Position numbers and translations under genes: made by a program
Notes under the pieces: generated by a model
Databases searched by the model: none
What the model was told of the DNA's origin: nothing
What the model saw: only the letters and a program-made list of their open reading frames with translations
Source: a virus
Taxonomy: Duplodnaviria > Heunggongvirae > Uroviricota > Caudoviricetes
Reading direction: 5' to 3' (one strand)
IMG/VR virus record: IMGVR_UViG_3300025009_000056
Length of the DNA stretch: 64,000 nucleotides
Part shown: in pieces, positions 1 through 64,000 of the stretch
How the letters are laid out: every line of letters begins with the position of its first letter
Numbering within the stretch: position 1 is the first letter of the stretch

Positions 1-1831
1 CTCTCGAAAAAGTATTGAATTCATCATCTGTAATAAAATACTCTTTCCCCTTTACCTTGATAATCGTTCCGGATGTACCCGATGCGTTTTCGAATTCCTT
101 TTGCAGTTTTCCGAGACCCATTCCGCGATAAGTCACCCTACCAGCCTCTAACTCCTCCTTGAAATCAGGAATATCCTTTATTGATGTAACGATTACTCCG
201 CCTTTTTCAAACTTCTTTTCACCAACAATGCCATCATAATCCTCCATTGTCAAAACACCTTTCGACTTAGAGATATTGATGGCATTCTCGGTTACAACAT
301 GTAAATCCATGTCTGTTTTAGCATCCTCTCTCGAATACTCGAGCATACGGATAAAAAGCGGAACATCTACTGTTACGGAATCAACTTTATCTAATCCCGA
401 ATTAGCTTTTTTTTTTAAGCAACCGCCATTTTCAAAATCATCATCAAAATATTTTTCATTTATTTTAATTCCATGTTTTTTGGCAATGTTTGGATAATGC
501 ATAAGGTCTCCCTTGTTTTCCGCAAACTCCATATATCCATCAGTAATATCAATCATTTCAGATGGTTCCATTTCCATCTCGCCACCAGACATTCCCCTGA
601 ATAAAACATCGTAAACTTTTTTATCAGATTCACCTACGTGGATATTTGAAATAACAAGACCAACGAGACTGTAGTCAGGTGCGTAAACTAAATCACCAAT
701 ATTAAATTCACCACCAACACTGCCACCATCCTCGTATGCATTTCTGAAATAAATATCCGGCTCAGATGTCACATTGTAAATATAATTTCCACATTTCACA
801 AGCAGTGCGTCTTTGCCATAATATTTTTGTTTCATTCCAATAATACTTCCGGTACGGCTAAAATTAGGAAATTCACTCAATCCATATTTATCGCAATCGG
901 AAGCAGGAATAGTTTTTACTGGATAGTTTTTACCACGCTCATAACTACCAACACTACCACCATCTTCAAACTTAATAGTTCCGGATAATTTACCCAAGAA
1001 TGTAACGACTTTCTCGATTTTAGAAGCCTCACCAGCGGTTGCCAGTTTGTCAATAGAAACCAGAATCTTTGTGATAATATTTTTCAGCTTATCAGTTGCG
1101 CTAATTACGGCCTTATTTTCAACCTCGCGGCCTTTATTATCCGTCACTTTCGGCACGTCTTTCTGAATGGTCACAAATACGTTGTCAACCTTTTCTTTCA
1201 CGATAGCTCTATCCTGACGGATTTCTTTACGCTGAATGGTTCGCTTGCCAACCTTAGCTGAGATAACATTGTAGTTCGCCTCTTCGAGAATGTTTTTCAC
1301 GTTACCCATTTCATCCGTAGGACGAACGGTTACGTTAATAGTCTTTTTATCAGCTGATTTTTTTACAACGATAACTTTCTTGGCCTCTGTTTTTTTAGGC
1401 TCCTCTTTTTTCGGTTCAACCTTTTTGACCTTTATTTCTACCTTTTTGGGTTCGGCTTTTTTCGGCTCCACCTTTTTTGGTTCAACTTTCTTGACCTTGA
1501 TTTGGACTTTTTTCGGCTCCACCTTTTTAGGCTCTTTTTTTTCCTTTTCGGCAACAGCTTTTTTACGCTCCTCAGCGGGTTTGCGTTCAACAACGGTTTT
1601 TCCAGCTACGGCAGCAGGGGATGTTTTCTCCACCAATGCATACATATGGTTAGCGATTTTCTCCTCAGCCTCCATCTGTACCTGAAGCTGCGCTAATCCA
1701 TCTTTTGATGTAATTGCGCTAAAATCTTTCGATACACGGGCTATCGCAGACTCAATATTCTTTTTTAATCCCTCATTCTTTACTTTATTCAGGTCTATCT
1801 TTTTTAAGATTGCCAGAGCTTTATTTTCCAT
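1..1831 (-). CDS. Large multidomain protein, N-terminal >610 aa (gene runs off left edge of window); Lys-rich KVEPKK tandem repeats and four [FY]E[DNK]GG motifs
   Basis: ATG = rc of 1829..1831; manual minus-strand translation MENKALAILKK... continues without stop to position 1 (frame check: rc of 2..61 reads IKVKGKEYFITDDEFNTFSR); absent from ORF track only because no stop inside window; contains IKFEDGG, YEDGG, FENGG, FEKGG. Confidence 0.55.
   Translation of the reverse strand, partial: MENKALAILKKIDLNKVKNEGLKKNIESAIARVSKDFSAITSKDGLAQLQVQMEAEEKIANHMYALVEKTSPAAVAGKTVVERKPAEERKKAVAEKEKKEPKKVEPKKVQIKVKKVEPKKVEPKKAEPKKVEIKVKKVEPKKEEPKKTEAKKVIVVKKSADKKTINVTVRPTDEMGNVKNILEEANYNVISAKVGKRTIQRKEIRQDRAIVKEKVDNVFVTIQKDVPKVTDNKGREVENKAVISATDKLKNIITKILVSIDKLATAGEASKIEKVVTFLGKLSGTIKFEDGGSVGSYERGKNYPVKTIPASDCDKYGLSEFPNFSRTGSIIGMKQKYYGKDALLVKCGNYIYNVTSEPDIYFRNAYEDGGSVGGEFNIGDLVYAPDYSLVGLVISNIHVGESDKKVYDVLFRGMSGGEMEMEPSEMIDITDGYMEFAENKGDLMHYPNIAKKHGIKINEKYFDDDFENGGCLKKKANSGLDKVDSVTVDVPLFIRMLEYSREDAKTDMDLHVVTENAINISKSKGVLTMEDYDGIVGEKKFEKGGVIVTSIKDIPDFKEELEAGRVTYRGMGLGKLQKEFENASGTSGTIIKVKGKEYFITDDEFNTFSR
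1380..1560 (-). repeat. Tandem ~30-bp coding repeats (KVEPKK/KVEIKV units) in partial giant gene
   Basis: Repeated '...ttttttcggctccacctttttnggntc' units on + strand; encodes KKVEPKKVEPKKAEPKKVEIKVKKVEPKKEEPKK. Confidence 0.6.
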
Positions 1832-1864
1832 TGTTATTTATTTTACGTTCTTATTTTTTATTTC

Positions 1865-1905
1865 AGACTACAAAGATAATGCATTGAAAATTGAAATGCA
1901 AGTGT
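1865..1905 (-). promoter_or_regulatory. Putative Bacteroidetes-type promoter (-7 box TATCTTTG) upstream of partial giant gene
   Basis: rc of 1871..1878 = TATCTTTG (TAnnTTTG), ~39 nt upstream of ATG 1831; CTTG ~20 nt further upstream. Confidence 0.4.
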
Positions 1906-1924
1906 TTTTTTAATTTATTGATTA

Positions 1925-4900
1925 TCAATCTCCCATTTCCATTTCTAACTCCAATAATTCAAGTTCCTGTTCCTGTCTTTCACGCTCCGAATTCATCAGT
2001 TCTAAAAGAGCCTTTTCCTCAGACGAAGCGCCTGTTTTGGTTTCTTTTTTAATTTCAGAAACATCCTTACGCTTACTTCTATCCGGAACATCTATCTGGT
2101 TGAACATTTCGAGCGCCAGTTCTAAATTAAAAAAATATCTTTTTAATTCCTCGCTACCTTGCTTGAGACCTCTATGTATAACATTTTTAACGCCAGCGAA
2201 CGAGAATAATTTACGCTCCAAATCCATGAGTATATCATCTGTTATAACAGAATCCTTGTGTTTGAAAAAGAAATCTGTAAAACCAGCGTTGTTAATCTGT
2301 TTTAACAGACCTCCATTATAATCCATCGTGCGTTTAAGCTCGGATAATTCCTCTAGAAATCTATCTGTGCTATTCCATATTGTCTCAATGAATTTCTGAT
2401 TGCCTTGCTTCATCGGATTAAGATGATATTCTGAAAACAAATCAGATAATTCCGTCAGCTTGTTTATAAATCTTTTACCAAGATAAGAAACATTGTTCTC
2501 CTTATCCGTTAAAACTATTTTATAATCACCATCTCTTTCAACAAATTCACCAATTGTAATAACATATTTTCCGATTGTTCCGTCACCAGCAATATAAATC
2601 AGATTGTTTTTATCACCGCCATACTCAATGTATTTTTTGGCAGCAATTAAAAAGCTGGGTATTTCCTTTTCGCTATATATGTAATTATTGCCAATAATCC
2701 AGACGGAAACATAATCCTCCTGTTTCACATGGTACTTGTCATAAACAATGTATTCAAGAGCCTCATACCCCTGTTGGTGTTCATCGAATCGGGTTATAGG
2801 AATAATATGATTGCTTTCCGTAGAAATCATAACATATCCTATTTTCGACTCCATATCTCTTACCTCAGACTCGGTTTTGCCCTCAATGTGTTGTGGTGAA
2901 AAATACTCTTTATAATTTTCAGGCCACTCATTTAAAATTTCACCACGCCAGCCTCTAATATCAGAAAAGTCACCAACGATTTTATACAGGTGTTTTATCT
3001 CATCCGGAATACTGAATTTCTGAGGATACTGCCTATCTATTTCACGTTGCATATTCTCACCTTGCTCAATAGCCATTTTCGTTATATTATCAACAGCGGT
3101 TTGCGCTTTCATTGCCGAAATATTCTTTTCCGCTTCCGCTGACTCTTTTTTCCCTTCATCAATAACATCTTTTCTCGCTTTTGATTGCAAATATTCGGTA
3201 TGCTTTCTTAATTGCTCCGGAGTCTCGATTCTTTTTTCTTTCACGTACTGTTTGCCAAGTTCCCCTATCTGACCCAAATAATGATACACCTGAATATACG
3301 CCATTTCTCTGCCGGAGTACATGGAAACGATTTTAACAATCCCGTCTTTAACATCACTCGTATTTGTCGGCGTTGGTAATTTCAGATAATCTATTACGGA
3401 TTCATCTTCTTTGAGCTGCAATGCGGAAACCACATCATCATAACGACCCGTCTCCGGATTTATCTTTTTCCAGATAAGAAATTTTATATTTTCATCTTGT
3501 TTGTATTTCTCAAACAATTCCTTTGCCTCGTTTTCTGAAAGTCCTAAAAATTCAGAGGCCGGAGTTCCATCATCATAGGTAATAAAAATACCATTTACGT
3601 TTTCATCCGCGCTCGTTTCGGTTTCCGTTATAGTTTCCGGTTCATCATCGGTTTCACGCACACCCTCTTTGTCAATAACCACAAGTCTCGCATTTGCTCC
3701 GGTTGTAGCATACAATGATTTATCTGTAAACGTACCCTCCGGTAATTTTTCAACATATGCACCCAAGCTATCAATCCACTCCCTGAATTCAACAGCTTTT
3801 CTATCACTGCCGGAGAAAATACCCTCGCCAACAATCGAAACAACTTTTCCGTTCGGCTTCAGTAATTCATATGCGTGTTTCAGGTGTTCAGCATCCATCC
3901 TGTTTGAGAACGGCGGGTTCATAATAATACGGTCGTATTTCTTTTCGTTATAATCCAAAAAGTCCGAGGCAACCAGATTGTACCCTTTTTCTTTTAATAT
4001 CTCAGCCAGCTCACCACTTATTTCGCAAACATCGGCCATAATTCCCGTTTTATCACGAATAGCATCGGCAATATTACCGTTTCCGGCACTCGGCTCAAGA
4101 AAACTCATTCCGGCTTTAACATCGGCCATATCGACCATTTTTTCAGCACCGGATTTCGGTGTCGGAAAGAAATCAAATCCCACTTTCTTACCAGCTAACT
4201 CGCGCTCCAACTGTTTTACCCTGCTGATTTTCTCTACACCACCGCGATATTGAACGAATTCACGCAATAAGGCTCTGAGCATTTCATCACTTTCCACTCC
4301 GAGAGAAACAAGCCGTTTGTGACTTTTCGCAAACTCTTTCAATCGTGATGTCTCCCAACTATCGGGAACTTTTTCAGCAAACTCCATGAAATCATCTAAC
4401 TCCTGCTTATTTTTTATCTTATAATATTCACCGCTACCTTTCAGGTATTTTTTGATTTTACCAGCAATATTTTTCAGTCCGGACTTATCCTCATTCTTAT
4501 TAACCGCATCCATCCATCTTTCTACATATACTTTAGGATAAAACAAATAATGCTCATCCACGTAATCAATAGCCTCTGGTGTTATCGGGTCGTATTTATG
4601 CTGTTCTTGCTCAGGGTAAGACTTATATTTACCCATTCTGAATTTATAAAAAGCATTGGTGACAATCTCGTTTAACTGTTCAATCTGTGCTTTCGTTCTT
4701 ACGTTATCAAGATATTTCGTTTCACCGGATTCTATCGCGTCAGCGATATTAATCATTGTTTTCGCAATAGACTTTTCAGTATTCAATTTCGATTCGGTAT
4801 TGCTTGCCATAGAAGCACGTCTGGCAGTGTTCGTCACCCTGTCTTTTGATAATTCATTATCAACGCGCTCTATTATACTTTCAGCATTCTGTCTAAGTTT

Positions 4901-7900
4901 ATCGGCTCTCTTTTCTTTTTTCTCCTCTTTTTTCTCTTGTACCTTTTCTACATTCGACACATCACCGTGTTTAACGGCAATAAATTTTTCAGCTTGCTCC
5001 CTTTCGGTAAACTGAAATCCGGCAATAGCACCCTCACGAGCATAACTCGAGTAATAACCACCAAGTTGCTTTGCGCGTTTATTCAATTCGGTGTACACAT
5101 CCTTATCAACTCGCTCCGATAACTTAACAACAAATAATGGCGTTCCCTTTTTTGTATGTTTCGTTTCGTAGATATTCATCTCCACGCCCTCAAGTTCGAC
5201 TTGCTTAACAACGGCTTTACTTTCTTCCTCGCGCTGCTGCTTTTCTTTTGTTTGTTGCGCAATCAGTTCGTCATACGCTGCCGACTGCTCCGGAGTCATA
5301 CCCTCTTTGCCTTTCACACGAATGAGTGTTTGGAAATCCTCAAGTGTTACAGGGTTTTCGATAGCTAACTTTGCTTTTTCAACATCAGCGATTCTTTTCG
5401 CGCGGGACTCTTTTATTTTTGCAGCATAATCATCCAGTGACTTTTGTGTTAATGATTCCACTTTATCTTTTACACCCTTAAACGGGTCGTCACCAAAATT
5501 CATAGTATATGAACCGAGTGCAAAGAAGTCTACGACATCAGTAACAATAGCCCTTATAGCCGCTTCTTTTTTCTCTGATTTATATCGGTACGCCATCATT
5601 CCACCAAGCAGCTTCAGTAACGCATCTTTTTTAAGCGGCTCTAATTCAGCTGTTAATTCGGACTGGCTTTCGAGTGCGCTGTAAAAAGCGGCTTTGAATT
5701 CATCTATTGTGATTTCACCATCGTATGTTCTTTTTACGATGTCCTTGTGTTTTGCTAATGTGTACTTTCCGGTCATTGGTATTTGATTTTTTTTATCCAA
5801 CTCTATCAATTCAATATTCAATACAGGATACAATCTTTGCATCTCGCTAAACTGAAAATGGTTTACCTTTTCAATGTTATCACCTACAACCAAATCAAGT
5901 CTTGATAATTTTTTTAAAGCTGGAGTTGAATTTACTCTTTTCAAAACTGCATCGTTTGGAATTATTATTTTAACAGTTTTTAGATTACTTTTTTCTAATT
6001 TATTATTTTCAGCCACCTTCTTTTCTTCTTTAATATCGTCTTTATTATCACTTTCCTCGACAAATCCATACGCAGTTGTTCTAATAACCTCTTTCACCAA
6101 ATCGCCAGATGAAATATCGTCATAATCCAACACAGTACCATCAATCGAAAGAACTCGTCCGTCAGCCCATTGGTCATAAACGTTGGTTATATTAAACCTT
6201 ACATTGCCAACGACTTTTAAGTTTTCAGAATCAATTTGCAACAACACGAATGTATCGCCAACTTTAACGTTTTCAATTTTTACAACTGGTATGTTTTCCC
6301 AGAACTCAATCTGCTTTTTTGTTCTGACAAGGTGTTGTTCCTCTTTACGAATCTCATTATTCAAACTTTCGGCTATCTGTTGTTTAAATTTATCATGCCA
6401 TATTCTCCTGTTTGTTTTTTTAAATCCGGCAAACTTAAATAAGCCGCGCTCCGTAACAAGGTAATCATCCACCTTATATCCGTAATCTTTTATCAATACC
6501 GGACTAATACCAAAACCCTGAATGATAAATTCACGAACATAGACATCCGTGTTATCAGGATTCATCATTTTCTCAATATACGACCGTTGTAATTCAACTT
6601 TTTTATTAATATCATCATCACTCATTGTTTCACTTTTTTCAGTAACGACCGTTTCAATGTTTTCGTTCAAAGCTGGAGCGGTCTGCTTATCATCAACTAT
6701 GTTTACTACATCATCTTTTACAACTGGCTCAACTTCCGACTCAACAACTACAGCGGCTTCAACAACCTCTGTTTTATCATCATCTTTAAAATCAATATAT
6801 TCATCCTGACGCTCTTTTGAAAACGCAACAAAATCACCTATCGACATACTGTTTTTAACAGACTCAAATAAAGCGTCAAACAAAACAGATATTTTTTCCA
6901 ACTCCGCACCCTGCGGGTAAGGCATTTTGTCGCCCCATTTAGCCCAATTATCCTTGTAAGAAACGAGATAATTATTAACACGTCCGGCCTTTTCGAGTTT
7001 TAATTGAATATAAGCCTCAAAAGCGCGAGCGGCAAGCTCTTGACTTCTCACCCAATATTCACTTTTAGCAACATGGTTTGAATCGTAATAATATTTTGAT
7101 GAATTATAATGCATATCCACATCAATATATTCAAGTCCAAATTTATATGCAATGTATCCAAAAAAGTTTACAGTGCTCTTACCATCAGCCATACTTCCAT
7201 TCCTATATCCACTATACTCCTTTTGTGCCACCTCTATTGCTTTTTCAGCTGTGTCAGCGTAAACTCCCTGATACTTAATGTCCGACTGAGCGTAATATCT
7301 CACCTTTTTAAAGAATCCACCATCACCCTTATTTATATAATCCATCAATGCTTTTGCGGAATTAGATACCCCCGCACTCTCATTGTATGACGTAAACACG
7401 CTGGTTATAAAACTATACGTTCCCCCATGTTGGTCTTTTTCAGCGACCATATTATCAAAATAATGGAACCATTCGTGAGCCACACTACCATCACCTCTGT
7501 TTTTCGAAAGGTTTATCGCTTTTACTGATGGGAAATATGTAGCCATGTGTCCACCAACGCCCATTGTGGCAAAGTTTATATCAAGTCCACCAAGACTATT
7601 AACCTTAGCCATATCAATGTTCAGTATTTCAGATAAATCAGTTAAAGCGCCAAGAAAATGCCTTACATGCGCTCTACTGAATTCATCATTAAGAGCTTTT
7701 CCAAAAATAACATTTTTGAAACCAAAATATTTTCGAATATTTTCTACAGAAACCTCCGGAGATTTAATACCGCCAGTTCTTTTTATGTACGCAAGCGGTA
7801 TTTTCGTGTTTATCTTTGGTGCATTCGCATCTTTATCGCCGCCTTTTCTTTCCGCTTTCTGTTCATCAGTCCACGACCAGTCATCCATGCGAATTTTATA

Positions 7901-10900
7901 TTTTTCCGGTATATTAGAACCATCCTTGATTTCAGTAATACTACTCGTAGAACTCGTTATACTGTTTGAGAACACTGACACTACCTCTTGCTTGAATTTA
8001 TCAAAAGAACCTTTAATATAAGGCGATAGCTTGTAATATAAATCCTTGTCTCTATTTTTCAACTCGTCGTATGAATTCAATTTGTTTATATCGGATATTA
8101 CCTTACTCGCTCTGTCTATATAATTATTCAAAGATGCAACACGTGTGTCAATCCAAGCATCCTGCTCCTCTTTAGTGAAGGCTGAATAACCAACTGCTTT
8201 TTTTCTATCTAAAGCAGCTGAATCAGACCTGTTTTTACAAAAGTTTTCAAATCTAACACCAAAAATACCTTTTAACTTCTCAGCCCTGCGCCAATCATCT
8301 GAAGACCAGCTGCGCTTTTTTTCCTGCTCCGACAAGTCACCTACAAACAGGTCTTTTCTATCAAGAAAACCCCTCAATGCATCATCTGTCTGTTCGTAAG
8401 AGTAACAATTATTAAGCACCTCTATCAACTTTTCAATTCCATTCACGTACACCTTTCTCGCATCAGCGCTATCAAATGGTCTCGCCGCCATTGCATCCCT
8501 ACATTTCACCTTCAGATAAGTTGCTCCGGATGAATAGCCTTTTTCCTTTTCGTCGGCGGGTACATATTCCTGCCACACTCTCGATTTTTCAACCATCTTA
8601 TAAGCTATCACACTATCCTCTTCCACCTCGTCGAGATTCTGTGATGACACAAGATTATAATTAACTTTATATTTCTTCGTGTATTTTACAATTTCTGTAT
8701 CCTTAAATTCTTTGCTTTCCTGAGATTTTATAAGACGCTGTTTTACCACCTCTCCTATCTTTTCCCGACCACCATCAACACCACCGCCGTCCTCAAATCT
8801 AATATCCGGATTATTCGGGTCAAAGTCACCATTGTTTTCAGTTGCGGACTTTATTTGGCTTGGTAAAAAAACGACAATTTCATCTCCATCCAATGATTGC
8901 ACTATTGCATCATGCCCTTTATTTTTAATAGCGTCGGTAATAGATTCGTACCTCGTCATATATCCCTCCGCATGATAATTCGCTTTAATACCCTCGTATT
9001 TTTCTATTGCCTCAATAATTGCATACAACTTAGCCTCGTTTTCAGGCAAACTCACATGCCATCTACCAAAATCATCAGTATCATCCCACTCGTGTATTTT
9101 TCCCTCACTATCTGTAAATGAAGCCTTTTTTGTTTTTGATTTCGCATAAGCAAATAAAATACTTGGCTTACCGCCATCGTAAGCGGTTTCAATAATAACG
9201 TCTTCATCATATTTTTTAAACAACTCCGGAAGTACACTTATGCCAACATAAGATATTTCGTATGAGTTATCAACTCTATTGTACTTACCTCGCTTCTCTA
9301 AAACTATCTCATTTGATATTTCCGGAAATTTATCAGCAATATTTTTCAGGAACACTACTGGCTCGTGATACATTGAAAATGTTCTAATTCCATTATATTC
9401 CGAAAGCGAACTCATGTCAAATGGGTTGTCGGTTTTCACATAAGCACTAATTATCCTATTTCCATAATAACCAGCCTCACCCCTTGCCGCCGATTGCCAA
9501 CTTGGGTCTGAGTTGAATGTAAAATAAAACCCTCTTCCGTAAAAGCCTCTATCATTAGCACTACCTATTTCGCTCGCACTAAACTGATGAAAATCACTAT
9601 TGGTTCCATGATAAACTACTATTGGGCGTAACTGCGCATCTATCATTTTACTATCACCAAACCATCGCCAGAAATTTTCAATCCCCGCAATTGTTTCATG
9701 AATTAATTTCCCAAGATTATTACGTGTCGGTCTTTCAACGCCATCAACCATAATAGTTTCCGGAATAACAGCGCCACCATCCTCAAACTGACTTTCTGCA
9801 TTCTGCATTTTTGACAATTCGGCAATCTTTTTCTCCTGTCTTTCTATCCTTTTCTTTAAATCATATGTTGAAGCAGCATAAGTTCTATCAAACCCAAGCT
9901 CTTTTAACCTATTCCGCATCCACGAACTATAAACACACTCCTTTCGTTCCTCGCTTATTTCTAAAACAGGCTCCATTTGCCTATTTTCATAATTAAACTC
10001 TTCTGATTCTTGCAAACACCACGCATCGCCCATTTTCCAAGTAATACGCCCTATATGTTCATCATCACCTCTTTCAATTTCCGGCTTTGGCATTTTATCA
10101 ACCAACGCTTTCGCCTCATCGAGTTTTCTATTTTCTTCCTCAATAATACTCAGTTGTAATTTTTGTTTAGCTAATGTTTTCAGCGCGGTAACGAGATTTG
10201 GGAAACTCTTCATCTGCTTTTTATCCAGATACCCTAATAAAACAGGAACAGACTCAGAGCTTGCGGTAATAATTTCACCATCTGCTTTTCTGATGTAAAA
10301 CTTATGCACAATCTGCCGTCCGGTTTCATCGCTTAATTCAGCATTACTCCAATCAGATTTTCTATAAGGAACCAATTCACCCTCCCAGTTGGGTCTCTCA
10401 TCCCACTCATAAGACCACAAGTAAGAAGTAAGCTGATTTCCATTTCGACCAATAATAGGCGGCTCGAATACTGTTTCCGAATAAGGCTTAAACCTACTAC
10501 TCGAACCAACAACCTTACTGAATTTCGCTGGCTTCAGTTCTCCACCATCCTCAAATTCAGGAATATCAACACTCAAATCATCGAGAACAATATCGTTAAT
10601 AATATCGAAATTGAATTCAGTGAATAAATCATCCTCCTGCATAAAATACGATTGCACACCTTTATCAACAGAACTCAATTCGTATGAGTATGACTTTATA
10701 ATTCCATCCACCCACTCAAAAACAAACCTTTTAAGCGTAACCGTATACAATTTACTATTGAAATCAAACAATACCGTTCGCGGGTCATTTTCCGGAAGCG
10801 TTATATCAAAATCGCTTATCATGAAAATGTTTTTCACATGCTCGACAACCTCTCTACGGAAATAATCTATTACAATATCCTCCGGAGTTGGTGCATCCGA

Positions 10901-11074
10901 CATAAAATATTCAAGCACGGTATAATCACCGTACTTATCAAATCGGTCGAATATCATATCGAGAATTTTATCCTCTATTTCTCTATCTTTGTAATCGAAC
11001 TTTGAATAAACAAGTCTGATTTCTCCGGTTTCCTCTATTCTTACCGGATATGCGATATATTTCATGAATTCCAT
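1925..11074 (-). CDS. Giant (3049 aa) multidomain polyvalent-type effector protein: H-Y-E ADP-ribosyltransferase module + HEWFH zincin peptidase + N6-adenine DNA MTase + coiled coils
   Basis: Uninterrupted 9.15-kb ORF; ATG at 11072..11074; motifs VVYHGT...GFYGRGFYFTFN (DT/PARP-like), AHEWFHYFD (HExxH), FLEPSAGNGN + NPPF (amino-MTase motifs I and IV); FEDGG x3. Confidence 0.8.
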   Translation of the reverse strand: MEFMKYIAYPVRIEETGEIRLVYSKFDYKDREIEDKILDMIFDRFDKYGDYTVLEYFMSDAPTPEDIVIDYFRREVVEHVKNIFMISDFDITLPENDPRTVLFDFNSKLYTVTLKRFVFEWVDGIIKSYSYELSSVDKGVQSYFMQEDDLFTEFNFDIINDIVLDDLSVDIPEFEDGGELKPAKFSKVVGSSSRFKPYSETVFEPPIIGRNGNQLTSYLWSYEWDERPNWEGELVPYRKSDWSNAELSDETGRQIVHKFYIRKADGEIITASSESVPVLLGYLDKKQMKSFPNLVTALKTLAKQKLQLSIIEEENRKLDEAKALVDKMPKPEIERGDDEHIGRITWKMGDAWCLQESEEFNYENRQMEPVLEISEERKECVYSSWMRNRLKELGFDRTYAASTYDLKKRIERQEKKIAELSKMQNAESQFEDGGAVIPETIMVDGVERPTRNNLGKLIHETIAGIENFWRWFGDSKMIDAQLRPIVVYHGTNSDFHQFSASEIGSANDRGFYGRGFYFTFNSDPSWQSAARGEAGYYGNRIISAYVKTDNPFDMSSLSEYNGIRTFSMYHEPVVFLKNIADKFPEISNEIVLEKRGKYNRVDNSYEISYVGISVLPELFKKYDEDVIIETAYDGGKPSILFAYAKSKTKKASFTDSEGKIHEWDDTDDFGRWHVSLPENEAKLYAIIEAIEKYEGIKANYHAEGYMTRYESITDAIKNKGHDAIVQSLDGDEIVVFLPSQIKSATENNGDFDPNNPDIRFEDGGGVDGGREKIGEVVKQRLIKSQESKEFKDTEIVKYTKKYKVNYNLVSSQNLDEVEEDSVIAYKMVEKSRVWQEYVPADEKEKGYSSGATYLKVKCRDAMAARPFDSADARKVYVNGIEKLIEVLNNCYSYEQTDDALRGFLDRKDLFVGDLSEQEKKRSWSSDDWRRAEKLKGIFGVRFENFCKNRSDSAALDRKKAVGYSAFTKEEQDAWIDTRVASLNNYIDRASKVISDINKLNSYDELKNRDKDLYYKLSPYIKGSFDKFKQEVVSVFSNSITSSTSSITEIKDGSNIPEKYKIRMDDWSWTDEQKAERKGGDKDANAPKINTKIPLAYIKRTGGIKSPEVSVENIRKYFGFKNVIFGKALNDEFSRAHVRHFLGALTDLSEILNIDMAKVNSLGGLDINFATMGVGGHMATYFPSVKAINLSKNRGDGSVAHEWFHYFDNMVAEKDQHGGTYSFITSVFTSYNESAGVSNSAKALMDYINKGDGGFFKKVRYYAQSDIKYQGVYADTAEKAIEVAQKEYSGYRNGSMADGKSTVNFFGYIAYKFGLEYIDVDMHYNSSKYYYDSNHVAKSEYWVRSQELAARAFEAYIQLKLEKAGRVNNYLVSYKDNWAKWGDKMPYPQGAELEKISVLFDALFESVKNSMSIGDFVAFSKERQDEYIDFKDDDKTEVVEAAVVVESEVEPVVKDDVVNIVDDKQTAPALNENIETVVTEKSETMSDDDINKKVELQRSYIEKMMNPDNTDVYVREFIIQGFGISPVLIKDYGYKVDDYLVTERGLFKFAGFKKTNRRIWHDKFKQQIAESLNNEIRKEEQHLVRTKKQIEFWENIPVVKIENVKVGDTFVLLQIDSENLKVVGNVRFNITNVYDQWADGRVLSIDGTVLDYDDISSGDLVKEVIRTTAYGFVEESDNKDDIKEEKKVAENNKLEKSNLKTVKIIIPNDAVLKRVNSTPALKKLSRLDLVVGDNIEKVNHFQFSEMQRLYPVLNIELIELDKKNQIPMTGKYTLAKHKDIVKRTYDGEITIDEFKAAFYSALESQSELTAELEPLKKDALLKLLGGMMAYRYKSEKKEAAIRAIVTDVVDFFALGSYTMNFGDDPFKGVKDKVESLTQKSLDDYAAKIKESRAKRIADVEKAKLAIENPVTLEDFQTLIRVKGKEGMTPEQSAAYDELIAQQTKEKQQREEESKAVVKQVELEGVEMNIYETKHTKKGTPLFVVKLSERVDKDVYTELNKRAKQLGGYYSSYAREGAIAGFQFTEREQAEKFIAVKHGDVSNVEKVQEKKEEKKEKRADKLRQNAESIIERVDNELSKDRVTNTARRASMASNTESKLNTEKSIAKTMINIADAIESGETKYLDNVRTKAQIEQLNEIVTNAFYKFRMGKYKSYPEQEQHKYDPITPEAIDYVDEHYLFYPKVYVERWMDAVNKNEDKSGLKNIAGKIKKYLKGSGEYYKIKNKQELDDFMEFAEKVPDSWETSRLKEFAKSHKRLVSLGVESDEMLRALLREFVQYRGGVEKISRVKQLERELAGKKVGFDFFPTPKSGAEKMVDMADVKAGMSFLEPSAGNGNIADAIRDKTGIMADVCEISGELAEILKEKGYNLVASDFLDYNEKKYDRIIMNPPFSNRMDAEHLKHAYELLKPNGKVVSIVGEGIFSGSDRKAVEFREWIDSLGAYVEKLPEGTFTDKSLYATTGANARLVVIDKEGVRETDDEPETITETETSADENVNGIFITYDDGTPASEFLGLSENEAKELFEKYKQDENIKFLIWKKINPETGRYDDVVSALQLKEDESVIDYLKLPTPTNTSDVKDGIVKIVSMYSGREMAYIQVYHYLGQIGELGKQYVKEKRIETPEQLRKHTEYLQSKARKDVIDEGKKESAEAEKNISAMKAQTAVDNITKMAIEQGENMQREIDRQYPQKFSIPDEIKHLYKIVGDFSDIRGWRGEILNEWPENYKEYFSPQHIEGKTESEVRDMESKIGYVMISTESNHIIPITRFDEHQQGYEALEYIVYDKYHVKQEDYVSVWIIGNNYIYSEKEIPSFLIAAKKYIEYGGDKNNLIYIAGDGTIGKYVITIGEFVERDGDYKIVLTDKENNVSYLGKRFINKLTELSDLFSEYHLNPMKQGNQKFIETIWNSTDRFLEELSELKRTMDYNGGLLKQINNAGFTDFFFKHKDSVITDDILMDLERKLFSFAGVKNVIHRGLKQGSEELKRYFFNLELALEMFNQIDVPDRSKRKDVSEIKKETKTGASSEEKALLELMNSERERQEQELELLELEMEMGD
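3850..4250 (-). other. gamma-class N6-adenine DNA methyltransferase domain within giant protein 1
   Basis: FFPTPKSGAEKMVDMA...FLEPSAGNGN (motif I) ... RIIMNPPFS (motif IV; NPPF = rc of 3908..3919). Confidence 0.7.
7200..7700 (-). other. Zincin-like metallopeptidase domain (HEWFH) within giant protein 1
   Basis: rc of 7463..7477 = CAC GAA TGG TTC CAT (HEWFH) preceded by GDGSVA; HExxH zinc-binding signature. Confidence 0.5.
9420..9640 (-). other. ADP-ribosyltransferase-like domain (diphtheria toxin/PARP H-Y-E class) within giant protein 1
   Basis: rc of 9604..9615 encodes YHGT (cf. DT 'SSYHGTKPGY', PARP 'LLWHGSR'); downstream GFYGRGFYFTFN resembles DT 'WKGFYSTDNKY' / PARP 'GYMFGKGIYFA'. Confidence 0.55.
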
Positions 11075-11128
11075 TTAAAAACTGTTTAATTTTTACGCCT
11101 GCAAATATACGATAATTTACGTCTGAAA

Positions 11129-14100
11129 TCAATTGTTTATTTTATCAAGGTATTCCTTTATCTTGTCTATATTTTCTTTTGATTTACTTATTTTATACCT
11201 GTAAACATAACCAGCATCGGAATATTCGTTAGTGAACGACACGCCTGTTTGTTTTAAAAGGTTTGTGATTTGCTCTTTATCATTAGAACCACTGGGGTTA
11301 AAAATAACAGCCACACCTATTCCGTATGTAGTTGGATAAACATTTATTGAGCTTCCGGAATGCCCACTTTTTACAAGAATATCCTTAAAGATGACAGAGA
11401 AATCTTTATATATTTTCTCCTTGTTTATTTTATCCGAAATCCAACTCGCGGTGATAAGACTTCTTGTTTTTGGCAGCCTTATACTCTTTAACGACACACC
11501 ATCTATCCATTGTCCATCAATAGACCATCCGAAAGTAATCTCGCTCGCTTTCGGCGATTCGAGTTCCACCTCGTTAGTATATTCATCGTAAACATTTACG
11601 CTAACACCAAAATAATCCTCTATTTCCTTCGCACTTTCGAATGGTTTTTCTGATTCAATTTTGCCACCTTTTTCTTTCTTGCTTACCAAATCAGGATAAT
11701 CAGCCAGAACTTCTACCGGAACAGGCTTACCATCAGCAATTGCTTGTTCAATCATTTTTTTATGTGAGCCGTATTTGTATTCGTCAAGCGTTGCCATATG
11801 CTTTTTAACATAAGCCATACCGTCAGCCTGAATAGCTCTCTTTCTCTCAGCGCTCCATCTTTCTGCTGCTGTCATTTCCCACGCCTCTTTTTTATCAATC
11901 GAATACGGAGCAAGATATTTATCCCGTGTCAACTCTCTATCAACACTATCTCCATGACCCCAGTTGGTTTCTTTATCTTTCACATACTTATCCACAGCAG
12001 CCGCTATCTGCTCCCTTGTAAAACCACCATTGTAATCTTTGGCATACAATCCTTGTTTGCCATAAAATTCAGACATGTAATCAATAAAGTCGTTTATCTC
12101 GCTTTGGGTAGGCTTTGCTTTACCCGAATTAGAAATCATTTCCTCACCATCACTCATTTCAACCTCCAGTAGTTCAAGCTCCGATTCCTGTCTTTCGCTT
12201 TCAGATGATAAAAGTTGCAGTAACGCCATTTCCTCAGCCTTTTTCTCTGCCAACTCTTTTTGCTTTGCTGACATTTTCTTACCAGCCTTTTCCTGTTGGG
12301 CAATAATACGGGCAGCATTCTTTTCGGCTAACAAACGCTCTTTTTCATCGAGTTCCGCTTTTTCATCAGCAATTCTTTTTTCCTCAGCCAATCTGTCTGC
12401 TTCCTCTTTATCTTTTCTTGCTTTTTCAGCTTTTAACTCCTCAGCTTTTTGACGTACTAAATCCTCTTTCAATTTTTTCTCAGCGGCTCGTTTGTTTTTC
12501 TCAGCCTCACGCTTATTGATAGCCTCTATCTGCTCACGTGACTCATCTTTTGCTCGTGTGATTTCTTTTTGCAAACGTTCTTTTTCAACATCAGCATCCT
12601 TCTGTAATTTTTTCTTCGTCTTACCTATCTCGGTGTTAACGAGTCCATCCGGAGAAATATCAATAGACTCAATGCTTTCACGATTAACCACCTTAACGGT
12701 CTCATCATTACAGTCGAAACAAGGATAATCTAAAATCTCTACAGGTATATCGTATCCCTCAATGTGAAGAGGCATAACCAATACAAATGGATTTTTTAAA
12801 CTACGGGCATCAGCAGCACTACCAACTGGCATGAATAATAATCCACGCTTGTTTGTTGAACCGGATATTTCAATCTTATCATATCCAAGTCGCTTCATGA
12901 ATGTAGTGGCTTTTATTAAATTCTCACTTGATACTTTAACAACCAATTCATCTATTTTAATCACAACACCAGCAACTCCGGCTTTCTGAACGATTCCAGA
13001 TTTATACATTGCGTTTGCAAATATCTCAAGACTGTTTACATTAATAATGTTTCTATTATTATTGTTCTGAGGAAGAACACCAATATACTCCGGATACCTT
13101 GTTTTATCAGAATCATTTCCGCTTTTAATTTCGCCACCATCGGGAATATCATATGTCTCAATGCAATCTTTGGTCAAACAGAAATTACCTTTTTTAGAGA
13201 CCTTACCGTTTATGAAAGCTAAAACATTTGCATTTGTTGCAGAGACACCATGCTCATCAAATCTTATAGCTTTCAGAATATCCCTCGCCACACTATCTTT
13301 CGTGGCCGCGAAATCGTCCATAATATTAATCAGGTTCTTATCTGATGGGTCGAGCTTATAGGAAAGCGGTCTAACATCTGATTTTTTCTTAAATTTTTCA
13401 GGGATAAATTCAAAAAGATTCAGGTTGCTTTCGGCAAATATTTCATAGAACAATGTTTCATCAGTCTTATCATATGCATACGTTATCCAATTATACATAT
13501 AATCGTCTTTCACCATTGTCTTTGAAAGTCCGGCTTTCTCCAATAGGTCGTAATATACTGACAGTTTTTCAGGTTGTTTTGATTTTATCACAACCTCAAT
13601 AATAAATTCAGCCAGTGTACCAACAACAGTGTTACTTGTATCTCCGTGCTGTACATTGAAGTATTTCTTATCTTTTGTCTCGTTATAATTGGAAAGAGCT
13701 TTTTCAAAACGCTCTAAAATTCCAGCCTCATATACGGGGTCTAAATATGGCTTTTCCTCTCCCGTATCGGAAACAGGCTGTTTAAACTCCGCTATTTCTT
13801 TTAGACATGCAATTTTAAATTCCTTAAGAGATTCTTCAGCTCCGGAAACATTACCATCCTTATACTGTTTTATTGCTTTTATCAATATTTTATTTGTAGG
13901 ATGGAAGTTCATATCTCTGAGACTTTCCGTAAGTTTTTCGAGCTTTCCTACTCCCCAAGACAAACTGGCTTTCGCGCCAGTGTTGAGCATGTCCATTGTT
14001 GGAAAATCTTCCTCATACTCCATTCCAAATTCATATCGGCCAACAGGATTTGAATCCTCCTTATCTTTGTTTTTATTCATTTGCTCATCTTTTATTTCAT

Positions 14101-17100
14101 TATTTTCGACACCAATATTTTGCTCCTCACTGATAACTGGAACAACTACCTCCTCTGTCAAAACAGGCTCAAATCTATTCGTGACATTTGCATTTGGATA
14201 TTTTTCAAGAATCCACTTTTTCAACTCACTCTCGATTGCACTAATTCCCGATTTTGCAACAGGAACTTTTTCTCCAACGATTGCGGAAATAACCTCTTGT
14301 CTTTTCTGTCTATTATGGTCTCCGGATAAATTATATATCAAATCCCCTATAGCCCGATAGTCTTTTCCGGCTTTCACGACCTGCTCGTCAACCATTTTCA
14401 CAAACGGATGTGGATACTCACCTTTCACAACATCACCATTCTCAAATTTATCTTTATATAGAATGGCTACATTTTTCAGAAAACCAAATCCATATTTCGA
14501 CTTAATGTAACTAATATCATCATCTATTACGTTGTCGTCAACCTGCGCAACATAAGAACCTCTGAAAATAATAAAATATTCACCGGATTTACTATGCTTA
14601 ACAATGCTGAAATACTCCTGAATTTCCAAATCCTCGAAATCTGATGAATTCCACCAATCACCCGTTATTTTATGAATCTGTGTTGAAAGCGGATTTCTAT
14701 CGGAGATAACAATTACTGTTGCGCTTTTCTGCACATCACCACCATTTTCAAATAATTCACCATTACTATAGTCTCTGCTTAACACTCCTATATTTCTGTC
14801 ATGCTCCGCCTCAAAAACAACATCTTCTACATATTGCGAACCCCATGAGGCTCCCAACTCCCAGTTACCCTCATCATCCATAAAATAATGACGGCCAAAA
14901 TAATAAACAGGGTTTTGTTTTTTCTCGAAAACAACTTTATTATTGTTTTCAAAATATATCGTTCTTTCTTTTTCCACATCCTCCCTCGTGAATGGAGTAT
15001 TAATATCTCTCACAGCACCACCGTCTTCGAACATGGTTATTCCGGCCATCTGTACCTGATTCTGGTCAAATAAACTCATACTGTTATCGTTTTCAATTGT
15101 ATCCTGAATAATATTACCCTCATTATTAAGCGTTTTGTCTATATTTTCACCAACAACATCACCTTTGTCAAATTTCCAGTATTCAGTCTTCAAGCTAATT
15201 CCAACTTTATTTTTGTAAATTGGATTTTTATCCACACGGAATTTATCGACATAATCAGAGCTATTAAAATCACTGATAAACAAATCAGCTTTTTCCGCTG
15301 ATTTCATATCAAGCACCCTTCTTGCTACGGAATTCTCTTGCATTTCTTTAAAAAGATTTCCCCAAAATGTATTAATCTTGCTTTTCCTATCATCCAACCT
15401 TCCACCATCCTCAAACGGCAAATCCAACGTGTTATCCCTAAACATTTGTTTGAGCTTATTCTTTTTCGCGTTCCAATTACTTATATCATATTCATCCCAC
15501 TCGCTCACTGGCTTGCTATAAAGGTAATTCGTCTCATCACCAACCGCTCCAAGAAGTCTATAAACACTATCCTGTGTTGGCACAACTCCACCATCTTCCA
15601 GAATTTCGCCGTTTGGTTTTATTGCGCCTTTCATTTTCTCATCAATTAAATTATTTTCCTTACTCGATTCAATCAAACAATCACAATCAATAGCTTTTCC
15701 GCCGCCATCCTGATTTATTTTCGACAACTCCTCGCAATGCATCTGTGCTGCTTTTCTGGTAATAACAATCTCAGCCTGCTCGATTTCTATCGGCTGTCCG
15801 GTTTCTTTCACCACCATTGGGATGCCGTCATTTGTATGCAGCTCTCCATTATACGCAGCGCCACCATCGGCTATACTGTTATCGTCCTGAAGTGTAATAT
15901 TGTTTACTGAATCGCCCTTTTCCATTTTGTTTGATTTATTGTTTACTAAATTCATTTCTGTGTCATTATTTTTTTCACCATCATTAATATCTACAACCGA
16001 GTCCTCTTTAATATCAAATATTACACTACCATAAGAACCGGAATCCGGATTTGCATCACCCTCTTTTACCGGAATATTTCTAACATCAATCCCCTCATAT
16101 CCCAACGCTTTCAGAATAATAGTTGCCGATGTATCCACGATATTTGTTCCGTCAGACGGCTGCTCTAATCTATTTTCCGCTTTCACTGAATTTTCAAGCA
16201 GCGATTTTATTATTTCATCTTTTTTCGCTGTCAACTCATTCTTAAATTCGGAAATAAAGTCACTGAATAAAGAGTATTCTTTTAATTTCGAAATCATTGA
16301 ATCCCAATCGGAATAAACCCTATCTGCGCTGACAATATTAGGAGTCTGACTTAATGCGTTTTTAATCCAGAAATAATCAGAACTGTTTGACGGCCTTAGC
16401 AAATTATACTGAGAGAAATCAACTGCTTTTACACTTTTCTCTCCGGTTAATCTATTTCCGCGTTGCATTGCTGGCTCAATGGATGAATAGAAATAATATC
16501 CGGTGAAAGGAACTGATGTGCCGCGCAGTGTACTACCAATACCCTCAGCCTTTTTATATAAATCACCACCGTGATAACCCAAGTTGTCAACAGAACCACC
16601 GTCCTCAAATTTTATATATTTGACAACGGATTTAAACTTATCGTATTCCCTTTGTTTAATCGGCTCGCTTATTCCAAAATTTTCTTTTAGGTATTCAGAC
16701 ATTTCACCAATGCCCATGTTTTTAATATCGTCAATAACCGTTTTGTATTCAGAATCACTCAACTCCCTAAAAACGATTACCGGAATAGTCTTTGCGCCTA
16801 AACTCTTTGCGGCCAGCGCCCGATGTCTTCCCTCTTGTGATTTACCGCCAATGGTTAAATATGGTATTTCAAATAAATCACCAGCTTTCATTAATTCAGC
16901 AATTTCTATTACATTATCATCGGAAACATACTGCATATTTTCACCAGTCGACAAGAAAAATCCTTTTGAAACATCATACATGTATTCATCCGGAGTCATT
17001 TCAACTATTTTTGCAGTCTTTGACTTTTCCGTAATAGCATAAAGTGGCATATCAAATTCGACATGCTTTCTTTTCGCATCATCGTAATCCCAGTTTATTT

Positions 17101-20100
17101 CAGTTGAAACATTGCCACCGTTCTCAAATCTAATATCCGGATTTTCGGCATTGAAAGTGGTGTTCGTTCCGTCTGCGAGTTTTATTTGGGTTGAATCAAA
17201 ACAACTTATAATAGCACCTCTATCCCAATGGTTGAATTTTATTCCATCGTAATTATTCCCTCTTAATATTTCAGAAACATCATCATTAAAATAATCGTTG
17301 TTTATTGATTTAACCTCACTTATCACATCACTTGGACTTTCACCCTCAACTATGAATAGTTTTCTTATATTTAAAAACACAGGTAAAATCGTTTTCCCAT
17401 ATTCTTTAAATTCATCTTTACTTATGGAAAAATAGAACCCTCTTCCCAACCACCCTATCAATTGCTTTTGCTTGTCAAACTCATATATTTTTGCTTTAGC
17501 CCTATTGTAAACCACCAATGGCTCTCCATTGGAATCTACAACTTTACTCGCGTTTTCTGGGTCGTTAATCCAGTCACCAAACCACGAAAGAAACTCTGGT
17601 GTGCGGACTAATTCATATTGCTCCGGAGTCAGGTTACTCGTTTTCCCGTTAGGTGCAACCATGCCACCATCCTCCATTTCAGCAACAGGGCAACCAACAA
17701 CAGCTTTTATACCATCGGTAAATTCAATAGTTCTAAAACTTTCCTCATTAAATTCACACGGTTCCACCTGACGAAATCTGTATGTGTTTTCTTTTTCGTC
17801 AACATCGGTTTTATATCCGTGTTTTTTCAACCACGCCTTAGCTTTCTTCAGTGTAAAATTGTCTTTTGAAAACAAAAGAGTTTGCACCTTTGTGCCAACC
17901 GGACATTCTACAAAACCACCCTGTTCAAATTTATCTTTGAGTGTGTTTTTAATTTCAGCTTCAGACGGAGCGGCAATAACTTTTCCGTCCGGTAATCTCA
18001 AATTCTGAAACCTGCTCGGATATTGATAAAAAGGGTTTCCATATTTCGAGAAATTAATAATTATCTGATTTGATAATGTAAACGAAATATCGGAGCCGTA
18101 GTTAAAATAAATGTCTTGGTCTTTTCTTTTTCCGGAGCTTTCAACATTCAATAAATCATCATTTGCACCGAGGAGTAAATCGGATAATTTGTCATACATC
18201 TTATTCTTGTAAGATGAAATATCCATCGTTGATTTTTCATCAGATATTTTCTCGATTAACTCATCAGTGTTTTCAAGCTGATATATATTGTGCGCACTAT
18301 TTTCATCCTTAACGAATGTAAACGGCCTGAGAGCATATCTGATTTCTCTATTTCTCTCGAAATTGTTTTTATCATTAACATTCAATGGGTAAAGAATGTC
18401 AACATTATTCGTACCCTTTCCAACAATCTCTTTCTGAAATTCAGAAATAATATTGTTATACATTCTTTTGTACGATTCTTTTATTTCTAAACGGAAAGCC
18501 TCAGCGACCTCATCTATTACGCGCTTTATTTTCGGGTTTATCTTTCCGGTTACTTCCTGAATTCGCTTTTCCTCTGTTACGCTTTTAGGCTCGCGTTTTA
18601 CAATGCGGCCTTTTATCAGCTTTAATTTCTCGGCTACCTTACGCCTTAATTCCGTATTTCTATCGGGAGTGTTATAATAGTCGTATATTTCCCTCTCGTA
18701 CTTATTCATTGCCTGAATATCCGACTTTTTTAATTTACCGCCCCAATGCAATTCATTTAGTATTGTGCTATTTCCATTGACGGGAGTTCCCTCTTTAAAT
18801 AGGAAGTCATGCAGGTTTTTATATTCCAGATTGTCACGGTGAATAATATCCCAAGCAAAGTCTGAAAAACCTTTTTTCACAACGAGACTGACTTTTTCGC
18901 TGAAAGCACGTTTCATTCTATCGTAATCAGCCTTAATAAGCGTGTCTTTTTCTACGTCAAAGTCTAGAAATTCATTTATTGCATTAACATACTCTTTTGG
19001 TGCTCGTTGTTGCATTGCTCCAATAACAACAGCCCTTTCGTCGGTGGAAATAACGCCACCGTCCTCAAATCTAATATCCGGATTTTCGGCATCAAAAGTT
19101 ACATTTGTTCCATCCGCGAGTTTTATTTGTTCCGGATAAAACGCCACGTATTGATTGTTTATCAATTCTTTTATCCCTCTTTCTCCGAATAGGTTAATCC
19201 AATAGTTTTTATCATCATCATTTAATGGCTCTATAAAATAACCATCATGGTTGTCTTTTATCAACTCATCCCTTAAGATTTCAGGACTCGTACTCGTCAT
19301 CGTCCATTGGCGAGCATTTACTGTTTTCGGGGTTTTTATAGACAAGAAACAATCAATTACCTTTGAACCTTTTTTCAACTCACTCTTTTCCGCCAAACTC
19401 CACTTATACCGCGTAAAATCCTCGGCTAAACTTTTATTATTTGTAAAATAAAAACCCATTTTACCCCAATCCGCACCAGTCTGCTTGGTTGCGTGTTTTA
19501 AAGAGAAAATAGTAAAATCTTTTACAGTTCCATGATAAACCACCAACGGCTCTCCATTGGAATCTACAACTTTACTCGCGTTTTGTGGGTCATTAATCCA
19601 ATCACCGAACCATGCTTTAAACTCGGGTGTACGGACTAATTCATATTGCTCCGGAGTCAGGTTGCTCGGTTTTCCATTGGGAGCCAGCAACACATCATCA
19701 TTCTTTTTACGCGAAATTTTAAAATCAACCAACGTGGGCTGTTTTCTTACAGGTCTCTTTTCTTTCGGCAAGTCATAATATTTCAATCCGAACTCCATCA
19801 GATTGGCATAAATAATTTCTTTTTGTTTCTGAAAATCCGACTCATTCTCATGTTCCGCTATCAACCCTTTTTCAATCGCATCGTAAATGACATTGGTTTT
19901 CATTTGCGGAATACCGTATTTTTTCGCAACCTCATCAATACCCATCTTGTCGGAAATGGAATATATCTTTTGTCTGAATTTAGCCAGATATTTTTCCGGA
20001 CTTTTTTTCACCACGATGCTTTTTCCAGAATCGCGTACAATATCTTTTTTACCCATAATGGATGCAACAACGCCACCGATAACACTGAGCGGAATAACAC

Positions 20101-20179
20101 TCTTTGATGAATCGACATTGATTGTATAGTTTTTCTTTCTCCCCTTTGGCTTACTATACGTGAATTTCAAACTACCCAT
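11129..20179 (-). CDS. Giant (~3016 aa) multidomain polyvalent-type effector protein: two tandem-related ART modules (second with His->Asn), ParB-like nuclease domain, coiled coils, many FEDGG motifs
   Basis: Uninterrupted 9.1-kb ORF; ORF track start 20257 is TTG (rc of caa) lying upstream of a predicted promoter; first ATG (MGSLKF...) at 20177..20179; motifs VVYHGTVKD, VVYNRAKAKIY, QEGRHRALAAKSLG. Confidence 0.75.
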   Translation of the reverse strand: MGSLKFTYSKPKGRKKNYTINVDSSKSVIPLSVIGGVVASIMGKKDIVRDSGKSIVVKKSPEKYLAKFRQKIYSISDKMGIDEVAKKYGIPQMKTNVIYDAIEKGLIAEHENESDFQKQKEIIYANLMEFGLKYYDLPKEKRPVRKQPTLVDFKISRKKNDDVLLAPNGKPSNLTPEQYELVRTPEFKAWFGDWINDPQNASKVVDSNGEPLVVYHGTVKDFTIFSLKHATKQTGADWGKMGFYFTNNKSLAEDFTRYKWSLAEKSELKKGSKVIDCFLSIKTPKTVNARQWTMTSTSPEILRDELIKDNHDGYFIEPLNDDDKNYWINLFGERGIKELINNQYVAFYPEQIKLADGTNVTFDAENPDIRFEDGGVISTDERAVVIGAMQQRAPKEYVNAINEFLDFDVEKDTLIKADYDRMKRAFSEKVSLVVKKGFSDFAWDIIHRDNLEYKNLHDFLFKEGTPVNGNSTILNELHWGGKLKKSDIQAMNKYEREIYDYYNTPDRNTELRRKVAEKLKLIKGRIVKREPKSVTEEKRIQEVTGKINPKIKRVIDEVAEAFRLEIKESYKRMYNNIISEFQKEIVGKGTNNVDILYPLNVNDKNNFERNREIRYALRPFTFVKDENSAHNIYQLENTDELIEKISDEKSTMDISSYKNKMYDKLSDLLLGANDDLLNVESSGKRKDQDIYFNYGSDISFTLSNQIIINFSKYGNPFYQYPSRFQNLRLPDGKVIAAPSEAEIKNTLKDKFEQGGFVECPVGTKVQTLLFSKDNFTLKKAKAWLKKHGYKTDVDEKENTYRFRQVEPCEFNEESFRTIEFTDGIKAVVGCPVAEMEDGGMVAPNGKTSNLTPEQYELVRTPEFLSWFGDWINDPENASKVVDSNGEPLVVYNRAKAKIYEFDKQKQLIGWLGRGFYFSISKDEFKEYGKTILPVFLNIRKLFIVEGESPSDVISEVKSINNDYFNDDVSEILRGNNYDGIKFNHWDRGAIISCFDSTQIKLADGTNTTFNAENPDIRFENGGNVSTEINWDYDDAKRKHVEFDMPLYAITEKSKTAKIVEMTPDEYMYDVSKGFFLSTGENMQYVSDDNVIEIAELMKAGDLFEIPYLTIGGKSQEGRHRALAAKSLGAKTIPVIVFRELSDSEYKTVIDDIKNMGIGEMSEYLKENFGISEPIKQREYDKFKSVVKYIKFEDGGSVDNLGYHGGDLYKKAEGIGSTLRGTSVPFTGYYFYSSIEPAMQRGNRLTGEKSVKAVDFSQYNLLRPSNSSDYFWIKNALSQTPNIVSADRVYSDWDSMISKLKEYSLFSDFISEFKNELTAKKDEIIKSLLENSVKAENRLEQPSDGTNIVDTSATIILKALGYEGIDVRNIPVKEGDANPDSGSYGSVIFDIKEDSVVDINDGEKNNDTEMNLVNNKSNKMEKGDSVNNITLQDDNSIADGGAAYNGELHTNDGIPMVVKETGQPIEIEQAEIVITRKAAQMHCEELSKINQDGGGKAIDCDCLIESSKENNLIDEKMKGAIKPNGEILEDGGVVPTQDSVYRLLGAVGDETNYLYSKPVSEWDEYDISNWNAKKNKLKQMFRDNTLDLPFEDGGRLDDRKSKINTFWGNLFKEMQENSVARRVLDMKSAEKADLFISDFNSSDYVDKFRVDKNPIYKNKVGISLKTEYWKFDKGDVVGENIDKTLNNEGNIIQDTIENDNSMSLFDQNQVQMAGITMFEDGGAVRDINTPFTREDVEKERTIYFENNNKVVFEKKQNPVYYFGRHYFMDDEGNWELGASWGSQYVEDVVFEAEHDRNIGVLSRDYSNGELFENGGDVQKSATVIVISDRNPLSTQIHKITGDWWNSSDFEDLEIQEYFSIVKHSKSGEYFIIFRGSYVAQVDDNVIDDDISYIKSKYGFGFLKNVAILYKDKFENGDVVKGEYPHPFVKMVDEQVVKAGKDYRAIGDLIYNLSGDHNRQKRQEVISAIVGEKVPVAKSGISAIESELKKWILEKYPNANVTNRFEPVLTEEVVVPVISEEQNIGVENNEIKDEQMNKNKDKEDSNPVGRYEFGMEYEEDFPTMDMLNTGAKASLSWGVGKLEKLTESLRDMNFHPTNKILIKAIKQYKDGNVSGAEESLKEFKIACLKEIAEFKQPVSDTGEEKPYLDPVYEAGILERFEKALSNYNETKDKKYFNVQHGDTSNTVVGTLAEFIIEVVIKSKQPEKLSVYYDLLEKAGLSKTMVKDDYMYNWITYAYDKTDETLFYEIFAESNLNLFEFIPEKFKKKSDVRPLSYKLDPSDKNLINIMDDFAATKDSVARDILKAIRFDEHGVSATNANVLAFINGKVSKKGNFCLTKDCIETYDIPDGGEIKSGNDSDKTRYPEYIGVLPQNNNNRNIINVNSLEIFANAMYKSGIVQKAGVAGVVIKIDELVVKVSSENLIKATTFMKRLGYDKIEISGSTNKRGLLFMPVGSAADARSLKNPFVLVMPLHIEGYDIPVEILDYPCFDCNDETVKVVNRESIESIDISPDGLVNTEIGKTKKKLQKDADVEKERLQKEITRAKDESREQIEAINKREAEKNKRAAEKKLKEDLVRQKAEELKAEKARKDKEEADRLAEEKRIADEKAELDEKERLLAEKNAARIIAQQEKAGKKMSAKQKELAEKKAEEMALLQLLSSESERQESELELLEVEMSDGEEMISNSGKAKPTQSEINDFIDYMSEFYGKQGLYAKDYNGGFTREQIAAAVDKYVKDKETNWGHGDSVDRELTRDKYLAPYSIDKKEAWEMTAAERWSAERKRAIQADGMAYVKKHMATLDEYKYGSHKKMIEQAIADGKPVPVEVLADYPDLVSKKEKGGKIESEKPFESAKEIEDYFGVSVNVYDEYTNEVELESPKASEITFGWSIDGQWIDGVSLKSIRLPKTRSLITASWISDKINKEKIYKDFSVIFKDILVKSGHSGSSINVYPTTYGIGVAVIFNPSGSNDKEQITNLLKQTGVSFTNEYSDAGYVYRYKISKSKENIDKIKEYLDKINN
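16700..16950 (-). other. ParB/sulfiredoxin-like nuclease domain within giant protein 2
   Basis: rc of 16801..16850 encodes GGKSQEGRHRALAAKSL (ParB N-domain GxxRxxA-type motif). Confidence 0.45.
17050..17600 (-). other. ART module B (paralogous duplicate, His replaced by Asn: VVYNRAKAKIY...GRGFYFSIS) ending in NPDIRFENGG
   Basis: rc of 17475..17520 encodes EPLVVYNRAKAKIYEF; >90% nt identity to module A over 17521..17650 vs 19541..19690. Confidence 0.5.
19000..19650 (-). other. ART module A (catalytic His intact: VVYHGT...GFYFTNN) ending in NPDIRFEDGG
   Basis: rc of ~19530..19550 encodes PLVVYHG; module begins ...TPEFKAWFGDW. Confidence 0.5.
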
Positions 20180-20204
20180 TATTTTCTTTTTTATTATAAG
20201 GAAT

Positions 20205-20245
20205 GTTGCAAAGATACGAAATAAAACAGCCCATGTCAAATTACG
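20205..20245 (-). promoter_or_regulatory. Putative Bacteroidetes-type promoter (-33 TTTG / -7 TATCTTTG) for giant protein 2
   Basis: rc of 20209..20216 = TATCTTTG; rc of 20237..20240 = TTTG, 20-nt spacing; ~29 nt upstream of ATG 20179. Confidence 0.5.
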
Positions 20246-20302
20246 TTTATTAATCAAACAGTAATTTTACACAGGCCGCTACTACACATTCGCTAAACGC
20301 AC

Positions 20303-21370
20303 TTATTCCTTTGCAAATACCTTATTTAACAGCATTGTTTTAAGTTGCTCCGGAGTAATATTTTCTTCTTTTAGGTCAGCAAACGCATCTTTCACCAAAA
20401 ATAGGTTTATTTTCGACTTAATCTTTGTTTCCTCATTTATGTAATTTACAGCTCCTTTCTCCTTATCTATATGCTTATGGCGAATAGACGAAATAGTGCT
20501 AGCAATGGATGCTCCCTGAAGGTTTTGTCCAGTAATAATACAGGTAGACCGCTCTCTCGCAAGCTCGCCCATCAACTCATTAACGGCTGACACCCTGTAT
20601 TTTTCCATCTTATCATCATCACACCCGACAAAACCCAACTCGGATAGCGAATTAAAAATAATATAACCCCAATCCTCCCAAACGTGTTTCTCGCTGTCAT
20701 TCAGAAAAAGCGTGTATTGTTCAAGCGTATAGTTGACGGCATCAACCTTCAACCTGTTGTCATTATAGGCTGAAAGAACCTTTGAGTTTTCTAAATCAAT
20801 TCGGGCTTTCTCCTCTTGTTTTTTCTTAATAAGATAATGTTTCCTGTATGAGTTTAAAACATTGCATACAAACTCTGGACGCAGCTTCCCGAACATATTA
20901 TAATCACTCGGCTTTAAATCCGGAATAGCATGTATCACAGCCATCTCGAAAGCATCACGCAAATCCCTCAATGAGAAATCTGGGTAGTGTTTCATTATTA
21001 ATTCAACAGTCCTTAATCCATCCTGTTCGTAATCCTCCTTACTCATCCTGTCTAAACCAAAATCGTTTATCAATTGTACTAATATCTGAGAAATATCACC
21101 CATTAATTCCTGCACTTTTTCCACCCGAACATCGTTAGACGAATTCTTATAACGATTAATATACATCTGAATATCGGCGTACTCAAATTTAGCCAACTGT
21201 ACGGGGGAGTATGAAATATCTATCTGCGGTGCATTATATTTCGTCGGGAGAAAACATGAATTTTGCGAACTTTGTGAAGTCGGATTGTATTTTGGTTTTA
21301 TCACTATCTTTGGTTTTCTCTCCGTTGATAATGGTTGTTTCTCCTGATTTTGCTGCGGCTGATTTTCCAT
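20303..21370 (-). CDS. Hypothetical protein (355 aa; low-complexity N-terminus; true start may be internal Met at 21166)
   Basis: ATG at 21368..21370 overlaps upstream gene by 137 nt; internal ATG (MYINRYK) at 21166 would remove overlap. Confidence 0.5.
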   Translation of the reverse strand: MENQPQQNQEKQPLSTERKPKIVIKPKYNPTSQSSQNSCFLPTKYNAPQIDISYSPVQLAKFEYADIQMYINRYKNSSNDVRVEKVQELMGDISQILVQLINDFGLDRMSKEDYEQDGLRTVELIMKHYPDFSLRDLRDAFEMAVIHAIPDLKPSDYNMFGKLRPEFVCNVLNSYRKHYLIKKKQEEKARIDLENSKVLSAYNDNRLKVDAVNYTLEQYTLFLNDSEKHVWEDWGYIIFNSLSELGFVGCDDDKMEKYRVSAVNELMGELARERSTCIITGQNLQGASIASTISSIRHKHIDKEKGAVNYINEETKIKSKINLFLVKDAFADLKEENITPEQLKTMLLNKVFAKE

Positions 21371-21986
21371 TTTTACTAGCTATTTCTTTTGTAGTTGCAA
21401 TTATTACATTCATTTTTCTCCTCATTTGAGCAACGGATTTCCCCGTTTTCTTGATATAATCAGGGAAGTTACCCCATATGTCATCACTGAGAATTATTCT
21501 CCATCCATCCAAAATACGTTGTTCGCTATTGTTAACAAGCCCCCCCAAATAATCAATAATATCACGCATGGCAATAAAATCCTGCTTATCCATGCCTTTT
21601 CGTATTGTCTCTGGCTTTACAAATACATCACGGTTGTGGTATTGTCGTATATAGAACTGCACGTATAAATCAACGCATTCACGATACAACCAATCTTTCT
21701 GAGACGAAATAATAAGCCCCTTAGAATTATTGTCTAGTTTTCTCAAGTATACATCAACAATACCATCTATCAACTCATTTTGCGACCTCGCGGTAATACA
21801 TTTCTCAGTAGCCCGCTCATCACCAATTCCGGCCATCTCCTTGTATGTTTCAAGGGTTTCAATGTTTTTTCGCCTTATGTCTTTTAGATAAACATAAAGG
21901 TCTTGTTTCGTGTTTTTACTTTTTCCTTTTTCGGGTTTCTGAGCTGGAGCGGCCAATCCGGAGCCGTCAACAAATAAGTCAGTCAT
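21234..21986 (-). CDS. Hypothetical protein (250 aa)
   Basis: ORF in tiled minus-strand array; no recognisable motif. Confidence 0.5.
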   Translation of the reverse strand: MTDLFVDGSGLAAPAQKPEKGKSKNTKQDLYVYLKDIRRKNIETLETYKEMAGIGDERATEKCITARSQNELIDGIVDVYLRKLDNNSKGLIISSQKDWLYRECVDLYVQFYIRQYHNRDVFVKPETIRKGMDKQDFIAMRDIIDYLGGLVNNSEQRILDGWRIILSDDIWGNFPDYIKKTGKSVAQMRRKMNVIIATTKEIASKNGKSAAAKSGETTIINGEKTKDSDKTKIQSDFTKFAKFMFSPDEI

Positions 21987-22206
21987 TATTTTTTTGGGTT
22001 TTTATAATGCGCTTTAATCTCTCTATTTCCTCCTGCTGGTCATTGTATAATTTAATTAATGTTTCAATCCGCATCTCTAAAACACGGACTTTCTTTATCA
22101 AATCAACATCGCTAACAGCTGGCTTACTATCTATATCGTTATTCATCATTTCCCATAAACTGTATTTTAATTTGCAAATATAGTCATTTTTTTCGGGTTT
22201 AAGCAA
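21979..22206 (-). CDS. Small coiled-coil hypothetical protein (75 aa)
   Basis: ORF tiling; heptad-like charged sequence. Confidence 0.4.
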   Translation of the reverse strand: MLKPEKNDYICKLKYSLWEMMNNDIDSKPAVSDVDLIKKVRVLEMRIETLIKLYNDQQEEIERLKRIIKTQKNND

Positions 22207-22256
22207 GTTTTGTTTATAACTTGTAAACTATTTGGGTCTTTTTTTGTAAAACAAAA

Positions 22257-22472
22257 TCAAGAACGGCACATTATCAACTTATCTATTTTCTCGCCACACT
22301 TAGGGCAATAGAATTCCATTCCTCTAAATCCGGATAGACACCGAACCGTGTCTATCCATTTTTCAACACACTCGTTTCTTTTACCACTCCAGCCACAACT
22401 ACATTCGATGTGTTTGTTTCTCGCCTTTTCGATATAATGATACTCTCTAAAAAACGACTCACTTGATTTCAT
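22257..22472 (-). CDS. Small Cys-rich zinc-ribbon protein (71 aa)
   Basis: CSCGWSGKRNEC...CPKCGEKIDK. Confidence 0.45.
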   Translation of the reverse strand: MKSSESFFREYHYIEKARNKHIECSCGWSGKRNECVEKWIDTVRCLSGFRGMEFYCPKCGEKIDKLIMCRS

Positions 22473-22672
22473 TATGCTTCTTTAATAAAATTAACAGAAA
22501 TACCCATCCAGTCAGCAAATTTCTTATCATCGTGAACTATTTCGTTAAAAAATATTTCACGTTCTTTTTCATATTTTTCCAAACAATGTATATGAAAGAC
22601 ATCTCCATCCGGAGCCGTTACCTCAGACAACTCTGATTCATCTATTTTCTTATTACAATGAAAACATTTCAT
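22472..22672 (-). CDS. Small Cys/His zinc-finger-like protein (66 aa)
   Basis: MKCFHCNKKID...HIHCLEKYEKE. Confidence 0.45.
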   Translation of the reverse strand: MKCFHCNKKIDESELSEVTAPDGDVFHIHCLEKYEKEREIFFNEIVHDDKKFADWMGISVNFIKEA

Positions 22673-22697
22673 AACTCATTTTACTATTGGTTAAATA

Positions 22698-23720
22698 TCA
22701 AAAGTCGTTTTCACCCTGCGGCTTAATCAGTGATAACGTTTTAGATATTCTGTCATTATTAGCCTCAGAATTCACGTTACCTTTATCATTATCCAAATAT
22801 TCGAATTCGGCATCCTCTTCGATTCCAGAGAATGATGCTTGGTCATACTTAATAGCCTTCGCTATATTAATTGCTGACTGCTGGTCAATAGAAAGCATCC
22901 CGTATTTACCCAATAGTAATTTCAATACGGTTTTCTTGCCCATATCTTTAAAATCAGTCACCCAGTTTCCCTCTCCCAGCCTGTAAGATTTTGAGTATTT
23001 TTTAGCATGTCGCTCAATCTCCATTGCCGACATATACATGTTTTTTTCAAATCCGGCTGTGAGCTTGAAGTATGCATAATACCCAACAATTTCACCTTTA
23101 CCCTCCGGCTCATACCGCATTTTCCACTGACTCTTATCTGTCAAAGAAAGCTCTTCCGTGAATGGATTATACGACACGAATTCATCTTTATAAACCTCCG
23201 TAACAATCAATTTGGCATATTGTCCGGTTCTCTCAGCTAGCTGCACGTAAGCTTTCCACATCAACTGAAGTTGCGCGGTGTGACTATGCGTCCCTGTCGG
23301 ATTTTTCTTTTTATACGGAACAATGGCAGCGTATCCCAAGTTTGGGTCAATGGATAAATTCATACTGGCCGCAATAACGGCAGCTGAAACTATACTCAGT
23401 GGCTCACAGTTTCTCAAACCGTTAGATTTACTTACAACGACTGAAAGGTTACTCATGAAAGAGTTTGCGTACTTATCCAACACCTCTGCAAAACGCCGCC
23501 GAACTTTATCATCACGCAATAAATCAGTAAATGTAAGTGGTTTTCGCTGAAGACCAACCTGCATTTTATCCTCACCACCACACTGAGCATCTGGAATTAC
23601 AGCAGCGTTTTCAACATCTACGTTTGTATCAACCGGATTTGATTCTGGCTGATTTTCGACAGATGCTTCTGGTTGCTGCTGTAACTCCGAATTTTCAGTA
23701 TTTTTTTTCTTTAATGCCAT
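22698..23720 (-). CDS. recT: RecT-family single-strand annealing protein (recombinase)
   Basis: FTDLLRDDKVRRRFAEVL..., SIVSAAVIAASMNLSIDPNLGYAAIVPY, AQLQLMWKAYVQLAERTGQYAKLIVTEVY - RecT/Red-beta core signatures. Confidence 0.8.
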   Translation of the reverse strand: MALKKKNTENSELQQQPEASVENQPESNPVDTNVDVENAAVIPDAQCGGEDKMQVGLQRKPLTFTDLLRDDKVRRRFAEVLDKYANSFMSNLSVVVSKSNGLRNCEPLSIVSAAVIAASMNLSIDPNLGYAAIVPYKKKNPTGTHSHTAQLQLMWKAYVQLAERTGQYAKLIVTEVYKDEFVSYNPFTEELSLTDKSQWKMRYEPEGKGEIVGYYAYFKLTAGFEKNMYMSAMEIERHAKKYSKSYRLGEGNWVTDFKDMGKKTVLKLLLGKYGMLSIDQQSAINIAKAIKYDQASFSGIEEDAEFEYLDNDKGNVNSEANNDRISKTLSLIKPQGENDF

Positions 23721-23735
23721 TTTTGTTTTTTGTAG

Positions 23736-24221
23736 TTAGTCCAGTTGCTCGATGCACTCATCAATATGAAAGCAGAACACCACTTCCTCTTTTGGATTTA
23801 TATCAAACACTAAACAGGTATCCTTGTCTATGTCGATATTCATTGATTTAAAAACAAGGCTGTTTTTCAGATTTGAACAAGCACTCTCAAACGATACCGA
23901 TTTAATGGTGCGAGTAAGCGCATTGCCGGAAACACCATATTTGAATATTCTCAATTCATTGGTAAATTGAGATGGATTATTGACAAACATACTTGTTTGT
24001 CCTATATTTATTTTTCCACCCGCAGCGAAATGCCTGCTTACCATGTTAATTGGCGTACATGCGTTGTTTGAAAAAAACGGATACACAACATCAATATCAA
24101 CATCGTCTGAATCAGGAGTCCACCTACCAAATGTGTCAAATAAAACGACTTGTTTTTTATCGGTTTCACTTTTATTTCTTATGCCATAAATCAGGCATGA
24201 AATTGATTCTATCTCACTCAT
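23736..24221 (-). CDS. Hypothetical protein (161 aa)
   Basis: ORF tiling. Confidence 0.45.
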   Translation of the reverse strand: MSEIESISCLIYGIRNKSETDKKQVVLFDTFGRWTPDSDDVDIDVVYPFFSNNACTPINMVSRHFAAGGKINIGQTSMFVNNPSQFTNELRIFKYGVSGNALTRTIKSVSFESACSNLKNSLVFKSMNIDIDKDTCLVFDINPKEEVVFCFHIDECIEQLD

Positions 24222-24255
24222 TGATTTACTGTTTTAAATCCGTTACTCAAAATGA

Positions 24256-24564
24256 TTACCACCTGTTTTTACTGCAATAAAGGAAATAGTAGTCATCGGC
24301 ATACTCTACCTCGTTTTGATTAATTTCGTTTAACTCATCCAGCATACAGAATGATTCAAAATCAACATCATCGGGGTCGCTAACAATCATTTCAGCGCAC
24401 TCTGATTCCGGAACCTCCCTCACCTCCTTAATATCATCAAGGCTATCACAGAGGTCATCCTTAAAAGCACCTGTAATAGCAAAGTTCGCCTCTTTAGCGG
24501 TTATGTAATCAATCTCGTCACCGTTATTATAGGTGATTTCAAAAAGTTTAATTTTGTTTTTCAT
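24256..24564 (-). CDS. Hypothetical acidic protein (~102 aa; ORF track extends to 24621)
   Basis: Internal Met (MKNKIKLFEITY) at 24564 avoids 53-nt overlap with next gene. Confidence 0.4.
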   Translation of the reverse strand: MKNKIKLFEITYNNGDEIDYITAKEANFAITGAFKDDLCDSLDDIKEVREVPESECAEMIVSDPDDVDFESFCMLDELNEINQNEVEYADDYYFLYCSKNRW

Positions 24565-24568
24565 GATT

Positions 24569-24823
24569 TTACTTGTTTTTTTGTTTGTTTTTTTTCCCGA
24601 TTCGATTTTCATCCAGCACACTTATTACTGTATGACGTTTTGTCATTTTATCACAGAAAACATAGGTGAAATCTCCGCTTTGCTTGTACTCAGCAACCAA
24701 GTATGTTCCCGTAAAATGCTCAAATGTCGTTCGCGTACCTAATAAAATTGGCAACGTCATGATTATTTTATCACTCTCGTCATCGCAAAGGATATACTCA
24801 AAAATGCACGTGGATTCAGTCAT
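24569..24823 (-). CDS. Hypothetical protein (84 aa)
   Basis: ORF tiling. Confidence 0.4.
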   Translation of the reverse strand: MTESTCIFEYILCDDESDKIIMTLPILLGTRTTFEHFTGTYLVAEYKQSGDFTYVFCDKMTKRHTVISVLDENRIGKKNKQKNK

Positions 24824-24825
24824 AT

Positions 24826-25149
24826 TTATTGTTTTTGTATTTCGAGAAACACTCCCTGTTCTTCAGCTGTCATTTTATCGAAATTCTTTTTCAGCATTAT
24901 AAATTGCTCACATGACAAAACTTGGTCTCCGTTGAAAATAGGCTCGTCAGTTGTCGTATCATAACCAACAATATCCGTCTGTGATTCACCCATGATTGGA
25001 TTTTTGTTTTCATCGTAAATCCTAACCGGAGTAAAGTTTCTCAGCATCTCACGACTAACGGTAATAGCGGCGCGTAAATCCTCTCTTGATTCAGCCTCAA
25101 ATTCCGTATTTAATTCAAAAACGACAGTTACTTTTTTCTTTTTTCCCAT
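24826..25149 (-). CDS. Hypothetical protein (107 aa)
   Basis: ORF tiling. Confidence 0.45.
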   Translation of the reverse strand: MGKKKKVTVVFELNTEFEAESREDLRAAITVSREMLRNFTPVRIYDENKNPIMGESQTDIVGYDTTTDEPIFNGDQVLSCEQFIMLKKNFDKMTAEEQGVFLEIQKQ

Positions 25150-25181
25150 TATAGTTTTTTGTTATTAGTAATAATCGCAGC

Positions 25182-25565
25182 CTATGTATTCTTTTTCAGC
25201 TCCGCCAATTTTTCATTTGCTTTTTCCAAGCTACTGTAAACAAATGTAGGCATACTCGGGTCTGGGTAATCATAAATAGTTTCACCGCAAACCGAGATAC
25301 GCTCTTCAATAACAAACTCGTGTTCAAAATTGAGTGAATGCGGTATTTTCTTTTTAAATATCCGGTAATATTCTTCGCCAAAATCAATAAAGACACCATC
25401 GCAAGTTGTATAATCCTCCTTATTAAATTCTTTTTCAAATTTAATAAAAAACCTCGCCCCATCCTGAATAGCTATAGCCCATTCCTGCATAGCCAAAGAC
25501 TCACTACTACCGCTTTTAAATTTCGCCAAGCAAGCATCCCAAAGCATTTGTTTTTTTTCGTTCAT
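25182..25565 (-). CDS. Hypothetical protein (127 aa)
   Basis: ORF tiling. Confidence 0.45.
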   Translation of the reverse strand: MNEKKQMLWDACLAKFKSGSSESLAMQEWAIAIQDGARFFIKFEKEFNKEDYTTCDGVFIDFGEEYYRIFKKKIPHSLNFEHEFVIEERISVCGETIYDYPDPSMPTFVYSSLEKANEKLAELKKNT

Positions 25566-25576
25566 GTTTTTTGTTT

Positions 25577-25756
25577 TTAAATTTTACGTTTTAGTTTCAA
25601 AATTTCAAGAGCCGCCTCCTGAATTTGTTCGATTTTTTCATCAGAATATTCGTCACGTCCCCAACAACCATCCGATAAAAATGTCAGCAATTTATTGTAG
25701 GCATTAGATAATAATTCTCTTGCCTTATCAAGTGTCTCATCAGCTTCAGTATGCAT
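25577..25756 (-). CDS. Small hypothetical protein (59 aa; below ORF-track cutoff)
   Basis: Manual translation rc 25756..25577: MHTEADETLDKARELLSNAYNKLLTFLSDGCWGRDEYSDEKIEQIQEAALEILKLKRKI*; fills 200-nt gap. Confidence 0.35.
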   Translation of the reverse strand: MHTEADETLDKARELLSNAYNKLLTFLSDGCWGRDEYSDEKIEQIQEAALEILKLKRKI

Positions 25757-25768
25757 ATTTTTTGTTTT

Positions 25769-27511
25769 TTAAAATTTAAAAAGACTATCAGGGTCAACGG
25801 CGCGGCTTTCCGGTTCTTTTTTCGGCTCCGGTTTTGGTTCCTCTGGTTTTATTTCCTCAGCGGGTTTTTCGTCATCGAAAATATTATCCATGCCGCTATC
25901 ATCAATACTCAAATCATCCTGAACGGCTTTGTCATAATCCTCTGGCGACTGGATAGCTTTACGACTTGTCTTCACAGTCTTTTCAGTTCCCACCTCTTTC
26001 GGCTCGCGTTTTTTAATATCAACAAATATTTTTTTCGCTTTTTCCTTGTTTTCAATTCCGGATTTGGTATCGACAATATCGCCATCCTCAATGTAAATAA
26101 TATTCGGGTCTTCATCCTCCATGTTTACATTGTCAACCTTAGCAATGATAAACTGAATATCATTATCAATACACCACTGATTAATAATCTTACGGTTATC
26201 CTCATCAAGCTTCTCACCATCATCATAGAATACAGCGCGAAGTTTCGGATTCATACTCATGCAGAGTTTAGTAGATATAATCCAGCTTTCAGCACCCGAC
26301 CAGTTTTTAGAAAATGTGCCATTGTAATACACCCCATCCTCGCGGAGTTCCAGACCGTCTACATTTATTTTGGCATCGAGAAGCATTTTCTTTTTCTTTT
26401 CACGCTTTTCCTCAATACTCTTAGTTTTGTCATCGTACTCTTTTTGCTTCTTATCACAATTCTCCTGCTTAAGAATAGCGTCACTGTATGCTTTTGCTTT
26501 TATATTCGTTTCTTCGCAGTTTGCGATTTTCTGCCGCACTTCGTCTTTTTTGGTGTAATCCGGTTCCGGTAAAATAGAAATTTCCGGCTTCAGGTCAAGC
26601 GGCTTTGTGAAATCATCAATCGACAATGAAATCACATTCGATATTTTAAGCAGATAATTTTTTTTCTGCGTGTAAATATCAGTGTGATACGGTTTGAATT
26701 CCACGAATTCATCTTGTCCCACTATCTTATTAGACGGAGCCATTACCCCACCATTCTGCAAAGCCTCATTGATAGACTCTATCTGCTGATTTAGATTACC
26801 AAGCATCTTAACAGCGTTATCTATTAACGACTGTCTGTCGCGCTGCTCATCATTGAATTCTTTAATAATCTCTAATTCTAGCTTTTGTCTATCCTCAAAA
26901 TCCTTTTTTGTCTTTTCGTTTTTAATATCAATTCGGTCACTCTCAGCATTTAATTCGGTAAGCGATACAGATTCTACTTTCTCCGGAATAACAATTTTAC
27001 CAAACTCTTTTACCTCACGACCAACATAGGTGCGCAATGTTTCAAGTTCGGCAATTTCCTTATCTATCTGAGTAAAATCAATCCCCGCGAATTTCATTAA
27101 AAAGGCCAATTGCTCCTCTGGTTTTTTAGACACAAAGGGCATTGGATTGAAACTGATTTCATTAACAAGGCTATCAAGAAATGCCTGTGGTTTTTCTTTC
27201 AATTCAAATCCATCTGACCGACGAACCTGAAACGTGGTTTGACTCCTGTTTTTAGAAAATATTCTACGAATAGTATAGTCTCCGATTTTACCGATTATCT
27301 CCAGCTTTTCTGCGCCATCATTAACAGCGTTAGCGGGAAGCGCGGATACACCCTTGAGTAAAATATCTATAGAGTCAAGCACTGATGTTTTACCCTGACC
27401 GTTTTTGCCTGCGATTTCTATCAATCCGTTTTCAGAAAACGACATCGACATCGCTTTAATTTTACGAAGTCCGGAGACTTGTAGGCCGATTATTTTTAAT
27501 TTGTCTTCCAT
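25769..27511 (-). CDS. SbcC/Rad50/RecF/SMC-family ATPase (580 aa) with central coiled coil
   Basis: Walker A GKNGQGKTSVLDSI; signature-like WSGAES; Walker B LRAVFYDDGEKLD; long charged coiled-coil middle. Confidence 0.6.
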   Translation of the reverse strand: MEDKLKIIGLQVSGLRKIKAMSMSFSENGLIEIAGKNGQGKTSVLDSIDILLKGVSALPANAVNDGAEKLEIIGKIGDYTIRRIFSKNRSQTTFQVRRSDGFELKEKPQAFLDSLVNEISFNPMPFVSKKPEEQLAFLMKFAGIDFTQIDKEIAELETLRTYVGREVKEFGKIVIPEKVESVSLTELNAESDRIDIKNEKTKKDFEDRQKLELEIIKEFNDEQRDRQSLIDNAVKMLGNLNQQIESINEALQNGGVMAPSNKIVGQDEFVEFKPYHTDIYTQKKNYLLKISNVISLSIDDFTKPLDLKPEISILPEPDYTKKDEVRQKIANCEETNIKAKAYSDAILKQENCDKKQKEYDDKTKSIEEKREKKKKMLLDAKINVDGLELREDGVYYNGTFSKNWSGAESWIISTKLCMSMNPKLRAVFYDDGEKLDEDNRKIINQWCIDNDIQFIIAKVDNVNMEDEDPNIIYIEDGDIVDTKSGIENKEKAKKIFVDIKKREPKEVGTEKTVKTSRKAIQSPEDYDKAVQDDLSIDDSGMDNIFDDEKPAEEIKPEEPKPEPKKEPESRAVDPDSLFKF

Positions 27512-27531
27512 TATTGTTTTTGGGTTTGTTT

Positions 27532-27669
27532 TTAGTTTTGGTTATATGGGTAATTACAATTCGGACAAACAGCACATCCGTTTTCGTTATTAACCAGACA
27601 ACATCCGCAATTTGGACAACTATCACCCTCGTCGCGAAGCATGTCGTATAAATCGTCTTTCTTTTCCAT
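27532..27669 (-). CDS. Small zinc-ribbon protein (45 aa; below ORF-track cutoff)
   Basis: Manual translation: MEKKDDLYDMLRDEGDSCPNCGCCLVNNENGCAVCPNCNYPYNQN*. Confidence 0.4.
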   Translation of the reverse strand: MEKKDDLYDMLRDEGDSCPNCGCCLVNNENGCAVCPNCNYPYNQN

Positions 27670-27684
27670 TTTTTTGGTTTTAAT

Positions 27685-28047
27685 TTATTTCAGCCAGATT
27701 CCGGCACTCTTTTTCTCACACTCTTTTGCAAACATATTAGCACTCGCCTCATCCTTGAAAAATTCAATATACTCACTGTTATCAGCGAATTTAAGAACTA
27801 CATATGGTTTGTAATATATCTTACCGTCAGCATCTAAATACTGGTAATCTGGTCTCCACGTATTTTTCATAGCAGCCTCAGCGGTATCGTAGTGATGGTC
27901 ACGATATTTAATCATGTAGAAATTACCCCACTTGTACTTTCCCCTCTTGTTAAATTCCGCCGGAACGAAATAAACTGTGGATTCCTGTTTAGCAACAACA
28001 CTTGCTTTTACAAGGAATTTTAGATTATAATTTGATGTCGTACTCAT
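27685..28047 (-). CDS. Hypothetical protein (120 aa)
   Basis: ORF tiling. Confidence 0.5.
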   Translation of the reverse strand: MSTTSNYNLKFLVKASVVAKQESTVYFVPAEFNKRGKYKWGNFYMIKYRDHHYDTAEAAMKNTWRPDYQYLDADGKIYYKPYVVLKFADNSEYIEFFKDEASANMFAKECEKKSAGIWLK

Positions 28048-28049
28048 GA

Positions 28050-28538
28050 TTATTCGTTTTCATCTTGATAATTACTATCAACATCACTATCGTTTTCAGC
28101 ATTTTTAGGTGCATCTTTTTCAATGAACATCGTATTGATACGCTCCTGTGGAGTCATCATTCTTTGTCGCACCAACATACCGTTCCCGTCGTAAACGCCA
28201 ATCATATCGAGATTGTCAAAACGATAATAATAAACCACACCGGAATCCTCGATTGCTTTTTCCGCAATAGTTATGGCGATTGTTTTAATTCTTTTTTCAA
28301 GAGACTTTTTTTGCTCCCGATAAGCCTTATTTATGTCTTTGAATTTATCATCCGCCTTTTGCATCTCCAATACCAAATCAGATAAATTATGTTCTCTTTC
28401 TACAATTTCATCATCAGTGAGCTTGCGCATAAAATCCTCTTTAGTTGTAATAACCGCATCTCTTTTTAGCTGATTAATACGCTCATTCTGGTCGTAAAGC
28501 TCTGCGTACATTGTTTTCGGAACGATTGTGTTTGCCAT
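28050..28538 (-). CDS. Hypothetical protein (162 aa)
   Basis: ORF tiling. Confidence 0.5.
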   Translation of the reverse strand: MANTIVPKTMYAELYDQNERINQLKRDAVITTKEDFMRKLTDDEIVEREHNLSDLVLEMQKADDKFKDINKAYREQKKSLEKRIKTIAITIAEKAIEDSGVVYYYRFDNLDMIGVYDGNGMLVRQRMMTPQERINTMFIEKDAPKNAENDSDVDSNYQDENE

Positions 28539-28592
28539 GTTTTTTTATTTTTGAGTTTTTGTTTTCTTGTTTTTTAGCTTGATTTTCACAAA

Positions 28593-29063
28593 TCAAGCTA
28601 TCATTTCTTTATATTCAGATTCGAACTGCCTTCCGGCGTATTCCGCCAACTCGCTATTTTTATAGCAGAGGCGCGAACCCGCAGCATTCGCAGCCGTAAC
28701 CCAGAAGTCGTAAGACGTAGCAGCGAACCCGAACGGCGAGGCATTGAAATACGGGTAGTATTTACGTTGTTCCTTATTATTCAAGTCGGCTACCCAAACA
28801 TCATTCAGCGCCTTTGCGATAATCTTTATTTTCTCATAAGCAATCGTATCCTTATCTAAATCAAGAGAAAAATACTTTTTATTAAAGTCCTCCTCCGTTG
28901 TACCGCATTCAATACAGGCATCTGCAAATGTTTTAACACGCAACATTACATTTGATTTACGCTCAATCACCTCACGGAGAGATTTGGCCTCGTCGTTTAG
29001 TTTTTTAGTTTCTTTTTCGATTTCAGCAATACGCTTTTCCGCTTGTTTTTCATTCATTTTCAT
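28593..29063 (-). CDS. Paralog-family protein A (156 aa; N-terminal coiled coil, CIECGTTE, conserved C-terminal PYF-ASPFGF...GSRLCY-SELAEYAG-QF)
   Basis: Clear paralogy with 49778..50257 and 58806..59294. Confidence 0.65.
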   Translation of the reverse strand: MKMNEKQAEKRIAEIEKETKKLNDEAKSLREVIERKSNVMLRVKTFADACIECGTTEEDFNKKYFSLDLDKDTIAYEKIKIIAKALNDVWVADLNNKEQRKYYPYFNASPFGFAATSYDFWVTAANAAGSRLCYKNSELAEYAGRQFESEYKEMIA

Positions 29064-29085
29064 AGCTTTATTTTTTGAGTTTTAG

Positions 29086-30087
29086 TTAAAATTTTATCTC
29101 ATCGTATTTCGCATACGCTGGAATTCCCAAAAGGCAAATTCCACCATCCAAAGAACTGTATATGTCGTAGCTCTTATACTTGTTTCTATTCTGAGCCATC
29201 TTTATTTGCGCCAATCTGGTTTGATACTGCTTCCGGCCAAATTCTATATACTCACTTTGCGCGAGACAGGCAAAAACCATATTATCGTATGGTGGTTCTT
29301 TTTCAATAGCTCCAAAATAGAAATCATAATCATCTGGGTCTTTTCCTACAGCAGCGGCAATAATATCAATATACATTGCGGACTGAATGTGATATTCCAT
29401 TTTGAAAGCCTGCGCCTCAAATCCATTCTTAATTGGAGATGCTGTAATAGATGTTTTCACATCAGCAATATAGGTCGTAATTTTAGAAACATAGTCCGGT
29501 CTGCACTTCAACAAAAGCCGTCTATTTTCCGGAATATTAGCAGCCTCTTTTATGTTCAGGATTTCTACCTTGAAGAACTTTTCGGGGTCTCCGGTTTCCT
29601 CCTGACCAAAATAAAATTTAGCACATGCAAGAAATGAGTACTCACAAATCCCGTTTGCACCATCAAAAATATGCATGTATGATTCTGATTCTTTCGCAAC
29701 CTCAAACATCGCTTTCGCGGTGTCCGTAATTTCTTTGGCTAAACATTTCTTTCCGGCTAATGCGGCCTCAGCCATAAATCTTTCCCGCGCAGTCTTATTG
29801 GCTTTATTCTGATAATTGCTATCTGGATACGGTTTCATATCCTCGTTCCAGATGGCATATTCCGTTTCTATCTTATTCGGCTCAAGAACGAGTGTGTGGA
29901 AATAATTTCCTAAAAGAGTGTCGCGTGTTTCAGTAAATTCCTCCGGATGCTCTTTTTTATACTGATATTGTTTCGGGGTTTTACAACCCTTAATATCTGA
30001 TGGAGATATAAAATCCTTTCGTTTTTTATATACATCAAACGGCTCCTCAAATACAGAGTGTAATGCGCTAAGTTCTTCGGGTTTCAT
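29086..30087 (-). CDS. PD-(D/E)xK exonuclease (YqaJ/lambda-Exo/RecB-nuclease-like), likely partner of RecT
   Basis: LLKCRPDYV (D), IADVKTS ([DE]xK), QSAMY (QxxxY) nuclease motifs. Confidence 0.65.
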   Translation of the reverse strand: MKPEELSALHSVFEEPFDVYKKRKDFISPSDIKGCKTPKQYQYKKEHPEEFTETRDTLLGNYFHTLVLEPNKIETEYAIWNEDMKPYPDSNYQNKANKTARERFMAEAALAGKKCLAKEITDTAKAMFEVAKESESYMHIFDGANGICEYSFLACAKFYFGQEETGDPEKFFKVEILNIKEAANIPENRRLLLKCRPDYVSKITTYIADVKTSITASPIKNGFEAQAFKMEYHIQSAMYIDIIAAAVGKDPDDYDFYFGAIEKEPPYDNMVFACLAQSEYIEFGRKQYQTRLAQIKMAQNRNKYKSYDIYSSLDGGICLLGIPAYAKYDEIKF

Positions 30088-30134
30088 GTGGCAAAGATAG
30101 TATTTTTATTAAAATGAAACAGGTGTGTCAAAAA

Positions 30135-30437
30135 TTATTTTGAAATATAAATTCCGTTAGCATGATTTTTTTGCAACCACTCAATAAAATCATTGATAAA
30201 TATATCCCTACTCACCAAATTGTCACAAACCTCAGTATAAGCAAGGTACTTAACATCCAACCAACTGCTAAAAATGTAATCTGTTTTTATTTCTTTTTTA
30301 CAATGATTGCTACAACCACCACAGCCGCAATCCTGAATATAGGCATCCTTGACATAAGGCTCGGAGTTTAATTTCTCCAACAGCCCCTCAGCCTCAAATC
30401 CACTTATCGAATCCTCTAATTCTATTACTACTTTCAT
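30135..30437 (-). CDS. Small Cys-rich protein (100 aa)
   Basis: DCGCGGCSNHCKKE cluster. Confidence 0.45.
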   Translation of the reverse strand: MKVVIELEDSISGFEAEGLLEKLNSEPYVKDAYIQDCGCGGCSNHCKKEIKTDYIFSSWLDVKYLAYTEVCDNLVSRDIFINDFIEWLQKNHANGIYISK

Positions 30438-30443
30438 ATCTAG

Positions 30444-30875
30444 CTATTTTAAGAAAAACAATAATGAAAAAACAATCAGTCCTATGATGTTTAAAATTGA
30501 AAAGAAAGCCACACTGCGATAATAATAACTCATCTCACTAAAAAAACTATAACCCTGAGACAGATATTTGCGCGGCAAAAAAGAAATCAATCTTATTGGC
30601 TGAAAAAACAGATTTACAAGAAAGAAAATAACAGGAAGTGTGTATCTGTTTAAAAGGTTGATTTTCTTATAGCTTCTTAAGACTAAATCCGATGGCGTAA
30701 AAACATTTATTCTATAGCCGTACAAAGTGCCATTACTCCATCTGAATTTAGAGACTTGCCACATATCAACAACTCCAGTAACGCAAATACTACCATGCTT
30801 GGTTTCCCCATTAATCTTCAAATATTTGACCGGATTACCCCACTTTGTCTTTTTAAAAAACTTAAACTTACTCAT
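30444..30875 (-). CDS. Hypothetical protein with C-terminal hydrophobic (TM) segment (143 aa)
   Basis: ORF tiling; LPVIFFLVNLFF..., FFSILNIIGLIVFSLLFFL hydrophobic stretches. Confidence 0.45.
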   Translation of the reverse strand: MSKFKFFKKTKWGNPVKYLKINGETKHGSICVTGVVDMWQVSKFRWSNGTLYGYRINVFTPSDLVLRSYKKINLLNRYTLPVIFFLVNLFFQPIRLISFLPRKYLSQGYSFFSEMSYYYRSVAFFSILNIIGLIVFSLLFFLK

Positions 30876-30886
30876 TTAAAATTGTT

Positions 30887-31234
30887 TTATCTTTCAAATT
30901 TATCGCATATTCCGGTTGCACTTACCGACGCAGATTCCACCTCAACATTAACAAACATCAATTGACAAAAATCTGGAGCGCCGTCGAAATACGAATCTCT
31001 CCAATGCTTGCAATTTCTGCAACAATCATTATTTACATATCGGTAATTATTATTTTCACGCATCCTATCCGCATACATATTGGCAAAAGTAATAGATGCC
31101 GGACGGGATGGATTTGTGAATCCATTTTTACTCAGCATGTTATCCATGAAATAAGCAATCTCGTCGCGGGTCATTCCCTTCGTTGCCTTTTTAATACTGT
31201 TTAAATATTTCTTTATTTCATCAGGTTCGCTCAT
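30887..31234 (-). CDS. Hypothetical Cys-containing protein (115 aa)
   Basis: ORF tiling; CCRNCKHW. Confidence 0.45.
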   Translation of the reverse strand: MSEPDEIKKYLNSIKKATKGMTRDEIAYFMDNMLSKNGFTNPSRPASITFANMYADRMRENNNYRYVNNDCCRNCKHWRDSYFDGAPDFCQLMFVNVEVESASVSATGICDKFER

Positions 31235-31257
31235 GCTTTTATTTTGTGTTTTTTTAA

Positions 31258-31488
31258 TTATTTTTCAGTCTGAACAAGTTTAGTTAACCCAATATTATCG
31301 GCAAATTTCTCAATAGAATGAGCCGCATCATTAGCACAATCAAGTATATACGATGCGTGTTGCCATATTATCGAACTAAGCTCTACAGCGCTTTTAGCAG
31401 ACATTATCTCACCAGAATTAATCAATGGCTCGCCATATAAATCTCTATATTCAAGCATCGCTTTTTTTATTTCATCAATTTTACTCAT
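31258..31488 (-). CDS. Hypothetical protein (~76 aa; ORF track extends to 31656 overlapping next gene)
   Basis: Internal Met MSKIDEIKK at 31488 abuts next gene stop at 31493. Confidence 0.35.
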   Translation of the reverse strand: MSKIDEIKKAMLEYRDLYGEPLINSGEIMSAKSAVELSSIIWQHASYILDCANDAAHSIEKFADNIGLTKLVQTEK

Positions 31489-31492
31489 GATT

Positions 31493-31834
31493 TTATTTTT
31501 TATTTTCCAATCCTTGTTCATAACCACCAAGCCAGCCAAGAAAAAATGTTTCAATATAAGATTTCGAAACACAGGTATTGATTCCGCCGCTATTTTCTTG
31601 GCTGAAATTAACAACCTGACACTCTCCAAATCCGGAATAATCATACAGTAATTCATAAAGCGTTATTGACGGCAGTCTCTTTTTTAGAAACCGTTTCTTA
31701 GGGTTGATTTCCATCTTTTTCAGGTAAAAATCACTATCTATTGCCCGAACCTCCTGAAGTAGTTTATTTAAGTCATCGTCCGAAACGCTTTTACACGATT
31801 CTAACTCGTGTTTTGCATAATAAGATGCCATCAT
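31493..31834 (-). CDS. Hypothetical protein (113 aa)
   Basis: ORF tiling. Confidence 0.45.
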   Translation of the reverse strand: MMASYYAKHELESCKSVSDDDLNKLLQEVRAIDSDFYLKKMEINPKKRFLKKRLPSITLYELLYDYSGFGECQVVNFSQENSGGINTCVSKSYIETFFLGWLGGYEQGLENKK

Positions 31835-31894
31835 TTTTGTATTTTTTTAAATTATTTTTCAGCATATCGCGTTTCACGATACCCCCCACTTTTT

Positions 31895-32197
31895 TCAAAC
31901 CACCCCCAACTCTTTCGACCTTATTTCCAAAAACAGTTCATCCATTATTTCATTGGCAATCAAATCTTTTATATCAATTGTCTCGATATTCATAACTGCC
32001 CCCTTTTTCTGCACAACCTTAACGGATTCTATCGTTATCCATTCCTCCGGATTCATTTGCGCCAAATCATCATCATGAATTATTTCCGTAACACCTATCG
32101 CTTCCACCGTGTCGCGTATTACTGTTTTAGATGCTTTATAACCGACTGAAAGAAGCCAGTTGTTTTTGTCCGCTTTTATTTCAAAAATTCCTATCAT
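31895..32197 (-). CDS. Hypothetical protein (100 aa)
   Basis: ORF tiling. Confidence 0.45.
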   Translation of the reverse strand: MIGIFEIKADKNNWLLSVGYKASKTVIRDTVEAIGVTEIIHDDDLAQMNPEEWITIESVKVVQKKGAVMNIETIDIKDLIANEIMDELFLEIRSKELGVV

Positions 32198-32200
32198 TAT

Positions 32201-32455
32201 TTATTGTATTTCGTCAATGAAACGTTTTTCGCCATTCTTTAAATTCAAGTTCACCTCATTTATTATTTCATCCGAAATAGGTGTCATCGCGTTCGTTTTA
32301 CCAGATATTTCGGAGAGTCTTTTCTTCTCCAACTCATCAAATTCGGTAGCTACGATTAACGACACGTCATATGATGGAATAAGCAAAAAGCAGCCGTTTT
32401 CCACGCACTTTTTCATCTCAGCAAATAACTCGTCTGATATTTTTACTGTTTTCAT
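32201..32455 (-). CDS. Hypothetical protein (84 aa)
   Basis: ORF tiling. Confidence 0.45.
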   Translation of the reverse strand: MKTVKISDELFAEMKKCVENGCFLLIPSYDVSLIVATEFDELEKKRLSEISGKTNAMTPISDEIINEVNLNLKNGEKRFIDEIQ

Positions 32456-32457
32456 TT

Positions 32458-32748
32458 TTATCTTCTCCCCATTAAAAAATATGGATAAAGAAGTAATGCT
32501 GATGCTAGCGCAGCCATACTGATTTTTTGTTTTTCACCCAATTTGGAATCCGGAAATTCCTTGGCTGGTTTTTTAATATCAACAGGTGCTCCGCAATTAC
32601 AGCAATTCACATCCGATTTATAAACATAGGAACCACAGTAATTACACCTAACCCGACCATTTAAAACAGTTAAAAGACCTGAGTTATTATACGGCTTTCC
32701 GGAACAAACATGTTCGTAAGCAGCCACTCTTTCGTTATAGGTTGTCAT
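32458..32748 (-). CDS. Zinc-ribbon protein with C-terminal TM segment (96 aa)
   Basis: CNYCGSYVYKSDVNCCNCGAP; hydrophobic C-terminus. Confidence 0.45.
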   Translation of the reverse strand: MTTYNERVAAYEHVCSGKPYNNSGLLTVLNGRVRCNYCGSYVYKSDVNCCNCGAPVDIKKPAKEFPDSKLGEKQKISMAALASALLLYPYFLMGRR

Positions 32749-32944
32749 TTGAGTTTTTTAAAGAATTCGAAATCATATCTTTTAAATCCGGATACTGCTC
32801 TACAGCCGAACCAATCAAACTCATTATTCCTATCGTGTAACCATTAATAAAAAGTTCAGGCTCTCCGAATTCCTCTTCCGCGCCCATCAAAACATATGTT
32901 TCGTATTTTTCATCAAGCACCTTTTTCAGTTCGTCGTTTTTCAT
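32735..32944 (-). CDS. Hypothetical protein (69 aa)
   Basis: ORF tiling. Confidence 0.4.
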   Translation of the reverse strand: MKNDELKKVLDEKYETYVLMGAEEEFGEPELFINGYTIGIMSLIGSAVEQYPDLKDMISNSLKNSNDNL

Positions 32945-32955
32945 TTTTGTGTTTT

Positions 32956-33288
32956 TTAATAAATTTCAGAAACATACGATTCGAAATAATCAAGAATAAA
33001 CATAACCATTATTCGCTGAATCGCAAGCTCTCTATTTTTCCTGTTAAACAAAAAGTGTTTGGCGTTTTTTTCCGCATAATCATTTGCCAATATCAGTAGT
33101 TCGCCTTTCATTAACGCCCCCTCTTTATGCTTTTCGTTTTCCTTTTCCATGAAAGCGAGAATGCAATCAATAGCGTCATTCCATCCTTTCATTTCAGCTC
33201 TCGATATATCACCCTCATGACCATTGGACGTGTTTTCAGGGTAGACCTTTTTAAAACCTCTTAATCGCATTCTATAACTTGTTCTCAT
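32956..33288 (-). CDS. Hypothetical protein (110 aa)
   Basis: ORF tiling. Confidence 0.45.
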   Translation of the reverse strand: MRTSYRMRLRGFKKVYPENTSNGHEGDISRAEMKGWNDAIDCILAFMEKENEKHKEGALMKGELLILANDYAEKNAKHFLFNRKNRELAIQRIMVMFILDYFESYVSEIY

Positions 33289-33494
33289 AATTTTTTACTT
33301 TTTCGTTTACATCCGGTTCCGTATTTGCAGACCAATTTACCATCTTTCGGAATAAGATTTTCAAATTTTCGATATTTACCACAGCATTCCGCTTTAATTT
33401 TCACCGCCAATTTTATTAGTATCTCGTTTTCAAATTCCTCAAACGGCTTTTTGTTTTGGAAGATTGCTCCGTATTTCATCAATGTTTCGACCAT
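33285..33494 (-). CDS. Small Cys-containing hypothetical protein (69 aa)
   Basis: ORF tiling; CCGKYRKF...CKYGTGCKRK. Confidence 0.4.
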   Translation of the reverse strand: MVETLMKYGAIFQNKKPFEEFENEILIKLAVKIKAECCGKYRKFENLIPKDGKLVCKYGTGCKRKSKKL

Positions 33495-33726
33495 GATATT
33501 TATTGTTTTTAAATTCGTTCAAATGTTTCATTTCATGCTCTTGAAAATCCGAAAACCAAGAAAGTGGATAAGCGTTGTATAAATAGTTTTCAAACTCCTG
33601 AGAATTGCCGTAAGAAACGTCATAAAAACCATCAGAACCACGTTTACCAACACGGCCATAACACCAAACGCATCCACATTTCACCCTCACAACCTCACCC
33701 ACCTTGAAAGAGTATTTTTTATTCAT
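33439..33726 (-). CDS. Hypothetical protein (~95 aa; ORF track start 33816, trimmed to internal Met MNKKYSF)
   Basis: Trimmed start abuts upstream gene 33719..34030. Confidence 0.35.
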   Translation of the reverse strand: MNKKYSFKVGEVVRVKCGCVWCYGRVGKRGSDGFYDVSYGNSQEFENYLYNAYPLSWFSDFQEHEMKHLNEFKNNKYHGRNIDEIRSNLPKQKAV

Positions 33727-34030
33727 CGTTTTTAATTTTTGGTTTAGGCTCAATCTGAATGAATTTATCCAACCAGCCGCTTTCAAAAAAAGCAGAGAAA
33801 GTCCACGTTTGCTCATCTATTGTATGATGCACTCTTATTTCTCCTGTATAATCCAACTCTTTAAATTCTCGTTTTTCGCTCCAGCTATCCTTGAAAAATA
33901 ATTTACCACTGGTTATTTTCAGCAAATCCATGTAGCAACCATAGCTTTTAGACTGCCATCGTTCACCGTTTCCTTTTATCTCATCAGGAAGCAACTCGTC
34001 ATCAATTTCGACATAATCAAACATTCCCAT
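33719..34030 (-). CDS. Hypothetical protein (103 aa)
   Basis: ORF tiling. Confidence 0.45.
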   Translation of the reverse strand: MGMFDYVEIDDELLPDEIKGNGERWQSKSYGCYMDLLKITSGKLFFKDSWSEKREFKELDYTGEIRVHHTIDEQTWTFSAFFESGWLDKFIQIEPKPKIKNDE

Positions 34031-34040
34031 ATCTCAATTT

Positions 34041-34571
34041 TTAATATTCCGGTTCATCAATAACTAAATTATTCAAACTTTTTTTCACAGAGAAAAAGCA
34101 ATCCACGAAAGCACAACAGGTATTAACCTCGCTATATGAATAATGCTTTATTTTTTTCATCGCGTAAATAGTAGATGTGTGGCCGCTATTTTTACCCATC
34201 AGGTATCCGGCTTTTCGCTTATTAATTCCAGATAGATATAATATGGTGAGAATTATGTGTCGCACATTCATGTACTGGCGGCTCACATCATATTTATTTT
34301 GTATTATCTCGAATAGCTTTTCGGGCGTAGGTAATTCGGGGAACCAATAGCCAGCATTATCAACAACTCCCTTTATGACGGCATCATGGATTATATCTGT
34401 ATTTTTCTCGGTACGAATACTGTTTTCAAACCGGATTGGGTTTTCGTAGACTGAATCAATGATAACATCCGATTTAAGATTACTCTTTACAATATCAATA
34501 AGCTTATCGTAATCTTTTTCCGCTACCGCTTTTTCTATTTCACTTAAATTCATATTATAAACCTTTTTCAA
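34041..34571 (-). CDS. Hypothetical protein with DnaA-C-terminal-like helix-turn-helix segment (176 aa)
   Basis: NVRHIILTILYLSGINKRKAGYLMGKNSGHTSTIYAMKKIK resembles DnaA domain IV (..R.IAMYL....S...IG..FG...HTTV..A..KI). Confidence 0.35.
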   Translation of the reverse strand: MKKVYNMNLSEIEKAVAEKDYDKLIDIVKSNLKSDVIIDSVYENPIRFENSIRTEKNTDIIHDAVIKGVVDNAGYWFPELPTPEKLFEIIQNKYDVSRQYMNVRHIILTILYLSGINKRKAGYLMGKNSGHTSTIYAMKKIKHYSYSEVNTCCAFVDCFFSVKKSLNNLVIDEPEY

Positions 34572-34818
34572 TTAATTGTTTGTGAATATTTGACCAGAAA
34601 TCGAATTCCGCATCATCGTCTCCGGTATCACTATGGTTCCAAAAGAAAGCTGACTGAAGAGAGCAGGATAAAGATTGACAGGGTTTATCATCTTGCCTCT
34701 CCGCTGTATTTTGAATTATATTTTCGTAAACATCGGGTTCGAGGTGTCCGTTTTGTAAACCCCAGTTGAACCATTGCCGTATAGTTGCAGGTTTGTTTTC
34801 ATCATCACTCATATTCAT
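34555..34818 (-). CDS. Hypothetical protein (87 aa)
   Basis: ORF tiling. Confidence 0.45.
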   Translation of the reverse strand: MNMSDDENKPATIRQWFNWGLQNGHLEPDVYENIIQNTAERQDDKPCQSLSCSLQSAFFWNHSDTGDDDAEFDFWSNIHKQLIEKGL

Positions 34819-35272
34819 TTTTTAATTTATAATCATAAAATTTACAGTCTTCGGAAAATTGTTTTCTTTTAGAATTAAGGTATCCAATAAATTCACGTCT
34901 CTCCTCCGGCTTTAAACGCCACTCTCCATTGCCGCCCATATACCACGAGCTGCCTCCGGTTTCGTAAACATCAAAAAGAACAAAGCCATCGACAACAAGC
35001 AGGAAATGACCAAACTGATTACCCGCATATGTGCCAATATCCTCATAATAGCTTATTAGCGCCGGAACGGTGTCGGTTCTAACCGGAGGGTAACTTTCGT
35101 CAGCATAATAACTGGTGTCCGTAGCGAAAAAATTAATACCAGCATCCTCACTAACCGTAATCGTTTTTGTGGTAGTTTTCTGTTTTAATATCCGTGTTTT
35201 GTTTTCATAAACCTGCCCGATGGCAATCTGGAAAATAAAAATCGTAGATAACAACAAAATTATTTTTTTCAT
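34805..35272 (-). CDS. Secreted hypothetical protein with N-terminal signal peptide (155 aa)
   Basis: MKKIILLLSTIFIFQIAIGQ signal-like N-terminus. Confidence 0.5.
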   Translation of the reverse strand: MKKIILLLSTIFIFQIAIGQVYENKTRILKQKTTTKTITVSEDAGINFFATDTSYYADESYPPVRTDTVPALISYYEDIGTYAGNQFGHFLLVVDGFVLFDVYETGGSSWYMGGNGEWRLKPEERREFIGYLNSKRKQFSEDCKFYDYKLKNEYE

Positions 35273-35434
35273 ACATTAAAGATTAAAATTACCGTCACAA
35301 ATGCAACGAGAAAAACAACAGAAATCCAGAATAATATTTTTTCAATATTTATTTGCACTCACAGGCATGTTGGTAAAAACATCATTGCCGCAACAATAAT
35401 AACAGCTATTATTATTCCGAGACAACTATTTTTT

Positions 35435-35689
35435 TCATGATGCACTTTTGGTTGATTCATTTTCAGGCTGATTGGGGTTATACATTGAAAAATTATCACA
35501 CTCACTACACATTTCGGTGGAACAAGACCTGCATTTAATAAAACCATCTATGAAGTCAACAACCAATTCGTCCCCATTATTGTAGTCGCGCTCACACCTT
35601 TTACAAACAAACACGTCTTTCAATAACGTAAAGTCGGTTTCCCTGCATGAGACATAACCACAGCTTTTACAAATTTTCACATCTGACAT
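35435..35689 (-). CDS. Cys-rich zinc-ribbon protein (84 aa)
   Basis: CKSCGYVSC...CKRCERD...CRSCSTEMCSEC. Confidence 0.45.
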   Translation of the reverse strand: MSDVKICKSCGYVSCRETDFTLLKDVFVCKRCERDYNNGDELVVDFIDGFIKCRSCSTEMCSECDNFSMYNPNQPENESTKSAS

Positions 35690-35694
35690 ACGCT

Positions 35695-36618
35695 TTATTC
35701 GTGTTTAGAATTATCACATCCGTCTATCAATGGAAAACGCACACTATTTCCAGTAATCAAAAGAAAATTACAAATATCATATCGGTGCTTAAAAACACCC
35801 TTAATAATTGGCAACATATCATTATAACTAAGATTGTATTTACTTTCTAAAAAGAAAATAAAATCCGGATAATTACATAAAAGATAAAACCTACCATGTA
35901 TTTGTTTGTATTCAAATAGCATTCTTTTGTTTTCATCGGCATAAAAAATAGATTGGGGATAATCCGAATTTGTAAAAGACTTTAAACAGTTTACGGTGTC
36001 ACGAACAAAATCCTCTGGCCTTATCGGAAGCGTATCGCTTATCGCAATATCAGATACAGGCTTTAAATTAGCCGACTCAATGCTAACGGCATCTAACTTA
36101 CCTAATTCCGGCTCCTCATCCACAAATCCGACATCACTCGGTTTATTAATACCCTTAGCGTGTAGCAATTCGAGGTTTTCCGGAGCAATAAAATATCGCT
36201 TGTATCTCTTTTTGGATACCTCGTTTTTCTCAAAAATGCCATCAACCGGAATAAGTAATTTGTGCCGGATAACATGAATAGCTGCCGACAACCTTGTGAT
36301 TTTCTTTTTCGAGAAAGACTCCATACTAGTAATAGAACCGCCTTTCAGTAGTATATTGAGAATGGTGTTCACCTGTGTTTCGTAATCATCGCCTTCAGCG
36401 GCATCGTGTCGCATTTTTTCATCCTGTGCCAAAACTGCGGTAGCATCAAAGAAATCGAATTTGAATGAAAATTTCTTAAACGTGTCATTAAGCCACTTTT
36501 CACCATCTTTCAGACATATCGAAACAGTATTGTCCGGCATGTCATCGGGAACACTCAGTGAAACGATTACTTTTCTCATGTTTTTTGGGTTTTTGGGGTT
36601 TGGTTTTTCAAGTTGCAA
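35695..36618 (-). CDS. Hypothetical protein (307 aa)
   Basis: ORF tiling. Confidence 0.5.
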   Translation of the reverse strand: MQLEKPNPKNPKNMRKVIVSLSVPDDMPDNTVSICLKDGEKWLNDTFKKFSFKFDFFDATAVLAQDEKMRHDAAEGDDYETQVNTILNILLKGGSITSMESFSKKKITRLSAAIHVIRHKLLIPVDGIFEKNEVSKKRYKRYFIAPENLELLHAKGINKPSDVGFVDEEPELGKLDAVSIESANLKPVSDIAISDTLPIRPEDFVRDTVNCLKSFTNSDYPQSIFYADENKRMLFEYKQIHGRFYLLCNYPDFIFFLESKYNLSYNDMLPIIKGVFKHRYDICNFLLITGNSVRFPLIDGCDNSKHE

Positions 36619-36659
36619 AACTACACAAAAAATCTACATGTTTTACATTCTTGTGTAAT

Positions 36660-37463
36660 TTATTTTATTTCTAAATTACTACACTTTGCACAAACACCAT
36701 TTAAGTGATTTGTCATTTGAAAACACTTCTCACAAAAGTCGAGTTCAAATTTAGGCTTTTGGTTAAAATCAAGAATCCGTTTTAGGTTCGTTTTTCTTTT
36801 TACCTCTGTAAATTCTTTCAGGCGCTCAATAAGCTCCAGTACTTTTTCTCTCGACGGCTCCGGTAAATGATTATTTCCGGAATCAGCTCCGATATTAATC
36901 GCTTTCGGCTTGCAGTCTTTTATCATTTGCACAAACTCATCCATATCAAAATCCATAATAGGCTCAATAGTCACCTCTTTTTCCGGACAGTCAATCAGAG
37001 AGAAATACACCGAGCGCTCTGTCGGCTTCGGAGAGTTAACCATGAATTCCGGATAATGCCTATTTGTTTCAAGCGTGGTGCAAAAAACATTATTTTTCAA
37101 ACCATCAAACTGACCATAGTATTCCAACATGCGCTTTGTGTTCTTTGTCTGGAAATAATATCTATTATTTGGATATTTTTCAACGTGTTTGATTATATTG
37201 GTTATAATTTCATCATGCACATTATCAGCAAACAGGTCGTTTTGTGAAACCATGAAAATCGTTTTATTTTCACCCCAATTCTTTAGCTGTTTAGCATCTA
37301 AAAAAGGCGCACCAGAATATTTTTTCGCTATATTCGGGTATCGGCTAAATCTTTTCGTACTACAATACGAACAATCGTGATAACACTTGCCACCAAGCGG
37401 GTTGCTTCGCACATCAACGAAGTCGTACATGTTGTCGTTTCCTTTTTTCTTACTCATTTTCAT
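36660..37463 (-). CDS. Putative radical-SAM-like protein (CX3CX2C motif near N-terminus; 267 aa)
   Basis: GGKCYHDCSYCSTKRF = CxxxCxxC [4Fe-4S]-binding-type motif; family not resolved. Confidence 0.35.
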   Translation of the reverse strand: MKMSKKKGNDNMYDFVDVRSNPLGGKCYHDCSYCSTKRFSRYPNIAKKYSGAPFLDAKQLKNWGENKTIFMVSQNDLFADNVHDEIITNIIKHVEKYPNNRYYFQTKNTKRMLEYYGQFDGLKNNVFCTTLETNRHYPEFMVNSPKPTERSVYFSLIDCPEKEVTIEPIMDFDMDEFVQMIKDCKPKAINIGADSGNNHLPEPSREKVLELIERLKEFTEVKRKTNLKRILDFNQKPKFELDFCEKCFQMTNHLNGVCAKCSNLEIK

Positions 37464-37978
37464 CCTATTTTAGTGATACAGGCGCTTTTCCATAGAGACA
37501 CGAATTTATCGCGTTTTTTATTTGCAATAATCCTCTCCTTATCCCTATCCATCACACCATCTTCGGAAACCATTATTTCAATCTTATTCCCGACCATCTT
37601 GATAACAAACCCCCATTTCCAATCACATATAGCCGTTCCGGTTCCTATCGCCTTTACGTTTTCTACCGCGACAACATTTTTCATCAATATTGTATGACCC
37701 TCGAATTCTACAAATTGTTCATCTGCGCAGTAGTCAATTTTTACGACAAAACTATCTCCACCGGAACATGTACAGCGGTCTATATTTCCGCCTCTTTCTT
37801 TTCCACAACGATTACAAATAAATCTTACTGATTTCGAGTCAGCCGAATTCAATTCACTCTGGTGAAAATTAACCATTGCGTCGATTACCCACTCCTTCAG
37901 GTAATCCATTTTTTCCATGTAGGCGAGTGTGTTTTCACTCATCTCATCCTCTAATATTACTTTTGCTCTGTTTCTCAT
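37460..37978 (-). CDS. Cys-containing hypothetical protein (~172 aa; ORF track start 38092 trimmed to Met at 37978)
   Basis: ICNRCGKERGGNIDRCTCSGGDSF; trimmed start removes ~100-nt overlap with macro gene. Confidence 0.4.
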   Translation of the reverse strand: MRNRAKVILEDEMSENTLAYMEKMDYLKEWVIDAMVNFHQSELNSADSKSVRFICNRCGKERGGNIDRCTCSGGDSFVVKIDYCADEQFVEFEGHTILMKNVVAVENVKAIGTGTAICDWKWGFVIKMVGNKIEIMVSEDGVMDRDKERIIANKKRDKFVSLWKSACITKIG

Positions 37979-37988
37979 TTTTGTTTTT

Positions 37989-38609
37989 TTAATATTGTAG
38001 GTTCCTGCATTCATCAGTATACAACAGTTGGTGTCTTTGCTGCGCCTCATCCCAATTTTTTGGAAAAGTATATTTTCCAAGCCAAACCTCACTAAATGCT
38101 TTTTTCATTTGTTTAGCGCACACATCGTAAGGAAGTTGACCAACACCAGTGCCAAGTCCACTAATTGTAACCGTATTAAACCGACTCTCACTTGTCAATA
38201 AATTAAATATAGCTTTCGATGCCAGATAAACATTGACTGTGTTTTTTAATATCATCGGAACACGCATGGTTGGTGCTGATATGCAAAAAGGTATTTGCTC
38301 AAAATCAGTTTCAATCAACTCAGCCTGTCCAACCAAAATTTCACCCAAATATTTTTCACGTATCCTTTTCTGAAGTTTATCCTGAATCTGCTTTCCTATT
38401 TTTCTCGTAATAAGCATATCTAATCCACCGTCCATGAATCCGAAAGAATTAGCCGGAGATACAACGCAATCAGTTTTCAAAGAAAAAAAATCCCCGCAAT
38501 AAATAGAAACATCATTACAGTCTTGGAATTGCAATTTCCATTGTTTACACATTTCTTTATTTCTATCTATTAGTTGGAATTTCATCAGGAGCAAATGTTT
38601 TATGTTCAT
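37989..38609 (-). CDS. Macro domain protein (ADP-ribose binding/ADP-ribosyl hydrolase-like)
   Basis: DVSIYCGDFFSLKTDCVVSPANSFGFMDGGLDMLI matches macro signature (..GDIt....DaIVNaAN..l..GGGvd.ai); start may be an internal Met (38552/38585). Confidence 0.6.
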   Translation of the reverse strand: MNIKHLLLMKFQLIDRNKEMCKQWKLQFQDCNDVSIYCGDFFSLKTDCVVSPANSFGFMDGGLDMLITRKIGKQIQDKLQKRIREKYLGEILVGQAELIETDFEQIPFCISAPTMRVPMILKNTVNVYLASKAIFNLLTSESRFNTVTISGLGTGVGQLPYDVCAKQMKKAFSEVWLGKYTFPKNWDEAQQRHQLLYTDECRNLQY

Positions 38610-38889
38610 TTAGATTCACCAACACACCAATCTGATAAAGATATAGTTCATAAACAGGCACACCACCATGTTCTAACCATTGGCAATATTCATCTTTAAA
38701 CCCTCTCAACTTGTATTCTTCTGGCTGAATATGTTTTTCAGCATTATTAAATTGTTCTGGTTTGTATCCTTTACAATATGTATACTCATCACCAATACTA
38801 TCTGATTCGGCTATTTGTTTTGTAATTAAGTACAGGAAATTTAATTCATTTCTGCCTTTACAAATTGTAATTATTTCGTCTATTTTCAT
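38563..38889 (-). CDS. Hypothetical protein (108 aa)
   Basis: ORF tiling. Confidence 0.45.
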   Translation of the reverse strand: MKIDEIITICKGRNELNFLYLITKQIAESDSIGDEYTYCKGYKPEQFNNAEKHIQPEEYKLRGFKDEYCQWLEHGGVPVYELYLYQIGVLVNLNEHKTFAPDEIPTNR

Positions 38890-38903
38890 TTTTGTCTTTT
38901 TAT

Positions 38904-39149
38904 TTAGTTTGTTCCGGCAACAATCTCTCTAACACCATCACTTATGTCGTTAAAAGATTTAAAAAACAAACTTATTTCATTCATCGTTTTCCAAAGTTTA
39001 TCTTTTCTCTCATCGGACATATAATCAAGCATATCCTCTCCAATTACGAAACGTCCCAGTTCGTCATAAACAGGCTTTTCTATCAACTCACATAATTCAA
39101 TTTGAAGCGATTTGAGTTTAGCTGCGTCATATTCACTCATTTTAGGCAT
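38904..39149 (-). CDS. Hypothetical protein (81 aa)
   Basis: ORF tiling. Confidence 0.45.
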   Translation of the reverse strand: MPKMSEYDAAKLKSLQIELCELIEKPVYDELGRFVIGEDMLDYMSDERKDKLWKTMNEISLFFKSFNDISDGVREIVAGTN

Positions 39150-39154
39150 AGTGT

Positions 39155-39466
39155 TTATTTTTCAAGTTTTAATTTAATTGACCATTTTTCAGGAATCCAA
39201 AGTCTTATTTTTTCAACCACAATAGCCGGATATAAATGCCATTTCTTTTTGCAAACTATAACATACCCATCGTCGTGATAGCCAAATCCATAAAATAAGC
39301 CATTAGTGTAATGATGCCAATCCTCGGGATGATTTTTATAATAAATCCCAAAACAGGAAAATCCAACTATTTCATCAATCCGGTTTTCAAGCTTACCTTT
39401 TTTGGGGATAATATTTACCCAAACTTTGTCGCCGGAGCGTAGATTAAAATCTTTAAATATACTCAT
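39155..39466 (-). CDS. Hypothetical protein (103 aa)
   Basis: ORF tiling. Confidence 0.45.
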   Translation of the reverse strand: MSIFKDFNLRSGDKVWVNIIPKKGKLENRIDEIVGFSCFGIYYKNHPEDWHHYTNGLFYGFGYHDDGYVIVCKKKWHLYPAIVVEKIRLWIPEKWSIKLKLEK

Positions 39467-39482
39467 TTTGTTTACAAATTTA

Positions 39483-39920
39483 TTATCGGTTTATTATTTG
39501 ATGCCATGCTTCAGTCGGAACGTGCTTTCTCTTTTCGATTTCCTCATGACATTTGTCGACGTAAGCAATTTTCTCTTTTATTCGCGGGTCATTAAGGTCA
39601 ACTTTTTCTTGAGGCAACTTTTTACCACCTAAAACAGAATCCGCTTTTTTAGATACCATACTCATCTCTTTCCAAGCAAGATTATCACAAATACCACTCA
39701 AGCATCTACGTTCAATTTTCTCACGATTTTCAATACACCAAATAAGGAAACGGAGCTGGTCAATATCGGTTTCCATGCTTCTCCTGAATGCTTCAGAGTC
39801 TCTATCTAAACCACCATAAACACTATGCAATTCATCAAAACAATGTGATGTTTTTATATCTCGTTTTGATTCAGCAAGCCTGTTTTTAAGCATCCGTTTA
39901 ACTGTTATTCTTTTTCCCAT
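39483..39920 (-). CDS. Hypothetical protein (145 aa)
   Basis: ORF tiling. Confidence 0.45.
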   Translation of the reverse strand: MGKRITVKRMLKNRLAESKRDIKTSHCFDELHSVYGGLDRDSEAFRRSMETDIDQLRFLIWCIENREKIERRCLSGICDNLAWKEMSMVSKKADSVLGGKKLPQEKVDLNDPRIKEKIAYVDKCHEEIEKRKHVPTEAWHQIINR

Positions 39921-39959
39921 GTAACAAATTTGTTAGTTACTTCTTAGTTACTTTCTTAG

Positions 39960-40478
39960 TTACTTATCACCCAAAGATAGCTCCAATGTAAGTTCGGTAA
40001 GTATTTTACCTAAAAGATTTTCACCCCAATTTTTAATATTTTGAATAGCCTCGCATTCAAAAAAACCTATTCCCCATATTGTATCATCAGGAGATGCCTC
40101 TACAATTTGAAAGCCTTTGTATTTTAATAATTGCTTTTTCAATTGCGGATTTTGATTAAACTTTTCCCTGAGTCCTTTTTTCACAAGTTCGTATTTAACC
40201 AAATCCCATTTCGCTAGATTAAAATTGCGCACCTCACGGCCTAATTCTTTTTGCCGTCTCGCAGATTGTGCCTGAAGTATTTTATTTGCAGTTTCTTGGT
40301 CGTTAAATGTCATTGCTTTCTGATGCATCATATACTGTTCTCCACAATTATACTTAACGCCATCAACCTCAAAATGAGATTCATGCCAATTGCTGAAAAC
40401 ACCATTCCAAAAGAACATGTATTTTACGCCGTTAAATGTTTTATTCATAAAATAATATTTAATGTATGTAAAATACAC
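39960..40478 (-). CDS. NADAR (YbiA-like, DUF1768) domain protein
   Basis: YMFFWNGVFSNWHESHF...NCGEQYMMHQKAMTFNDQETANKIL...ASPDDTIWGIGF - NADAR family hallmarks (FSNF-like, EQY..QK, SP.D.IWGiG). Confidence 0.6.
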   Translation of the reverse strand: MYFTYIKYYFMNKTFNGVKYMFFWNGVFSNWHESHFEVDGVKYNCGEQYMMHQKAMTFNDQETANKILQAQSARRQKELGREVRNFNLAKWDLVKYELVKKGLREKFNQNPQLKKQLLKYKGFQIVEASPDDTIWGIGFFECEAIQNIKNWGENLLGKILTELTLELSLGDK

Positions 40479-40510
40479 CCCAACCCAAAAATTGAATCGG
40501 GGTGTATTTA

Positions 40511-41992
40511 TTAAAGCTGAGAATTAATTCGCTGTCTGATTTCACTTAAACTTGTCTCTGTGACCAGTTTTCCATCCTCAAAAACAGTTTCCAGCTCCCC
40601 GTAATTTTCTACCTCTCTTGTCACTTGGTCTTCAAGATGTAATTTGTCGACATCGGAATACACATAAAGCAGACCCTTTGCTGATTTTTTAAATCCGGAA
40701 TCAGTTTTTGGATTTTTGAAAATATCCCGCGCTTCACCATTGACCTGCCCCCATGTAGCTTTCATCGCAAATCCAAATGTGTCGCGCGTAACATACTCGT
40801 AAGTGTACGAGCCTATTCCAAAAACAAGATTACTGGCAGAAAATCCTTTCACCTCAAGTTTTTCGAGTATCAGTTTTTGTCTTTCAAGCGTTATGGAATC
40901 GCCGTAAATAAGTCCGACTTTTGGATGTAAAACCTTATACCCCTTTTTGTTAATTTCTCCGCCAAAAATATCCCAAAGGATTTCATATGCACCTTTGCGC
41001 TGGCTTTCCGTAATAAGTGATTCAGGTGTTTCATCATCTCCGCAGATAATTTTCACAGGGTCTCCGCTGTCGGGACGAATAACAACTCTGCCATCTCTGG
41101 CGAGAATTTCATTTTTCAGCGCGGGAAGATATTCTGTCATAACTTTCCAAAAATCCCATGTGTCAGAAACAATACTAACGATACCATTGGGATATAACTC
41201 TGTAATAAGTCTTTTAAATGTATTAATTTCGCCCTCTTTTTCACCAAGGCTCATAACGCTATGCTCGGTAGCGGGAACACTACCACCAATAAGCTCTTTG
41301 TCGGAATCAGCGTTGTAATATTTCTCCAGAAAATCAATCGCTGGGATGGTATCGGTTCCGGTAAAAGACAATAAGTGTGCAGCACCACTCAGTAAAGCAT
41401 CCTCGTTTCCACTCATGCCCCTAAAGCTGAAATCATGCCCCTGCCACTGAATAAAAGATTTGTCATATCCTGTTTTCTCAGCATATTCCTCAAGTCTTTT
41501 GCGATATTGAAAAGCTGTGGTGGCACTCGTGATAGGCTTCCACATAATATTACTCATCAATGTCTCAAAATAATTAGTAAGCCAGAAAAACTTAGGCATG
41601 GTGTTCACAATGGTGAAAACCGGAACACCAATCGGAACCAAACGTCCCTCACTGATAGCCTTTATCCGAATAGGCAAATATCCTAAATCATGGAGTTCGG
41701 CAATATGCTCACACGGGATAGCATCAACACCAAGATAATTATCCATCCGGCGTTTATACTCGCGCAAAACCTGTTCTTTCGGCTTTTCAAAAAACCCCTT
41801 ATTCCACCTTTCAATCAGGTATTCTTTTACAAAATACTGAAGCCCGAAAAACACAACCTCATCTATTCCGGCAATACGGCTCTGTCTGGGTGTAAAGTTT
41901 GAGTAAACATACTCTGTTCCGGCGGGATACTGTCTGCGGTGGTCAGCTTTATACCCGTCGATTAGGCACATTGGATTGATGTCTGTAATCAT
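40511..41992 (-). CDS. Nicotinamide phosphoribosyltransferase-like protein (NAMPT/NadV family; candidate Namat of NARP1)
   Basis: 493 aa; N-terminal DGYKADHRRQYP (cf. NAMPT DSYK.THY.QYP); size and family fit. Confidence 0.7.
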   Translation of the reverse strand: MITDINPMCLIDGYKADHRRQYPAGTEYVYSNFTPRQSRIAGIDEVVFFGLQYFVKEYLIERWNKGFFEKPKEQVLREYKRRMDNYLGVDAIPCEHIAELHDLGYLPIRIKAISEGRLVPIGVPVFTIVNTMPKFFWLTNYFETLMSNIMWKPITSATTAFQYRKRLEEYAEKTGYDKSFIQWQGHDFSFRGMSGNEDALLSGAAHLLSFTGTDTIPAIDFLEKYYNADSDKELIGGSVPATEHSVMSLGEKEGEINTFKRLITELYPNGIVSIVSDTWDFWKVMTEYLPALKNEILARDGRVVIRPDSGDPVKIICGDDETPESLITESQRKGAYEILWDIFGGEINKKGYKVLHPKVGLIYGDSITLERQKLILEKLEVKGFSASNLVFGIGSYTYEYVTRDTFGFAMKATWGQVNGEARDIFKNPKTDSGFKKSAKGLLYVYSDVDKLHLEDQVTREVENYGELETVFEDGKLVTETSLSEIRQRINSQL

Positions 41993-42009
41993 TTTTTAGT
42001 TTTTAGTTG

Positions 42010-42864
42010 TTACAATTCTATTTTAAACTGCGTTACAAGTTCGTTCTTTACGTCTTTGAATGAGTTGGTGGTGTAAATCTTTTTGAAATACTGAGCCAAT
42101 TCATCAAAGCCTTTCGAGAATATCCCATGAGAAACGAAAAGGTAAATGTCTCCGGCATTTTTCTTCTTTAATTCTTTTGCGATACCTACAAAAGTTCCAC
42201 CACCATCACAAATATCGTCAACAATCATGCATGGCGCACCACCTAAATCATCGCAAAAAACCTCAAATCCGCTCAATTTTCCATTGCTTACATCTCGTTT
42301 TTTATCACACTTAACCAGTGATTTGAAATATGCAGCCTTTTCAAAAAGCTCGTTTGATTTTTTATTCGCTCCAGAATCAGGAGAAACTAATACTATCTTA
42401 TTGATAACACCGCGAATATCAGCTATTGCTCTTTCAACATAATTTTCGTTTGAAATATTTACGCAGCCATCAATAAGGGCTGGTGAAATACCAGAATGAG
42501 CATCAAGTACGAAAACGTTATCGAATTTCAATGAGTTAATCAGGTTAGCAAAAACCTTTAATGAAAACGATTCACCATTTACACACACCCTATCCTGTCT
42601 CGCGTATGGAATATATGGCATAACCAAATCGAATTTCTTAACACCCTTTCTTTTCAGTGCGTCATGTGCTAACAGAACCTCCATTAATTTATCACTATCG
42701 GTTATTCGATGAGTGATGACAACGGATTCAATTTCGTCATAATTAATATTGTTATTCAATTTGATATGAACCTCACCGCCATTAAACCGCATATTTTCAA
42801 ATTCGATTTCTGGCCGAAAGGCTACAGGGACAAACATGCTGTCTAAATTAATAGCTCTTTTCAT
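42010..42864 (-). CDS. Ribose-phosphate pyrophosphokinase-like protein (Prs family; candidate ADP-ribose pyrophosphokinase Adps of NARP1)
   Basis: MPYIPYARQDRV (Prs signature), LDAHSG, VSPDSGA, MIVDDICDGGGT (PRPP-binding). Confidence 0.75.
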   Translation of the reverse strand: MKRAINLDSMFVPVAFRPEIEFENMRFNGGEVHIKLNNNINYDEIESVVITHRITDSDKLMEVLLAHDALKRKGVKKFDLVMPYIPYARQDRVCVNGESFSLKVFANLINSLKFDNVFVLDAHSGISPALIDGCVNISNENYVERAIADIRGVINKIVLVSPDSGANKKSNELFEKAAYFKSLVKCDKKRDVSNGKLSGFEVFCDDLGGAPCMIVDDICDGGGTFVGIAKELKKKNAGDIYLFVSHGIFSKGFDELAQYFKKIYTTNSFKDVKNELVTQFKIEL

Positions 42865-42878
42865 TTTTTATTTTTTAG

Positions 42879-43238
42879 TTACCATTCAGTAATTACCTCG
42901 ACCGATGAAAAGCCCATTCCCGTCAACACATCGGCAAAATAACCACAAAGCGTGGGACACGATTCCGGTGATGCCTCTTCTATAATAACTACAATATTGT
43001 TATGGTCTTTTTTCAACCTTTCAGCATCAACACTGGCACTAATGCCGCCACCCCAATTAACAGGCTCATCAACATCTACTCCGAGCATTTTTATGAGTTC
43101 TTTGTTTAATTTCCGCTCACCGCTTCTTGTGCAATAATAAAATGAATCACAGATGGAGTTCAAATGACAGTTCATCATGTCGGCAAGAAATTCGTTTTTC
43201 TCACCTGCGGTAAATTCAAAATGTGCTTTTGTATTCAT
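42879..43238 (-). CDS. Hypothetical protein (119 aa)
   Basis: ORF tiling. Confidence 0.45.
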   Translation of the reverse strand: MNTKAHFEFTAGEKNEFLADMMNCHLNSICDSFYYCTRSGERKLNKELIKMLGVDVDEPVNWGGGISASVDAERLKKDHNNIVVIIEEASPESCPTLCGYFADVLTGMGFSSVEVITEW

Positions 43239-43480
43239 TATTCTTTTTCTTTTTTAAGATTATCGAGAGCATGTCCAGCGCCTCCGATTGCGGAATTTGA
43301 TTGTCTGGTCAATGCCTCTTTATTTTCCTTAATAAAAGACATGATGTCTTTTTTGTGTTCCGGCAGCAGGTCGCTCAGGTCGATGCTTTCCATTCTGTTC
43401 ACAAAGCGCAGCATTGATTTCGATAACACCGTGTATATCTGCGCTAATTTCTCGTTACTACTCTTTCTCTTCGGATGCAT
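43238..43480 (-). CDS. Hypothetical protein (80 aa)
   Basis: ORF tiling. Confidence 0.45.
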   Translation of the reverse strand: MHPKRKSSNEKLAQIYTVLSKSMLRFVNRMESIDLSDLLPEHKKDIMSFIKENKEALTRQSNSAIGGAGHALDNLKKEKE

Positions 43481-43562
43481 TATATTGTTTGTTTTTCGTT
43501 TGCAAAAATAGTTATTTTTTCGATTGGTTTTACAAGAATTCGCAATTTATACAAACTCTAAA

Positions 43563-43994
43563 TTATCGACCTTGTAATTGCCGGATTACGCTATCCACGT
43601 TTTCCTTAGTAATGCAAAGCCAAGTTTGAGGTGATGAATAATTAATATATTCAACTCTTGCGTAACGGAGTGCGTCTTTCATATTATCGAAATGATGATT
43701 GGTAACAAACATCCTCGCTCTTCTTCTTGCGCTTTTCACTTTCTTGTGTAGGAAATTACCAAACCTGCAATCAGAATTACCCCCCTCAGAAAACACAAGA
43801 CAGCCTTTTTTAAAAAAGACATAAATTCCTCGGTCTCCATTATGGATGAAAATTTTACAATCTTTAAATTTAGCTGAATAGGAAAAATCGCCGTTCCAAA
43901 AAACAATCCTACCCTTTTTTCTCCCTTGATAAACAGAGACGACTAAACACCCCAGCTTATCATAAACGTGTCTGTATATTTCTGTATTTTTCAT
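43563..43994 (-). CDS. Hypothetical protein (143 aa)
   Basis: ORF tiling. Confidence 0.45.
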   Translation of the reverse strand: MKNTEIYRHVYDKLGCLVVSVYQGRKKGRIVFWNGDFSYSAKFKDCKIFIHNGDRGIYVFFKKGCLVFSEGGNSDCRFGNFLHKKVKSARRRARMFVTNHHFDNMKDALRYARVEYINYSSPQTWLCITKENVDSVIRQLQGR

Positions 43995-44218
43995 GTGTAG
44001 ATAACTGAAACAAGGTTAACTTTTTGTTTAGCGTAATCGGATTTCCACCTATTCATAACGCTTTCGTGTTCTTCTTTTGTTTTTCCGTAATACAATTTCG
44101 ATGTAATCGTCCAAAAATCACCAACTTCTGCCCAGAAACTAACCTCGTAGCATTCCGAGTACTCCAAGTGCTGATTTTTCTTTATATCCAACTCCTCGAA
44201 TTTCATTATCTTTCCCAT
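43991..44218 (-). CDS. Hypothetical protein (75 aa)
   Basis: ORF tiling. Confidence 0.45.
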   Translation of the reverse strand: MGKIMKFEELDIKKNQHLEYSECYEVSFWAEVGDFWTITSKLYYGKTKEEHESVMNRWKSDYAKQKVNLVSVIYT

Positions 44219-44264
44219 AATTTATTTAGACTATTGTTTAAACTTCATCAACAGCATAAGCTAT

Positions 44265-44420
44265 TTAAGACTTTGGTATATAAATCCTGATAGGGATGTC
44301 ATTGGTTCCACCATCCTCCCACTTAATAATATAAAACTGCTCTCTTTCCGTATCATAGTAAACCACGTTGTCCCTATCGGGTATCATTCCCTCTGGTAAA
44401 TTTTCCATTTTCTTTTTCAT
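44265..44420 (-). CDS. Small hypothetical protein (51 aa; below ORF-track cutoff)
   Basis: Manual translation MKKKMENLPEGMIPDRDNVVYYDTEREQFYIIKWEDGGTNDIPIRIYIPKS*; fills 229-nt gap. Confidence 0.3.
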   Translation of the reverse strand: MKKKMENLPEGMIPDRDNVVYYDTEREQFYIIKWEDGGTNDIPIRIYIPKS

Positions 44421-44447
44421 ATTAATCCTGTTTTTATTTACTGAACG

Positions 44448-44741
44448 TTATGCGAGTCTATCCACAACCAGCGATACAAACTTATTCACCCCAATCCGGT
44501 AAACAAGATTTACAGCTAACTGCTCGAGTAAGTCAATAGGCAAATAGCCCTGCTTTGCGCTAACGCTAAATTTCTCCAGCGTATCCATCGCGTCAGCTTT
44601 AGTCTTTCCAAATTCGAAAACCTTTTCACCATCCTTGAGTCCGGTTACAAGGACAGAGAATTCTAGATTTTCAAAGCACACGGAGTACCCCTTTTTACTA
44701 AGGTACTCCATGTTTTCTTTCAGTTTATCAGCTGTATCCAT
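44448..44741 (-). CDS. Hypothetical protein (97 aa)
   Basis: ORF tiling. Confidence 0.45.
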   Translation of the reverse strand: MDTADKLKENMEYLSKKGYSVCFENLEFSVLVTGLKDGEKVFEFGKTKADAMDTLEKFSVSAKQGYLPIDLLEQLAVNLVYRIGVNKFVSLVVDRLA

Positions 44742-45811
44742 TAAATTTCTGTTTCAATCACCTTTGTTTCGATTCTTTTGATTTTGTATTGCACTCCATC
44801 AATTGAACAAAGAATGCTTTTCGCCACCACCTCTTTAAACGAATCAGAACATCCTTTTAGGAGTAAAATATAATCATCAATACTCTCAAAGGTGAAAGAT
44901 TGTTTGGCTGAAACAATACTTGCTTCTGCATGAACTATACTATCTTCAGACTTCTGTTTCACAGGCGCATTATTGGTATGAGCGGATACATTTTCCTTTG
45001 GTTTAACCTCACCTCCAACTGGGACGCGCGGAGCGCTCTGCGTGTCTCCGGCAAGATATTTATCTACCAACACAAAGGCATTCTGTAAAACACTCATGAT
45101 TGCAGACACATTTTTATTATCATCCATTTTTCTTGTTTTCGACAGAGCGATGACAAAATCTTTATCAATGAATGCATTTTTGAATTTCTTTTTACCGGAA
45201 GCATATCTCTCGCAAATAAATTTTTCATTTTTCTTTTTCAGATAATTAACGGCGCTCATGCCAGCCGTATCGTTATATCCGAGAATAGAGAAAACATGCT
45301 TTGTGTTGTAGAGGGCAAGTTTTCGCTCTCCATCGACAAATACGGCGATATTGCCATATTTGCCAGCGCTAATCTGTCTGATTTCTGTCTTTTTCATTTG
45401 TTTTGTGTTTAGTTTTATTTTTTGTTTTTCTTTGACCTCATCCCTGTATGTATACGCTGAATTTATCAACACCATCTGACTCATCTTTTCAAAAACACCA
45501 GCAAACCATGTTTCTATTTCTGCGTATCCGTCCGGATTCAGTTTTTTGAGATTGCCGATTAAATCCAGCACGAAAAACCTATCACCAAAATACAGGCAAC
45601 GCTTAACTTTTTCAATTGATTTCACTGTAAGCGGGATAAGGTCGTGGTCGTGTTTGTAATTGAGATAGACCTTGAAGCTTTCTTTGGTTGATAACCCCAG
45701 AATTTTACACACATCAAGGGTGCAGTAAATTGCTTTTTTCTCATAATAGTCAGCAATCACCCTTAACGAATTTCCTTTGTAGCTGAATTTTTCGAGTTTT
45801 TTATTTTCCAT
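44741..45811 (-). CDS. Bro-N/KilA-N-like DNA-binding domain protein (anti-repressor-like; two N-terminal repeats)
   Basis: MENKKLEKFSYKGNSLRVIADYYEKKAIYCTLDVCKILGLS and second copy QISAGKYGNIAVFVDGERKLALYNTKHVFSILGYNDTAG resemble Bro-N. Confidence 0.4.
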   Translation of the reverse strand: MENKKLEKFSYKGNSLRVIADYYEKKAIYCTLDVCKILGLSTKESFKVYLNYKHDHDLIPLTVKSIEKVKRCLYFGDRFFVLDLIGNLKKLNPDGYAEIETWFAGVFEKMSQMVLINSAYTYRDEVKEKQKIKLNTKQMKKTEIRQISAGKYGNIAVFVDGERKLALYNTKHVFSILGYNDTAGMSAVNYLKKKNEKFICERYASGKKKFKNAFIDKDFVIALSKTRKMDDNKNVSAIMSVLQNAFVLVDKYLAGDTQSAPRVPVGGEVKPKENVSAHTNNAPVKQKSEDSIVHAEASIVSAKQSFTFESIDDYILLLKGCSDSFKEVVAKSILCSIDGVQYKIKRIETKVIETEI

Positions 45812-45816
45812 TGTTT

Positions 45817-46299
45817 TTAGATTTGTTCCTCTCTTATTATCCTCCGGATTTCACTGAGCGCGATGGGTGCTTTTCTAACATCCGCGCATACATTAAAATA
45901 CCGTTTGTCGTTTATTGTTTTTTCATGAACGTGTCCATGAATATTAACCTTACCATGCAACTCGTCTGGATGTATCGGGAAATGTGTAAACCAAAACTCA
46001 TCGTGTTTTTTACACCCCATCACCTTATTCACGCACCTCAATAACTCTGGAACATGCTGTGGAAAATCATGATTCCCGAGAATTACATTTATTATTCCTT
46101 TCAACCTTTTTAGCGTGGTGTAATCACCTTTTTCCATCGTAATATCACCAAAAAGATAAACAGTGTCTTTCTTTGTTATCAGGTTGTTCCAACTGGAGAC
46201 GATTAACTCATCCATCTCCTCTGCGCAACTGAAACCCCTCGCTATTGCGATGTTATTATGTCCAAAATGCGGGTCTGAAAAAGCGTATATCTGACTCAT
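45817..46299 (-). CDS. Calcineurin-like metallophosphoesterase
   Basis: SDPHFGH, FGDITMEKG, LGNHDF, HGHVH phosphoesterase motifs. Confidence 0.7.
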   Translation of the reverse strand: MSQIYAFSDPHFGHNNIAIARGFSCAEEMDELIVSSWNNLITKKDTVYLFGDITMEKGDYTTLKRLKGIINVILGNHDFPQHVPELLRCVNKVMGCKKHDEFWFTHFPIHPDELHGKVNIHGHVHEKTINDKRYFNVCADVRKAPIALSEIRRIIREEQI

Positions 46300-46478
46300 T
46301 TTTGTTTTTTATTATTGGGTGAAATAGAACCTATTGCGGCAATCAGTAAAATAATTGTTCCTAAAACAAGTATTAATAAACAAGAGGCTACAAACCTCAT
46401 ATCCTTTCCTTTATTATAAATAATATCTCTGAGAACAATAGCGATAAATATCCCGATAAAAAGCATTATTATCTCCAT
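46296..46478 (-). CDS. Small two-TM membrane protein (60 aa; holin-like topology)
   Basis: MEIIMLFIGIFIAIVL...CLLILVLGTIILLIAAIG. Confidence 0.4.
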   Translation of the reverse strand: MEIIMLFIGIFIAIVLRDIIYNKGKDMRFVASCLLILVLGTIILLIAAIGSISPNNKKQK

Positions 46479-46492
46479 AACCTGTTTTTATC

Positions 46493-46729
46493 TTAATTCT
46501 CGTTTGATTTTTTACCAAAACAATATAAACTATCTTTGGTTACATTCACCACGAATGGGTCTCCATCATTTGTGTAAAACACCATGTAATTCATTCCGGA
46601 CACATTATAATTAAGCGTAAAAACATTCTTACCAATTGTGCCGTTTGTAATCTGTTCCCCACCGCCATTACAAGATGTGAAAATGATGGCTGTAAACAAC
46701 ACGAATAATTTTAAAATCAGATTTTTCAT
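46493..46729 (-). CDS. Small lipoprotein (78 aa)
   Basis: MKNLILKLFVLFTAIIFTSC lipobox-like signal. Confidence 0.45.
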   Translation of the reverse strand: MKNLILKLFVLFTAIIFTSCNGGGEQITNGTIGKNVFTLNYNVSGMNYMVFYTNDGDPFVVNVTKDSLYCFGKKSNEN

Positions 46730-46740
46730 GGTTTCAGGTT

Positions 46741-47187
46741 TTAAAGTTGCTTTTTTGTTGGCGGGTTGTAATTATCCTGTAAAAATAGAGAAAATGTGAC
46801 ATCACTTTTATACTCAGGATTCGAACAACACCAGTGGCTCCACACCCCCATCCAAGAGTTTTCAATAATATAAGCCTTTTTATCCTGTGGAACCTGTTCT
46901 AAATCAGACTTAGTATTCGATGTATTCTGATTAGCGTAGAGGTCAATCTGCGGCAGTCCAGTTGGTATTATATTGACTGGCGTACACTGATTTAATTTTT
47001 TCACATCTTTTTTTATTTCACCATTTAAAAAAAGTAAAAATATAAAGATAACGCTTATTCCGAAACTTACCGCAAGACCAATACAGTACAGATTCATTGG
47101 AAAACAGATAACGCCTAAACCAATCAGTGTACGCACTAACACTGCACAAATCAGCCATCCTGTGAAAATCGAAATCAAATATTTCAT
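46741..47187 (-). CDS. Multi-TM membrane protein (148 aa)
   Basis: Hydrophobic N-terminal half. Confidence 0.45.
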   Translation of the reverse strand: MKYLISIFTGWLICAVLVRTLIGLGVICFPMNLYCIGLAVSFGISVIFIFLLFLNGEIKKDVKKLNQCTPVNIIPTGLPQIDLYANQNTSNTKSDLEQVPQDKKAYIIENSWMGVWSHWCCSNPEYKSDVTFSLFLQDNYNPPTKKQL

Positions 47188-47205
47188 GTTTTTGTTTTTA
47201 AGTTT

Positions 47206-47901
47206 TTAATTTTCTGTTTCCGGAAACTGTAATTCGTATTTGTGTAGCATTTTCTCATAGTTAATGTTTGCCTCACAGTATTTCAGCACATCGGACTTAT
47301 ATACATGAAACACCCCCAGATGTTTTCCTGTAACAAATCTTACGGTAATTATCCCTAAATCTCTTTCTTGTCCAACAAAATAACCAAGCTCGTAACCAGA
47401 ATCAGTTTCAATAATAATTTTATCACCGCTATTATATGTTCTCATTTTGCACTTTTTTATACAACCAACCACCTTGCACTTTCTCCAATAATATAAATTC
47501 ACCCTATCTTTGTTCCGGTTTGTCAAATTGGGGTACGGATTGTAGTTTTTCACTTTAAGCGTTTCTACATATTCTTGAGCGCAGTCCTTACACAACTCCC
47601 TGTATCCGCCGCATACAAAATCAAATTCCTCATTTTTCTTTAACTCCCCACATTTTACACAATACCTTTTAGTATCGCGTCTTTTTTCGTAATCAAAAAA
47701 CTCATACGGGTCGATTTTTATAGCATCCGGAACACAAACGTTAATACCGACAACAACAGGATTATATATTTCACACATCTTCAGAACATCGTCCTCGACT
47801 GTATTGAGAACATAATTTCTTTCGGAATATTTTGTAATATCAGATAGTGCGTCTTTTTTCGCGGACACTATATCAAACCCCTTAAATCTCCATCCTTTCA
47901 T
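47206..47901 (-). CDS. Cys-rich hypothetical protein (231 aa)
   Basis: CVKCGELKKNEEFDFVCGGYRELCKDC...CKVVGCIKKCK. Confidence 0.5.
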   Translation of the reverse strand: MKGWRFKGFDIVSAKKDALSDITKYSERNYVLNTVEDDVLKMCEIYNPVVVGINVCVPDAIKIDPYEFFDYEKRRDTKRYCVKCGELKKNEEFDFVCGGYRELCKDCAQEYVETLKVKNYNPYPNLTNRNKDRVNLYYWRKCKVVGCIKKCKMRTYNSGDKIIIETDSGYELGYFVGQERDLGIITVRFVTGKHLGVFHVYKSDVLKYCEANINYEKMLHKYELQFPETEN

Positions 47902-48125
47902 AATGTGCTATTTACCAAGATTAATCCGATTGGATTAACCGAAACACCCCCAATTTTCATTTCAACAGGAATAGTAACTGACTTTTTTCGCCAATCAATT
48001 TCATTTCCTTTTGTTCCGATATATTGGTCTTTTATTTTCATAAGTTTTTCTGTTGGAATGCAACCCAGAAATATGTGAGATAACATCTCGTTATCACTCA
48101 TTAAATCTTTTACTTCTATTTTCAT
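47898..48125 (-). CDS. Hypothetical protein (75 aa)
   Basis: ORF tiling. Confidence 0.45.
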   Translation of the reverse strand: MKIEVKDLMSDNEMLSHIFLGCIPTEKLMKIKDQYIGTKGNEIDWRKKSVTIPVEMKIGGVSVNPIGLILVNSTL

Positions 48126-48187
48126 TGTCTTGAGTTTTTAAATTAATACTAATAAAGTCCAGCGATAAAGCAGAATGTTCTTTTGGG

Positions 48188-48424
48188 TTATTTAAAATCA
48201 ATCATTTCCTGAATTTTCTCACGGGTAATAAGGTGTGGCGGTATGTCGTGGATGCACCCCAGATAAGCAGAACTTATCAGAATTTCATCCACACCAAGTG
48301 TGTCGTTACCACAGATGAAAATACACAAATTCATAACCCTCATCAAATCGGCATTATCATCAACACCCTCGCTTATAAAAAACACCCATGTGAGTATTTC
48401 CGGAGTTTTATAAATTTTAGTCAT
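48188..48424 (-). CDS. Hypothetical protein (~78 aa; ORF track start 48493 trimmed to MTKIYK Met because conserved promoter box lies at 48448..48455)
   Basis: rc of 48448..48455 = TACATTTG inside the longer ORF. Confidence 0.35.
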   Translation of the reverse strand: MTKIYKTPEILTWVFFISEGVDDNADLMRVMNLCIFICGNDTLGVDEILISSAYLGCIHDIPPHLITREKIQEMIDFK

Positions 48425-48439
48425 AGTTCTTTTCGTTTT

Positions 48440-48480
48440 GGGTTTCAGATGCAAATGTACGAAAACATTTTTAACATCCG
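48440..48480 (-). promoter_or_regulatory. Putative promoter, conserved cgTACATTTG -7 box
   Basis: Same TTTTcgTACATTTG element as at 51046..51053 and 61026..61033, ~25 nt upstream of ATG 48424. Confidence 0.35.
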
Positions 48481-48513
48481 CAAACAATAACACTTGATTA
48501 ACAATTTACCCAA

Positions 48514-48855
48514 TTACTCAAATTTGTCCAGCGATAAAACCGGATATTTCTTCAGGTCATCAACGGTAATAGTCCGCGTTGTCAAATACATCTCACTCAC
48601 CAATTCCCGCAGTTCATTGCCGACAATAATCGCAGCGGGACGCTTTTTGCCTTTCTCCACCAGCTTTTTGATTTTATCAACGGTAATCTTTTTTGCTCCA
48701 GACAAATCCACCTCGCTCAGATTTTCATTTTTAACCGTCAATAGGTCACGGCAGTATCCGAAAATAACATCGGATTTCGTTTTACCGCATTTGGCAACAT
48801 ACCCGATTCCCAAATTGGGATTTTTTAAATTGGTAACGAGAGAATGTTTTTTCAT
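48514..48855 (-). CDS. Hypothetical protein (113 aa)
   Basis: ORF tiling. Confidence 0.45.
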   Translation of the reverse strand: MKKHSLVTNLKNPNLGIGYVAKCGKTKSDVIFGYCRDLLTVKNENLSEVDLSGAKKITVDKIKKLVEKGKKRPAAIIVGNELRELVSEMYLTTRTITVDDLKKYPVLSLDKFE

Positions 48856-48857
48856 TC

Positions 48858-49679
48858 CTATTGATTTTTACCGCAACAATTTTTATATTTCTTTCCGGAG
48901 CCACATTCACAGATGTCATTCCTTTGTTGCCTCGGCTTTGGTTCCTCTTTTGATTCTGGGGGCTTTACGGCCACAGGTTCCGGTTTCTTCTCCGGCTGAC
49001 CAAAGACCTCATATACTCCCGTGATTTTATCAATCTTATACACGCAGTTTTCATCAACCTTTAAAAAGCACCAATCATCTGTACTTATTTCATCTGGATT
49101 TCCACGGTGGCATTCCACAATCAAATCTCCGGTTAGCAGGTTATACACCTTACCGCTCTGAAAAGCGATATTGTGGTCAATATAGATAGAATTGTAATTA
49201 TCGTTTTCAAGAACAACCTCTCCATTATCATCAATAACAACGTTTCGGGTATCCTTGCAACAAACTTGAATAAAATTGGATTTCTCGGAAAATTGACCAC
49301 CAAATCCGCGTTCATGAAACAATGCCTCGGACTTTTTCTCACCCCACTTGTAAATGCATCCATAACTGGAATCTTTTTCAAAAAGAATGAAAACGCCACG
49401 ACCAAGATTTTGAATTTTGGCGGCAGAGTGAACAAGCGTACCGTCCTCTTTGTAAAAAGAGCGATAATCACGATTTATGCAGTCGTAAAATCCGTCACAG
49501 AATATAATTTCGCCAAATTCAAACGGAATATTTTTCCACGGAACACCGTCAAATCCGTCCTTATTTTCAATACCGTACTGTATGCGCTTCTGTTTTTTTT
49601 GTACCGAATCCATATAGGCAAACATGGAACCCATAAAAGCACGAGGGTCTGCACCGAACATATTGAGATAGTCTTTCAT
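48858..49679 (-). CDS. Hypothetical protein with C-terminal SEC-C zinc-binding motif (273 aa)
   Basis: C-terminus ICECGSGKKYKNCCGKNQ (SecA-C-like CxCxSGKKYKxCCG). Confidence 0.5.
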   Translation of the reverse strand: MKDYLNMFGADPRAFMGSMFAYMDSVQKKQKRIQYGIENKDGFDGVPWKNIPFEFGEIIFCDGFYDCINRDYRSFYKEDGTLVHSAAKIQNLGRGVFILFEKDSSYGCIYKWGEKKSEALFHERGFGGQFSEKSNFIQVCCKDTRNVVIDDNGEVVLENDNYNSIYIDHNIAFQSGKVYNLLTGDLIVECHRGNPDEISTDDWCFLKVDENCVYKIDKITGVYEVFGQPEKKPEPVAVKPPESKEEPKPRQQRNDICECGSGKKYKNCCGKNQ

Positions 49680-49726
49680 TGCTGTTATGTTTGTTATCTA
49701 CGTTTTTAAATTTGCTGATTTTTAAA

Positions 49727-49766
49727 AAACACAACCCACTTTTCATAAACATAACTCAAAGTGGGT
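49727..49766 (-). terminator. Putative rho-independent terminator downstream of paralog B
   Basis: 12-bp inverted repeat ACAACCCACTTT / AAAGTGGGTTGT; on minus strand followed by GUUUUUUAAAAAU. Confidence 0.35.
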
Positions 49767-49777
49767 TGTGAGAAAAA

Positions 49778-50257
49778 TTACATTATGAATTTTTTATAAA
49801 TTTCAGCGAACTGTTTTCCTGCATATTCCGCCAGTTCGCTGGTTCTATAACAGAGGCGCGAACCCGCACGCGTATTCGCAAACCAGAAGCCGTAAAACGC
49901 AGCACCGAACCCGAACGGCGAGGCAGCGAAGTAGGGGTAATATTTACGTTGGTCTTTATTATCCCAGTCGGGTATCCAACCCTCATTTAACGCCTGAGCG
50001 ACTATTTTGGCTTTTTCATAAAAAATGTTATCCTCACTAATACCAATATACGACTTGAACTTTTTGTTGAATTCGTCCTCGGTAGTACCGCACTCAATAC
50101 AGGCATCGGCAAATGTCTTTACCCTTTTTGTAACATCGCTCTCGGCATCAATAATTTCACGGAGTTTAGCTGATTCATTATTGAGCTTTTCAGACTCTTT
50201 AGTAATCTCAGTAAGACGCTTTTGTGCATTTAATACACTTTCTTTGTTCGGTTTCAT
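49778..50257 (-). CDS. Paralog-family protein B (159 aa)
   Basis: VKTFADACIECGTTE...DWDNKDQRKYYPYFAASPFGF...GSRLCYRTSELAEYAGKQF. Confidence 0.65.
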   Translation of the reverse strand: MKPNKESVLNAQKRLTEITKESEKLNNESAKLREIIDAESDVTKRVKTFADACIECGTTEDEFNKKFKSYIGISEDNIFYEKAKIVAQALNEGWIPDWDNKDQRKYYPYFAASPFGFGAAFYGFWFANTRAGSRLCYRTSELAEYAGKQFAEIYKKFIM

Positions 50258-50289
50258 ATTTTTAGTTTTTGATTTGTTTCAACTTTTAA

Positions 50290-51012
50290 TTACAACACCC
50301 TAACACATTGAATAACATTATCACCATCCAGACCCGTGCTGATAACCTCCGAAATAGTAACAGTCAAATCCTTACCCCTTGTCTTCTGAGCCTTTCCGTT
50401 TATAACAGGCATTAAATATGGATACATACCTCCTACGAATTTAACACCACTGAATACACGCACGGATATATTACCAAATACCGCGTCTGACAAGCATTCA
50501 GTATAGTTGTCATTTGCATTAAATCCATTTGTACGAAAACTCAATGTAATAGTATCGCCAACAGAAAGGAGTGTGGCTGAATCAACCAAGTCTTTTTTCT
50601 GTTGTTCAATGGAGTCAATGTAAGCAATATACTGGGGGTGGTTTTTAATATACTCCGATGTTGCTCCATTATAGTTACTAGCACTCCAAACGCAATACTG
50701 AAAATCCTTATCCATAATTTCATCAACCATGCGGCCAGCATACTTACCTCCCCAAAAATAATTTTCCGGAAGACCAGTTTTCTCCTGACGGTCAAACGAA
50801 CTCGATTTCCCCCTCAGCGAATCATCAATCTCAATACTTGGATACAACTCCTTAACCTTATCAATATCCATTGAGATGTTTTTGATATAATAAAAGCTAT
50901 GATTCACACCCACCTGATGATGCTTTCCGTAGGCATCAGTCTTATATTCTGGATTCGACTCATAATCCCAAAGGGTGTAGTATTGTGTTGCAAATCCGAT
51001 TAACTTTTTCAT
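50290..51012 (-). CDS. Hypothetical protein (240 aa), first gene of operon driven by conserved promoter
   Basis: ATG at 51010..51012; ORF tiling. Confidence 0.55.
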   Translation of the reverse strand: MKKLIGFATQYYTLWDYESNPEYKTDAYGKHHQVGVNHSFYYIKNISMDIDKVKELYPSIEIDDSLRGKSSSFDRQEKTGLPENYFWGGKYAGRMVDEIMDKDFQYCVWSASNYNGATSEYIKNHPQYIAYIDSIEQQKKDLVDSATLLSVGDTITLSFRTNGFNANDNYTECLSDAVFGNISVRVFSGVKFVGGMYPYLMPVINGKAQKTRGKDLTVTISEVISTGLDGDNVIQCVRVL

Positions 51013-51039
51013 GGCTTTCAGGTTTAGTTCGAAAGATTA

Positions 51040-51080
51040 ACGACACAAATGTACGAAGAAAAAACACAGGTTTAGAACAT
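51040..51080 (-). promoter_or_regulatory. Putative promoter, conserved TTTTcgTACATTTG -7 box
   Basis: rc of 51046..51053 = TACATTTG (TAnnTTTG), 34 nt upstream of ATG 51012; block 51044..51092 homologous to 61024..61072. Confidence 0.45.
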
Positions 51081-51329
51081 TTAACTCTTATTTAAGAATT
51101 CAAAGGTTAACCTCTTTTAACATTCACTCGCAAATCGGCCTATAATCACGCCCTCATACATCCCAGCTTGACATATAGGTTTTTAGATTATTTATTCAGG
51201 GAATTGCACAATCCATTAACAAAACACTATACACCTGACTTACTGCAATATAGTCAAAAATAAGCCGATTTTTCGGGGAACTTTCACTCCGATACGGGGA
51301 ATTGAATTGCAAATATACGAAATTCCCCA

Positions 51330-51472
51330 CATAAAAAGCGTTTCTATTTTACTTTTTGGCACTTTTTACCCCGATTTGTAAAATAGGATGCATTTTTAGC
51401 ACCCAAATACAACATGAAAAACACCCACTATTTTACTTTTTGACCATTTTTGGTCAATTTGTAAAATAGAAC
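51330..51472. repeat. Intergenic repeat region 1: two ~43-bp units bounded by 9-bp inverted repeat CTATTTTAC...GTAAAATAG (51344..51386, 51428..51469)
   Basis: Unit 2 is near-palindromic (CTATTTTACTTTTTGACCA-TTTT-TGGTCAATTTGTAAAATAG); 51330..51410 homologous to 61136..61215. Confidence 0.6.
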
Positions 51473-51486
51473 GACTTATTTACATA

Positions 51487-51512
51487 AAAAAACCGGACGA
51501 ATCCGGTTTCTC
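51487..51512 (-). terminator. Rho-independent terminator (bidirectional hairpin) after gene 51529..51723
   Basis: AAAAAACCGGAcgaaTCCGGTTTCTCTTTTTT: 7-bp GC-rich stem with U-tracts on both strands. Confidence 0.5.
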
Positions 51513-51528
51513 TTTTTTCAATTTTTGT

Positions 51529-51723
51529 CTAGTCATTCTTTTCGAGGAATTCAACTGCCTGCACAATACCTCTCCGGTTTTTGTGTGTCGGCCAAATCTT
51601 TTCATCAAAGAATTTCAGCTTTTCTTTCCACCAAGCGCCTACACTCTCATTGATTTCCTCTGTCTTGTGGTTTTGCGTAAGCCATTGCGCAAAACGGAAC
51701 GATTTTACATCTTCTTTTCTCAT
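51529..51723 (-). CDS. Small hypothetical protein (64 aa)
   Basis: ORF followed immediately by terminator. Confidence 0.45.
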   Translation of the reverse strand: MRKEDVKSFRFAQWLTQNHKTEEINESVGAWWKEKLKFFDEKIWPTHKNRRGIVQAVEFLEKND

Positions 51724-51747
51724 ACTCGCTTTTTTAAATTAAATTTT

Positions 51748-51815
51748 GCCTGCTGACAGGACTCGAACCCGCAAAATAAGTAGCTAACTTGTGTTATCAA
51801 TTTCACCACAGCAGA
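51748..51815 (-). pseudogene. Truncated tRNA-like element (68 nt: 7-bp acceptor stem, D-arm, canonical T-arm GCGGGTTCGAGTCCTGT, but anticodon/variable region ~5-6 nt too short)
   Basis: rc: TCTGCTGTGGTGAAATTGATAACACAAGTTAGCTACTTATTTTGCGGGTTCGAGTCCTGTCAGCAGGC; acceptor pairs 1-7/66-72; anticodon arm folds only as 4-bp stem with 5-nt loop. Confidence 0.3.
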
Positions 51816-51842
51816 ACCGTTCAAACGTTACACGGAATATTT

Positions 51843-52823
51843 TTAATTAGCTGGATTCAGCATAAACATATTACCAGAACTTCCACTTGTAATATAGGTA
51901 GGTACTTTTGCTCCACCAGATTTCCAAGCCTCAATCCATTCAAGCTGAATAATGGCCGGATTTGACGAGATGGATAACCCTTTAATTCGCAAAGCCTCTG
52001 ATTCACCTTTAGCCTGTTCAATAGCAATATCCTTATTGATTTTTGCCTGAGTGAGCTTTTCCCCCTGCTGCCTTGTAACCTCCTCAAGTCTCTTTGTTTC
52101 TTTTTCGGCCAATTGAATATTATTGATTGCGGTTTCGTATTTATCATTATAATAAACCTCTCGCAAATCAATATTGTCAATAAGAATGTGATACATCGCC
52201 ACATCTTTAGTCATTCGCATTTTAACTTTCTGTTGAATTTCATCCCTCTTTGTTGAATACGCCTCAAGGGGAGTATACTCGGAGATAACAACAGCCATTG
52301 CCGATTTCAACTTTGTACGAATAACATTTTCCTCCAGCCATAAATAGCGACCCGATGAACCACCGTCATTTTCGGAAACATTCTGATAAATCCACGCGGC
52401 TTCAGCTGGGTCAATTCGCCACGATGACGAAACGTCAAAACCCATCTTAATGCCGTCTTTAGTAGGAGTCCAAATTGCATCATCGCTAACTTTTTGTCCC
52501 TCTTTGGCGACTTTGGCGCAAGTATAAACCCAAACAGTTTTATCCATGCGATATACATTATTCCACCACCAGACAAAATTCCATGTACCACTCTGTAATT
52601 CGGCATCTTTCACTCCGCTCGGTGTGACAACGACACCAACCTCCTGTGCTCCGATTTTCACAATAGTGCTTGAAATCAGCAATACAATCAGAGATGTAAT
52701 AATAAGAGGTTTTGCGCCCTTAATAGGTGGTTTGTTTTTTTGTTTTGCTGCCGCATTGTTCACGAGCAGAAAAATTCCGGCAGCAATGCCGCAAATCGAA
52801 ATAAGAATCAAAATTGCAATCAT
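51843..52823 (-). CDS. SPFH/band-7 (prohibitin/HflK/C-like) membrane protein
   Basis: N-terminal TM segment; PHB-like core and C-terminal coiled coil ...AIEQAKGESEALRIKG...NPAIIQLEWIEAWKSGG. Confidence 0.5.
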   Translation of the reverse strand: MIAILILISICGIAAGIFLLVNNAAAKQKNKPPIKGAKPLIITSLIVLLISSTIVKIGAQEVGVVVTPSGVKDAELQSGTWNFVWWWNNVYRMDKTVWVYTCAKVAKEGQKVSDDAIWTPTKDGIKMGFDVSSSWRIDPAEAAWIYQNVSENDGGSSGRYLWLEENVIRTKLKSAMAVVISEYTPLEAYSTKRDEIQQKVKMRMTKDVAMYHILIDNIDLREVYYNDKYETAINNIQLAEKETKRLEEVTRQQGEKLTQAKINKDIAIEQAKGESEALRIKGLSISSNPAIIQLEWIEAWKSGGAKVPTYITSGSSGNMFMLNPAN

Positions 52824-52858
52824 TTTTCTTTTTTGTTTTTAGTTGTTTGTTTTTCGTT

Positions 52859-53209
52859 TTATTTTTCACCCCAGTTGACAGGCAGTAATTTCGAAAGAAA
52901 CTCTCTTATTTTCTGGAGCATTGTTTTCTTTTTTTCAACAGGTCTATAATTATCTAATACCGATTGCGCCTTATTGCTTTCGGATTGCCATGAATCAAAG
53001 ACTCCAATGTGATGTGATATTAATGGCAGCTTTGTTGGAATAAGTTTTTTGCGTTTTGGTTTTATCCGGTAATTAAAACCATTTGCGCAATGCTTACATC
53101 TTTTTGCATCTCTAACACTGAGTAATGGGCAGTTTAAACACTTTTTAAGTTTTTCACCAGACACAGCAATGTAAAATGCATCTAATCGCTCAATATAACC
53201 ACGCTTCAT
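52859..53209 (-). CDS. Cys-containing hypothetical protein (116 aa)
   Basis: CLNCPLL...CKHCANG. Confidence 0.45.
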   Translation of the reverse strand: MKRGYIERLDAFYIAVSGEKLKKCLNCPLLSVRDAKRCKHCANGFNYRIKPKRKKLIPTKLPLISHHIGVFDSWQSESNKAQSVLDNYRPVEKKKTMLQKIREFLSKLLPVNWGEK

Positions 53210-53210
53210 A

Positions 53211-53708
53211 TTATTTTCTATTTAAAATTTCCACAACTTTCTCAGCACATATTCTCGTTAATCCATAACCGATGTCAATGCAATCCGGATGGTCGCTATT
53301 GCCGGATGTTTGTACGAAATTATCCATCTGGCTCGGCAGCATATCGGTGCAATCGTCGATTATGCAATAATTCTCCACCTCATCCTTGTGTTCATTCAGG
53401 TATTGTTGAATTTCAAACCCCCTATCAACCTCGTCGTAGTATTCACACACTCCGGTTTCAACCACATCAACCTCATATGGTGTAACATTAATCACTTCTC
53501 CGGCTAATCCGCGATGTTTCCACATTGCTTGCATAACATCCAGCCCATCCGCTTTCCATGTTGAACTAATAACAATTTTGGCTCCGGTTTGCTCGATAAC
53601 ATACCGCAAATTATCCTCAAAATGCCTATGAAACAAACCGCCGAATTCATCACGGTCTACCGGAATCACATTCAATACGCCGTCAATGTCTAAAAATATT
53701 ATTTTCAT
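53211..53708 (-). CDS. HAD-superfamily phosphatase (possibly deoxyribonucleotidase-like)
   Basis: MKIIFLDIDGVLN (DxDx[TV] motif I), ...VISSTWK (motif II-like). Confidence 0.55.
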   Translation of the reverse strand: MKIIFLDIDGVLNVIPVDRDEFGGLFHRHFEDNLRYVIEQTGAKIVISSTWKADGLDVMQAMWKHRGLAGEVINVTPYEVDVVETGVCEYYDEVDRGFEIQQYLNEHKDEVENYCIIDDCTDMLPSQMDNFVQTSGNSDHPDCIDIGYGLTRICAEKVVEILNRK

Positions 53709-54032
53709 TTACTCCTCAATTTTTAAAGATGAAATATACTCGGTTCTACTGCGGGAATATTTACCATCATAAAAAACAGCTATTATCTTTCCGGATACTC
53801 CGCAATACTCTATTAATTTCTTTTTCGCCGCTTTCATTAAGTTCTTTTCATCCGAATCTTTTATGTGACCAAAAGCTATGTTTTCATTTTCAAGGTTTGA
53901 AAAAACTCTATCATCCAACGCAAAAGTTCCAGACTCAACATCGTCCATATCCAACATACTGTTTACGCTCCAAAACGTCGCATAAAAATGTTCTGACTGA
54001 TTACTGAATTTTGTGATATTTATCGCTTTCAT
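53709..54032 (-). CDS. Hypothetical protein (107 aa)
   Basis: ORF tiling. Confidence 0.45.
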   Translation of the reverse strand: MKAINITKFSNQSEHFYATFWSVNSMLDMDDVESGTFALDDRVFSNLENENIAFGHIKDSDEKNLMKAAKKKLIEYCGVSGKIIAVFYDGKYSRSRTEYISSLKIEE

Positions 54033-54042
54033 TCTTGTTTTA

Positions 54043-54300
54043 TCAGCAATTCTTTTTCATAAAATCATTAATCGTATCAGTAACCGAACCGGAGATAGAT
54101 AATGATAAAGCACACTCTCCTTTTTTATCAGCTATCTTGTGGATATTACCGCACACTTTTTCCAACATGCTTTTGAGTTGCGATTCTGTAATATGGAAAA
54201 CCTTCTCGTTTTCATACTTATCAGCATCTCCAATCAATTTGGATATAGTCATATCCTGAATCGCATTATTCCATCCAAAATTAGCTTTTTCTTTTTTCAT
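54043..54300 (-). CDS. Hypothetical protein (85 aa)
   Basis: ORF tiling. Confidence 0.45.
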   Translation of the reverse strand: MKKEKANFGWNNAIQDMTISKLIGDADKYENEKVFHITESQLKSMLEKVCGNIHKIADKKGECALSLSISGSVTDTINDFMKKNC

Positions 54301-54322
54301 CTTTACTTGTTTTTAAATAAAA

Positions 54323-54649
54323 TCAGATAGCAAGGACGGAATCAGCAAAAGTCTTATCAATTGGCAACGTATCACTTTTTACATTCACCTCTTTAAGATA
54401 TTTACAAATACCACCGAGTCCACGCCACACAGTGTAATAAACTGTGTCAAAATGTTCCAAAACTTTTTCATCAATTCGTTCTGTCACAAAATTTATAGCA
54501 CTTTCACTCGATTTAAAATGGTGCTTTTTACCATAAGGAATATAAATAGAGTGTCTTTCTACATTGTAAGCCTCTCTACCGTACTCAGGGTAATGCCTGT
54601 TTTTATTAAAACAAACCTCTATTTTAAATTTTTCATCTTTTGCTTCCAT
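54323..54649 (-). CDS. Hypothetical protein (108 aa)
   Basis: ORF tiling. Confidence 0.45.
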   Translation of the reverse strand: MEAKDEKFKIEVCFNKNRHYPEYGREAYNVERHSIYIPYGKKHHFKSSESAINFVTERIDEKVLEHFDTVYYTVWRGLGGICKYLKEVNVKSDTLPIDKTFADSVLAI

Positions 54650-54668
54650 GATTTCATTTTTTAATTTG

Positions 54669-54743
54669 TGGTTCCGGAGGGACTTGAACCCCCGACCCTC
54701 TGCTTATGAGGCAGACGCTCTATACCAACTGAGCTACGGAACC
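54669..54743 (-). tRNA. tRNA-Met (anticodon CAU; elongator-type; could be tRNA-Ile2 if lysidinylated)
   Basis: rc: GGTTCCGTAGCTCAGTTGGTATAGAGCGTCTGCCTCATAAGCAGAGGGTCGGGGGTTCAAGTCCCTCCGGAACCA; full cloverleaf, anticodon loop CTCATAA. Confidence 0.85.
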
Positions 54744-54776
54744 AATTATTTTCAAAACTACTGCGTCTGCCAAACG

Positions 54777-55091
54777 TTATTTTAAACACTTTTTAAGCGC
54801 GGGTATGCATTTTTTCATTCTACAAAACTCACAATCCTTTCTACCACAATCACGTTCACCCTCGTCACTATTACGGCAGGCAAGAGGATAATTTATCTCT
54901 ATCAGATAAAGCGCCTCTCTCAATAATTTTTCAGGAACAAGAACCGATTCCAATGGCTTTATTTCGAAATTAACATATCCTGAATGCGTCAAATCATCAT
55001 TTAAACAATACAAGAGAGAACCCTCATCCGATTCATCATCATCGAAAGTTGATTCTATATCCAATATGTATTTTCCGCGTACCTTTTTCAT
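54777..55091 (-). CDS. Hypothetical protein (104 aa)
   Basis: ORF tiling. Confidence 0.45.
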   Translation of the reverse strand: MKKVRGKYILDIESTFDDDESDEGSLLYCLNDDLTHSGYVNFEIKPLESVLVPEKLLREALYLIEINYPLACRNSDEGERDCGRKDCEFCRMKKCIPALKKCLK

Positions 55092-55465
55092 AAAGACTCT
55101 TGTTTTTTAATACTGATTTGTGCTTTCCGAATGATGTCTTTTTCATTTACGCCTAAGTATTTATATGAAGAATTATAACCGCCTGTTGGCTTACTGAAAT
55201 CTTTTGTGGTAGATTCAACACCTATCACCCACCTATTATCAATCGCCGTTGATGTTATTCCGTTGAAGCGAATGTTTTTTACAACACCGAAATAATCTTT
55301 ACCGTTACCTCTCCACCATTCGGTAAAAATTACCTTATCGCCTTTTTTGAACGGGCAATATTTTTTTATGATTGCCTCCTCCATTTTTGAAAGTGCAACT
55401 TCTTCTTTTGCAATATCAGCTTGTTTGCTATGGAAGTCGATAATTTCCTGTTCTAATTTTTTCAT
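55088..55465 (-). CDS. Hypothetical protein (125 aa)
   Basis: ORF tiling. Confidence 0.45.
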   Translation of the reverse strand: MKKLEQEIIDFHSKQADIAKEEVALSKMEEAIIKKYCPFKKGDKVIFTEWWRGNGKDYFGVVKNIRFNGITSTAIDNRWVIGVESTTKDFSKPTGGYNSSYKYLGVNEKDIIRKAQISIKKQESL

Positions 55466-55693
55466 TTAATACCCCCTTTTTACAAAACGAACAATCGCAG
55501 ATGCAAATGATTGCATATTTTTGTAGAATTTATCTTTATCATTGTTCAAATCTATTCTCTGATACAGCGGTCTTTCTTTTTCACTTCCGCTTCTGTAAAT
55601 GAAACTGAAATTATGATTTTCATAAATCACTCCTCTTTTAAGATTGGCTTCTACCTCTTGAATTTCCGATTTTTTTACTGTTACATTTTTCAT
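55466..55693 (-). CDS. Hypothetical protein (75 aa)
   Basis: ORF tiling. Confidence 0.45.
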   Translation of the reverse strand: MKNVTVKKSEIQEVEANLKRGVIYENHNFSFIYRSGSEKERPLYQRIDLNNDKDKFYKNMQSFASAIVRFVKRGY

Positions 55694-56013
55694 AAAGACT
55701 CTTGTTTTTTAAGGGTAAGCATTTCACTGAATTCATTAATGTTAGTCGGCAATTTTTCGTAAACACGCTCTCCGTTTCTCAGGGCGTAAAAACGCTGGTC
55801 TTCCGTATCATTAAAAACATACACGTAAAGTTTCCCCCAGTTTTCACCAACACCAACATATCTACGAACTTGTATCCGGTCAATCGGGACACCAAGAATT
55901 TCGCTTGCTCTTTTAGTAAACACTTCGTCGCTTACTCTCCAAGCGGCATGGTATTCTACTTTCGCCAATTCTTTTGCCTTTTCATATTCGATTTCGTTAT
56001 CACTTTTTGTCAT
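55690..56013 (-). CDS. Hypothetical protein (107 aa)
   Basis: ORF tiling. Confidence 0.45.
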   Translation of the reverse strand: MTKSDNEIEYEKAKELAKVEYHAAWRVSDEVFTKRASEILGVPIDRIQVRRYVGVGENWGKLYVYVFNDTEDQRFYALRNGERVYEKLPTNINEFSEMLTLKKQESL

Positions 56014-56606
56014 AGACTTGTTTTTGAGTTTTCAACATTGCGTTCATTCAGTATGTGCATGTATTTTACGGCAACCTTTTGGGCATACTCATAGGTGTTC
56101 CACTTTGTGCCACCGGATTCATCAACCACATCTATTTCACAGATTTTCGCATAGTAGTGTTTGCCTCCAAACCATTTGTCGATTTTAATATCGGCTTCAG
56201 TGTATTGGTAATTTCCGGATATTTCCTCAATCTCATACTTCTCATCCGGCTTAATAGAGAAATAACCACCATTTTTATTAATAACCAGCTTTAGACCATC
56301 GAGTACATCTTTTAATTGATTGCCTAAAACAGAGCCTTGTAAAAGTTTGAGATTAGCCAACATGGGTTCCCGCTCACTAATCTCGTCAATCATTCCACAA
56401 CCAATTCCAGCGACTCCGGTTAACATAGAATGATTATGTCCTATAAAAGTTCTGTTGTTTTTAATCTCGTTCTCGGCAACAGTAAACTTATTATTTAGCT
56501 CAGTCATGTACAATTTGTAATCATCAATATCCCGAATAAACAGGCAATCTGAATACTTAAGCCAGTAACCCTTTTGTTCGACTTTCACATTATATCTTTT
56601 AAGCAT
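56010..56606 (-). CDS. Hypothetical protein (198 aa)
   Basis: ORF tiling. Confidence 0.5.
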   Translation of the reverse strand: MLKRYNVKVEQKGYWLKYSDCLFIRDIDDYKLYMTELNNKFTVAENEIKNNRTFIGHNHSMLTGVAGIGCGMIDEISEREPMLANLKLLQGSVLGNQLKDVLDGLKLVINKNGGYFSIKPDEKYEIEEISGNYQYTEADIKIDKWFGGKHYYAKICEIDVVDESGGTKWNTYEYAQKVAVKYMHILNERNVENSKTSL

Positions 56607-56627
56607 CTGCTTTGAGTTTAAGAGTGA

Positions 56628-56828
56628 TTAACAAGAGCCTAACTTACGGAGTAATTCACCACACTCCCTTTTTGTATCCTCCCAGTTTTTGCGTTCGATG
56701 TCGCCTAAATCTTTTTGGGATAATTTATCGTTTGCCACATACCAGTAATTATTCACAGCCTCAAGGACTAAGCTTACCTCATTCTCGTTTAATGTTTCCA
56801 TATTACGATTCTTTTTCAAATTCAACAA
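56628..56828 (-). CDS. Hypothetical protein (66 aa)
   Basis: ORF tiling. Confidence 0.4.
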   Translation of the reverse strand: MLNLKKNRNMETLNENEVSLVLEAVNNYWYVANDKLSQKDLGDIERKNWEDTKRECGELLRKLGSC

Positions 56829-57057
56829 ATCCGTTATTTTTCAGTTCACGACAATATGTTTTTATAATTATTCCGGCTCCGGCGAGTTCTCCAACCGAAA
56901 CATCAATGTCGTTAATAAACATGTCATATACCAAAGTTTTTACTAATTCAGGGAAATTACGCCCAGAGTTATATACAAACTCGTAAAACTTCCTGTGTCC
57001 CGTTTTATCAGCAACCTGATAAATCGCGTCGAGTAATTGTTGCTGTGTATAATTCAT
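56803..57057 (-). CDS. Hypothetical protein (84 aa)
   Basis: ORF tiling. Confidence 0.4.
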   Translation of the reverse strand: MNYTQQQLLDAIYQVADKTGHRKFYEFVYNSGRNFPELVKTLVYDMFINDIDVSVGELAGAGIIIKTYCRELKNNGFVEFEKES

Positions 57058-57062
57058 GTGGG

Positions 57063-57509
57063 TTATTTTTTAGGTTCTACACAAACATTATTTAATTTCA
57101 TTGAGTCAATCACTAATCCGAGTTCGCAAATCAGAGCCTTATTTCTTTCGTATGCGCTCGAGTGGTGATTAGCAACATCGGTAACGAGATATGGGGAGTA
57201 GATAATACTCCCAGCAATACCGTAAACCTCATTCCAAAAAGTTGCATCTTTATTTTTTGCGTTTGCCTCTGGATTTCCGTTTACAAAACCATGTTTATGT
57301 AATGCATGGTGAATCATCTCATAAACAAACCTACGCCATTCATCAAGTCCATTGTAATGAGTTTCCTTACTATGCTTTTCTCTCGAAAAAACGAGGTTCG
57401 CGTAAAACAACACAAAATCATCCTTACACGTTTGCGATATACCATCAGCAGCAGCAATTATTTGCCGCGTTGCGTAAAACATCTTTGGGGTTTCGGGTTT
57501 CTTTTTCAT
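57063..57509 (-). CDS. Hypothetical protein (148 aa)
   Basis: ORF tiling. Confidence 0.45.
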   Translation of the reverse strand: MKKKPETPKMFYATRQIIAAADGISQTCKDDFVLFYANLVFSREKHSKETHYNGLDEWRRFVYEMIHHALHKHGFVNGNPEANAKNKDATFWNEVYGIAGSIIYSPYLVTDVANHHSSAYERNKALICELGLVIDSMKLNNVCVEPKK

Positions 57510-57559
57510 GATGCAAAGATAAACAATTATAATGACGTGAAATAATCTTTAACTGTATT

Positions 57560-57862
57560 TTACAACTTTTCCTTATTTTTCCGCATTATCCTATTTCGCT
57601 CTTTATCTAAAGATAACCGAAATCCTTGTCGCCTTAGAATAAAATTAAAAAGCAAATAAAAGCAAAACAGAGTCATTACAACAACACCAACAAAAGATGT
57701 TGGCACGTGATTTTTAGCAATAAAATAAGAAACAAAATAAACCATTGCGCAATCCATTATGCACAGAAACGCAATTCCTGCATAATGCCAAGCTTTTGCA
57801 ATTCGCAACTTGTCTTTGAGAGAGAATATTATTTTCATATTATTTTTTTTTGGGTTTAACAA
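57560..57862 (-). CDS. Membrane protein (100 aa, 2 TM)
   Basis: Hydrophobic segments AGIAFLCIMDCAMVYFVSYFI, VGVVVMTLFCFYLLFNFIL. Confidence 0.45.
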   Translation of the reverse strand: MLNPKKNNMKIIFSLKDKLRIAKAWHYAGIAFLCIMDCAMVYFVSYFIAKNHVPTSFVGVVVMTLFCFYLLFNFILRRQGFRLSLDKERNRIMRKNKEKL

Positions 57863-58149
57863 ATTTTACTCATTGACGGATACGGAATTGGTAAATATTT
57901 CCACGCAACAATATCAACTATTTTCTCATCCATAAGGCTGTACGATTGCTTAACCCACCACACAGGATTAGCTTTTGGTATAATATTCCCAATAACATCA
58001 ATTCTTGCGTAAAAAGCAGTATAAACATCTCCGTAAATATCCGTGATAATGAACGGGTCTTCATGCCGCCAACAATCAGCGCTTAATTCAGGTGGTGTTT
58101 CCGGAGAAAACCATCCATTAGACAGTTTTATCAATTTTTGTTTTTTCAT
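57856..58149 (-). CDS. Hypothetical protein (97 aa)
   Basis: ORF tiling. Confidence 0.45.
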   Translation of the reverse strand: MKKQKLIKLSNGWFSPETPPELSADCWRHEDPFIITDIYGDVYTAFYARIDVIGNIIPKANPVWWVKQSYSLMDEKIVDIVAWKYLPIPYPSMSKIC

Positions 58150-58154
58150 ATCTT

Positions 58155-58508
58155 TTATAGGTTTTCACGAATCCAATTTTTCACCTCATTATAATTACTC
58201 CCAACCAAATCCTGATTACTAAACGGCGTATTCCTGTAATTCTGCATCAGGTTATAGAACTCCTCCGATTCGAGCGCTTTAGCTTTTTGCTCTTTTTTAT
58301 CCAGCTTATCTTGCAATAGGTGTTCGTGTATTGAAAGCATTGCAGCTACGACAAAACTAACCCCAGAGACAAATCCGCAGGCTAGCATGACAATAATATC
58401 ATTCTGTATGAGTGATACTGCAAAACCAAAAACGAAAGCAATTGCCATACCTGCGCAAAATCTTCCCCAAATCTGTGCATCCTTGATTTCTTTCTTAATC
58501 TTTTTCAT
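58155..58508 (-). CDS. Membrane protein (117 aa, 2 TM)
   Basis: GMAIAFVFGFAVSLI..., MLACGFVSGVSFVVAAML. Confidence 0.45.
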   Translation of the reverse strand: MKKIKKEIKDAQIWGRFCAGMAIAFVFGFAVSLIQNDIIVMLACGFVSGVSFVVAAMLSIHEHLLQDKLDKKEQKAKALESEEFYNLMQNYRNTPFSNQDLVGSNYNEVKNWIRENL

Positions 58509-58565
58509 ATTTTTTTGTTTTTTTGGTTATTCCTCTGATTTGCGAATATTGCTTTTTTATTTTGG

Positions 58566-58778
58566 CTAATCCCTATTAGCATCATAATAAAATTCATTCG
58601 GGTTAATAGTTTTCATAGCTTCGTGTGTTTTTTTATCTTCTCCTTTTTTAGAAATAGATAGCATTATTATTTTTGCATACCATTGGCTACGAAAGTGTTC
58701 AAGGTTTTCAGCCTCTCTTGCTACCTCGCCCATGTTTGTACCTAAATAAACTCTTGTTGCGTTTTCTGTTAGTGCCAT
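58566..58778 (-). CDS. Hypothetical protein (70 aa)
   Basis: ORF tiling. Confidence 0.4.
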   Translation of the reverse strand: MALTENATRVYLGTNMGEVAREAENLEHFRSQWYAKIIMLSISKKGEDKKTHEAMKTINPNEFYYDANRD

Positions 58779-58805
58779 TTTGTTTTTTATTTTCGAATTA
58801 AAAAA

Positions 58806-59294
58806 TTACATAATAAACGCCTCGTAAATTTCAACGAACTGCTTTCTACTGTATTCCGCCAGTTCGCTGGTTCTATAACAGAGGCGCGAACCCGCAGTCG
58901 TAGCCGTACTCCAGCGGCCGTAATGCGTACCAGCGAACCCGAACGGCGAGGCATTGAAGTATGGATACCACTTGCGCTGGTCTTTATTATCCCAATCCGG
59001 TGTCCAACCCTCATTAAAAGCCTTAATAAGAATAATGAGTTTCTGATACGCAATTGCATCGGGTGTCAATCCGAGTTTTGAATATTTTTTATCAAACTCC
59101 ACCTCCGTTGTGCCACATTCAATACAGGCATCGGCGAATGTCTTAACCCTGTCGGTAATATCACCCTTAGAATTAAGAATTACCCGAAGCTCTTCGGCTT
59201 CTTTTTGAATTTTAGCGAGACGCTTTTGCGCCTGTTCCCTACTTGTTGTTTTCATGTTGTTATTTGTTGAATTCATAATCAGATTTAATTCCAA
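58806..59294 (-). CDS. Paralog-family protein C (162 aa)
   Basis: VKTFADACIECGTTE...DWDNKDQRKWYPYFNASPFGF...GSRLCYRTSELAEYSRKQF. Confidence 0.65.
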   Translation of the reverse strand: MELNLIMNSTNNNMKTTSREQAQKRLAKIQKEAEELRVILNSKGDITDRVKTFADACIECGTTEVEFDKKYSKLGLTPDAIAYQKLIILIKAFNEGWTPDWDNKDQRKWYPYFNASPFGFAGTHYGRWSTATTAGSRLCYRTSELAEYSRKQFVEIYEAFIM

Positions 59295-59643
59295 CGAGAC
59301 TATTTACTGCCGCAAGCAGTCTAATAACGTCACCCGTATTGAGTTTTGCGTATTTGGCAAGTTCTCCGGCAAAAACAGCCTCTTCCTCCGTGCGAAATGA
59401 CCATGTAGGAGTCAGCTTATTTGAGTAAGTATCATACTTGTGGTCAACAGTAATTTCCGGACGAACATCTTTAGACCACACCAGTAGATTAGCCCTGACA
59501 GCAATTCGTTTACCAAAAGGAACACCGTACTCCTCCATTATCTTGAAAGCTTTTTTGTGCGCTTTCTGACCATCAGTTTCTACCTCGTTATTTTCAATTT
59601 TGTTTTCCATCGCGTTTTTTATTTTTGGGTTTTTAATTAGCAA
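59260..59643 (-). CDS. Hypothetical protein (127 aa)
   Basis: ORF tiling. Confidence 0.45.
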   Translation of the reverse strand: MLIKNPKIKNAMENKIENNEVETDGQKAHKKAFKIMEEYGVPFGKRIAVRANLLVWSKDVRPEITVDHKYDTYSNKLTPTWSFRTEEEAVFAGELAKYAKLNTGDVIRLLAAVNSLVGIKSDYEFNK

Positions 59644-60233
59644 TTTTTACTTTGAGCGTACATCATGGCTTTATTCTTAGCCTCTGTTATAGCAATAAAG
59701 TTTTCTTGTTTACCTCCCTTGTCTGGATGATGAATCATACATAATTCACGGTATCTCGAATTTACTTCCTCTTTCGTAGCTGTAGGCTCAAGGTCAAGCA
59801 ATGCAAAAGAACTGGTAGGGATTGCCATTCCAGCAAGCATTGACAAAAGTAAATCCCCATACCAATCATAAAAACTAAACTCCCGCTCCTCAAATCTACG
59901 GTATTCCTCCCGCCTTTCTTGCGCCCGTTGCCTCTTTTCTCTTTGTGCCTGCATTTCTTCAGGGAAAATATTTTCTCGCAGTTTCGCTATTACGGTTGCG
60001 TAGAAATAATTCCAAAGTTTTTCAGGAAGCTGCCCCATCGTTTTATTATTTACAGCATCCCATTTCATCCGGATTGCATTAATGGCATTATTATAACCCT
60101 TAAATGACTTAGTGGAATTCCCGACTTCAAGCAATGCTGTAAAATCCGCTGTCAGGTCAATCACAAATTCATTGTGGCTAAAATTTACACCCTTGTCAAG
60201 ATTATATTTCTTAACGTATTCCGCAGTTTTCAT
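59637..60233 (-). CDS. J-domain (DnaJ-like) protein, J domain at C-terminus
   Basis: LDLEPTATKEEVNSRYRELCMIHHPDKGGKQENFIAITEAKNKAM - HPD motif and flanking helices. Confidence 0.55.
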   Translation of the reverse strand: MKTAEYVKKYNLDKGVNFSHNEFVIDLTADFTALLEVGNSTKSFKGYNNAINAIRMKWDAVNNKTMGQLPEKLWNYFYATVIAKLRENIFPEEMQAQREKRQRAQERREEYRRFEEREFSFYDWYGDLLLSMLAGMAIPTSSFALLDLEPTATKEEVNSRYRELCMIHHPDKGGKQENFIAITEAKNKAMMYAQSKNC

Positions 60234-60244
60234 TTTATCAGTTT

Positions 60245-60499
60245 TTAATCGTTAGTTGTACAAATTACAAATCCATTTTTAAGTAAGATAACACCATCCC
60301 GAATCTCATTCCAATACGTCTCAGCTGACGGGAGTTCGTCATTATGAGTATCCCAATAAGAATATGTGGGTTTGTTCGCCAGTATTGTATCAATATTAAT
60401 GAGTGCAATTTCACAGGCAGCATCATAATTAACTGCCAGCGGGACAAACTGTGATACGAATTTTCTCGCTGATTCGACTTTTTCTTTTTCAGATTTCAT
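60245..60499 (-). CDS. Hypothetical protein (84 aa)
   Basis: ORF tiling. Confidence 0.45.
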   Translation of the reverse strand: MKSEKEKVESARKFVSQFVPLAVNYDAACEIALINIDTILANKPTYSYWDTHNDELPSAETYWNEIRDGVILLKNGFVICTTND

Positions 60500-60732
60500 C
60501 AGTTTTCAGATTTATCATTACTCATTTCCTCAAGCTCATCAAAATAAGATTTCATGGTAGACCACCAGTCACAACTTCCAAGATGCCAGTGACACCACCT
60601 CCCAACCAATTCGGAGTTAGATAGGCGGTTTATTTCCTCATCAAAAGAGGGGTCAAGACCGTTTTTCGCCCCAATTTCTTTTCTCACGGAACTAAGTATT
60701 CCGATTCCCTGCAACTTTTCAACATTATTCAT
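60499..60732 (-). CDS. Hypothetical protein (77 aa)
   Basis: ORF tiling. Confidence 0.45.
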   Translation of the reverse strand: MNNVEKLQGIGILSSVRKEIGAKNGLDPSFDEEINRLSNSELVGRWCHWHLGSCDWWSTMKSYFDELEEMSNDKSEN

Positions 60733-60749
60733 AATTTTGAGTTTTTAGG

Positions 60750-61001
60750 TTATTGTTTTGAGAGAGCCAATTTAGCCTCAACAAGAGCAAGCCTCATAGC
60801 ATCAAGCTCTCGGTAGAAATCAGAATACATTTCATAAGTGATAACCATATCACCCGTCTTGATATAAAAGCCAAGTTTGCCGGAATATTTCAATTTCATA
60901 TCAAATTTTGTTTGCTGATTTTGAATAATAACACCGCCGCCAGAATCACGTTCATCACGCAAGACTAAGCCACCTATCAAATTAAATGTTTTTGTTGCCA
61001 T
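60750..61001 (-). CDS. Hypothetical protein (~83 aa; ORF track start 61028 is a TTG inside the promoter -7 box; ATG MATKTF at 60999..61001)
   Basis: rc of 61026..61028 = TTG, part of TACATTTG. Confidence 0.45.
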   Translation of the reverse strand: MATKTFNLIGGLVLRDERDSGGGVIIQNQQTKFDMKLKYSGKLGFYIKTGDMVITYEMYSDFYRELDAMRLALVEAKLALSKQ

Positions 61002-61019
61002 GTTTTTAATTTTTGGTTT

Positions 61020-61060
61020 CGGAGACAAATGTACGAAGAAAAAACACTGGTTTGATATAT
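61020..61060 (-). promoter_or_regulatory. Putative promoter, conserved TTTTcgTACATTTG -7 box
   Basis: rc of 61026..61033 = TACATTTG, ~25 nt upstream of ATG 61001; block homologous to 51044..51092. Confidence 0.45.
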
Positions 61061-61135
61061 TTAACTTCCTCGTAACACTTTTGTCAGTTTTAGGCTACCG
61101 AATTTATTCCAGATGCAAATATAAGGATTTTCCCA

Positions 61136-61447
61136 GACAAAAAGCGTTTCTATTTTACTTTTTGGCACTTTTTATCCTGATTTGTAAAATAGAATGCATT
61201 TTTCAGCATCTAAATCCGGCATAAAAAAAGACCCGCTATTTTACTTTTTGGCTCTTTTTACCCTGTTTTGTAAAATAGAATACATTTTCAATCCATCAGC
61301 AAGCTTTAAAATCATGTTTCTATTTTACTTTTTGGCACTTTTTACCCCGATTTGTAAAACAGGATGCATTTTCAGCATCTAAATCCGGCATGAAAAAGAC
61401 CCGCTATTTTACTTTTTGGCACTTTTTACCCTAATTTGTAAAATAGA
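61136..61447. repeat. Intergenic repeat region 2: four ~43-bp units bounded by 9-bp inverted repeat CTATTTTAC...GTAAAATAG (61150..61192, 61236..61278, 61320..61362, 61404..61446), arranged as two ~170-bp super-units each containing a GATGC-loop-GCATC hairpin
   Basis: Direct reading; unit cores CTATTTTACTTTTTGGCACTTTTTACCC--ATTTGTAAAATAG; last unit overlaps the stop of gene 61431..62330. Confidence 0.65.
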
Positions 61448-62330
61448 AATACTTTTTCCCTGTATCCAGATGTTTTTGTTCACCGAGATAGTGATTCATT
61501 CGGTTATAGTTGTATTTTGCGATAGGCGCGTCATCGTATTGCCAGTTCACTATAAAATAATGCCTATTATCGTAATCAATCTCAGCTTTAAGTAGCTTAT
61601 ACTCCTGCCTTTTACACGTGTATTGATACTCGTCTATCAACTCCCTACATCTACTCTCGTATTCAGGAAGCACAAAGAAGCAGTCGGTAAGATAATACAG
61701 AAATCCATCTCCCAGCTCACGCGCGATAGACAGCGCAATATTATATACCGTATCAACCACATCAAGTCTCACTACAGATGTGTCCGAATGCTTTGTTTCA
61801 CATACATCTTTTTCACCGTCGAAAATAGTAATATTTCCACGCTTACTCAGACAGCCGATAGCGGCGTTTCGCGCATCCTTATATTCAGACTGTTTTTTAA
61901 ATCCGGCATTATACACTTTTTCATCTATTGCACCCAGATTGTATAGTGTATTGAAATAACAGGCATTAATATCCAGCCCAACTATATCAACTGGATTGCC
62001 TTTTTTCATCAAATCGACTAATGCATCCTCGTTGTAAAAAACTGTTTTGGAATTCATTCTCGCATTGTCTGTATTCATTGGAACATACAAACCGCGCTCC
62101 ACTCGTTTACGCACACACTTATCAACCAGATATATTATATGCACACCGTCAAGACGGCTTTCAATATTGGTTAAAATTGTCTGCGTTTTATATGCACCGG
62201 ATAAAAGAGGCTCGATTACAACACTTGATGTGTATTCAGTTGCTTTATATGGAATTTTAAGGCGGTGGTACATATCCACCAGCCGCTTATATTTTTCAAT
62301 CTGTACCTCTGAATAAGTTTTCTCGGACAT
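61431..62330 (-). CDS. Hypothetical protein (299 aa)
   Basis: ORF tiling; stop TAG at 61431..61433 lies inside repeat unit 4. Confidence 0.5.
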   Translation of the reverse strand: MSEKTYSEVQIEKYKRLVDMYHRLKIPYKATEYTSSVVIEPLLSGAYKTQTILTNIESRLDGVHIIYLVDKCVRKRVERGLYVPMNTDNARMNSKTVFYNEDALVDLMKKGNPVDIVGLDINACYFNTLYNLGAIDEKVYNAGFKKQSEYKDARNAAIGCLSKRGNITIFDGEKDVCETKHSDTSVVRLDVVDTVYNIALSIARELGDGFLYYLTDCFFVLPEYESRCRELIDEYQYTCKRQEYKLLKAEIDYDNRHYFIVNWQYDDAPIAKYNYNRMNHYLGEQKHLDTGKKYFYFTN

Positions 62331-62331
62331 G

Positions 62332-63006
62332 TTAGATATTAACCTCTTGCATGTATTTATTCAAAACATCAACAAATGGCTTTGCTTCCTCTGGAGAATA
62401 TTTATCATTCTTATCCGGATTGTCTAAATTCTGAGATGCTATATAAGCCTGAGCCTCATCCATGAACACCGTCTCATGGTATTTCTTTTCATCTAGAAAA
62501 TCCATAAGCCCATTCCACGACTCGCCGCTCTGCCCCCTCAACAGCTCATCCATATCACAACGATACTCTTTATCAGTACAATACAGACCATGAGCTATTT
62601 CATGTTTCATTGATTCGGCATCACCTTTCAAACAGGCTATAAGGTAGCAGCTATCAGCAAGACTTCCGCATTCCAACATTTCAACTATTCCCCTGTAAAT
62701 AGAATGTAATTCTCGGTCATATTTATTGCTAATAATAAATTTTGATTCATCATCACGCATAAGATTCCAATATGTATTCAAAGGGAAGTTGTATCCAATA
62801 AAATCGTCCGGATACGAGAATTTATTTCCATGTTGCTTTGCGTACCATTCAATGTAATCGAGAATATCAAAACTCTTTCTGTAAAAATCCAGATTATCGC
62901 TTTCGTAATATTCCTGACACCGCAGACAAGTCATTGCCATATCGTAAGCATCTTCGAATTCCACCAAAAATATTTTAGGTGTTAAGCGCCGGATATTCCA
63001 TTCCAT
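62332..63006 (-). CDS. Hypothetical protein with HExxH motif (possible Zn-metallopeptidase; 224 aa)
   Basis: ESMKHEIAHGLYCTD. Confidence 0.35.
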   Translation of the reverse strand: MEWNIRRLTPKIFLVEFEDAYDMAMTCLRCQEYYESDNLDFYRKSFDILDYIEWYAKQHGNKFSYPDDFIGYNFPLNTYWNLMRDDESKFIISNKYDRELHSIYRGIVEMLECGSLADSCYLIACLKGDAESMKHEIAHGLYCTDKEYRCDMDELLRGQSGESWNGLMDFLDEKKYHETVFMDEAQAYIASQNLDNPDKNDKYSPEEAKPFVDVLNKYMQEVNI

Positions 63007-63011
63007 GATTT

Positions 63012-63242
63012 TTAGTTTTTGGTTTCTTTCAATAAAGACTTAATATTTTTCAGCTCCCTGTATGTGAGAGAGCCGACCCGCTTAAATATTTCCTCACCGG
63101 ACTTCACTACATCCGACTGATTAACACAGCCCATGTTTTTGGCAATTATCCCAATAAATATTGTTTCAAGACTCGTTACCCGCTGTTTATCAATAGGGGA
63201 TAACTGACTCCTTTTGCTTTCACTACTCAATTTACCACGCAT
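63012..63242 (-). CDS. Hypothetical protein (76 aa)
   Basis: ORF tiling. Confidence 0.45.
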   Translation of the reverse strand: MRGKLSSESKRSQLSPIDKQRVTSLETIFIGIIAKNMGCVNQSDVVKSGEEIFKRVGSLTYRELKNIKSLLKETKN

Positions 63243-63253
63243 ATTAATGGGTT

Positions 63254-63943
63254 TTATTTATTCAGGTTTTTCAATGCTGCGAAATATTCTTTTTTCGTTA
63301 TCAACTTTTTTTCGAATTGTTTTTCCAAAGACCGGATACTGGCCTTTTTTATAGCGAGCCGCTCCCGTGACTTAGCTTTTTCTTTTTCAGAGGAAACCTT
63401 TAGCTTTGCTGTTGATTTTATCTTTTGTTGCTTTGTTTTTTCTTTTTCGAGTTTTACCTCCTCTTTCAGCTTTTTTGTTTTTTCCCTATCGGCTTTTAAT
63501 TGCAGTTCGAGTTTTTTCAATTCGTCCTGCTGTTGCTCACGGGACTCTTTAAGTTCAGCCAACAAATCTTCCTCTGATACGATTTCCGCTACCGGAATAT
63601 TTTCACGCTCCGGAATAATGTCTTCAGGCAAACCAGAAATAGACGAATACGTTTCTTTATCCATCAGCAACCGGAAAACAACCGTAATAGAATTACCCTT
63701 GCTTAATTTTTCGGTTTCAATGTCATCAAGAATAACGCGGACTCCGGAATACTGCGACTTCTTGTTTTTCTTGACATTGAATTTATCTTTCAACCCTTTC
63801 CAGATAGAGGAAACAGCCATTGCGCTCTCTCCGGAAAAAACGGAGTTTATACCATTGTAACCGCCGACCACTCCGGCTCCATCGAAATCAACTTTATCAC
63901 CCCACTCTGGGTGAAAGAATTTAGATGTGAGTAAATCATTCAT
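63254..63943 (-). CDS. Coiled-coil charged protein (229 aa; frame stays open upstream to window end, so may be the C-terminal part of a longer protein)
   Basis: Lys/Glu-rich coiled-coil C-terminus; upstream in-frame codons VKNIVYAYGDFSWWEFDGI have no stop before position 64000. Confidence 0.45.
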   Translation of the reverse strand: MNDLLTSKFFHPEWGDKVDFDGAGVVGGYNGINSVFSGESAMAVSSIWKGLKDKFNVKKNKKSQYSGVRVILDDIETEKLSKGNSITVVFRLLMDKETYSSISGLPEDIIPERENIPVAEIVSEEDLLAELKESREQQQDELKKLELQLKADREKTKKLKEEVKLEKEKTKQQKIKSTAKLKVSSEKEKAKSRERLAIKKASIRSLEKQFEKKLITKKEYFAALKNLNK

Positions 63944-64000
63944 TATGCCGTCGAATTCCCACCAAGAAAAGTCACCGTATGCATAAACGATATTTTTTAC

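Follow-up and report, generated by a model that had tools for sequence, protein, structure and literature searches.

NAD+ depletion and signals derived from ADP-ribose (ADPR) are central to bacterial antiviral immunity, and phage countermeasures to them are emerging fast, among them NARP1, NARP2, NARP3, Adpp, RyDEP, AdfN, and AdfM. The NARP1-AP system described by Osterman et al. (bioRxiv 10.64898/2026.01.28.702374) comprises Adps, Adpp, and Namat, for example in Vibrio phage Gary. According to the same preprint, 15% of NARP1 phages encode the macrodomain phosphatase Adpp, which converts ADPR-1P to ADPR, and NARP1 then defeats aRES. Also on the NARP1 side is RyDEP of mycobacteriophage DyoEdafos (bioRxiv 10.64898/2026.05.28.727677), a glycosidase encoded next to NARP1 that makes linear ADPR from an ADPR derivative and so supplies NAD+ resynthesis. 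Two kinds of phage eraser of DNA ADP-ribosylation are already known separately, the NADAR protein AdfN (T4 gp30.3), which acts against DarT1, and the DarG2-like macrodomain protein AdfM (PhiKZ gp104 and PhiPA3 gp108; PMC13309987), which acts against DarT2 of the DarTG2 system. Iyer et al. (2022) noted NADAR beside NadV; for the Macro and NADAR proteins of phages, they predicted that soluble ADPr derivatives are the main targets.

Here, we analyzed a locus of an uncultured groundwater phage in which Adps, Namat, NADAR, four small open reading frames (ORFs), and a macrodomain gene follow one another on the minus strand. By the window, we mean the whole 64-kb stretch of DNA that was analyzed. The features of the locus are as follows.

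42010..42864, minus strand: Adps-like gene, 284 aa; ADP-ribose pyrophosphokinase of NARP1, PRPP-synthetase homologue
40511..41992, minus strand: Namat-like gene, 493 aa; nicotinamide ADP-ribose transferase of NARP1, Nampt homologue
39960..40448, minus strand: NADAR gene, 162 aa, alternative start at 40418; Glu-type N-glycosidase, YbiA/TIGR02464-like
39483..39920, minus strand: small ORF, 145 aa; a 136-aa start is also used by gene callers
39155..39466, minus strand: small ORF, 103 aa; no match in family search
38904..39149, minus strand: small ORF, 81 aa; no match in family search
38563..38889, minus strand: small ORF, 108 aa; no match in family search; 23-nt overlap with the macrodomain gene start
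37989..38585, minus strand: macrodomain gene of the Macro2/Ymx7 type, 198 aa; product predicted to hydrolyze ADPr or to act as an ADP-ribose-1''-phosphate phosphatase

We judge the chances to be evenly balanced that this locus is an extended NAD+ reconstitution (NARP1) module with two feeder hydrolases. It is more likely that the NADAR and macrodomain proteins convert unusual NAD+ breakdown products to ADP-ribose than that they form a paired eraser of ADP-ribosylated DNA, as an earlier note on this sequence had proposed. The gene arrangement described in that note was borne out: both domains are real and lie on the minus strand, with 1,374 nt between the macrodomain gene start and the NADAR stop, and the Adps- and Namat-like genes are directly upstream of the pair. 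Adps is 17 nt upstream of Namat, and NADAR starts 62 nt past Namat. From Adps through a DUF5131 gene, the intergenic gaps range from -62 to +62 nt on a single strand throughout, a spacing compatible with a single transcript; a scan for promoters and terminators found sites no more numerous than in shuffled sequence. Every gene in the window is on the same strand, and adjacency and co-orientation are of limited weight because the whole window is a tightly packed one-strand array. The identical gene order was found on several groundwater metagenome contigs, evidently from the same phage, the longest being 195,945 bp. The source is a large uncultured groundwater phage of about 196 kb.

The NARP1 core is solid at the level of sequence. 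Adps matches Pfam Pribosyltran_N (E = 3.8e-15) and phrog_619 (E = 1.3e-83) and shares 31% identity over 198 aa with Adps of Bacillus phage SPbetaL1. Namat matches Pfam NAPRTase (E = 1.5e-39) and NAMPT_N as well as phrog_448 (E = 4e-209), and is 58% identical over 482 aa to Namat of SPbetaL1, for which both biochemistry and structure have been characterized. The aromatic clamp helix is kept (SFTYQY in SPbetaL1, SYTYEY in the window). Both features that mark NARP1 membership, neighboring Adps and Namat genes and a Namat of the ADPR-PP-specific kind, are present, and Adps adjoins relatives of this Namat in 38 of 41 viral loci. Based on homology to the published steps, Adps would convert free ADP-ribose to ADPR-pyrophosphate, which Namat would combine with nicotinamide to give NAD+. 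NADAR or macrodomain genes beside NARP1 were sought around the closest Namat relatives, with a negative outcome: neither occurs near Namat in any of the 41 loci, including the two closest (L102 and L103; 76 to 80% identity).

The macrodomain protein matches Pfam Macro (PF01661; E = 1.4e-10), Macro_2 (PF14519; E = 8e-8), and phrog_2613 (E = 1e-57), with the Macro_2 score of 32.4 bits exceeding the gathering cut-off of 27. A database search at E ≤ 1e-5 yielded 5,998 homologues, and nearly all of the 120 homologues listed carry a precomputed PF14519 match. The true start is most likely ATG 38585 (198 aa), not 38609, because this start was called on 17 independent contigs and is also where homologues begin. 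Across 33 homologues, N46 and D56 are invariant and G53 and G54 nearly invariant (at least 90%), and the window protein contains the motif Nx6GG[VLI]D. It reads GTGVG where MacroD proteins have the aromatic motif G[VIA][YF]G, and the catalytic loop of the family (VSPANSFGFMDGGLD) is nearly identical to that of yeast Ymx7 (VSPGNSYGYLGGGFD). Retention of catalytic residues, here and in NADAR, indicates that both proteins are more than mere ADP-ribose binders. A fold search returned the Appr-1''-p phosphatase Ymx7 as the best structural match, closest among solved structures, with agreement reaching into the terminal extensions. By sequence, the nearest solved relatives, found with both the single sequence and a 33-sequence profile, are MacroD-type and Macro2-type proteins (SauMacro, TTHA0132, Ymx7, and PARP9/14 macro1).

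The macrodomain falls outside the DarG (ALC1/TARG1-like) type on which the dual eraser of the earlier note depends. Neither the single sequence nor the profile recovered TARG1, DarG, or Poa1p in the PDB at E ≤ 1, whereas a control search with Adpp found TARG1 at 2e-7 and DarG at 5e-4. The PADLOC DarG model did not match at E ≤ 0.01 but did match the control, Adpp of Vibrio phage Gary, at 3.2e-12, and a sequence alignment of the window protein with DarG, as needed to place an equivalent of the catalytic lysine (K80 in T. aquaticus DarG, K84 in TARG1), was not significant. Jankevicius and colleagues are said to have found in 2016 that thymidine-ADPr hydrolysis occurs only in DarG- and TARG1-type macrodomains. 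A dual eraser, in which the macrodomain clears thymine-linked ADPr (anti-DarT2) and NADAR clears guanine-linked ADPr (anti-DarT1), would be in keeping with two domains whose catalytic residues are intact and with the separate existence of AdfM and AdfN, but the search results argue against it, as does the Macro2 clade itself, whose sole studied member turns Appr-1''-p into ADP-ribose and reportedly lacks de-MARylating activity (PMC6397177). We consider the dual eraser very improbable. Equivalence with the chimallivirus AdfM, which also bears on that reading, was ruled out, since AdfM is PhiPA3 gp108 and the window macrodomain matches a different PhiPA3 gene (‘271’).

After the NARP1-AP preprint, we had expected the macrodomain protein to be an Adpp homologue. 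This was ruled out by the lack of sequence similarity (BLASTP against Gary Adpp, E = 0.62) and the different clade. No Adpp homologue was found in the window by tblastn with Gary Adpp (E ≤ 1), and the Adpp role is consequently vacant there.

The NADAR protein matches Pfam PF08719 (E = 2.9e-45), NCBIfam TIGR02464 (147.6 bits; cut-off, 73.7), and the structures 8BAU (E = 4e-14) and YbiA 2B3W (E = 1e-9); its Pfam Phage_Y01A score of 17.8 bits is under the cut-off of 27. The likely start is ATG 40448 (162 aa) or ATG 40418 (152 aa), not GTG 40478. All seven ADPr-contacting and catalytic residues of the P. nicotianae NADAR structure 8BAU (E43, K50, K75, R79, E125, D130, and W133) are kept as E37, K44, K67, R71, E117, D122, and W125. 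Together with N46 and D56 of the macrodomain, these agree with the hydrolase competence that the earlier note had presumed. Glu117 in the last strand places the protein in the YbiA/TIGR02464 type, setting it apart from DarT1 antitoxins, which have Asp there, and from T4 AdfN, which has His. The N-terminal extension of the DarT1-associated antitoxins is also missing, with the catalytic Glu at residue 37 compared with residue 88 in the E. coli C7 NADAR.

These residues bear directly on whether the NADAR acts alone as an orphan antitoxin resembling AdfN, clearing guanine-ADPr from phage DNA, with the macrodomain unrelated to DarT. The enzymes opposed could be DarT1-type or pierisin/ScARP-like DNA/RNA ADP-ribosyltransferases. 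Consistent with such a role, the catalytic set is complete, and all NADAR subtypes tested so far remove ADPr from guanine in vitro (PMC11125620), with hydrolysis of G-ADPr also seen on RNA (PMC11833690). Additionally, ectopic expression of the phage NADARs Bas32 and Bas60, whose clades differ from that of AdfN, reverses DarTG1, though not DarTG2 (PMC11257639), and NADARs of Bas60-related coliphages (phi92 and Vequintavirinae records) are 36 to 39% identical to the window NADAR. Against it are Glu117 in place of the DarT1-associated Asp, the missing extension, the lack of a PADLOC DarG match, and the YbiA-like TIGR02464 score, given that E. coli YbiA failed to rescue from DarT1 (PMC11125620). 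An anti-DarT role would also leave unexplained the recurrent embedding of related NADARs in NARP1 and NARP1-AP operons. No ART or DarT match from Pfam or PADLOC, as a DarT1 neighbor would give, was found among the ORFs scanned in 36660-42864. We regard the orphan antitoxin as rather unlikely. The anti-DarT1 activity suggested for this protein in the earlier note is supported in part: it is possible because all NADARs tested hydrolyze guanine-ADPr, and the catalytic set is kept, but the Asp and extension of the DarT1-associated antitoxins and the His of AdfN are not.

We surveyed 45 IMG/VR loci with NADARs 40 to 58% identical to that of the window, taking 8 kb as the neighborhood. Namat was found in 27 of these, Adps in 22, and an Adpp-like macrodomain in 23; after clustering at 90% identity, Namat was present in 18 of 30 clusters and the complete Adps, Adpp, NADAR, and Namat set in 12 of 30. 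Some form tight same-strand Adps-Adpp-NADAR-Namat operons (e.g., L019 and L021). In the control set of 48 loci with Macro2-type genes, neither Adps nor a close Namat relative was detected (0/48), and three showed weak and only partial similarity to Namat (29% identity over 217 aa). The difference in NARP1 linkage was significant (Fisher p = 9e-12, with those three partial matches scored negative). Across these 48 loci of other viruses, Macro2-type genes are not linked to NARP1; the connection of the macrodomain to NARP1 is based on this one phage, on biochemical logic, and on proximity, the gene being sixth downstream of Namat. Elsewhere, Macro2-type genes often have genes for tail, virion, or polyvalent proteins as neighbors.

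In a rough neighbor-joining tree, the window NADAR grouped with five loci (L007 to L010 and L043) that have no NARP1 within 8 kb; this sister branch is mostly devoid of NARP1. At the variable position of the ‘S[NQ]W’ motif, the window protein has Asn, and the NARP1-embedded subclade has Gln. No cultured phage was found to carry a NADAR of that subclade; the best cultured matches are at most 53% identical, and those inspected showed no NARP1 link.

The window itself offers a further possible source of ADP-ribosylated substrates. It encodes two polyvalent proteins of ∼3,000 aa with ART domains, with an ART-PolyVal match in the ORF at 1925-11074 (E = 8e-15) and two matching stretches in that at 11129-20257 (E = 1e-32). 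The hydrolases may serve these enzymes, limiting or reversing self-ADP-ribosylation or recycling ADPr, while NARP1 replaces the NAD+ consumed. Iyer et al. observed ART genes together with Macro and NADAR genes in large myoviruses, in agreement with this idea, but the ART genes here are 18 to 36 kb away in another part of the array, and we consider it improbable. Alternatively, the two proteins could be unconnected housekeeping passengers that are near NARP1 by coincidence, with NADAR acting on reactive riboflavin intermediates, in the manner of the N-glycosidase YbiA, and the macrodomain on Appr-1''-p from RNA repair. The NADAR score above the TIGR02464 cut-off, a HAD domain of RNA-repair proteins at 53211-53708, and the dispersal of Macro2-type genes over many phage contexts are compatible with that view. 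Neither Tpt1/KptA nor an RNA ligase was found among the ORFs scanned, however, and a riboflavin role would not account for the NARP1-embedded NADAR relatives, making passengers quite improbable.

The four small ORFs (145, 103, 81, and 108 aa) that occupy the NADAR-macrodomain interval had been suggested to encode accessory factors or inhibitors. They are lineage-specific orphans, and nothing in the searches pointed to any such role. Pfam, PHROG, and PADLOC gave no match for any of the four. An exhaustive HMMER search with the 145-aa ORF found 23 weak homologues, mostly 60 to 120 aa long and aligned to its N-terminal ∼70 residues, and this ORF is missing from all related NADAR, macrodomain, and Namat loci. 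The 103-aa ORF has no relative among the 134 related viral loci, and the 81- and 108-aa ORFs have none in the related NADAR, macrodomain, and Namat loci.

Returning to the extended NARP1 module, we propose that the downstream hydrolases would broaden the range of NAD+-derived molecules entering the pathway. The macrodomain protein may strip the 1''-phosphate from ADPR-1''-phosphate, which RES-type NADases such as aRES generate, leaving ADP-ribose; it would then be a non-orthologous replacement of the Adpp phosphatase drawn from a different macrodomain clade. The Glu-type NADAR would free ADP-ribose from a nitrogen-linked adduct, the candidates being nucleic acids or nucleotides that bear ADPr on guanine or cytosine and N-linked ADPR signals (cADPR variants and His-ADPR). 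NADAR activities demonstrated to date concern base-linked ADPr in nucleic acids and riboflavin intermediates only, with none on soluble ADPR signals. The earlier suggestion that the hydrolase products feed Adps and Namat would fit, by analogy, the published NARP1-AP and RyDEP precedents.

A bolder form of this proposal, which we put forward tentatively as a possibility, is that the Glu-type NADAR clade is a previously unrecognized NARP1 accessory that converts an N-linked ADPR product or immune signal of a host defense system to ADP-ribose, the macrodomain having independently taken the Adpp role. Candidate signals would be cADPR/N7-cADPR, His-ADPR, and ADP-ribosylated guanine or cytosine nucleotides. 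Such a NADAR would destroy an immune signal and at the same time refuel NARP1, as Adpp does with ADPR-1''-P and RyDEP with 2'/3'cADPR, from a position inside Adps-Adpp-NADAR-Namat operons or, as in the window, straight after Namat. If NADAR is a NARP1 feeder, host defense is expected to yield a product with ADPR in N-glycosidic linkage whose recycling is beyond NARP1 alone. Different macrodomain clades may have given rise to the NARP1-AP phosphatase step on more than one occasion. If the NADAR merely erases guanine-ADPr, the locus is another case of the published AdfN principle.

Compared with NARP1-AP, the window has the same Adps/Namat core pair and a macrodomain gene within the gene array, and it has an additional NADAR. 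The chemistry of Adpp (ADPR-1''-P to ADPR) has been demonstrated, whereas that of the window macrodomain is predicted; Adpp belongs to a Poa1p/TARG1-like clade and the window protein to the Macro2/Ymx7 clade. NARP1-AP was defined by a macrodomain Pfam match within two genes of Adps/Namat, and the window protein has the match at a greater distance. With yeast Ymx7 (YMR087W; PDB 1njr), the founding Macro2-type ADP-ribose-1''-phosphatase, it shares PF14519, the loop SPxNSxGxxxGGxD, and the motifs ‘PT..P’ and ‘GL.TG’, although identity is about 23%, the lengths differ (284 aa in Ymx7, 198 aa here), and the window context is viral. Like AdfM, it is a single-domain phage macrodomain, but of another clade and failing the DarG HMM. 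Like AdfN and NADAR-Bas32/Bas60 (PMC11257639), the window NADAR is a stand-alone protein of a phage and keeps the catalytic core; its last-strand residue is a YbiA-type Glu, compared with His in AdfN and Asp in DarG1, and, unlike those phage proteins, it lies directly behind Namat and has relatives embedded in NARP1 operons. RyDEP has an unrelated fold (RyR domain) and cleaves the O-glycosidic ribose-ribose bonds of 2'/3'cADPR, whereas NADARs cleave N-glycosidic bonds, but the logic of a NARP1-side glycosidase that yields linear ADPR is common to RyDEP and the role proposed here for the window NADAR.

All genes of the 64-kb window lie on the minus strand. Pfam matches bore out the earlier note's pairing of a macrodomain with a NADAR protein at this locus, with genes slightly shorter than those it listed. 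In the direction of transcription, the array reads:

42010-42864, minus strand, Adps-like protein (284 aa), first gene around the locus
40511-41992, minus strand, Namat-like protein (493 aa)
39960-40448, minus strand, NADAR protein (162 aa; Pfam NADAR, E = 2.9e-45)
39483-39920, minus strand, small ORF (145 aa)
39155-39466, minus strand, small ORF (103 aa)
38904-39149, minus strand, small ORF (81 aa)
38563-38889, minus strand, small ORF (108 aa)
37989-38585, minus strand, macrodomain protein (198 aa; Pfam Macro, E = 1.4e-10; Macro_2, E = 8e-8, exceeding the cut-off)
37460-38050, minus strand, ORF without assigned function (196 aa)
36660-37463, minus strand, DUF5131 radical-SAM protein, phage Gp37/Gp68-like (267 aa)

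Intergenic gaps from Adps through the DUF5131 gene are -62 to +62 nt, and the identical gene order recurs for this phage on several contigs from groundwater metagenomes, of up to 195,945 bp. A scan for consensus promoters and terminators found sites no more commonly than in shuffled sequence. Co-transcription of the array is plausible. The DUF5131 gene and the 196-aa ORF overlap by 4 nt, the latter and the macrodomain gene by 62 nt; translational coupling of all three is possible. Database matches give the 145-aa ORF the look of a fusion, ∼20 small proteins (60 to 120 aa) aligning with its first ∼70 residues only and two others with residues ∼91 to 144 only.

By homology, the gene pair upstream of NADAR is NARP1, the NAD+-rebuilding pathway in which Adps converts ADP-ribose to ADPR-PP and Namat combines ADPR-PP with nicotinamide. 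The Namat-like protein shares 58% identity over 482 residues with Namat of Bacillus phage SPbetaL1, an enzyme with a determined structure and ADPR-PP specificity (PMC12774641), and keeps the aromatic helix of its “selectivity clamp” (SFTYQY) as SYTYEY. The Adps-like protein and SPbetaL1 Adps share 31% identity. Of 41 viral loci that encode a Namat relative, 38 have Adps next to it.

The macrodomain is of the Macro2/Ymx7 type, not the DarG type. Its family is large (5,998 homologues at E ≤ 1e-5) and highly conserved, with N46, D56, APTMRVP, and GLGTGVG invariant or nearly so. The confident AlphaFold2 model (pLDDT 93.7) best matches yeast Ymx7 (PDB 1njr; Foldseek E = 1e-11, all 198 columns), deposited as an ADP-ribose-1''-monophosphatase, and the catalytic loops of the family profile and Ymx7 are near-identical (VSPGNSYGYLGGGFD against VSPANSFGFMDGGLD). 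PDB searches with the sequence and with the profile gave no TARG1, DarG, or Poa1p at E ≤ 1. As a control, we used Adpp, the macrodomain phosphatase of Vibrio phage Gary (aRES preprint, Table S1), which found TARG1 (2e-7), SCO6735, and DarG (5e-4) there and matched the PADLOC DarG model at 3e-12; the window protein matched no PADLOC model. Homology to Adpp was rejected, there being no detectable similarity to the Gary protein, as was identity with AdfM, the phage macrodomain that counters DarT2: AdfM is PhiPA3 gp108, and the window protein matches a different PhiPA3 gene. YMR087W (Ymx7) has been placed in a separate “Macro-2 type” clade, whose sole studied member converts Appr-1''-p to ADP-ribose and lacks de-MARylating activity, with DarG, TARG1, and Poa1p in the ALC1-type clade (PMC6397177). 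Given this clade and the unmatched DarG model, the earlier premise of a DarG-type macrodomain is unlikely. The Asn/Gly-Gly/Asp catalytic loop is kept, and therefore a protein that lacks hydrolase-competent residues and only binds ADP-ribose is also unlikely. We regard a full dual eraser, with the macrodomain clearing thymine-linked and NADAR guanine-linked ADP-ribose, as highly improbable.

The NADAR protein (NCBIfam TIGR02464, 147.6 bits; cut-off, 73.7) retains all residues that contact ADPr or serve catalysis in the P. nicotianae structure 8BAU (E43, K50, K75, R79, E125, D130, and W133; PMC11543638), aligned as E37, K44, K67, R71, E117, D122, and W125. The last-strand residue separates YbiA-type (Glu), DarT1-associated BC4488-type (Asp), and T4 gp30.3/AdfN (His) subfamilies (PMC11125620); it is Glu here, the N-terminal extension is absent, and we classify the protein from its sequence as Glu-type. 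All four tested subtypes removed ADPr from guanine, not thymine, in vitro, and neither YbiA nor the T4 protein protected cells against DarT1 toxicity in that study (PMC11125620); later work found that AdfN, NADAR-Bas32, and NADAR-Bas60 counter DarTG1 (PMC11257639). G-ADPr RNA is likewise a substrate (PMC11833690), and NADARs also act on C-ADPr. Anti-DarT1 activity of the window NADAR is therefore possible, and the principle is already published for phage NADARs. That it is a stand-alone, AdfN-like anti-DarT1 factor we consider possible, if unlikely. The protein also matches the PADLOC candidate defence component PDC-M42C (E = 1.3e-38), and thus close NADARs are also used on the bacterial defence side; the match to the NCBIfam “NADAR family anti-phage protein” is weak (43 bits; cut-off, 240).

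We then considered 45 IMG/VR loci (L numbers) encoding NADARs 40 to 58% identical to that of the window. Within 8 kb of NADAR, Namat occurs in 27 loci, Adps in 22, and an Adpp-like macrodomain in 23; among 30 clusters at 90% identity, Namat is present in 18 and Adpp in 14, and 12 contain the full set of Adps, Adpp, NADAR, and Namat. The four-gene clusters are often tight same-strand operons (Adps-Adpp-NADAR-Namat in L019). Such operons, in uncultured phages, lie at ∼6.2 to 10 kb in each locus (L019-L023, L027, L033, L036, L049, and others). Adps or a close Namat relative was found in 0 of 48 Macro2-type loci, three showing a Namat-like match that is weak and partial (29% identity over 217 aa); NARP1 linkage differs between NADAR and Macro2-type loci (Fisher p = 9e-12, the three counted negative). 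That macrodomain and NADAR serve unrelated housekeeping is very improbable. Extra ORFs recur between Adps and Namat (L012, L014, L015, L018, L024, L030, L034, L039, and others); by eye, families of ∼110 to 117 aa (8 loci) and ∼155 aa (3 loci) resemble nucleoside 2-deoxyribosyltransferase/SLOG proteins, and one of ∼270 aa (4 loci) resembles Thg1.

There are caveats to this genomic context. In a rough neighbor-joining tree the window NADAR groups with five loci lacking NARP1 within 8 kb, and it carries Asn at a position occupied by Gln in the NARP1-embedded subclade. The N-terminal motif reads S-Q-W in nearly all embedded NADARs (alignment of L007-L051 and the window) and S-N-W/F in the window protein, YbiA, 8BAU, and phi92 and Kayvirus NADARs, which may mark a difference in specificity. 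No NADAR or macrodomain was found near the closest relatives of the window Namat, no NARP1 linkage among the cultured-phage NADARs inspected (phi92, phiSA012, Bosa, and WH1), and no close member of the embedded subclade in cultured phages.

Two adjacent minus-strand ORFs of ∼3,045 aa each (1925-11074 and 11129-20257) match “ADP-ribosyltransferase in polyvalent proteins” (PF18760; E = 8e-15, and 1e-32 in two stretches, respectively); the first additionally matches LPD1 and, weakly, a methyltransferase. The phage thus has ARTs of its own, and these probably enter the host by injection with the virion. Elsewhere, Macro2-type genes adjoin tail-fibre genes (Gifsy-1 and SEN4/5 prophages), and in a T4-like phage (L144/L145, 5001-5624 and flanks) a 63% identical homologue lies between an intein-bearing portal gene and a polyvalent protein of at least 2,274 aa with an InPase domain. 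These neighbors suggest virion association in other phages. That macrodomain and NADAR service the phage's own ARTs is improbable. The window also encodes a HAD domain of “Swiss Army Knife” RNA-repair proteins (53211-53708, E = 8e-24), a small calcineurin-like phosphoesterase (45817-46299), two tRNAs (Ala-AGC, 51748-51815; Met-CAT, 54668-54743), and a recombination module (22698-30087) with RecT (E = 7e-37), an SbcC-like AAA_23 protein, and a DUF3799 PD-(D/E)XK nuclease.

The most economical reading, held with moderate confidence, is an extended NARP1 module in which macrodomain and NADAR would both deliver ADP-ribose, their substrates and any coupling of the macrodomain to NARP1 being predicted; homology establishes the NARP1 core, the clade assignments, the intact active sites, and the operon statistics. 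NADAR directly follows Namat, and the window has NARP1, no Adpp homologue, and a macrodomain from the only other clade in which Appr-1''-p phosphatase activity is known. Adpp dephosphorylates ADPR-1''-P, the aRES product, allowing NARP1 to rebuild NAD+ (bioRxiv 10.64898/2026.01.28.702374), and the glycosidase RyDEP converts 2'/3'cADPR to ADPR for NARP1 (bioRxiv 10.64898/2026.05.28.727677). Iyer et al. (2022) reported NADAR genes beside NadV and NadM and predicted that the substrates are soluble ADPr derivatives; we came across neither NADAR in the NARP1, NARP1-AP, and Namat papers nor, in the papers searched, an account of Adps-Adpp-NADAR-Namat operons. NARP1, its combination with a macrodomain phosphatase, phage NADARs against DarT1, a phage macrodomain against DarT2, and the joint presence of Macro and NADAR in large phages are all published. 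What is new is that NARP1 and NADAR are combined with a Macro2-type macrodomain instead of Adpp and, from the related loci, that a NADAR clade is recurrently embedded in NARP1-AP operons.

Follow-up and report, generated by a model that had tools for sequence, protein, structure and literature searches.

Two adjacent genes in the 64,000-nucleotide stretch of viral DNA analyzed here (the window) very probably constitute a NARP1 operon, carried by an uncultured groundwater phage whose genome spans 196 kb or more and whose host is probably a member of the Bacteroidota. NARP1 rebuilds NAD+ from ADP-ribose (ADPR) and nicotinamide after bacterial immune systems have destroyed NAD+, and it is present in approximately 4% of sequenced phages. 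In the proposed route, the 284-amino-acid (aa) product of the first gene, Adps, would convert ADPR and ATP to ADPR-PP and AMP. The 493-aa product of the second gene, Namat, would then, we infer, swap the pyrophosphate of ADPR-PP for nicotinamide and so form NAD+ directly, a route in which an NMN adenylyltransferase would not be required. An adenine clamp formed by Arg39, Tyr396, Tyr400, Thr402, and Asp404 would select ADPR-PP over PRPP. Gene structure, sub-clade membership, activity-defining residues, and linkage, all read from sequence, support this assignment. The operon adds to the known NARP1 pathway and is not a new system; it represents one more diverged NARP1, and its value is mainly confirmatory.

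The genes themselves are well defined. The initial annotation had placed proteins of 284 and 493 aa in this region, and both matched minus-strand open reading frames (ORFs) in the ORF listing exactly. The Prs-like gene does lie directly upstream of the NAMPT-like gene when read on the coding (minus) strand, and the motifs quoted for the 284-aa protein, PYIPYARQDR and VDDICDGGGT, were found at residues 83 to 92 and 215 to 224. The string DGYKADHRRQYP, with which the 493-aa protein had been said to begin, is present; it occupies residues 12 to 23, near the N terminus, and is not the literal start. An identical 284-aa protein with the same neighbors occurs on 16 metagenome contigs from groundwater and other sources, the longest of 196 kb, which indicates that the pair is real rather than an assembly artifact. 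The 2.35-kb region had no megablast match among GenBank phages, implying a phage without a close cultured relative.

Coordinates of the predicted operon and of neighboring features in the window
Feature	Position	Strand	Description
adps	42010..42864	(-)	284 aa, ATG start; Prs-family ADP-ribose pyrophosphokinase (predicted); first of pair
adps-namat spacer	41993..42009	(-)	17 nt, A-rich, CAACTAAAAACTAAAAA; adps stop to namat start
namat	40511..41992	(-)	493 aa, ATG start; NAMPT-family nicotinamide ADP-ribose transferase (predicted); second of pair
RNA hairpin	40471..40509	(-)	Immediately 3' of namat stop codon; predicted fold
NADAR (YbiA-type)	39960..40448	(-)	162 aa from ATG 40448; PF08719 2.9e-45, TIGR02464 147 bits
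Macro protein	37989-38609		Six genes downstream of pair, 1.9 kb
Giant ORF	1925-11074		ART-PolyVal domain; ~3,000-aa polyvalent protein
Giant ORF	11129-20257		ART-PolyVal domain; ~3,000-aa polyvalent protein

The spacer between the two genes lacks a Shine-Dalgarno sequence, and the context "aactaaaaa..aaaaATG" precedes adps as it does namat. The short spacer and this shared A-rich start context are consistent with cotranscription and with Shine-Dalgarno-independent initiation. The hairpin that follows namat (ΔG of −23.8 kcal/mol, z of −5.85, with 0 of 200 shuffles folding as well) may mark the 3' boundary of the adps-namat transcript, attenuate it, or stabilize it; this hairpin was not listed by the consensus terminator scan. 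Consensus scans for promoters and terminators showed no enrichment over shuffled sequence (32 versus 30.4 and 6 versus 5.3, respectively), so operon boundaries could not be drawn from them. Pfam scans of 13 small neighboring ORFs gave nothing useful, and none of these ORFs recurs in related loci.

The 284-aa protein has a Prs-like two-domain fold, as indicated by Pfam matches to PF13793 (Pribosyltran_N, 3.8e-15), PF14572, and PF00156, and it keeps the canonical Prs motif PYARQDR. It matches phrog_619 over its full length at 281 bits and TIGR01251 at 145 bits, whereas E. coli Prs shows the opposite pattern (193 and 423 bits, respectively); validated Adps share the profile pattern of the window protein. 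Within the Adps set, the window protein has the highest TIGR01251 score (145.5 bits), above the cut-off of 113, which the Adps of Bas63 (138.5 bits) and JG004 (115.7 bits) likewise exceed, and it lies below every cellular Prs equivalog cut-off. Its identity is 31 to 35% to the Adps of Bas63 (reference accession MZ501086), JG004, Gary, and ICP1, compared to 24 to 27% to cellular Prs. A neighbor-joining tree of six cellular Prs (several of them partial), five Adps (Bas63, Gary, JG004, SPbetaL1, and FADO), and the window protein with its relatives split cellular Prs from Adps plus the window protein with 99.2% bootstrap support. The ICP1 Adps, outside this tree, entered only the later residue alignment, in which it is 31% identical to the window protein.

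Because no solved Adps structure was found in the PDB copy searched, residues were mapped through the ICP1 sequence and its published numbering (PMC13586617), which is also the source of the Adps rules: the PP loop, the Phe lid, the catalytic Lys, and the lost C-terminal module. Three alignment columns separate all seven reference Adps from all six Prs, and at each the window protein is of the Adps type (Cys219, Gly221, and Phe225). Position 221 is Thr in 6/6 Prs and another residue in 7/7 Adps, and position 225 is Phe in every Adps and in the window, whereas it is Ile or Leu in every Prs. The window residues C219-D220-G221-G222-G223-T224-F225 are equivalent to the PP loop (C215 to S220) and lid (F221) of ICP1; the second lid residue, ICP1 F223, is Gly in the window and varies among the reference Adps too. 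The tail that follows HGIFS has 34 residues, as in ICP1 Adps, compared to 61 in E. coli Prs, and the C-terminal alpha11-alpha12 module of Prs is absent. Also present are the catalytic Lys188 on the beta-hairpin (ICP1 K185, SPbetaL1 K162) and the counterparts of the ICP1 acceptor residues R87, H121, D161, D212, D213, and D216 (window R89, H123, D163, D216, D217, and D220). These residues point to a competent enzyme and not to its specificity, because Prs conserves them as well. With respect to the adenine contacts, ICP1 Phe18 is conserved as F27, a Phe that Prs shares, and the counterpart of ICP1 Phe92 is a Cys in the window protein (Cys94) and every close relative, a Met in Bas63, and a Cys in JG004. 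The Adps-type PP loop is best regarded as a mark of the clade rather than as proof of ADPR use, since at 16 loci relatives with this loop are paired with a partner lacking the aromatic clamp (SCH "GGILRNH-SRD").

The 493-aa protein, which matches PF04095 (NAPRTase, 1.5e-39) and PF18127 (NAMPT_N, 6.3e-12), aligned with the crystal structures of SPbetaL1 Namat (PDB 9W5X and 9W5W) at 611 bits and 57.8% identity, compared to ~235 bits and ~35% identity for Nampt from KVP40, Xanthomonas (Xcc), and human. These Nampt were separated from Namat plus the window protein with 100% bootstrap support. The clamp motif has been defined, and probed by mutagenesis, in earlier work (PMC12774641). The SCH motif reads GSYTYEYVTRD at residues 394 to 404 of the window protein, versus GGGLLQKLTRD in human and GGGLLQQLDRD in KVP40 Nampt, and the SCL stacking position, at which Arg, Lys, or Tyr is expected, is held by Arg39, aligned with SPbetaL1 Arg40. 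All 20 of the NAD+-contact residues are conserved, and the catalytic core is intact, with F189, D215, R306, and the catalytic His of SPbetaL1 corresponding to F188, D214, R306, and His244. PDB 9KE8 (490 bits) was considered as KVP40 Nampt and rejected; tblastn gave no GenBank phage source for it, and it is without the clamp aromatics. The initial annotation had read the pair as NARP1 and had proposed an alignment against characterized Adps and Namat and cellular Prs and NAMPT as a check. In that alignment the clade, the clamp, and the PP loop are all of the NARP1 type, and every sequence feature by which the literature tells Adps from Prs, or Namat from Nampt, falls on the NARP1 side, with the single exception of the adenine contact at Cys94, a position that differs among validated Adps as well.

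Linkage between the two families extends well beyond the window. The published rules place a Namat homolog within 10 genes of Adps, and here it is the next gene. We gathered relatives from IMG/VR with an alignment query, as a single-protein query found only one. Of 161 loci with a gene related to that for the Prs-like protein, 156 have a Namat homolog alongside, and Adps relatives have a same-strand Namat homolog in 79/81 viral loci and 77/80 loci in bacterial genomes. When the SCH residues of the viral partners were taken by alignment-based extraction, position 3 was aromatic in 69 of 72. The closest Namat relatives come from Bacteroidota metagenome-assembled genomes (65 to 72% identity). NrtR is an ADPR-responsive regulator, and its gene adjoins the Adps relative in 66 of the 80 bacterial loci, an adjacency that ties the Adps family to ADPR. 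We also observed NADAR in NrtR-regulated bacterial clusters, alongside KptA, Macro, and metallophosphatase genes.

A classical salvage pathway would give the same two genes a different role: ribose-5-phosphate would be turned into PRPP by the Prs-like enzyme, NMN would come from the NAMPT-like enzyme, and NAD+ would be completed either by the host (NadR, NadD, or PncC route) or, as in NARP2, by an Nmnat that the phage encodes beyond the window. We regard this as very unlikely. Pfam and NCBIfam do label the proteins Prs and NAMPT, the TIGR01251 score of the Prs-like protein clears the subfamily cut-off and its PYARQDR motif is intact, and Namat enzymes still form NMN in vitro (PMC12774641). The absence of an NMNAT gene nearby, noted in the initial annotation, was borne out by Pfam and tblastn for the 64-kb window, out of 196 kb or more in the whole genome, coverage that leaves room for salvage: ORFs of at least 140 aa gave no PF01467-type match, and KVP40 NatV gave a best tblastn E value of 0.21. 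Nor did the window ORFs give Pfam matches to the NARP3 components (PnuC transporter and RNK-NMNAT enzyme; NARP3, PnuC plus NadR-like, is defined in PMC13464706). Against salvage, the window NAMPT-like protein has a complete adenine clamp, whereas the NARP2 Nampt of KVP40 carries GGGLLQQLDRD at SCH and falls in the other clade, and the Prs-like protein fails the cellular Prs equivalog cut-offs and has a remodeled PP loop. No phage has been reported with Adps and NARP2 together, and no Nmnat domain lies next to Adps in any of the 81 related viral loci. "NatV/Nmnat" matches beside bacterial Adps, which would favor a NARP2-like salvage, proved to be merely the Nudix domain of NrtR.

Directly after namat lies a NADAR gene, which the initial annotation had missed and which is probably an accessory gene of the operon, with a putative function. 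The closest solved structures to its product are PDB 8BAU NADAR and YbiA. NADAR lies inside NARP operons at 3/81 viral and 14/80 bacterial Adps loci, and a Namat or Nampt homolog is found within 8 kb, often abutting, in 17 of 79 viral NADAR loci. The association recurs across gene orders and in NARP2-type operons. A link of NADAR to such operons has already been remarked on bioinformatically (PMC9503650), and we found no experimental test of it in the literature. Tentatively, NADAR may act as a third enzyme of the pathway, an N-glycosidase that acts on an ADP-ribose conjugate or signal and frees linear ADPR, although we think this somewhat unlikely. The conjugate could be host made or the product of the two giant ART-domain proteins that the phage itself encodes. 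If so, NADAR would let NARP1 recycle a broader set of products derived from NAD+, as Adpp does for ADPR-1''-phosphate and RyDEP for cADPR isomers. The latter is a glycosidase encoded within the NARP1 operon of mycobacteriophage DyoEdafos (10.64898/2026.05.28.727677) and offers a precedent for converting an ADPR derivative to the linear ADPR that feeds Adps and Namat, although the window accessory has a YbiA fold and is not a RyR-domain protein. The presence of NADAR in many NARP1 operons, some NARP2-type operons, and NrtR clusters makes an accessory NAD+-reconstitution activity a testable lead.

The Macro protein farther downstream was considered as Adpp, which would make the operon NARP1-AP (Adps-Adpp-Namat), as described for Vibrio phage Gary and Pseudomonas phage JG004 (10.64898/2026.01.28.702374). 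We rejected this assignment, as the pairwise E value against Gary Adpp was 0.62 and the gene lies beyond the two-gene criterion. Macro proteins of the window type were found in 0 of 160 viral loci with Adps or NADAR, and homologs of the Gary/JG004-type Adpp were found by tblastn in 13/81 related viral loci. The window thus resembles NARP1-AP in the clade to which its Adps (32 to 35% identity) and its Namat (49 to 50% identity) belong and in having a Macro-domain protein in the vicinity, and it differs in lacking a Poa1p-like Macro within two genes.

These neighbors bear on whether the same chemistry might serve chiefly as housekeeping, recycling for the phage's own NAD+ consumers rather than counterdefense. 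In such a cycle the giant ART proteins would use NAD+, NADAR or Macro would free ADPR from adducts, and Adps and Namat would close the loop. The ART-PolyVal domains of both giant ORFs fit this arrangement, as do the positions of NADAR and Macro and the bacterial relatives in NrtR-regulated clusters, which suggest recycling of an ADPR by-product. We nonetheless consider a chiefly housekeeping role improbable. Over 20 kb, with unrelated genes in it, separates the giant ORFs from the pair, the window-type Macro does not accompany Adps or NADAR in any of the 160 viral loci, and NARP1 counterdefense has been shown experimentally in Bas63, FADO, SPbetaL1, and ICP1; the two roles are, moreover, not mutually exclusive.

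A counterdefense NARP1 operon of the type found in those four phages (Osterman et al., 10.1101/2024.02.11.579819; PMC12774641; PMC13586617) thus remains our preferred reading. Like theirs, the window operon has namat a short distance after adps on the same strand and no Nmnat nearby, a Namat with the clamp and NAD+ contacts, and an Adps with the PP loop, Phe lid, Lys, and truncated C terminus. Unlike them, it belongs to an uncultured phage, probably of a Bacteroidota host, has NADAR after namat, and, relative to ICP1, carries Cys in place of the adenine contact Phe92; its Adps is 27 to 35% and its Namat 46 to 58% identical to the studied enzymes. The clamp rule for Namat and, for Adps, the rules on the PP loop, the Phe lid, and the truncated C terminus hold at 27 to 58% identity and across 161 further loci, so they are usable to annotate metagenomic phages. 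NARP2 of Vibrio phage KVP40 (Nampt/NadV plus Nmnat/NatV) shares with the window a nicotinamide-using NAMPT fold and the restoration of NAD+ during infection, whereas the window has no Nmnat within 64 kb, an adenine clamp, a Prs-like partner, and a Namat of a separate clade. Bacterial NARP1 is exemplified by Paenibacillus foliorum (PMC12774641), and we found it among the relatives in Pedobacter and other Bacteroidota. Such NrtR-regulated prs-nadV/NARP1 loci share with the window the Adps-type PP loop, usually the Namat clamp, and often an adjacent NADAR. In addition to NrtR, they often encode KptA, a metallophosphatase, an NDT-like protein, and a MacroD-type Macro; among all these genes, NADAR alone has a clear homolog beside the window pair.

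The initial annotation had described a Prs-like gene followed by a NAMPT-like gene at 40511-42864, and our ORF listing places two minus-strand ORFs exactly there. Every motif it had quoted was found in the pair; the string DGYKADHRRQYP, with which the 493-aa NAMPT-like protein was said to begin, is present but occupies residues 12-23 rather than the literal start. Both genes share the start context "aactaaaaa..aaaaATG," which contains no Shine-Dalgarno sequence. The window is phage-like, with nearly all genes on the minus strand and a GC content of 34-39%. Sixteen metagenome contigs, of groundwater and other origin and up to 196 kb long, encode an identical copy of the 284-aa Prs-like protein with unchanged neighbours. 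Megablast returned no related GenBank phage. Given the A-rich starts lacking Shine-Dalgarno sequences, and given that the nearest relatives come from crAss-like phages and from Bacteroidota genomes, Pedobacter and Mucilaginibacter among them, we suggest a Bacteroidota host.

Features of the window discussed in the text
Feature	Position	Strand	Details
Giant ORF	1925-11074	minus	3049 aa, "polyvalent protein," ART-PolyVal E 8e-15
Giant ORF	11129-20257	minus	3042 aa, "polyvalent protein," ART-PolyVal E 1e-32
RecT	22698-23720		
SMC/AAA_23 ATPase	25769-27511		
PD-(D/E)XK DUF3799 protein	29086-30087		
Radical SAM/DUF5131 protein	36660-37463		
Macro-domain protein	37989-38609	minus	PF01661 1.4e-10, PF14519 8e-8; 1.9 kb downstream of namat
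NADAR, YbiA-type	39960-40448	minus	next after hairpin
Hairpin	40471-40509	minus	18-bp; dG -23.8 kcal/mol; z -5.85; directly after namat stop, before NADAR
NAMPT-like ORF (putative namat)	40511-41992	minus	493 aa; PF04095 (1.5e-39), PF18127
Spacer between the two ORFs	41993-42009	minus	17 nt, A-rich, no Shine-Dalgarno
Prs-like ORF (putative adps)	42010-42864	minus	284 aa; PF13793, PF14572, PF00156
Region before adps start	42865-42878	minus	A-rich, no Shine-Dalgarno
Small calcineurin-like metallophosphatase	45817-46299	minus	
tRNA-Ala(AGC)	51748-51815		
HAD_SAK_2 protein	53211-53708	minus	
tRNA-Met	54668-54743		

The two enzymes of NARP1 were described by Osterman et al. (10.1101/2024.02.11.579819), who demonstrated that the phage protein called "Prs" acts as an ADPR pyrophosphokinase (Adps) and the one called "Nampt" as a nicotinamide ADPR transferase (Namat). 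In that study cellular Prs and Adps formed separate clades, Namat lay near 97% of the Adps clade, NARP2 phages paired a clamp-less Nampt with Nmnat, and no phage carried NARP1 and NARP2 together. Structures of SPbetaL1 Namat (PDB 9W5X, 9W5W) define a two-part adenine "selectivity clamp," one part being an SCL loop that contributes Arg, Lys, or Tyr (Lan et al., PMC12774641). For Adps, Liu et al. (PMC13586617) solved the ICP1 structure and derived a three-element sequence-structure rule: the PP loop (C215-S220) is remodelled and has a Phe lid, Lys185 is catalytic, and the C-terminal alpha11-alpha12 module is lost.

By overall identity, the 284-aa protein stands at 31-35% to the Bas63, JG004, Gary, and ICP1 Adps, 27% to those of SPbetaL1 and FADO, and 24-27% to Prs from E. 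coli, B. subtilis, M. smegmatis, human, Sulfolobus, and Thermoplasma; the validated Adps are just as far apart among themselves. A neighbor-joining tree placed the six cellular Prs on one side and all Adps, together with the window protein and its metagenomic relatives, on the other (99.2% bootstrap support). Profile scores (phrog_619 and TIGR01251, in bits) agree, being 281 and 145 for the window protein, 333 and 138 for Bas63, 323 and 116 for JG004, 278 and 100 for Gary, and 248 and 106 for SPbetaL1 Adps, versus 193 and 423 for E. coli Prs. Mapped onto ICP1, the catalytic and acceptor residues are kept (F27, R89, H123, D163, K188, D216, D217, and D220). Three columns split every sampled Adps from every sampled Prs, and the window protein is Adps-type in all three: Cys219, Gly221 (Thr in Prs), and Phe225 (Ile/Leu in Prs). 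Its C-terminal tail has 34 residues, as in ICP1 Adps, versus 61 in E. coli Prs. The retained canonical PYARQDR motif fits an Adps poorly, and Cys94 replaces the ICP1 adenine contact Phe92, although Bas63 has Met and JG004 has Cys at this position.

The 493-aa protein scored 611 bits against 9W5X/9W5W versus ~235 bits against human and Xanthomonas Nampt. It was then compared, in one alignment, with three Nampts (KVP40, Xcc, and human) and six Namats (SPbetaL1, FADO, Bas63, Gary, JG004, and PDB 9KE8). It is 57.8% identical to SPbetaL1 Namat and ~35% to the Nampts, from which it and the Namats are split with 100% bootstrap support. Each of the 20 residues that contact NAD+ is either identical or replaced as in other Namats, and the catalytic His244 is present. 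In the clamp, Arg39 aligns with SCL Arg40 of SPbetaL1, and the SCH motif reads GSYTYEYVTRD (residues 394-404), unlike GGGLLQQLDRD in KVP40 and GGGLLQKLTRD in human Nampt. A protein solved as a "nicotinamide phosphoribosyltransferase" (PDB 9KE8/9KEO), 53% identical to the window Namat, also falls on the Namat side (SCH, GAQTYQRNTRD; SCL with Glu); tblastn matched its source to no GenBank phage.

Scanning IMG/VR with an alignment of the Adps family yielded 81 viral loci. A Namat homolog lies on the same strand, usually abutting, in 79; in the other two the contig end cuts the locus or the partner is absent. Among gap-free viral partner motifs, SCH position 3 is aromatic in 69/72 and position 7 in 59/72. 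The partner is likewise present in 77 of 80 bacterial-genome loci. Although the Adps-type PP loop is shared by every one of the 161 relatives, the partners of 16 carry "GGILRNH-SRD"; this third SCH type (GGILRNH-[ST]RD; loci including L175-L183, L187, and L191 from Pedobacter etc., L055, and L086) differs from both the Namat clamp and the canonical Nampt motif. The loop is therefore a clade marker and not by itself proof of ADPR use.

A NARP2 or classical salvage route would involve an Nmnat, and the initial annotation's observation that none lies nearby held: Pfam found no nucleotidyltransferase in any window ORF of 140 aa or more, giant ORFs included, and KVP40 NatV gave a best tblastn E value of 0.21, the search covering 64 kb of a genome of at least 196 kb. 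None of the 81 viral loci contains Nmnat. NatV-like matches beside bacterial Adps were rejected as Nmnat, since they span only NatV residues 186-339 and belong to NrtR proteins (NUDIX domain plus NrtR winged helix). Such a regulator adjoins the Adps relative in 66/80 bacterial loci (L175-L254). NrtR is reportedly an ADPR-responsive regulator of prs-nadV operons (Rodionov et al. 2008), and an ADPR-centred function of the family fits this neighbourhood. With the Namat clamp, Adps-type PP loop, clade splits, and partner linkage all in agreement, the pair reads, at the sequence level, as a bona fide, diverged NARP1 operon, as first proposed; we infer its mechanism from four homologous systems that have been studied experimentally. 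It would add a further diverged case to a known pathway rather than a new system type.

Gary/JG004-type Adpp occurs in 13/81 viral loci, near the published 15%. The window Macro protein is of generic type, with relatives in Rhizobium and Sinorhizobium phages, Gifsy-1, and jumbo phages. It was rejected as an Adpp because it is pairwise unrelated to that family and none of the 160 related viral loci contains it; the locus is therefore not NARP1-AP. The ART-PolyVal domains of the two tandem giant ORFs, one of which contains LPD1 as well, plus a weak methyltransferase match, predict that the phage encodes its own NAD+-consuming enzymes beside NARP1, NADAR, and Macro.

The NADAR gene is the only lead with some novelty. 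The hairpin that precedes the gene could serve as a terminator or attenuator, and its position makes ATG 40448 a likelier NADAR start than GTG 40478. NADAR occurs in 3/81 viral and 14/80 bacterial Adps loci. Conversely, in 17 of 79 viral NADAR loci a Namat/Nampt homolog lies no more than 8 kb away (rough chance expectation, ~2), 12 of them with Adps too and ten with NADAR abutting Namat. Adps-Adpp-NADAR-Namat is one of the gene orders; another, with tight overlaps, is Adps-NDT-like-NADAR-Namat. In two loci, which may be NARP2-type, a NatV-like match (domain range unverified), NADAR, and a Nampt/Namat homolog are consecutive. Many unrelated contigs, viral or from Bacteroidota, have NADAR within or abutting a NARP1 operon or, in possibly two cases, a NARP2-type operon (L020, L035, L036, L099-L109, L113, L124, L185, L195, L196, L199, L202, L214, and L221). 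The Aravind group remarked on this neighbourhood in 2022 (PMC9503650); our literature search found no functional study of NADAR with NARP operons. Bacteroidota loci have a larger cluster of NrtR, Adps, NADAR, KptA/Tpt1, metallophosphatase, NDT-like, Namat, and MacroD-type Macro genes (e.g., L195:5195-12242).

The window's small metallophosphatase has homologs in 11/81 related Adps loci, and the HAD_SAK_2 domain of a further window protein is of the "Swiss Army Knife RNA repair" type. Similarly, NARP1 is flanked in Gary and JG004 by genes for a phosphoesterase and an RNA ligase.

Follow-up and report, generated by a model that had tools for sequence, protein, structure and literature searches.

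Phased arrays of a 43-bp dyad unit at the heads of three consecutive gene blocks in a large Bacteroidota phage

The window analyzed here is a stretch of 64,000 nucleotides from a virus of the Caudoviricetes (IMG/VR record IMGVR_UViG_3300025009_000056), a groundwater phage of roughly 195 kb whose host phylum is Bacteroidota. All of its genes lie on the minus strand, and clusters of a repeated, dyad-symmetric unit sit at the boundaries between gene blocks. Two such arrays fall within the window, the main one near 61 kb and a shorter one near 51 kb, while a third, made of four further units, lies at about 72.3 kb in window coordinates, on a longer contig of the same phage that extends beyond the window end. 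Together, they head three consecutive blocks of small genes, each of approximately 10 kb, at one end of the longest reconstructed stretch, and, counted from the end of the longest contig on that side, they lie at 0.5, 11.5 and 21.5 kb. The outermost array lies 483 nt from this contig end, after a gene-less stretch that is first A-rich and then G/T-rich; other assemblies of the same phage end at different points. No repeat of this gene-less left-hand region, which would mean a terminal repeat, was found elsewhere, and no DNA similarity to isolated phages or plasmids was detected. In the direction of transcription, the features of the two arrays within the window are as follows.

61431..62330, minus strand: 299-aa gene, last in the preceding block; stop codon inside U2a
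61404..61446, minus strand: unit U2a, first of the main array in the transcription direction; sense strand CTATTTTACAAATTAGGGTAAAAAGTGCCAAAAAGTAAAATAG; match to CTATTTTAC-N20-30-GTAAAATAG
61363..61403, minus strand: linker type 1, copy 1; sense cgggtctttttcatgccggatttagatgctgaaaatgcatc, its 3' end AAAATGCATC abutting the next unit
61320..61362, minus strand: unit U2b; left-arm variant CTGTTTTAC
61279..61319, minus strand: linker type 2; sense aaacatgattttaaagcttgctgatggattgaaaatgtatt
61236..61278, minus strand: unit U2c; exact pattern match
61193..61235, minus strand: linker type 1, copy 2; two A/T more than copy 1
61150..61192, minus strand: unit U2d, last of the main array and closest to the promoter; exact pattern match
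61116..61123, minus strand: predicted promoter P1, a -7 box of the Bacteroidota host type, TATATTTG(CA), 26 nt past U2d
61022..61066, minus strand: conserved block with predicted promoter P2, just upstream of the ATG at 61001; 87% identical to 51042-51086
61026..61033, minus strand: predicted promoter P2, -7 box TACATTTG, a consensus match
60750..61001, minus strand: 83-aa gene, first in the ~10-kb block that the main array heads; no domain match
51490..51509, minus strand: canonical intrinsic terminator of the preceding block, AAACCGGATTCGTCCGGTTT followed by T7, upstream of the 51-kb array
51428..51469, minus strand: unit U3a, 42 bp, with a palindromic 'P-type' core TTGACCAAAAATGGTCAA
51387..51427, minus strand: linker type 1, diverged copy; sense tgggtgtttttcatgttgtatttgggtgctaaaaatgcatc
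51344..51386, minus strand: unit U3b, equal to the unit consensus
51310..51317, minus strand: predicted -7 box TATATTTG of P1, 26 nt downstream of U3b
50290..51012, minus strand: 240-aa gene, first in the block that the 51-kb array heads; homologues at ~60% identity widespread

The layout is common to all three loci: the end of the previous block is followed by the units, then by 15 or 26 nt, the sequence TATATTTGCA, a leader, the string cgTACATTTG and the ATG. As for the genes themselves, the 83-aa gene has no homologue outside this phage, while the homologues of the 240-aa gene, one of which is attributed by its source to a metagenome-assembled genome of a Sediminibacterium sp., are many and uninformative about the arrays. 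Neighbouring blocks also share a paralogous gene of 156 aa.

The 43-bp dyad units are real and stand far above chance. Namely, the pattern CTATTTTAC-N20-30-GTAAAATAG is matched exactly at 61150-61192, 61236-61278, 61404-61446, 51344-51386 and 51428-51469, and not one of 100 dinucleotide shuffles contained any match to it. The 9-mer occurs 12 times in the window against an expectation of 1.05, with 11 of these copies inside the two arrays, and U2b (61320-61362) carries a single arm change, reading GTAAAACAG on the plus strand. This agrees with an earlier note, made from the letters of the window alone, which had placed four 43-bp units between 61150 and 61446 and two more at 51344-51469. When the 81 kb examined were scanned with a unit profile, 10 units were recovered at three gene-block boundaries, some 10-11 kb apart, and none elsewhere, all ten of them matching the profile on one strand. 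Moreover, A- and T-tracts accompany each of the units, an A5 tract 5-6 nt upstream and a T5-6 tract 6 nt downstream; in copy 1 of linker type 1 (61363..61403), for instance, the T5 tract stands at the very start, 6 nt past the unit.

The linkers are homologous to one another, both within the main array and between loci. In particular, Tandem Repeats Finder reports for 61146-61458 a period of 84 (3.5 copies, score 394) and a period of 168 (1.8 copies, 91% matches, score 542), so that alternate linkers do repeat, as the earlier note had held. Its finer description of the linkers holds in part: a GATGC-N7-GCATC hairpin, claimed for each linker, is exact only once, at 61363-61379, the other linker reading AATGC-N8-GCATC, and the string taaatccggcat..aaaaagacccg is exact at 61380-61403, its copy at 61212-61235 having two extra A. 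The ends of linker type 2, for their part, prolong the arm complementarity of both adjoining units. Nor is the main array strictly intergenic, as had been supposed, since its last unit in coordinate order, U2a, overlaps the stop codon of the open reading frame 61431-62330; the left arm of U2a encodes the final codons and the stop (61431-61433) of that gene.

What is conserved within a unit differs sharply between its parts. The outer boxes, CTATTTTACAAA and AAAAGTAAAATAG, are nearly invariant, with 2 mismatches in 198 arm positions, as opposed to 60 mismatches in 275 positions of the 25-nt A-tract core (Fisher p = 2e-13, arms versus core); on average, pairs of arms are 98% identical and pairs of cores 66%, the latter diverging down to 40%. 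A comparison of the units yielded no compensatory changes in the arms. The box sequence itself is constrained, beyond any need for base-pairing. What is more, a related phage (L053) keeps a unit at the position of U2a, with both 9-mers and the flanking A-tracts intact, next to an upstream gene whose DNA identity is 78% and whose third codon positions are only 55% identical, and on this comparison the units are under purifying selection. The earlier note had named as a possible refutation that close relatives might lack the repeats although their flanking genes are conserved; this check speaks for a function, since the unit is present in the single relative recovered. The hairpin of the linker, by contrast, is absent there and, its exact copy being found just once in the window, it was discarded as a conserved element.

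Seven contigs from different public samples carry the 61-kb locus, two of them breaking off inside the array, and the sequenced part of the intergenic region is identical in all. More distant comparisons were negative: two homologues of the 299-aa gene (41% and 32% identical) have no units, and neither do relatives reached in a viral contig collection through a Band_7 protein (54% and 41% identity, on contigs of 299 and 215 kb) near that gene. As side observations, the 32% homologue has a different two-copy repeat of its own, and, of the two Band_7 relatives, one carries repeated motifs of another kind and the other uses ribosome-binding sites of a type known from a different phylum.

The units are also phased. 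Their start-to-start spacings are 52, 62, 84, 84, 84, 86 and 83 bp, all of them within 2 bp of a multiple of 10.5, and the two half-sites of a unit lie 34 bp apart, centre to centre, an unusual distance for a simple dimeric regulator. In a wedge model, with the parameters of Bolshoy et al. 1991, the three arrays take ranks 2-4 for curvature among all 250-bp windows in the 81 kb, with peaks of 35-39 degrees against a 99th percentile of 28.9.

The same regularity extends to the downstream signals. Namely, TATATTTGCA, a 10-mer identical at all three loci, lies 26 nt past the last unit at the 61-kb and 51-kb arrays and 15 nt past it at the third, and these two distances differ by 11 bp, one helical turn. 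It contains the predicted -7 box of P1, and host-type TAnnTTTG boxes of this kind precede many genes of the phage, including those directly past each array. That said, both P1 and P2 are predicted promoters, identified as consensus matches, and the P1 boxes lack the -33 TTTG found at a spacing of 19-21 nt at other promoters of the phage. The claim that the array lies immediately upstream of a conserved promoter therefore holds on the minus, coding strand, where the box at 61116-61123 is 26 nt from the last unit, and not otherwise. In particular, a sigma-70-type promoter on the plus strand (TTGGCA-17-TAAAAT) was rejected because the host signals are of the Bacteroidota type and such sites read against the genes, and a sigma-54 promoter was rejected by inspection, its -12 element being unfit.

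Taken together, we tentatively favour, at a probability of about 0.42, the reading that these are phased protein-binding arrays controlling the adjacent promoter, with the units most likely being docking sites for a DNA-binding protein. This fits the earlier note's suggestion of iterated dyad sites of the operator type at a promoter: the boxes are conserved well above the sequence between them, and the -7 box keeps a fixed, in-phase position. The arrays would then be cis-acting DNA elements marking the heads of the three blocks, each unit presenting its inverted boxes around a bendable core with phased A-tracts, and, since units are whole helical turns apart, all boxes would face one side of intrinsically curved DNA. 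A sequence-specific protein, encoded by the phage or by the host, may bind the boxes cooperatively and wrap or loop the curved DNA, and the resulting nucleoprotein complex would control the promoter P1, used by the host RNA polymerase, 15 or 26 nt downstream. Because P1 is without a properly spaced -33 element, activation is somewhat more likely than repression. A second possible effect would be that of a roadblock to read-through out of the preceding block.

Precedents exist for such an arrangement. In phage phi29, protein p4 binds inverted repeats that lie within intrinsically curved DNA, upstream of its late promoter A3, where a nucleoprotein complex switches transcription. The present units resemble them in having short inverted boxes more than one helical turn apart, in being curved by A-tracts and in being iterated before a promoter without a good upstream element. 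They differ in box sequence, in arm spacing (25 nt here, 15 nt in phi29), in occupying three loci about 10 kb apart and in belonging to a phage of a Bacteroidota host with -33/-7 promoters; nothing resembling p4 or p6 was recognised among the proteins of the phage. Another likeness is to the C1 operators of phage P1 and to the stoperators of mycobacteriophage L5, in which one recognition sequence is likewise reused at intergenic operon boundaries in one orientation and may block read-through. Those, however, are single, asymmetric sites of 13-17 bp, as opposed to 43-bp dyads in phased tandem arrays with conserved linkers, and the phage gives no sign of lysogeny.

Which protein would do the binding? 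The genes adjoining the arrays have no domain match, and two candidates put forward in the earlier note have to be given up, since neither the supposedly DnaA-C-like frame at 34041-34553 nor the supposedly Bro-N-like one at 44741-45811 gives a Pfam or PHROG match even at E<=1. Recognisable DNA-binding domains occur only far from the arrays, in two places.

35695-36579: winged-helix HTH_39 protein, which nothing ties to the arrays
L049:26038-26520 (a contig of the phage): small open reading frame whose match to the DnaA C-terminal helix-turn-helix, at 27.3 bits, stays below the cut-off of 31.5

The latter lies about 5 kb beyond the window start and more than 55 kb from the arrays, and nothing ties it to them either. 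The family of 156-aa paralogues has no match among solved structures in a sequence search, and its structure prediction (mean pLDDT 40) is unusable. Since no binding protein was identified, the term operator stays here an inferred one.

The most serious alternative, which we still regard as unlikely, is that the units act in RNA. Namely, they would be transcribed as parts of the block transcripts, at their 3' ends or between cistrons, and fold there as hairpins, either arm with arm or right arm with the left arm of the next unit. Such hairpins would protect the RNA from 3' exonucleases, serve for its processing or terminate transcription weakly, and the units may belong to a wider palindromic family of Bacteroidota with a host factor of its own. 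The main array is probably transcribed, since no terminator separates its first unit from the upstream gene, the stop codon of which that unit overlaps, and the same is seen in L053; at the 51-kb locus, on the other hand, a strong canonical terminator already stands ahead of the array. That terminator (51490-51509), incidentally, looks quite unlike the units. The A5 tract upstream and the T5-6 tract downstream of every unit are an arrangement known around terminators, yet an intrinsic terminator is a stable GC-rich stem followed directly by a U tract, and here the stems are weak and the T5 tract starts 6 nt past them; in the arrays, a terminator scan flagged only marginal linker hairpins of 5-6 bp. 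Apart from that of U3a (-15.7 kcal/mol), the nine single-unit hairpins come to just -4.7 to -9.9 kcal/mol, with AU-rich stems and 25-nt loops, and core self-complementarity and inner-stem covariation are significant in P-type units only.

Hairpins between units speak in favour of RNA: in 5 of 7 cases the sense RNA forms the more stable one, by 2-6 kcal/mol over the antisense RNA. In addition, the two A-to-G substitutions in the arms each leave a G.U pair in the sense RNA, and 31 wobble positions are compatible with the sense strand against 14 with the antisense strand, though the units arose by duplication and the counts are therefore not independent. It speaks against a function in RNA that the arms keep their sequence without any compensatory change while cores fall to 40% identity. 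There is no match to an Rfam family: a search of the whole window for known RNA families gave, at the curated cut-off, a single tRNA gene, and relaxed scans of the array region gave noise. A type III toxin-antitoxin locus of the ToxI kind runs from a promoter through direct repeats and a terminator to a toxin gene, whereas the order observed here is terminator or stop codon, repeats, promoter, gene.

A comparison with the REP and BIME elements of enterobacteria cuts both ways. As in those, palindromes of about 40 bp and a few types of conserved linker form mosaic arrays that lie past stop codons between genes on the same strand. REPs, however, have GC-rich contiguous stems, a GTAG or CGTC tag and hundreds of copies, and here the units are AT-rich around a 25-nt core, neither tag is present, and there are 10 copies in 81 kb, at three sites. 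Likewise, BIME units alternate in orientation, whereas the phage units all point one way. REP and BIME elements have known roles both as protein-binding sites and as stabilisers of mRNA 3' ends (PMC2817692, PMC3333891).

Support for such an element comes from Bacteroidales contigs that carry units with the same arms and a similar inner palindrome, some of them in arrays with repeated linkers (L196, L228, L197). These units usually lie 4-45 nt past a stop codon, and some lie between convergent genes, where control of a promoter makes little sense; this counts against our preferred reading. That said, the core similarity between the phage units and the chromosomal ones is borderline only. The chromosomal units often adjoin genes for AAA_14/DUF4143 ATPases, in surroundings that resemble defence islands. 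Moreover, an unrelated viral contig of 380 kb has arrays built on the same 10-mer (TGTAAAATAG / CTATTTTACA), and no proteins common to the phage and the examined parts of that contig were found. We think it doubtful, and slightly less likely than a role in RNA, that all of these, namely the phage arrays, those of the 380-kb contig and the 42-bp palindromic units and arrays of Bacteroidales, form one undescribed family, which would be recognised by a protein conserved across Bacteroidota and would have been taken over by large phages to mark or control their early blocks.

The remaining alternatives we regard as improbable. The first of them is that the arrays are iteron-type replication origins, at which an initiator would bind the phased dyads and adjacent transcription would help to open the DNA. 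The units are indeed phased (at 52, 62, 83, 84 and 86 bp), dyad-symmetric and intrinsically curved, a promoter adjoins each array, the third array adjoins a 92%-AT stretch, about 340 nt away within the gene-less 483-nt region, and the phage has the sub-threshold DnaA-like frame described above. Origins of phage T4 are promoter-linked, and the origin of phage lambda likewise has about four phased, dyad-symmetric, bent repeats beside transcription. The lambda origin, however, is one locus, inside the initiator gene and with an AT-rich unwinding region, whereas here there are three loci, no replication gene flanks any of them, the neighbours being small and without known relatives or domains, and the DnaA-C-like frame is far away. 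The two arrays within the window have no unwinding region, the AT content of their intergenic regions reaching at most 80% over 40 bp; no cluster of DnaA boxes is near them, and none of the 24 relaxed boxes in 81 kb is near an array; and the cumulative GC skew is monotonic over the whole window, without an inflection. The earlier note's alternative of a replication origin is in this way weakened.

Slightly less probable than an origin, in our estimate, are structural sites for genome entry, packaging or segregation, that is, checkpoints of injection as in phage T5 or dispersed centromere-like sites as in plasmid F and phage N15. In plasmid F, sopC is a 43-bp unit with a short inverted repeat, present in 12 abutting tandem copies beside sopAB, and in N15 partition sites are scattered. 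The unit length is the same here and so is the tandem plan, even if, unlike in sopC, the units are separated by linkers of 41-43 bp, and no ParA or ParB, adjacent or elsewhere, is among the Pfam matches listed for 101 proteins in 81 kb of the ~195-kb genome. The spacing of the arrays from the contig end and the odd, unrepeated gene-less stretch before the outermost one would suit a site of entry. In particular, the injection stop signal of T5, in its left terminal repeat, is an untranslated region full of repeats, inverted repeats and iterated 9-mer boxes, about 10 kb from the genome end in an arm of small early genes (10.1101/866236). Its boxes, however, are host DnaA boxes, in one region per terminal repeat, as opposed to another 9-mer at three loci tied to promoters. 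What is more, the contig end need not be a genome end, other assemblies end elsewhere, the tight in-phase coupling to the -7 box would be left unexplained, and nothing ties the units to a terminase.

Still less probable are tandem promoters of a phage-encoded RNA polymerase, with the invariant AT-rich 9-10-mer as the promoter itself. Jumbo phages with RNA polymerases of their own do have a conserved AT-rich motif of about 10 nt before presumed early operons (PMC7598289), an invariant motif of this kind is found upstream of the blocks here, and on the unrelated 380-kb contig the several arrays built on the same 9-mer are intergenic. Against this, the motif copies within each unit face each other, ordinary host-type boxes stand before many genes and right past each array, and no RNA polymerase family is among the Pfam matches listed for the same 101 proteins in 81 kb of the genome, a listing of 25 of the 33 matched families, such subunits being, admittedly, very divergent. 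The least credible of the readings, and one already disfavoured, is that of functionless leftovers of recent local duplication and gene conversion: the periods of 84 and 168 bp do indicate that a two-unit module was duplicated, and neighbouring blocks have the 156-aa paralogues in common, yet the arms are invariant while the cores drift, a unit is kept in a relative with saturated synonymous divergence and units and -7 box are arranged alike at all three loci. Finally, a CRISPR array, already dismissed in the earlier note, is rejected, and so is an RNA mimic of CRISPR repeats, because the linkers repeat within the array (period 168, 91%) and between loci, and no search turned up a bacterial CRISPR repeat with the boxes: no array with them was found in 185,579 species genomes, a metagenome collection and IMG/VR, the sole exception being non-CRISPR arrays with repeating linkers, and the extended boxes gave 24 single chance matches and no array in the metagenome collection, from which the phage itself is absent.

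What, then, would the arrays mean for the biology of this phage and its relatives? If they are merely operators, they are an ordinary, though neatly built, case of phage cis-regulation. To our knowledge, very little is known of how large Bacteroidota phages schedule their gene expression, and the arrays offer a handle on it that is defined by sequence, with a pair of 12-13-bp boxes that could be used as bait for the regulator. They also delimit three presumably co-regulated blocks of genes without an assigned function, which probably act in the takeover of the host. We know of no REP-like family described in Bacteroidota, and if the phage and chromosomal units are truly one family, they would be the Bacteroidota counterpart of REP and BIME elements, with a defined recognition box. 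Should the link to the chromosomal units and to the second phage hold, the box would be the hallmark of a broader class of non-coding elements in this phylum.

The four 43-bp units that the earlier note had placed at 61136-61447 are indeed present: three match CTATTTTAC-N25-GTAAAATAG exactly and the third in the row carries a single change in an arm. The pattern is never matched in dinucleotide shuffles of the window, and Tandem Repeats Finder scores the array at 394 for a period of 84 bp and at 542 for one of 168 bp. The two related units described for the intergenic region near 51 kb were likewise recovered, and 11 of the 12 copies of the 9-mer in the window (1.05 expected) lie inside these two clusters. 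The array is not a CRISPR, and the GATGC-N7-GCATC hairpin claimed for each linker occurs in its exact form once only. An 81-kb composite was assembled in the direction of transcription from L016/L050 (a longer contig of the same phage, reaching about 8.9 kb past window position 64000), the reverse-complemented window and the 17 kb preceding the window start (contig L049). Scanned with a profile of the unit, this composite contains exactly ten copies, all on the sense strand and in three clusters, with zero copies in the remaining 60 kb; from their positions, the clusters therefore follow each other at intervals of approximately 11.0 and 10.0 kb.

Unit clusters and associated features
Composite 484, 536, 598, 682; sense; outermost array (L050:484-724, window-equivalent about 72180-72420, beyond the window end), four units spaced 52, 62 and 84 bp
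Composite 11458, 11542, 11626, 11712; sense; main array (window 61136-61447, plus-strand starts 61150, 61236, 61320, 61404), four 43-bp units
Composite 21435, 21518; sense; 51-kb pair (window 51344 and 51428), two further units
L050:1-483; gene-less stretch, terminal part of contig k127_100516
Window 51042-51086 and 61022-61066; P2-containing block, 87% identical, AGTTAAAT..AAACC.GTGTTTTTTCTTCGTACATTTGT

The order of parts is identical at all three loci. Each begins with the end of the previous block, be it a canonical terminator (51490-51509, at the 51-kb pair), a stop codon (main array) or the gene-less 483 nt (outermost array), and continues with the units, whose basic module is unit, 41-43-nt linker and unit. 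After a further 15 or 26 nt comes TATATTTGCA, a host-type -7 box (P1), followed by a leader of 65-260 nt, the promoter-like box cgTACATTTG (P2) and the ATG of the gene that opens a run of small genes of about 10 kb; a paralogous 156-aa gene is present once in each such run. The TATATTTGCA and TACATTTG boxes found after the other clusters recur after the outermost array, and the 87%-identical P2 block sits just ahead of two mutually unrelated first genes. The statement that the array lies upstream of a promoter is valid for the minus strand only. A similar box without an array, cgTACATTTGCA, is found at window 48452-48459, and the unit at L050:484 has its GGCAC/CCCC core inverted, with the A-tracts still on the sense strand. 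The gene-less stretch comprises about 250 nt of purine-rich sequence at 15-18% GC (AAAGAGAAAAAG-type) and then about 150 nt rich in G and T; a second copy was not found elsewhere in the 81 kb, and it may mark an end of the genome or serve as an unwinding region.

In an alignment of the ten phage units with one unit of a relative, positions 1-12 (CTATTTTACAAA) and 31-43 (AAAAGTAAAATAG) are almost invariant, whereas the core between them is variable and rich in A-tracts: mismatches amount to 2/198 in the arms and 60/275 in the cores (p = 2e-13), and mean pairwise identity is 98% and 66%, respectively. An A5 tract precedes every unit and a T5-6 tract follows it after 6 nt, and second-position units of a module have AAAATGCAT(C/T) directly ahead. 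The relative, contig L053, was reached through a homologue of the 299-aa gene (84% amino-acid identity) whose DNA is 78% identical, third codon positions only 55%. The earlier note had counted loss of the repeats beside a conserved gene as evidence against function; here, L053 retains at the equivalent site, across the stop codon, a unit with both arms intact, followed by a diverged linker and the beginning of a second unit. Since the arms are kept despite 55% third-position identity, the units are, by this comparison, under purifying selection. Among the seven contigs from different public samples that carry the main-array locus, two of which end within the array, the sequenced part of the intergenic region is identical.

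The start-to-start spacings of the units (52, 62, 84, 84, 84, 86 and 83 bp) deviate from multiples of 10.5 by no more than 2 bp. P1 lies 26, 26 and 15 nt past the last unit at the three loci, and the two values differ by one helical turn. In a wedge model with Bolshoy/Trifonov parameters, which is indicative only, the three arrays rank 2nd to 4th in predicted curvature among all 250-bp windows of the 81 kb; their local maxima reach 35-39 degrees, where the 99th percentile is 28.9. Judged from the sequence, the arrays are real and functional, and our tentative reading, at a probability of about 0.42, is that of a putative protein-binding array: a protein would bind the unit boxes and act on the adjacent P1. 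This reading fits best because the arm sequence itself is invariant, beyond mere complementarity, because of the helical phasing and curvature, and because a fixed, in-phase site stands just ahead of a -7 box with no -33 element at the proper spacing. As for the protein, the candidates put forward in the earlier note have no domain match, and the only recognisable DNA-binding domains are those of an HTH_39 protein (35695-36579) and of a sub-threshold DnaA-C-like ORF outside the window.

The main rival, which we consider unlikely, is that the arrays act at the RNA level or as a REP/BIME-like element. In its favour, transcription of the upstream gene probably runs on into the main array, which would form a 3' extension of it, predicted inter-unit hairpins are more stable in sense than in antisense RNA in 5 of 7 cases, and non-Watson-Crick positions are G.U-compatible 31 times in sense and 14 in antisense, counts taken over unit copies that are not independent. 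However, the stems are weak and without covariation, core palindromy is significant in two units only, the 51-kb pair already has a strong terminator ahead, and all units share a single orientation. A replication origin, the alternative raised earlier, is improbable: the arrays are probably not one, given three separate loci, no unwinding element beside the two in-window arrays, no DnaA boxes near them, and a GC skew that is monotonic across the window. The surroundings of the following ORF may be a better candidate region, with perfect TTATCCACA boxes at composite 74173 and 76706, 1-4 kb from it.

L049:26038-26520; DnaA-C-like 160-aa ORF about 5 kb before the window start, Bac_DnaA_C helix-turn-helix at 27.3 bits (cut-off 31.5, hence sub-threshold)

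A role in DNA entry, packaging or partition would draw its main support from the closeness of the outermost array to the contig end and from analogy with the injection stop signal of T5 (10.1101/866236), and strikes us as quite improbable. Still less credible are promoters for a phage RNA polymerase: the invariant AT-rich 10-mer does obey the rule known from jumbo-phage early promoters (PMC7598289), but the motifs are convergent and host-type promoters are abundant in the phage. Neutral duplication, contradicted by the conservation pattern, is the least probable reading.

The phage comes from a groundwater metagenome project (PRJNA268031); the window is the final 64 kb of a 124-kb contig, is also contained in a 194-kb scaffold, and the longest contig on record with the 299-aa protein measures 195,945 bp. 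With few exceptions, the ORFs of the window are encoded on the minus strand, where the Bacteroidota -7 box TAnnTTTG precedes many genes, and start codons, by inspection, lack a Shine-Dalgarno sequence.

Selected genes
Window 1925-11074 and 11129-20179, L049:19244-22246; three consecutive polyvalent proteins of 3049, 3016 and 1000 aa
Window 40511-41992; nicotinamide phosphoribosyltransferase
Window 37989-38609; Macro-domain protein
Window 54669-54743; minus; tRNA gene, 72.7 bits, within the second block headed by an array, TAGTTTTG box ahead
Window 58806-59276, 49778-50257 and 28593-29063, L050:1686-2156; paralogous family of four, 156-159 aa

The two polyvalent proteins at 1925-20179, which are of virion type and about 3000 aa long, and the third bear ART-PolyVal, LPD1, LPD11 and DNA-methyltransferase-like regions, a set that looks typical of injected anti-restriction proteins. 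Besides NAD-salvage genes, the phage encodes RecT, a nuclease, SbcCD-like, DnaJ-domain and Band_7 proteins, and numerous small genes without known relatives or domains. NADAR and ribose-phosphate pyrophosphokinase matches among the phage's proteins, together with the phosphoribosyltransferase and the Macro protein, suggest a putative NAD-regeneration or ADP-ribose counter-defence set. The paralogues (PHROG 11581, function unknown) share 55-67% mutual identity, and for three of the four an array is found 1-2 kb upstream. Homologues of the 240-aa gene at 50290-51012 are numerous at about 60% identity, one of them source-named Sediminibacterium sp. (a metagenome-assembled genome), which would fit a Chitinophagaceae host.

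When public collections were scanned for the exact pattern, the unit itself proved restricted to this phage lineage. A single contig of the viral collection searched, the unrelated 380-kb IMGVR_UViG_3300046171_000342, has arrays on the same 9-mer: at least four, intergenic between same-strand genes, repeating every 59-100 bp and built the opposite way round as TGTAAAATAGTG-N10-CACTATTTTACA, with a GGCTTCCCTCTTC motif and adjoining long low-complexity tracts (coding strand purine-rich). No proteins common to it and the phage were found in the parts of the contig compared. A 32%-identity homologue of the 299-aa protein (contig L055) is accompanied by its own two-copy direct repeat, ACCGTAGCGCACTTT..CAAAAT.AGCGCAGATAA at L055:4850-4960, upstream of a gene, an indication that such phages commonly carry repeat modules specific to their lineage.

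Similar elements elsewhere
L004:5136-5312; L007:943-1090 and 5116-5560; L085:6760-7050; arrays of the 380-kb viral contig
L196:5702-5966, L228:5395-5494, L197:7693-7808, L205:2222-2263, L218:6985-7026, L256:4985-5026, L168:2006-2094; bacterial 42-bp palindromic units
L169:5843-5886, L206, L207, L232 (three of these four labelled Rufibacter), L214:626-669 (Hymenobacter); 44-bp palindrome with the same arms and a AACGTTCGTT-type core

Most of the 107 both-arm matches in bacterial genomes are lone AT-rich palindromes, as chance predicts. A coherent subset consists of 42-bp palindromes, CTATTTTACA-W4-GGCA-A4-TGCC-W4-TGTAAAATAG (W = A or T), mostly from contigs labelled Bacteroidales or Prevotellaceae, with tandem arrays and repeated linkers in L196 (4 units, period 74-78 bp), L228 and L197 (labelled Oxalobacter). 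A stop codon is usually found within 45 nt of these units, and some of them are located between convergent genes. An AAA_14/DUF4143 ATPase gene adjoins five loci (Pfam-confirmed in four, judged from sequence in L196), and genes for restriction-modification or nucleotidyltransferases occur in the vicinity as well. The 44-bp palindrome stands upstream of a serine resolvase gene at the two loci examined (107 nt in L169, 40 nt in L214), and its core resembles the inverted repeats of Bacteroides invertible promoters. Core similarity between the phage units and the 42-bp bacterial ones is borderline (best scores 8-9; null 95th percentile for the set's best, 7), and the hypothesis that the phage units, the arrays of the 380-kb contig and the 42-bp bacterial palindromes form one family is a doubtful one. 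The arrays are most aptly regarded as an architecturally new form of the phage cis-regulatory repeat array with a putative binding partner. Should the 10-mer box prove to be family-defining across Bacteroidota and their phages, the interest of the finding, which is now moderate, would grow.
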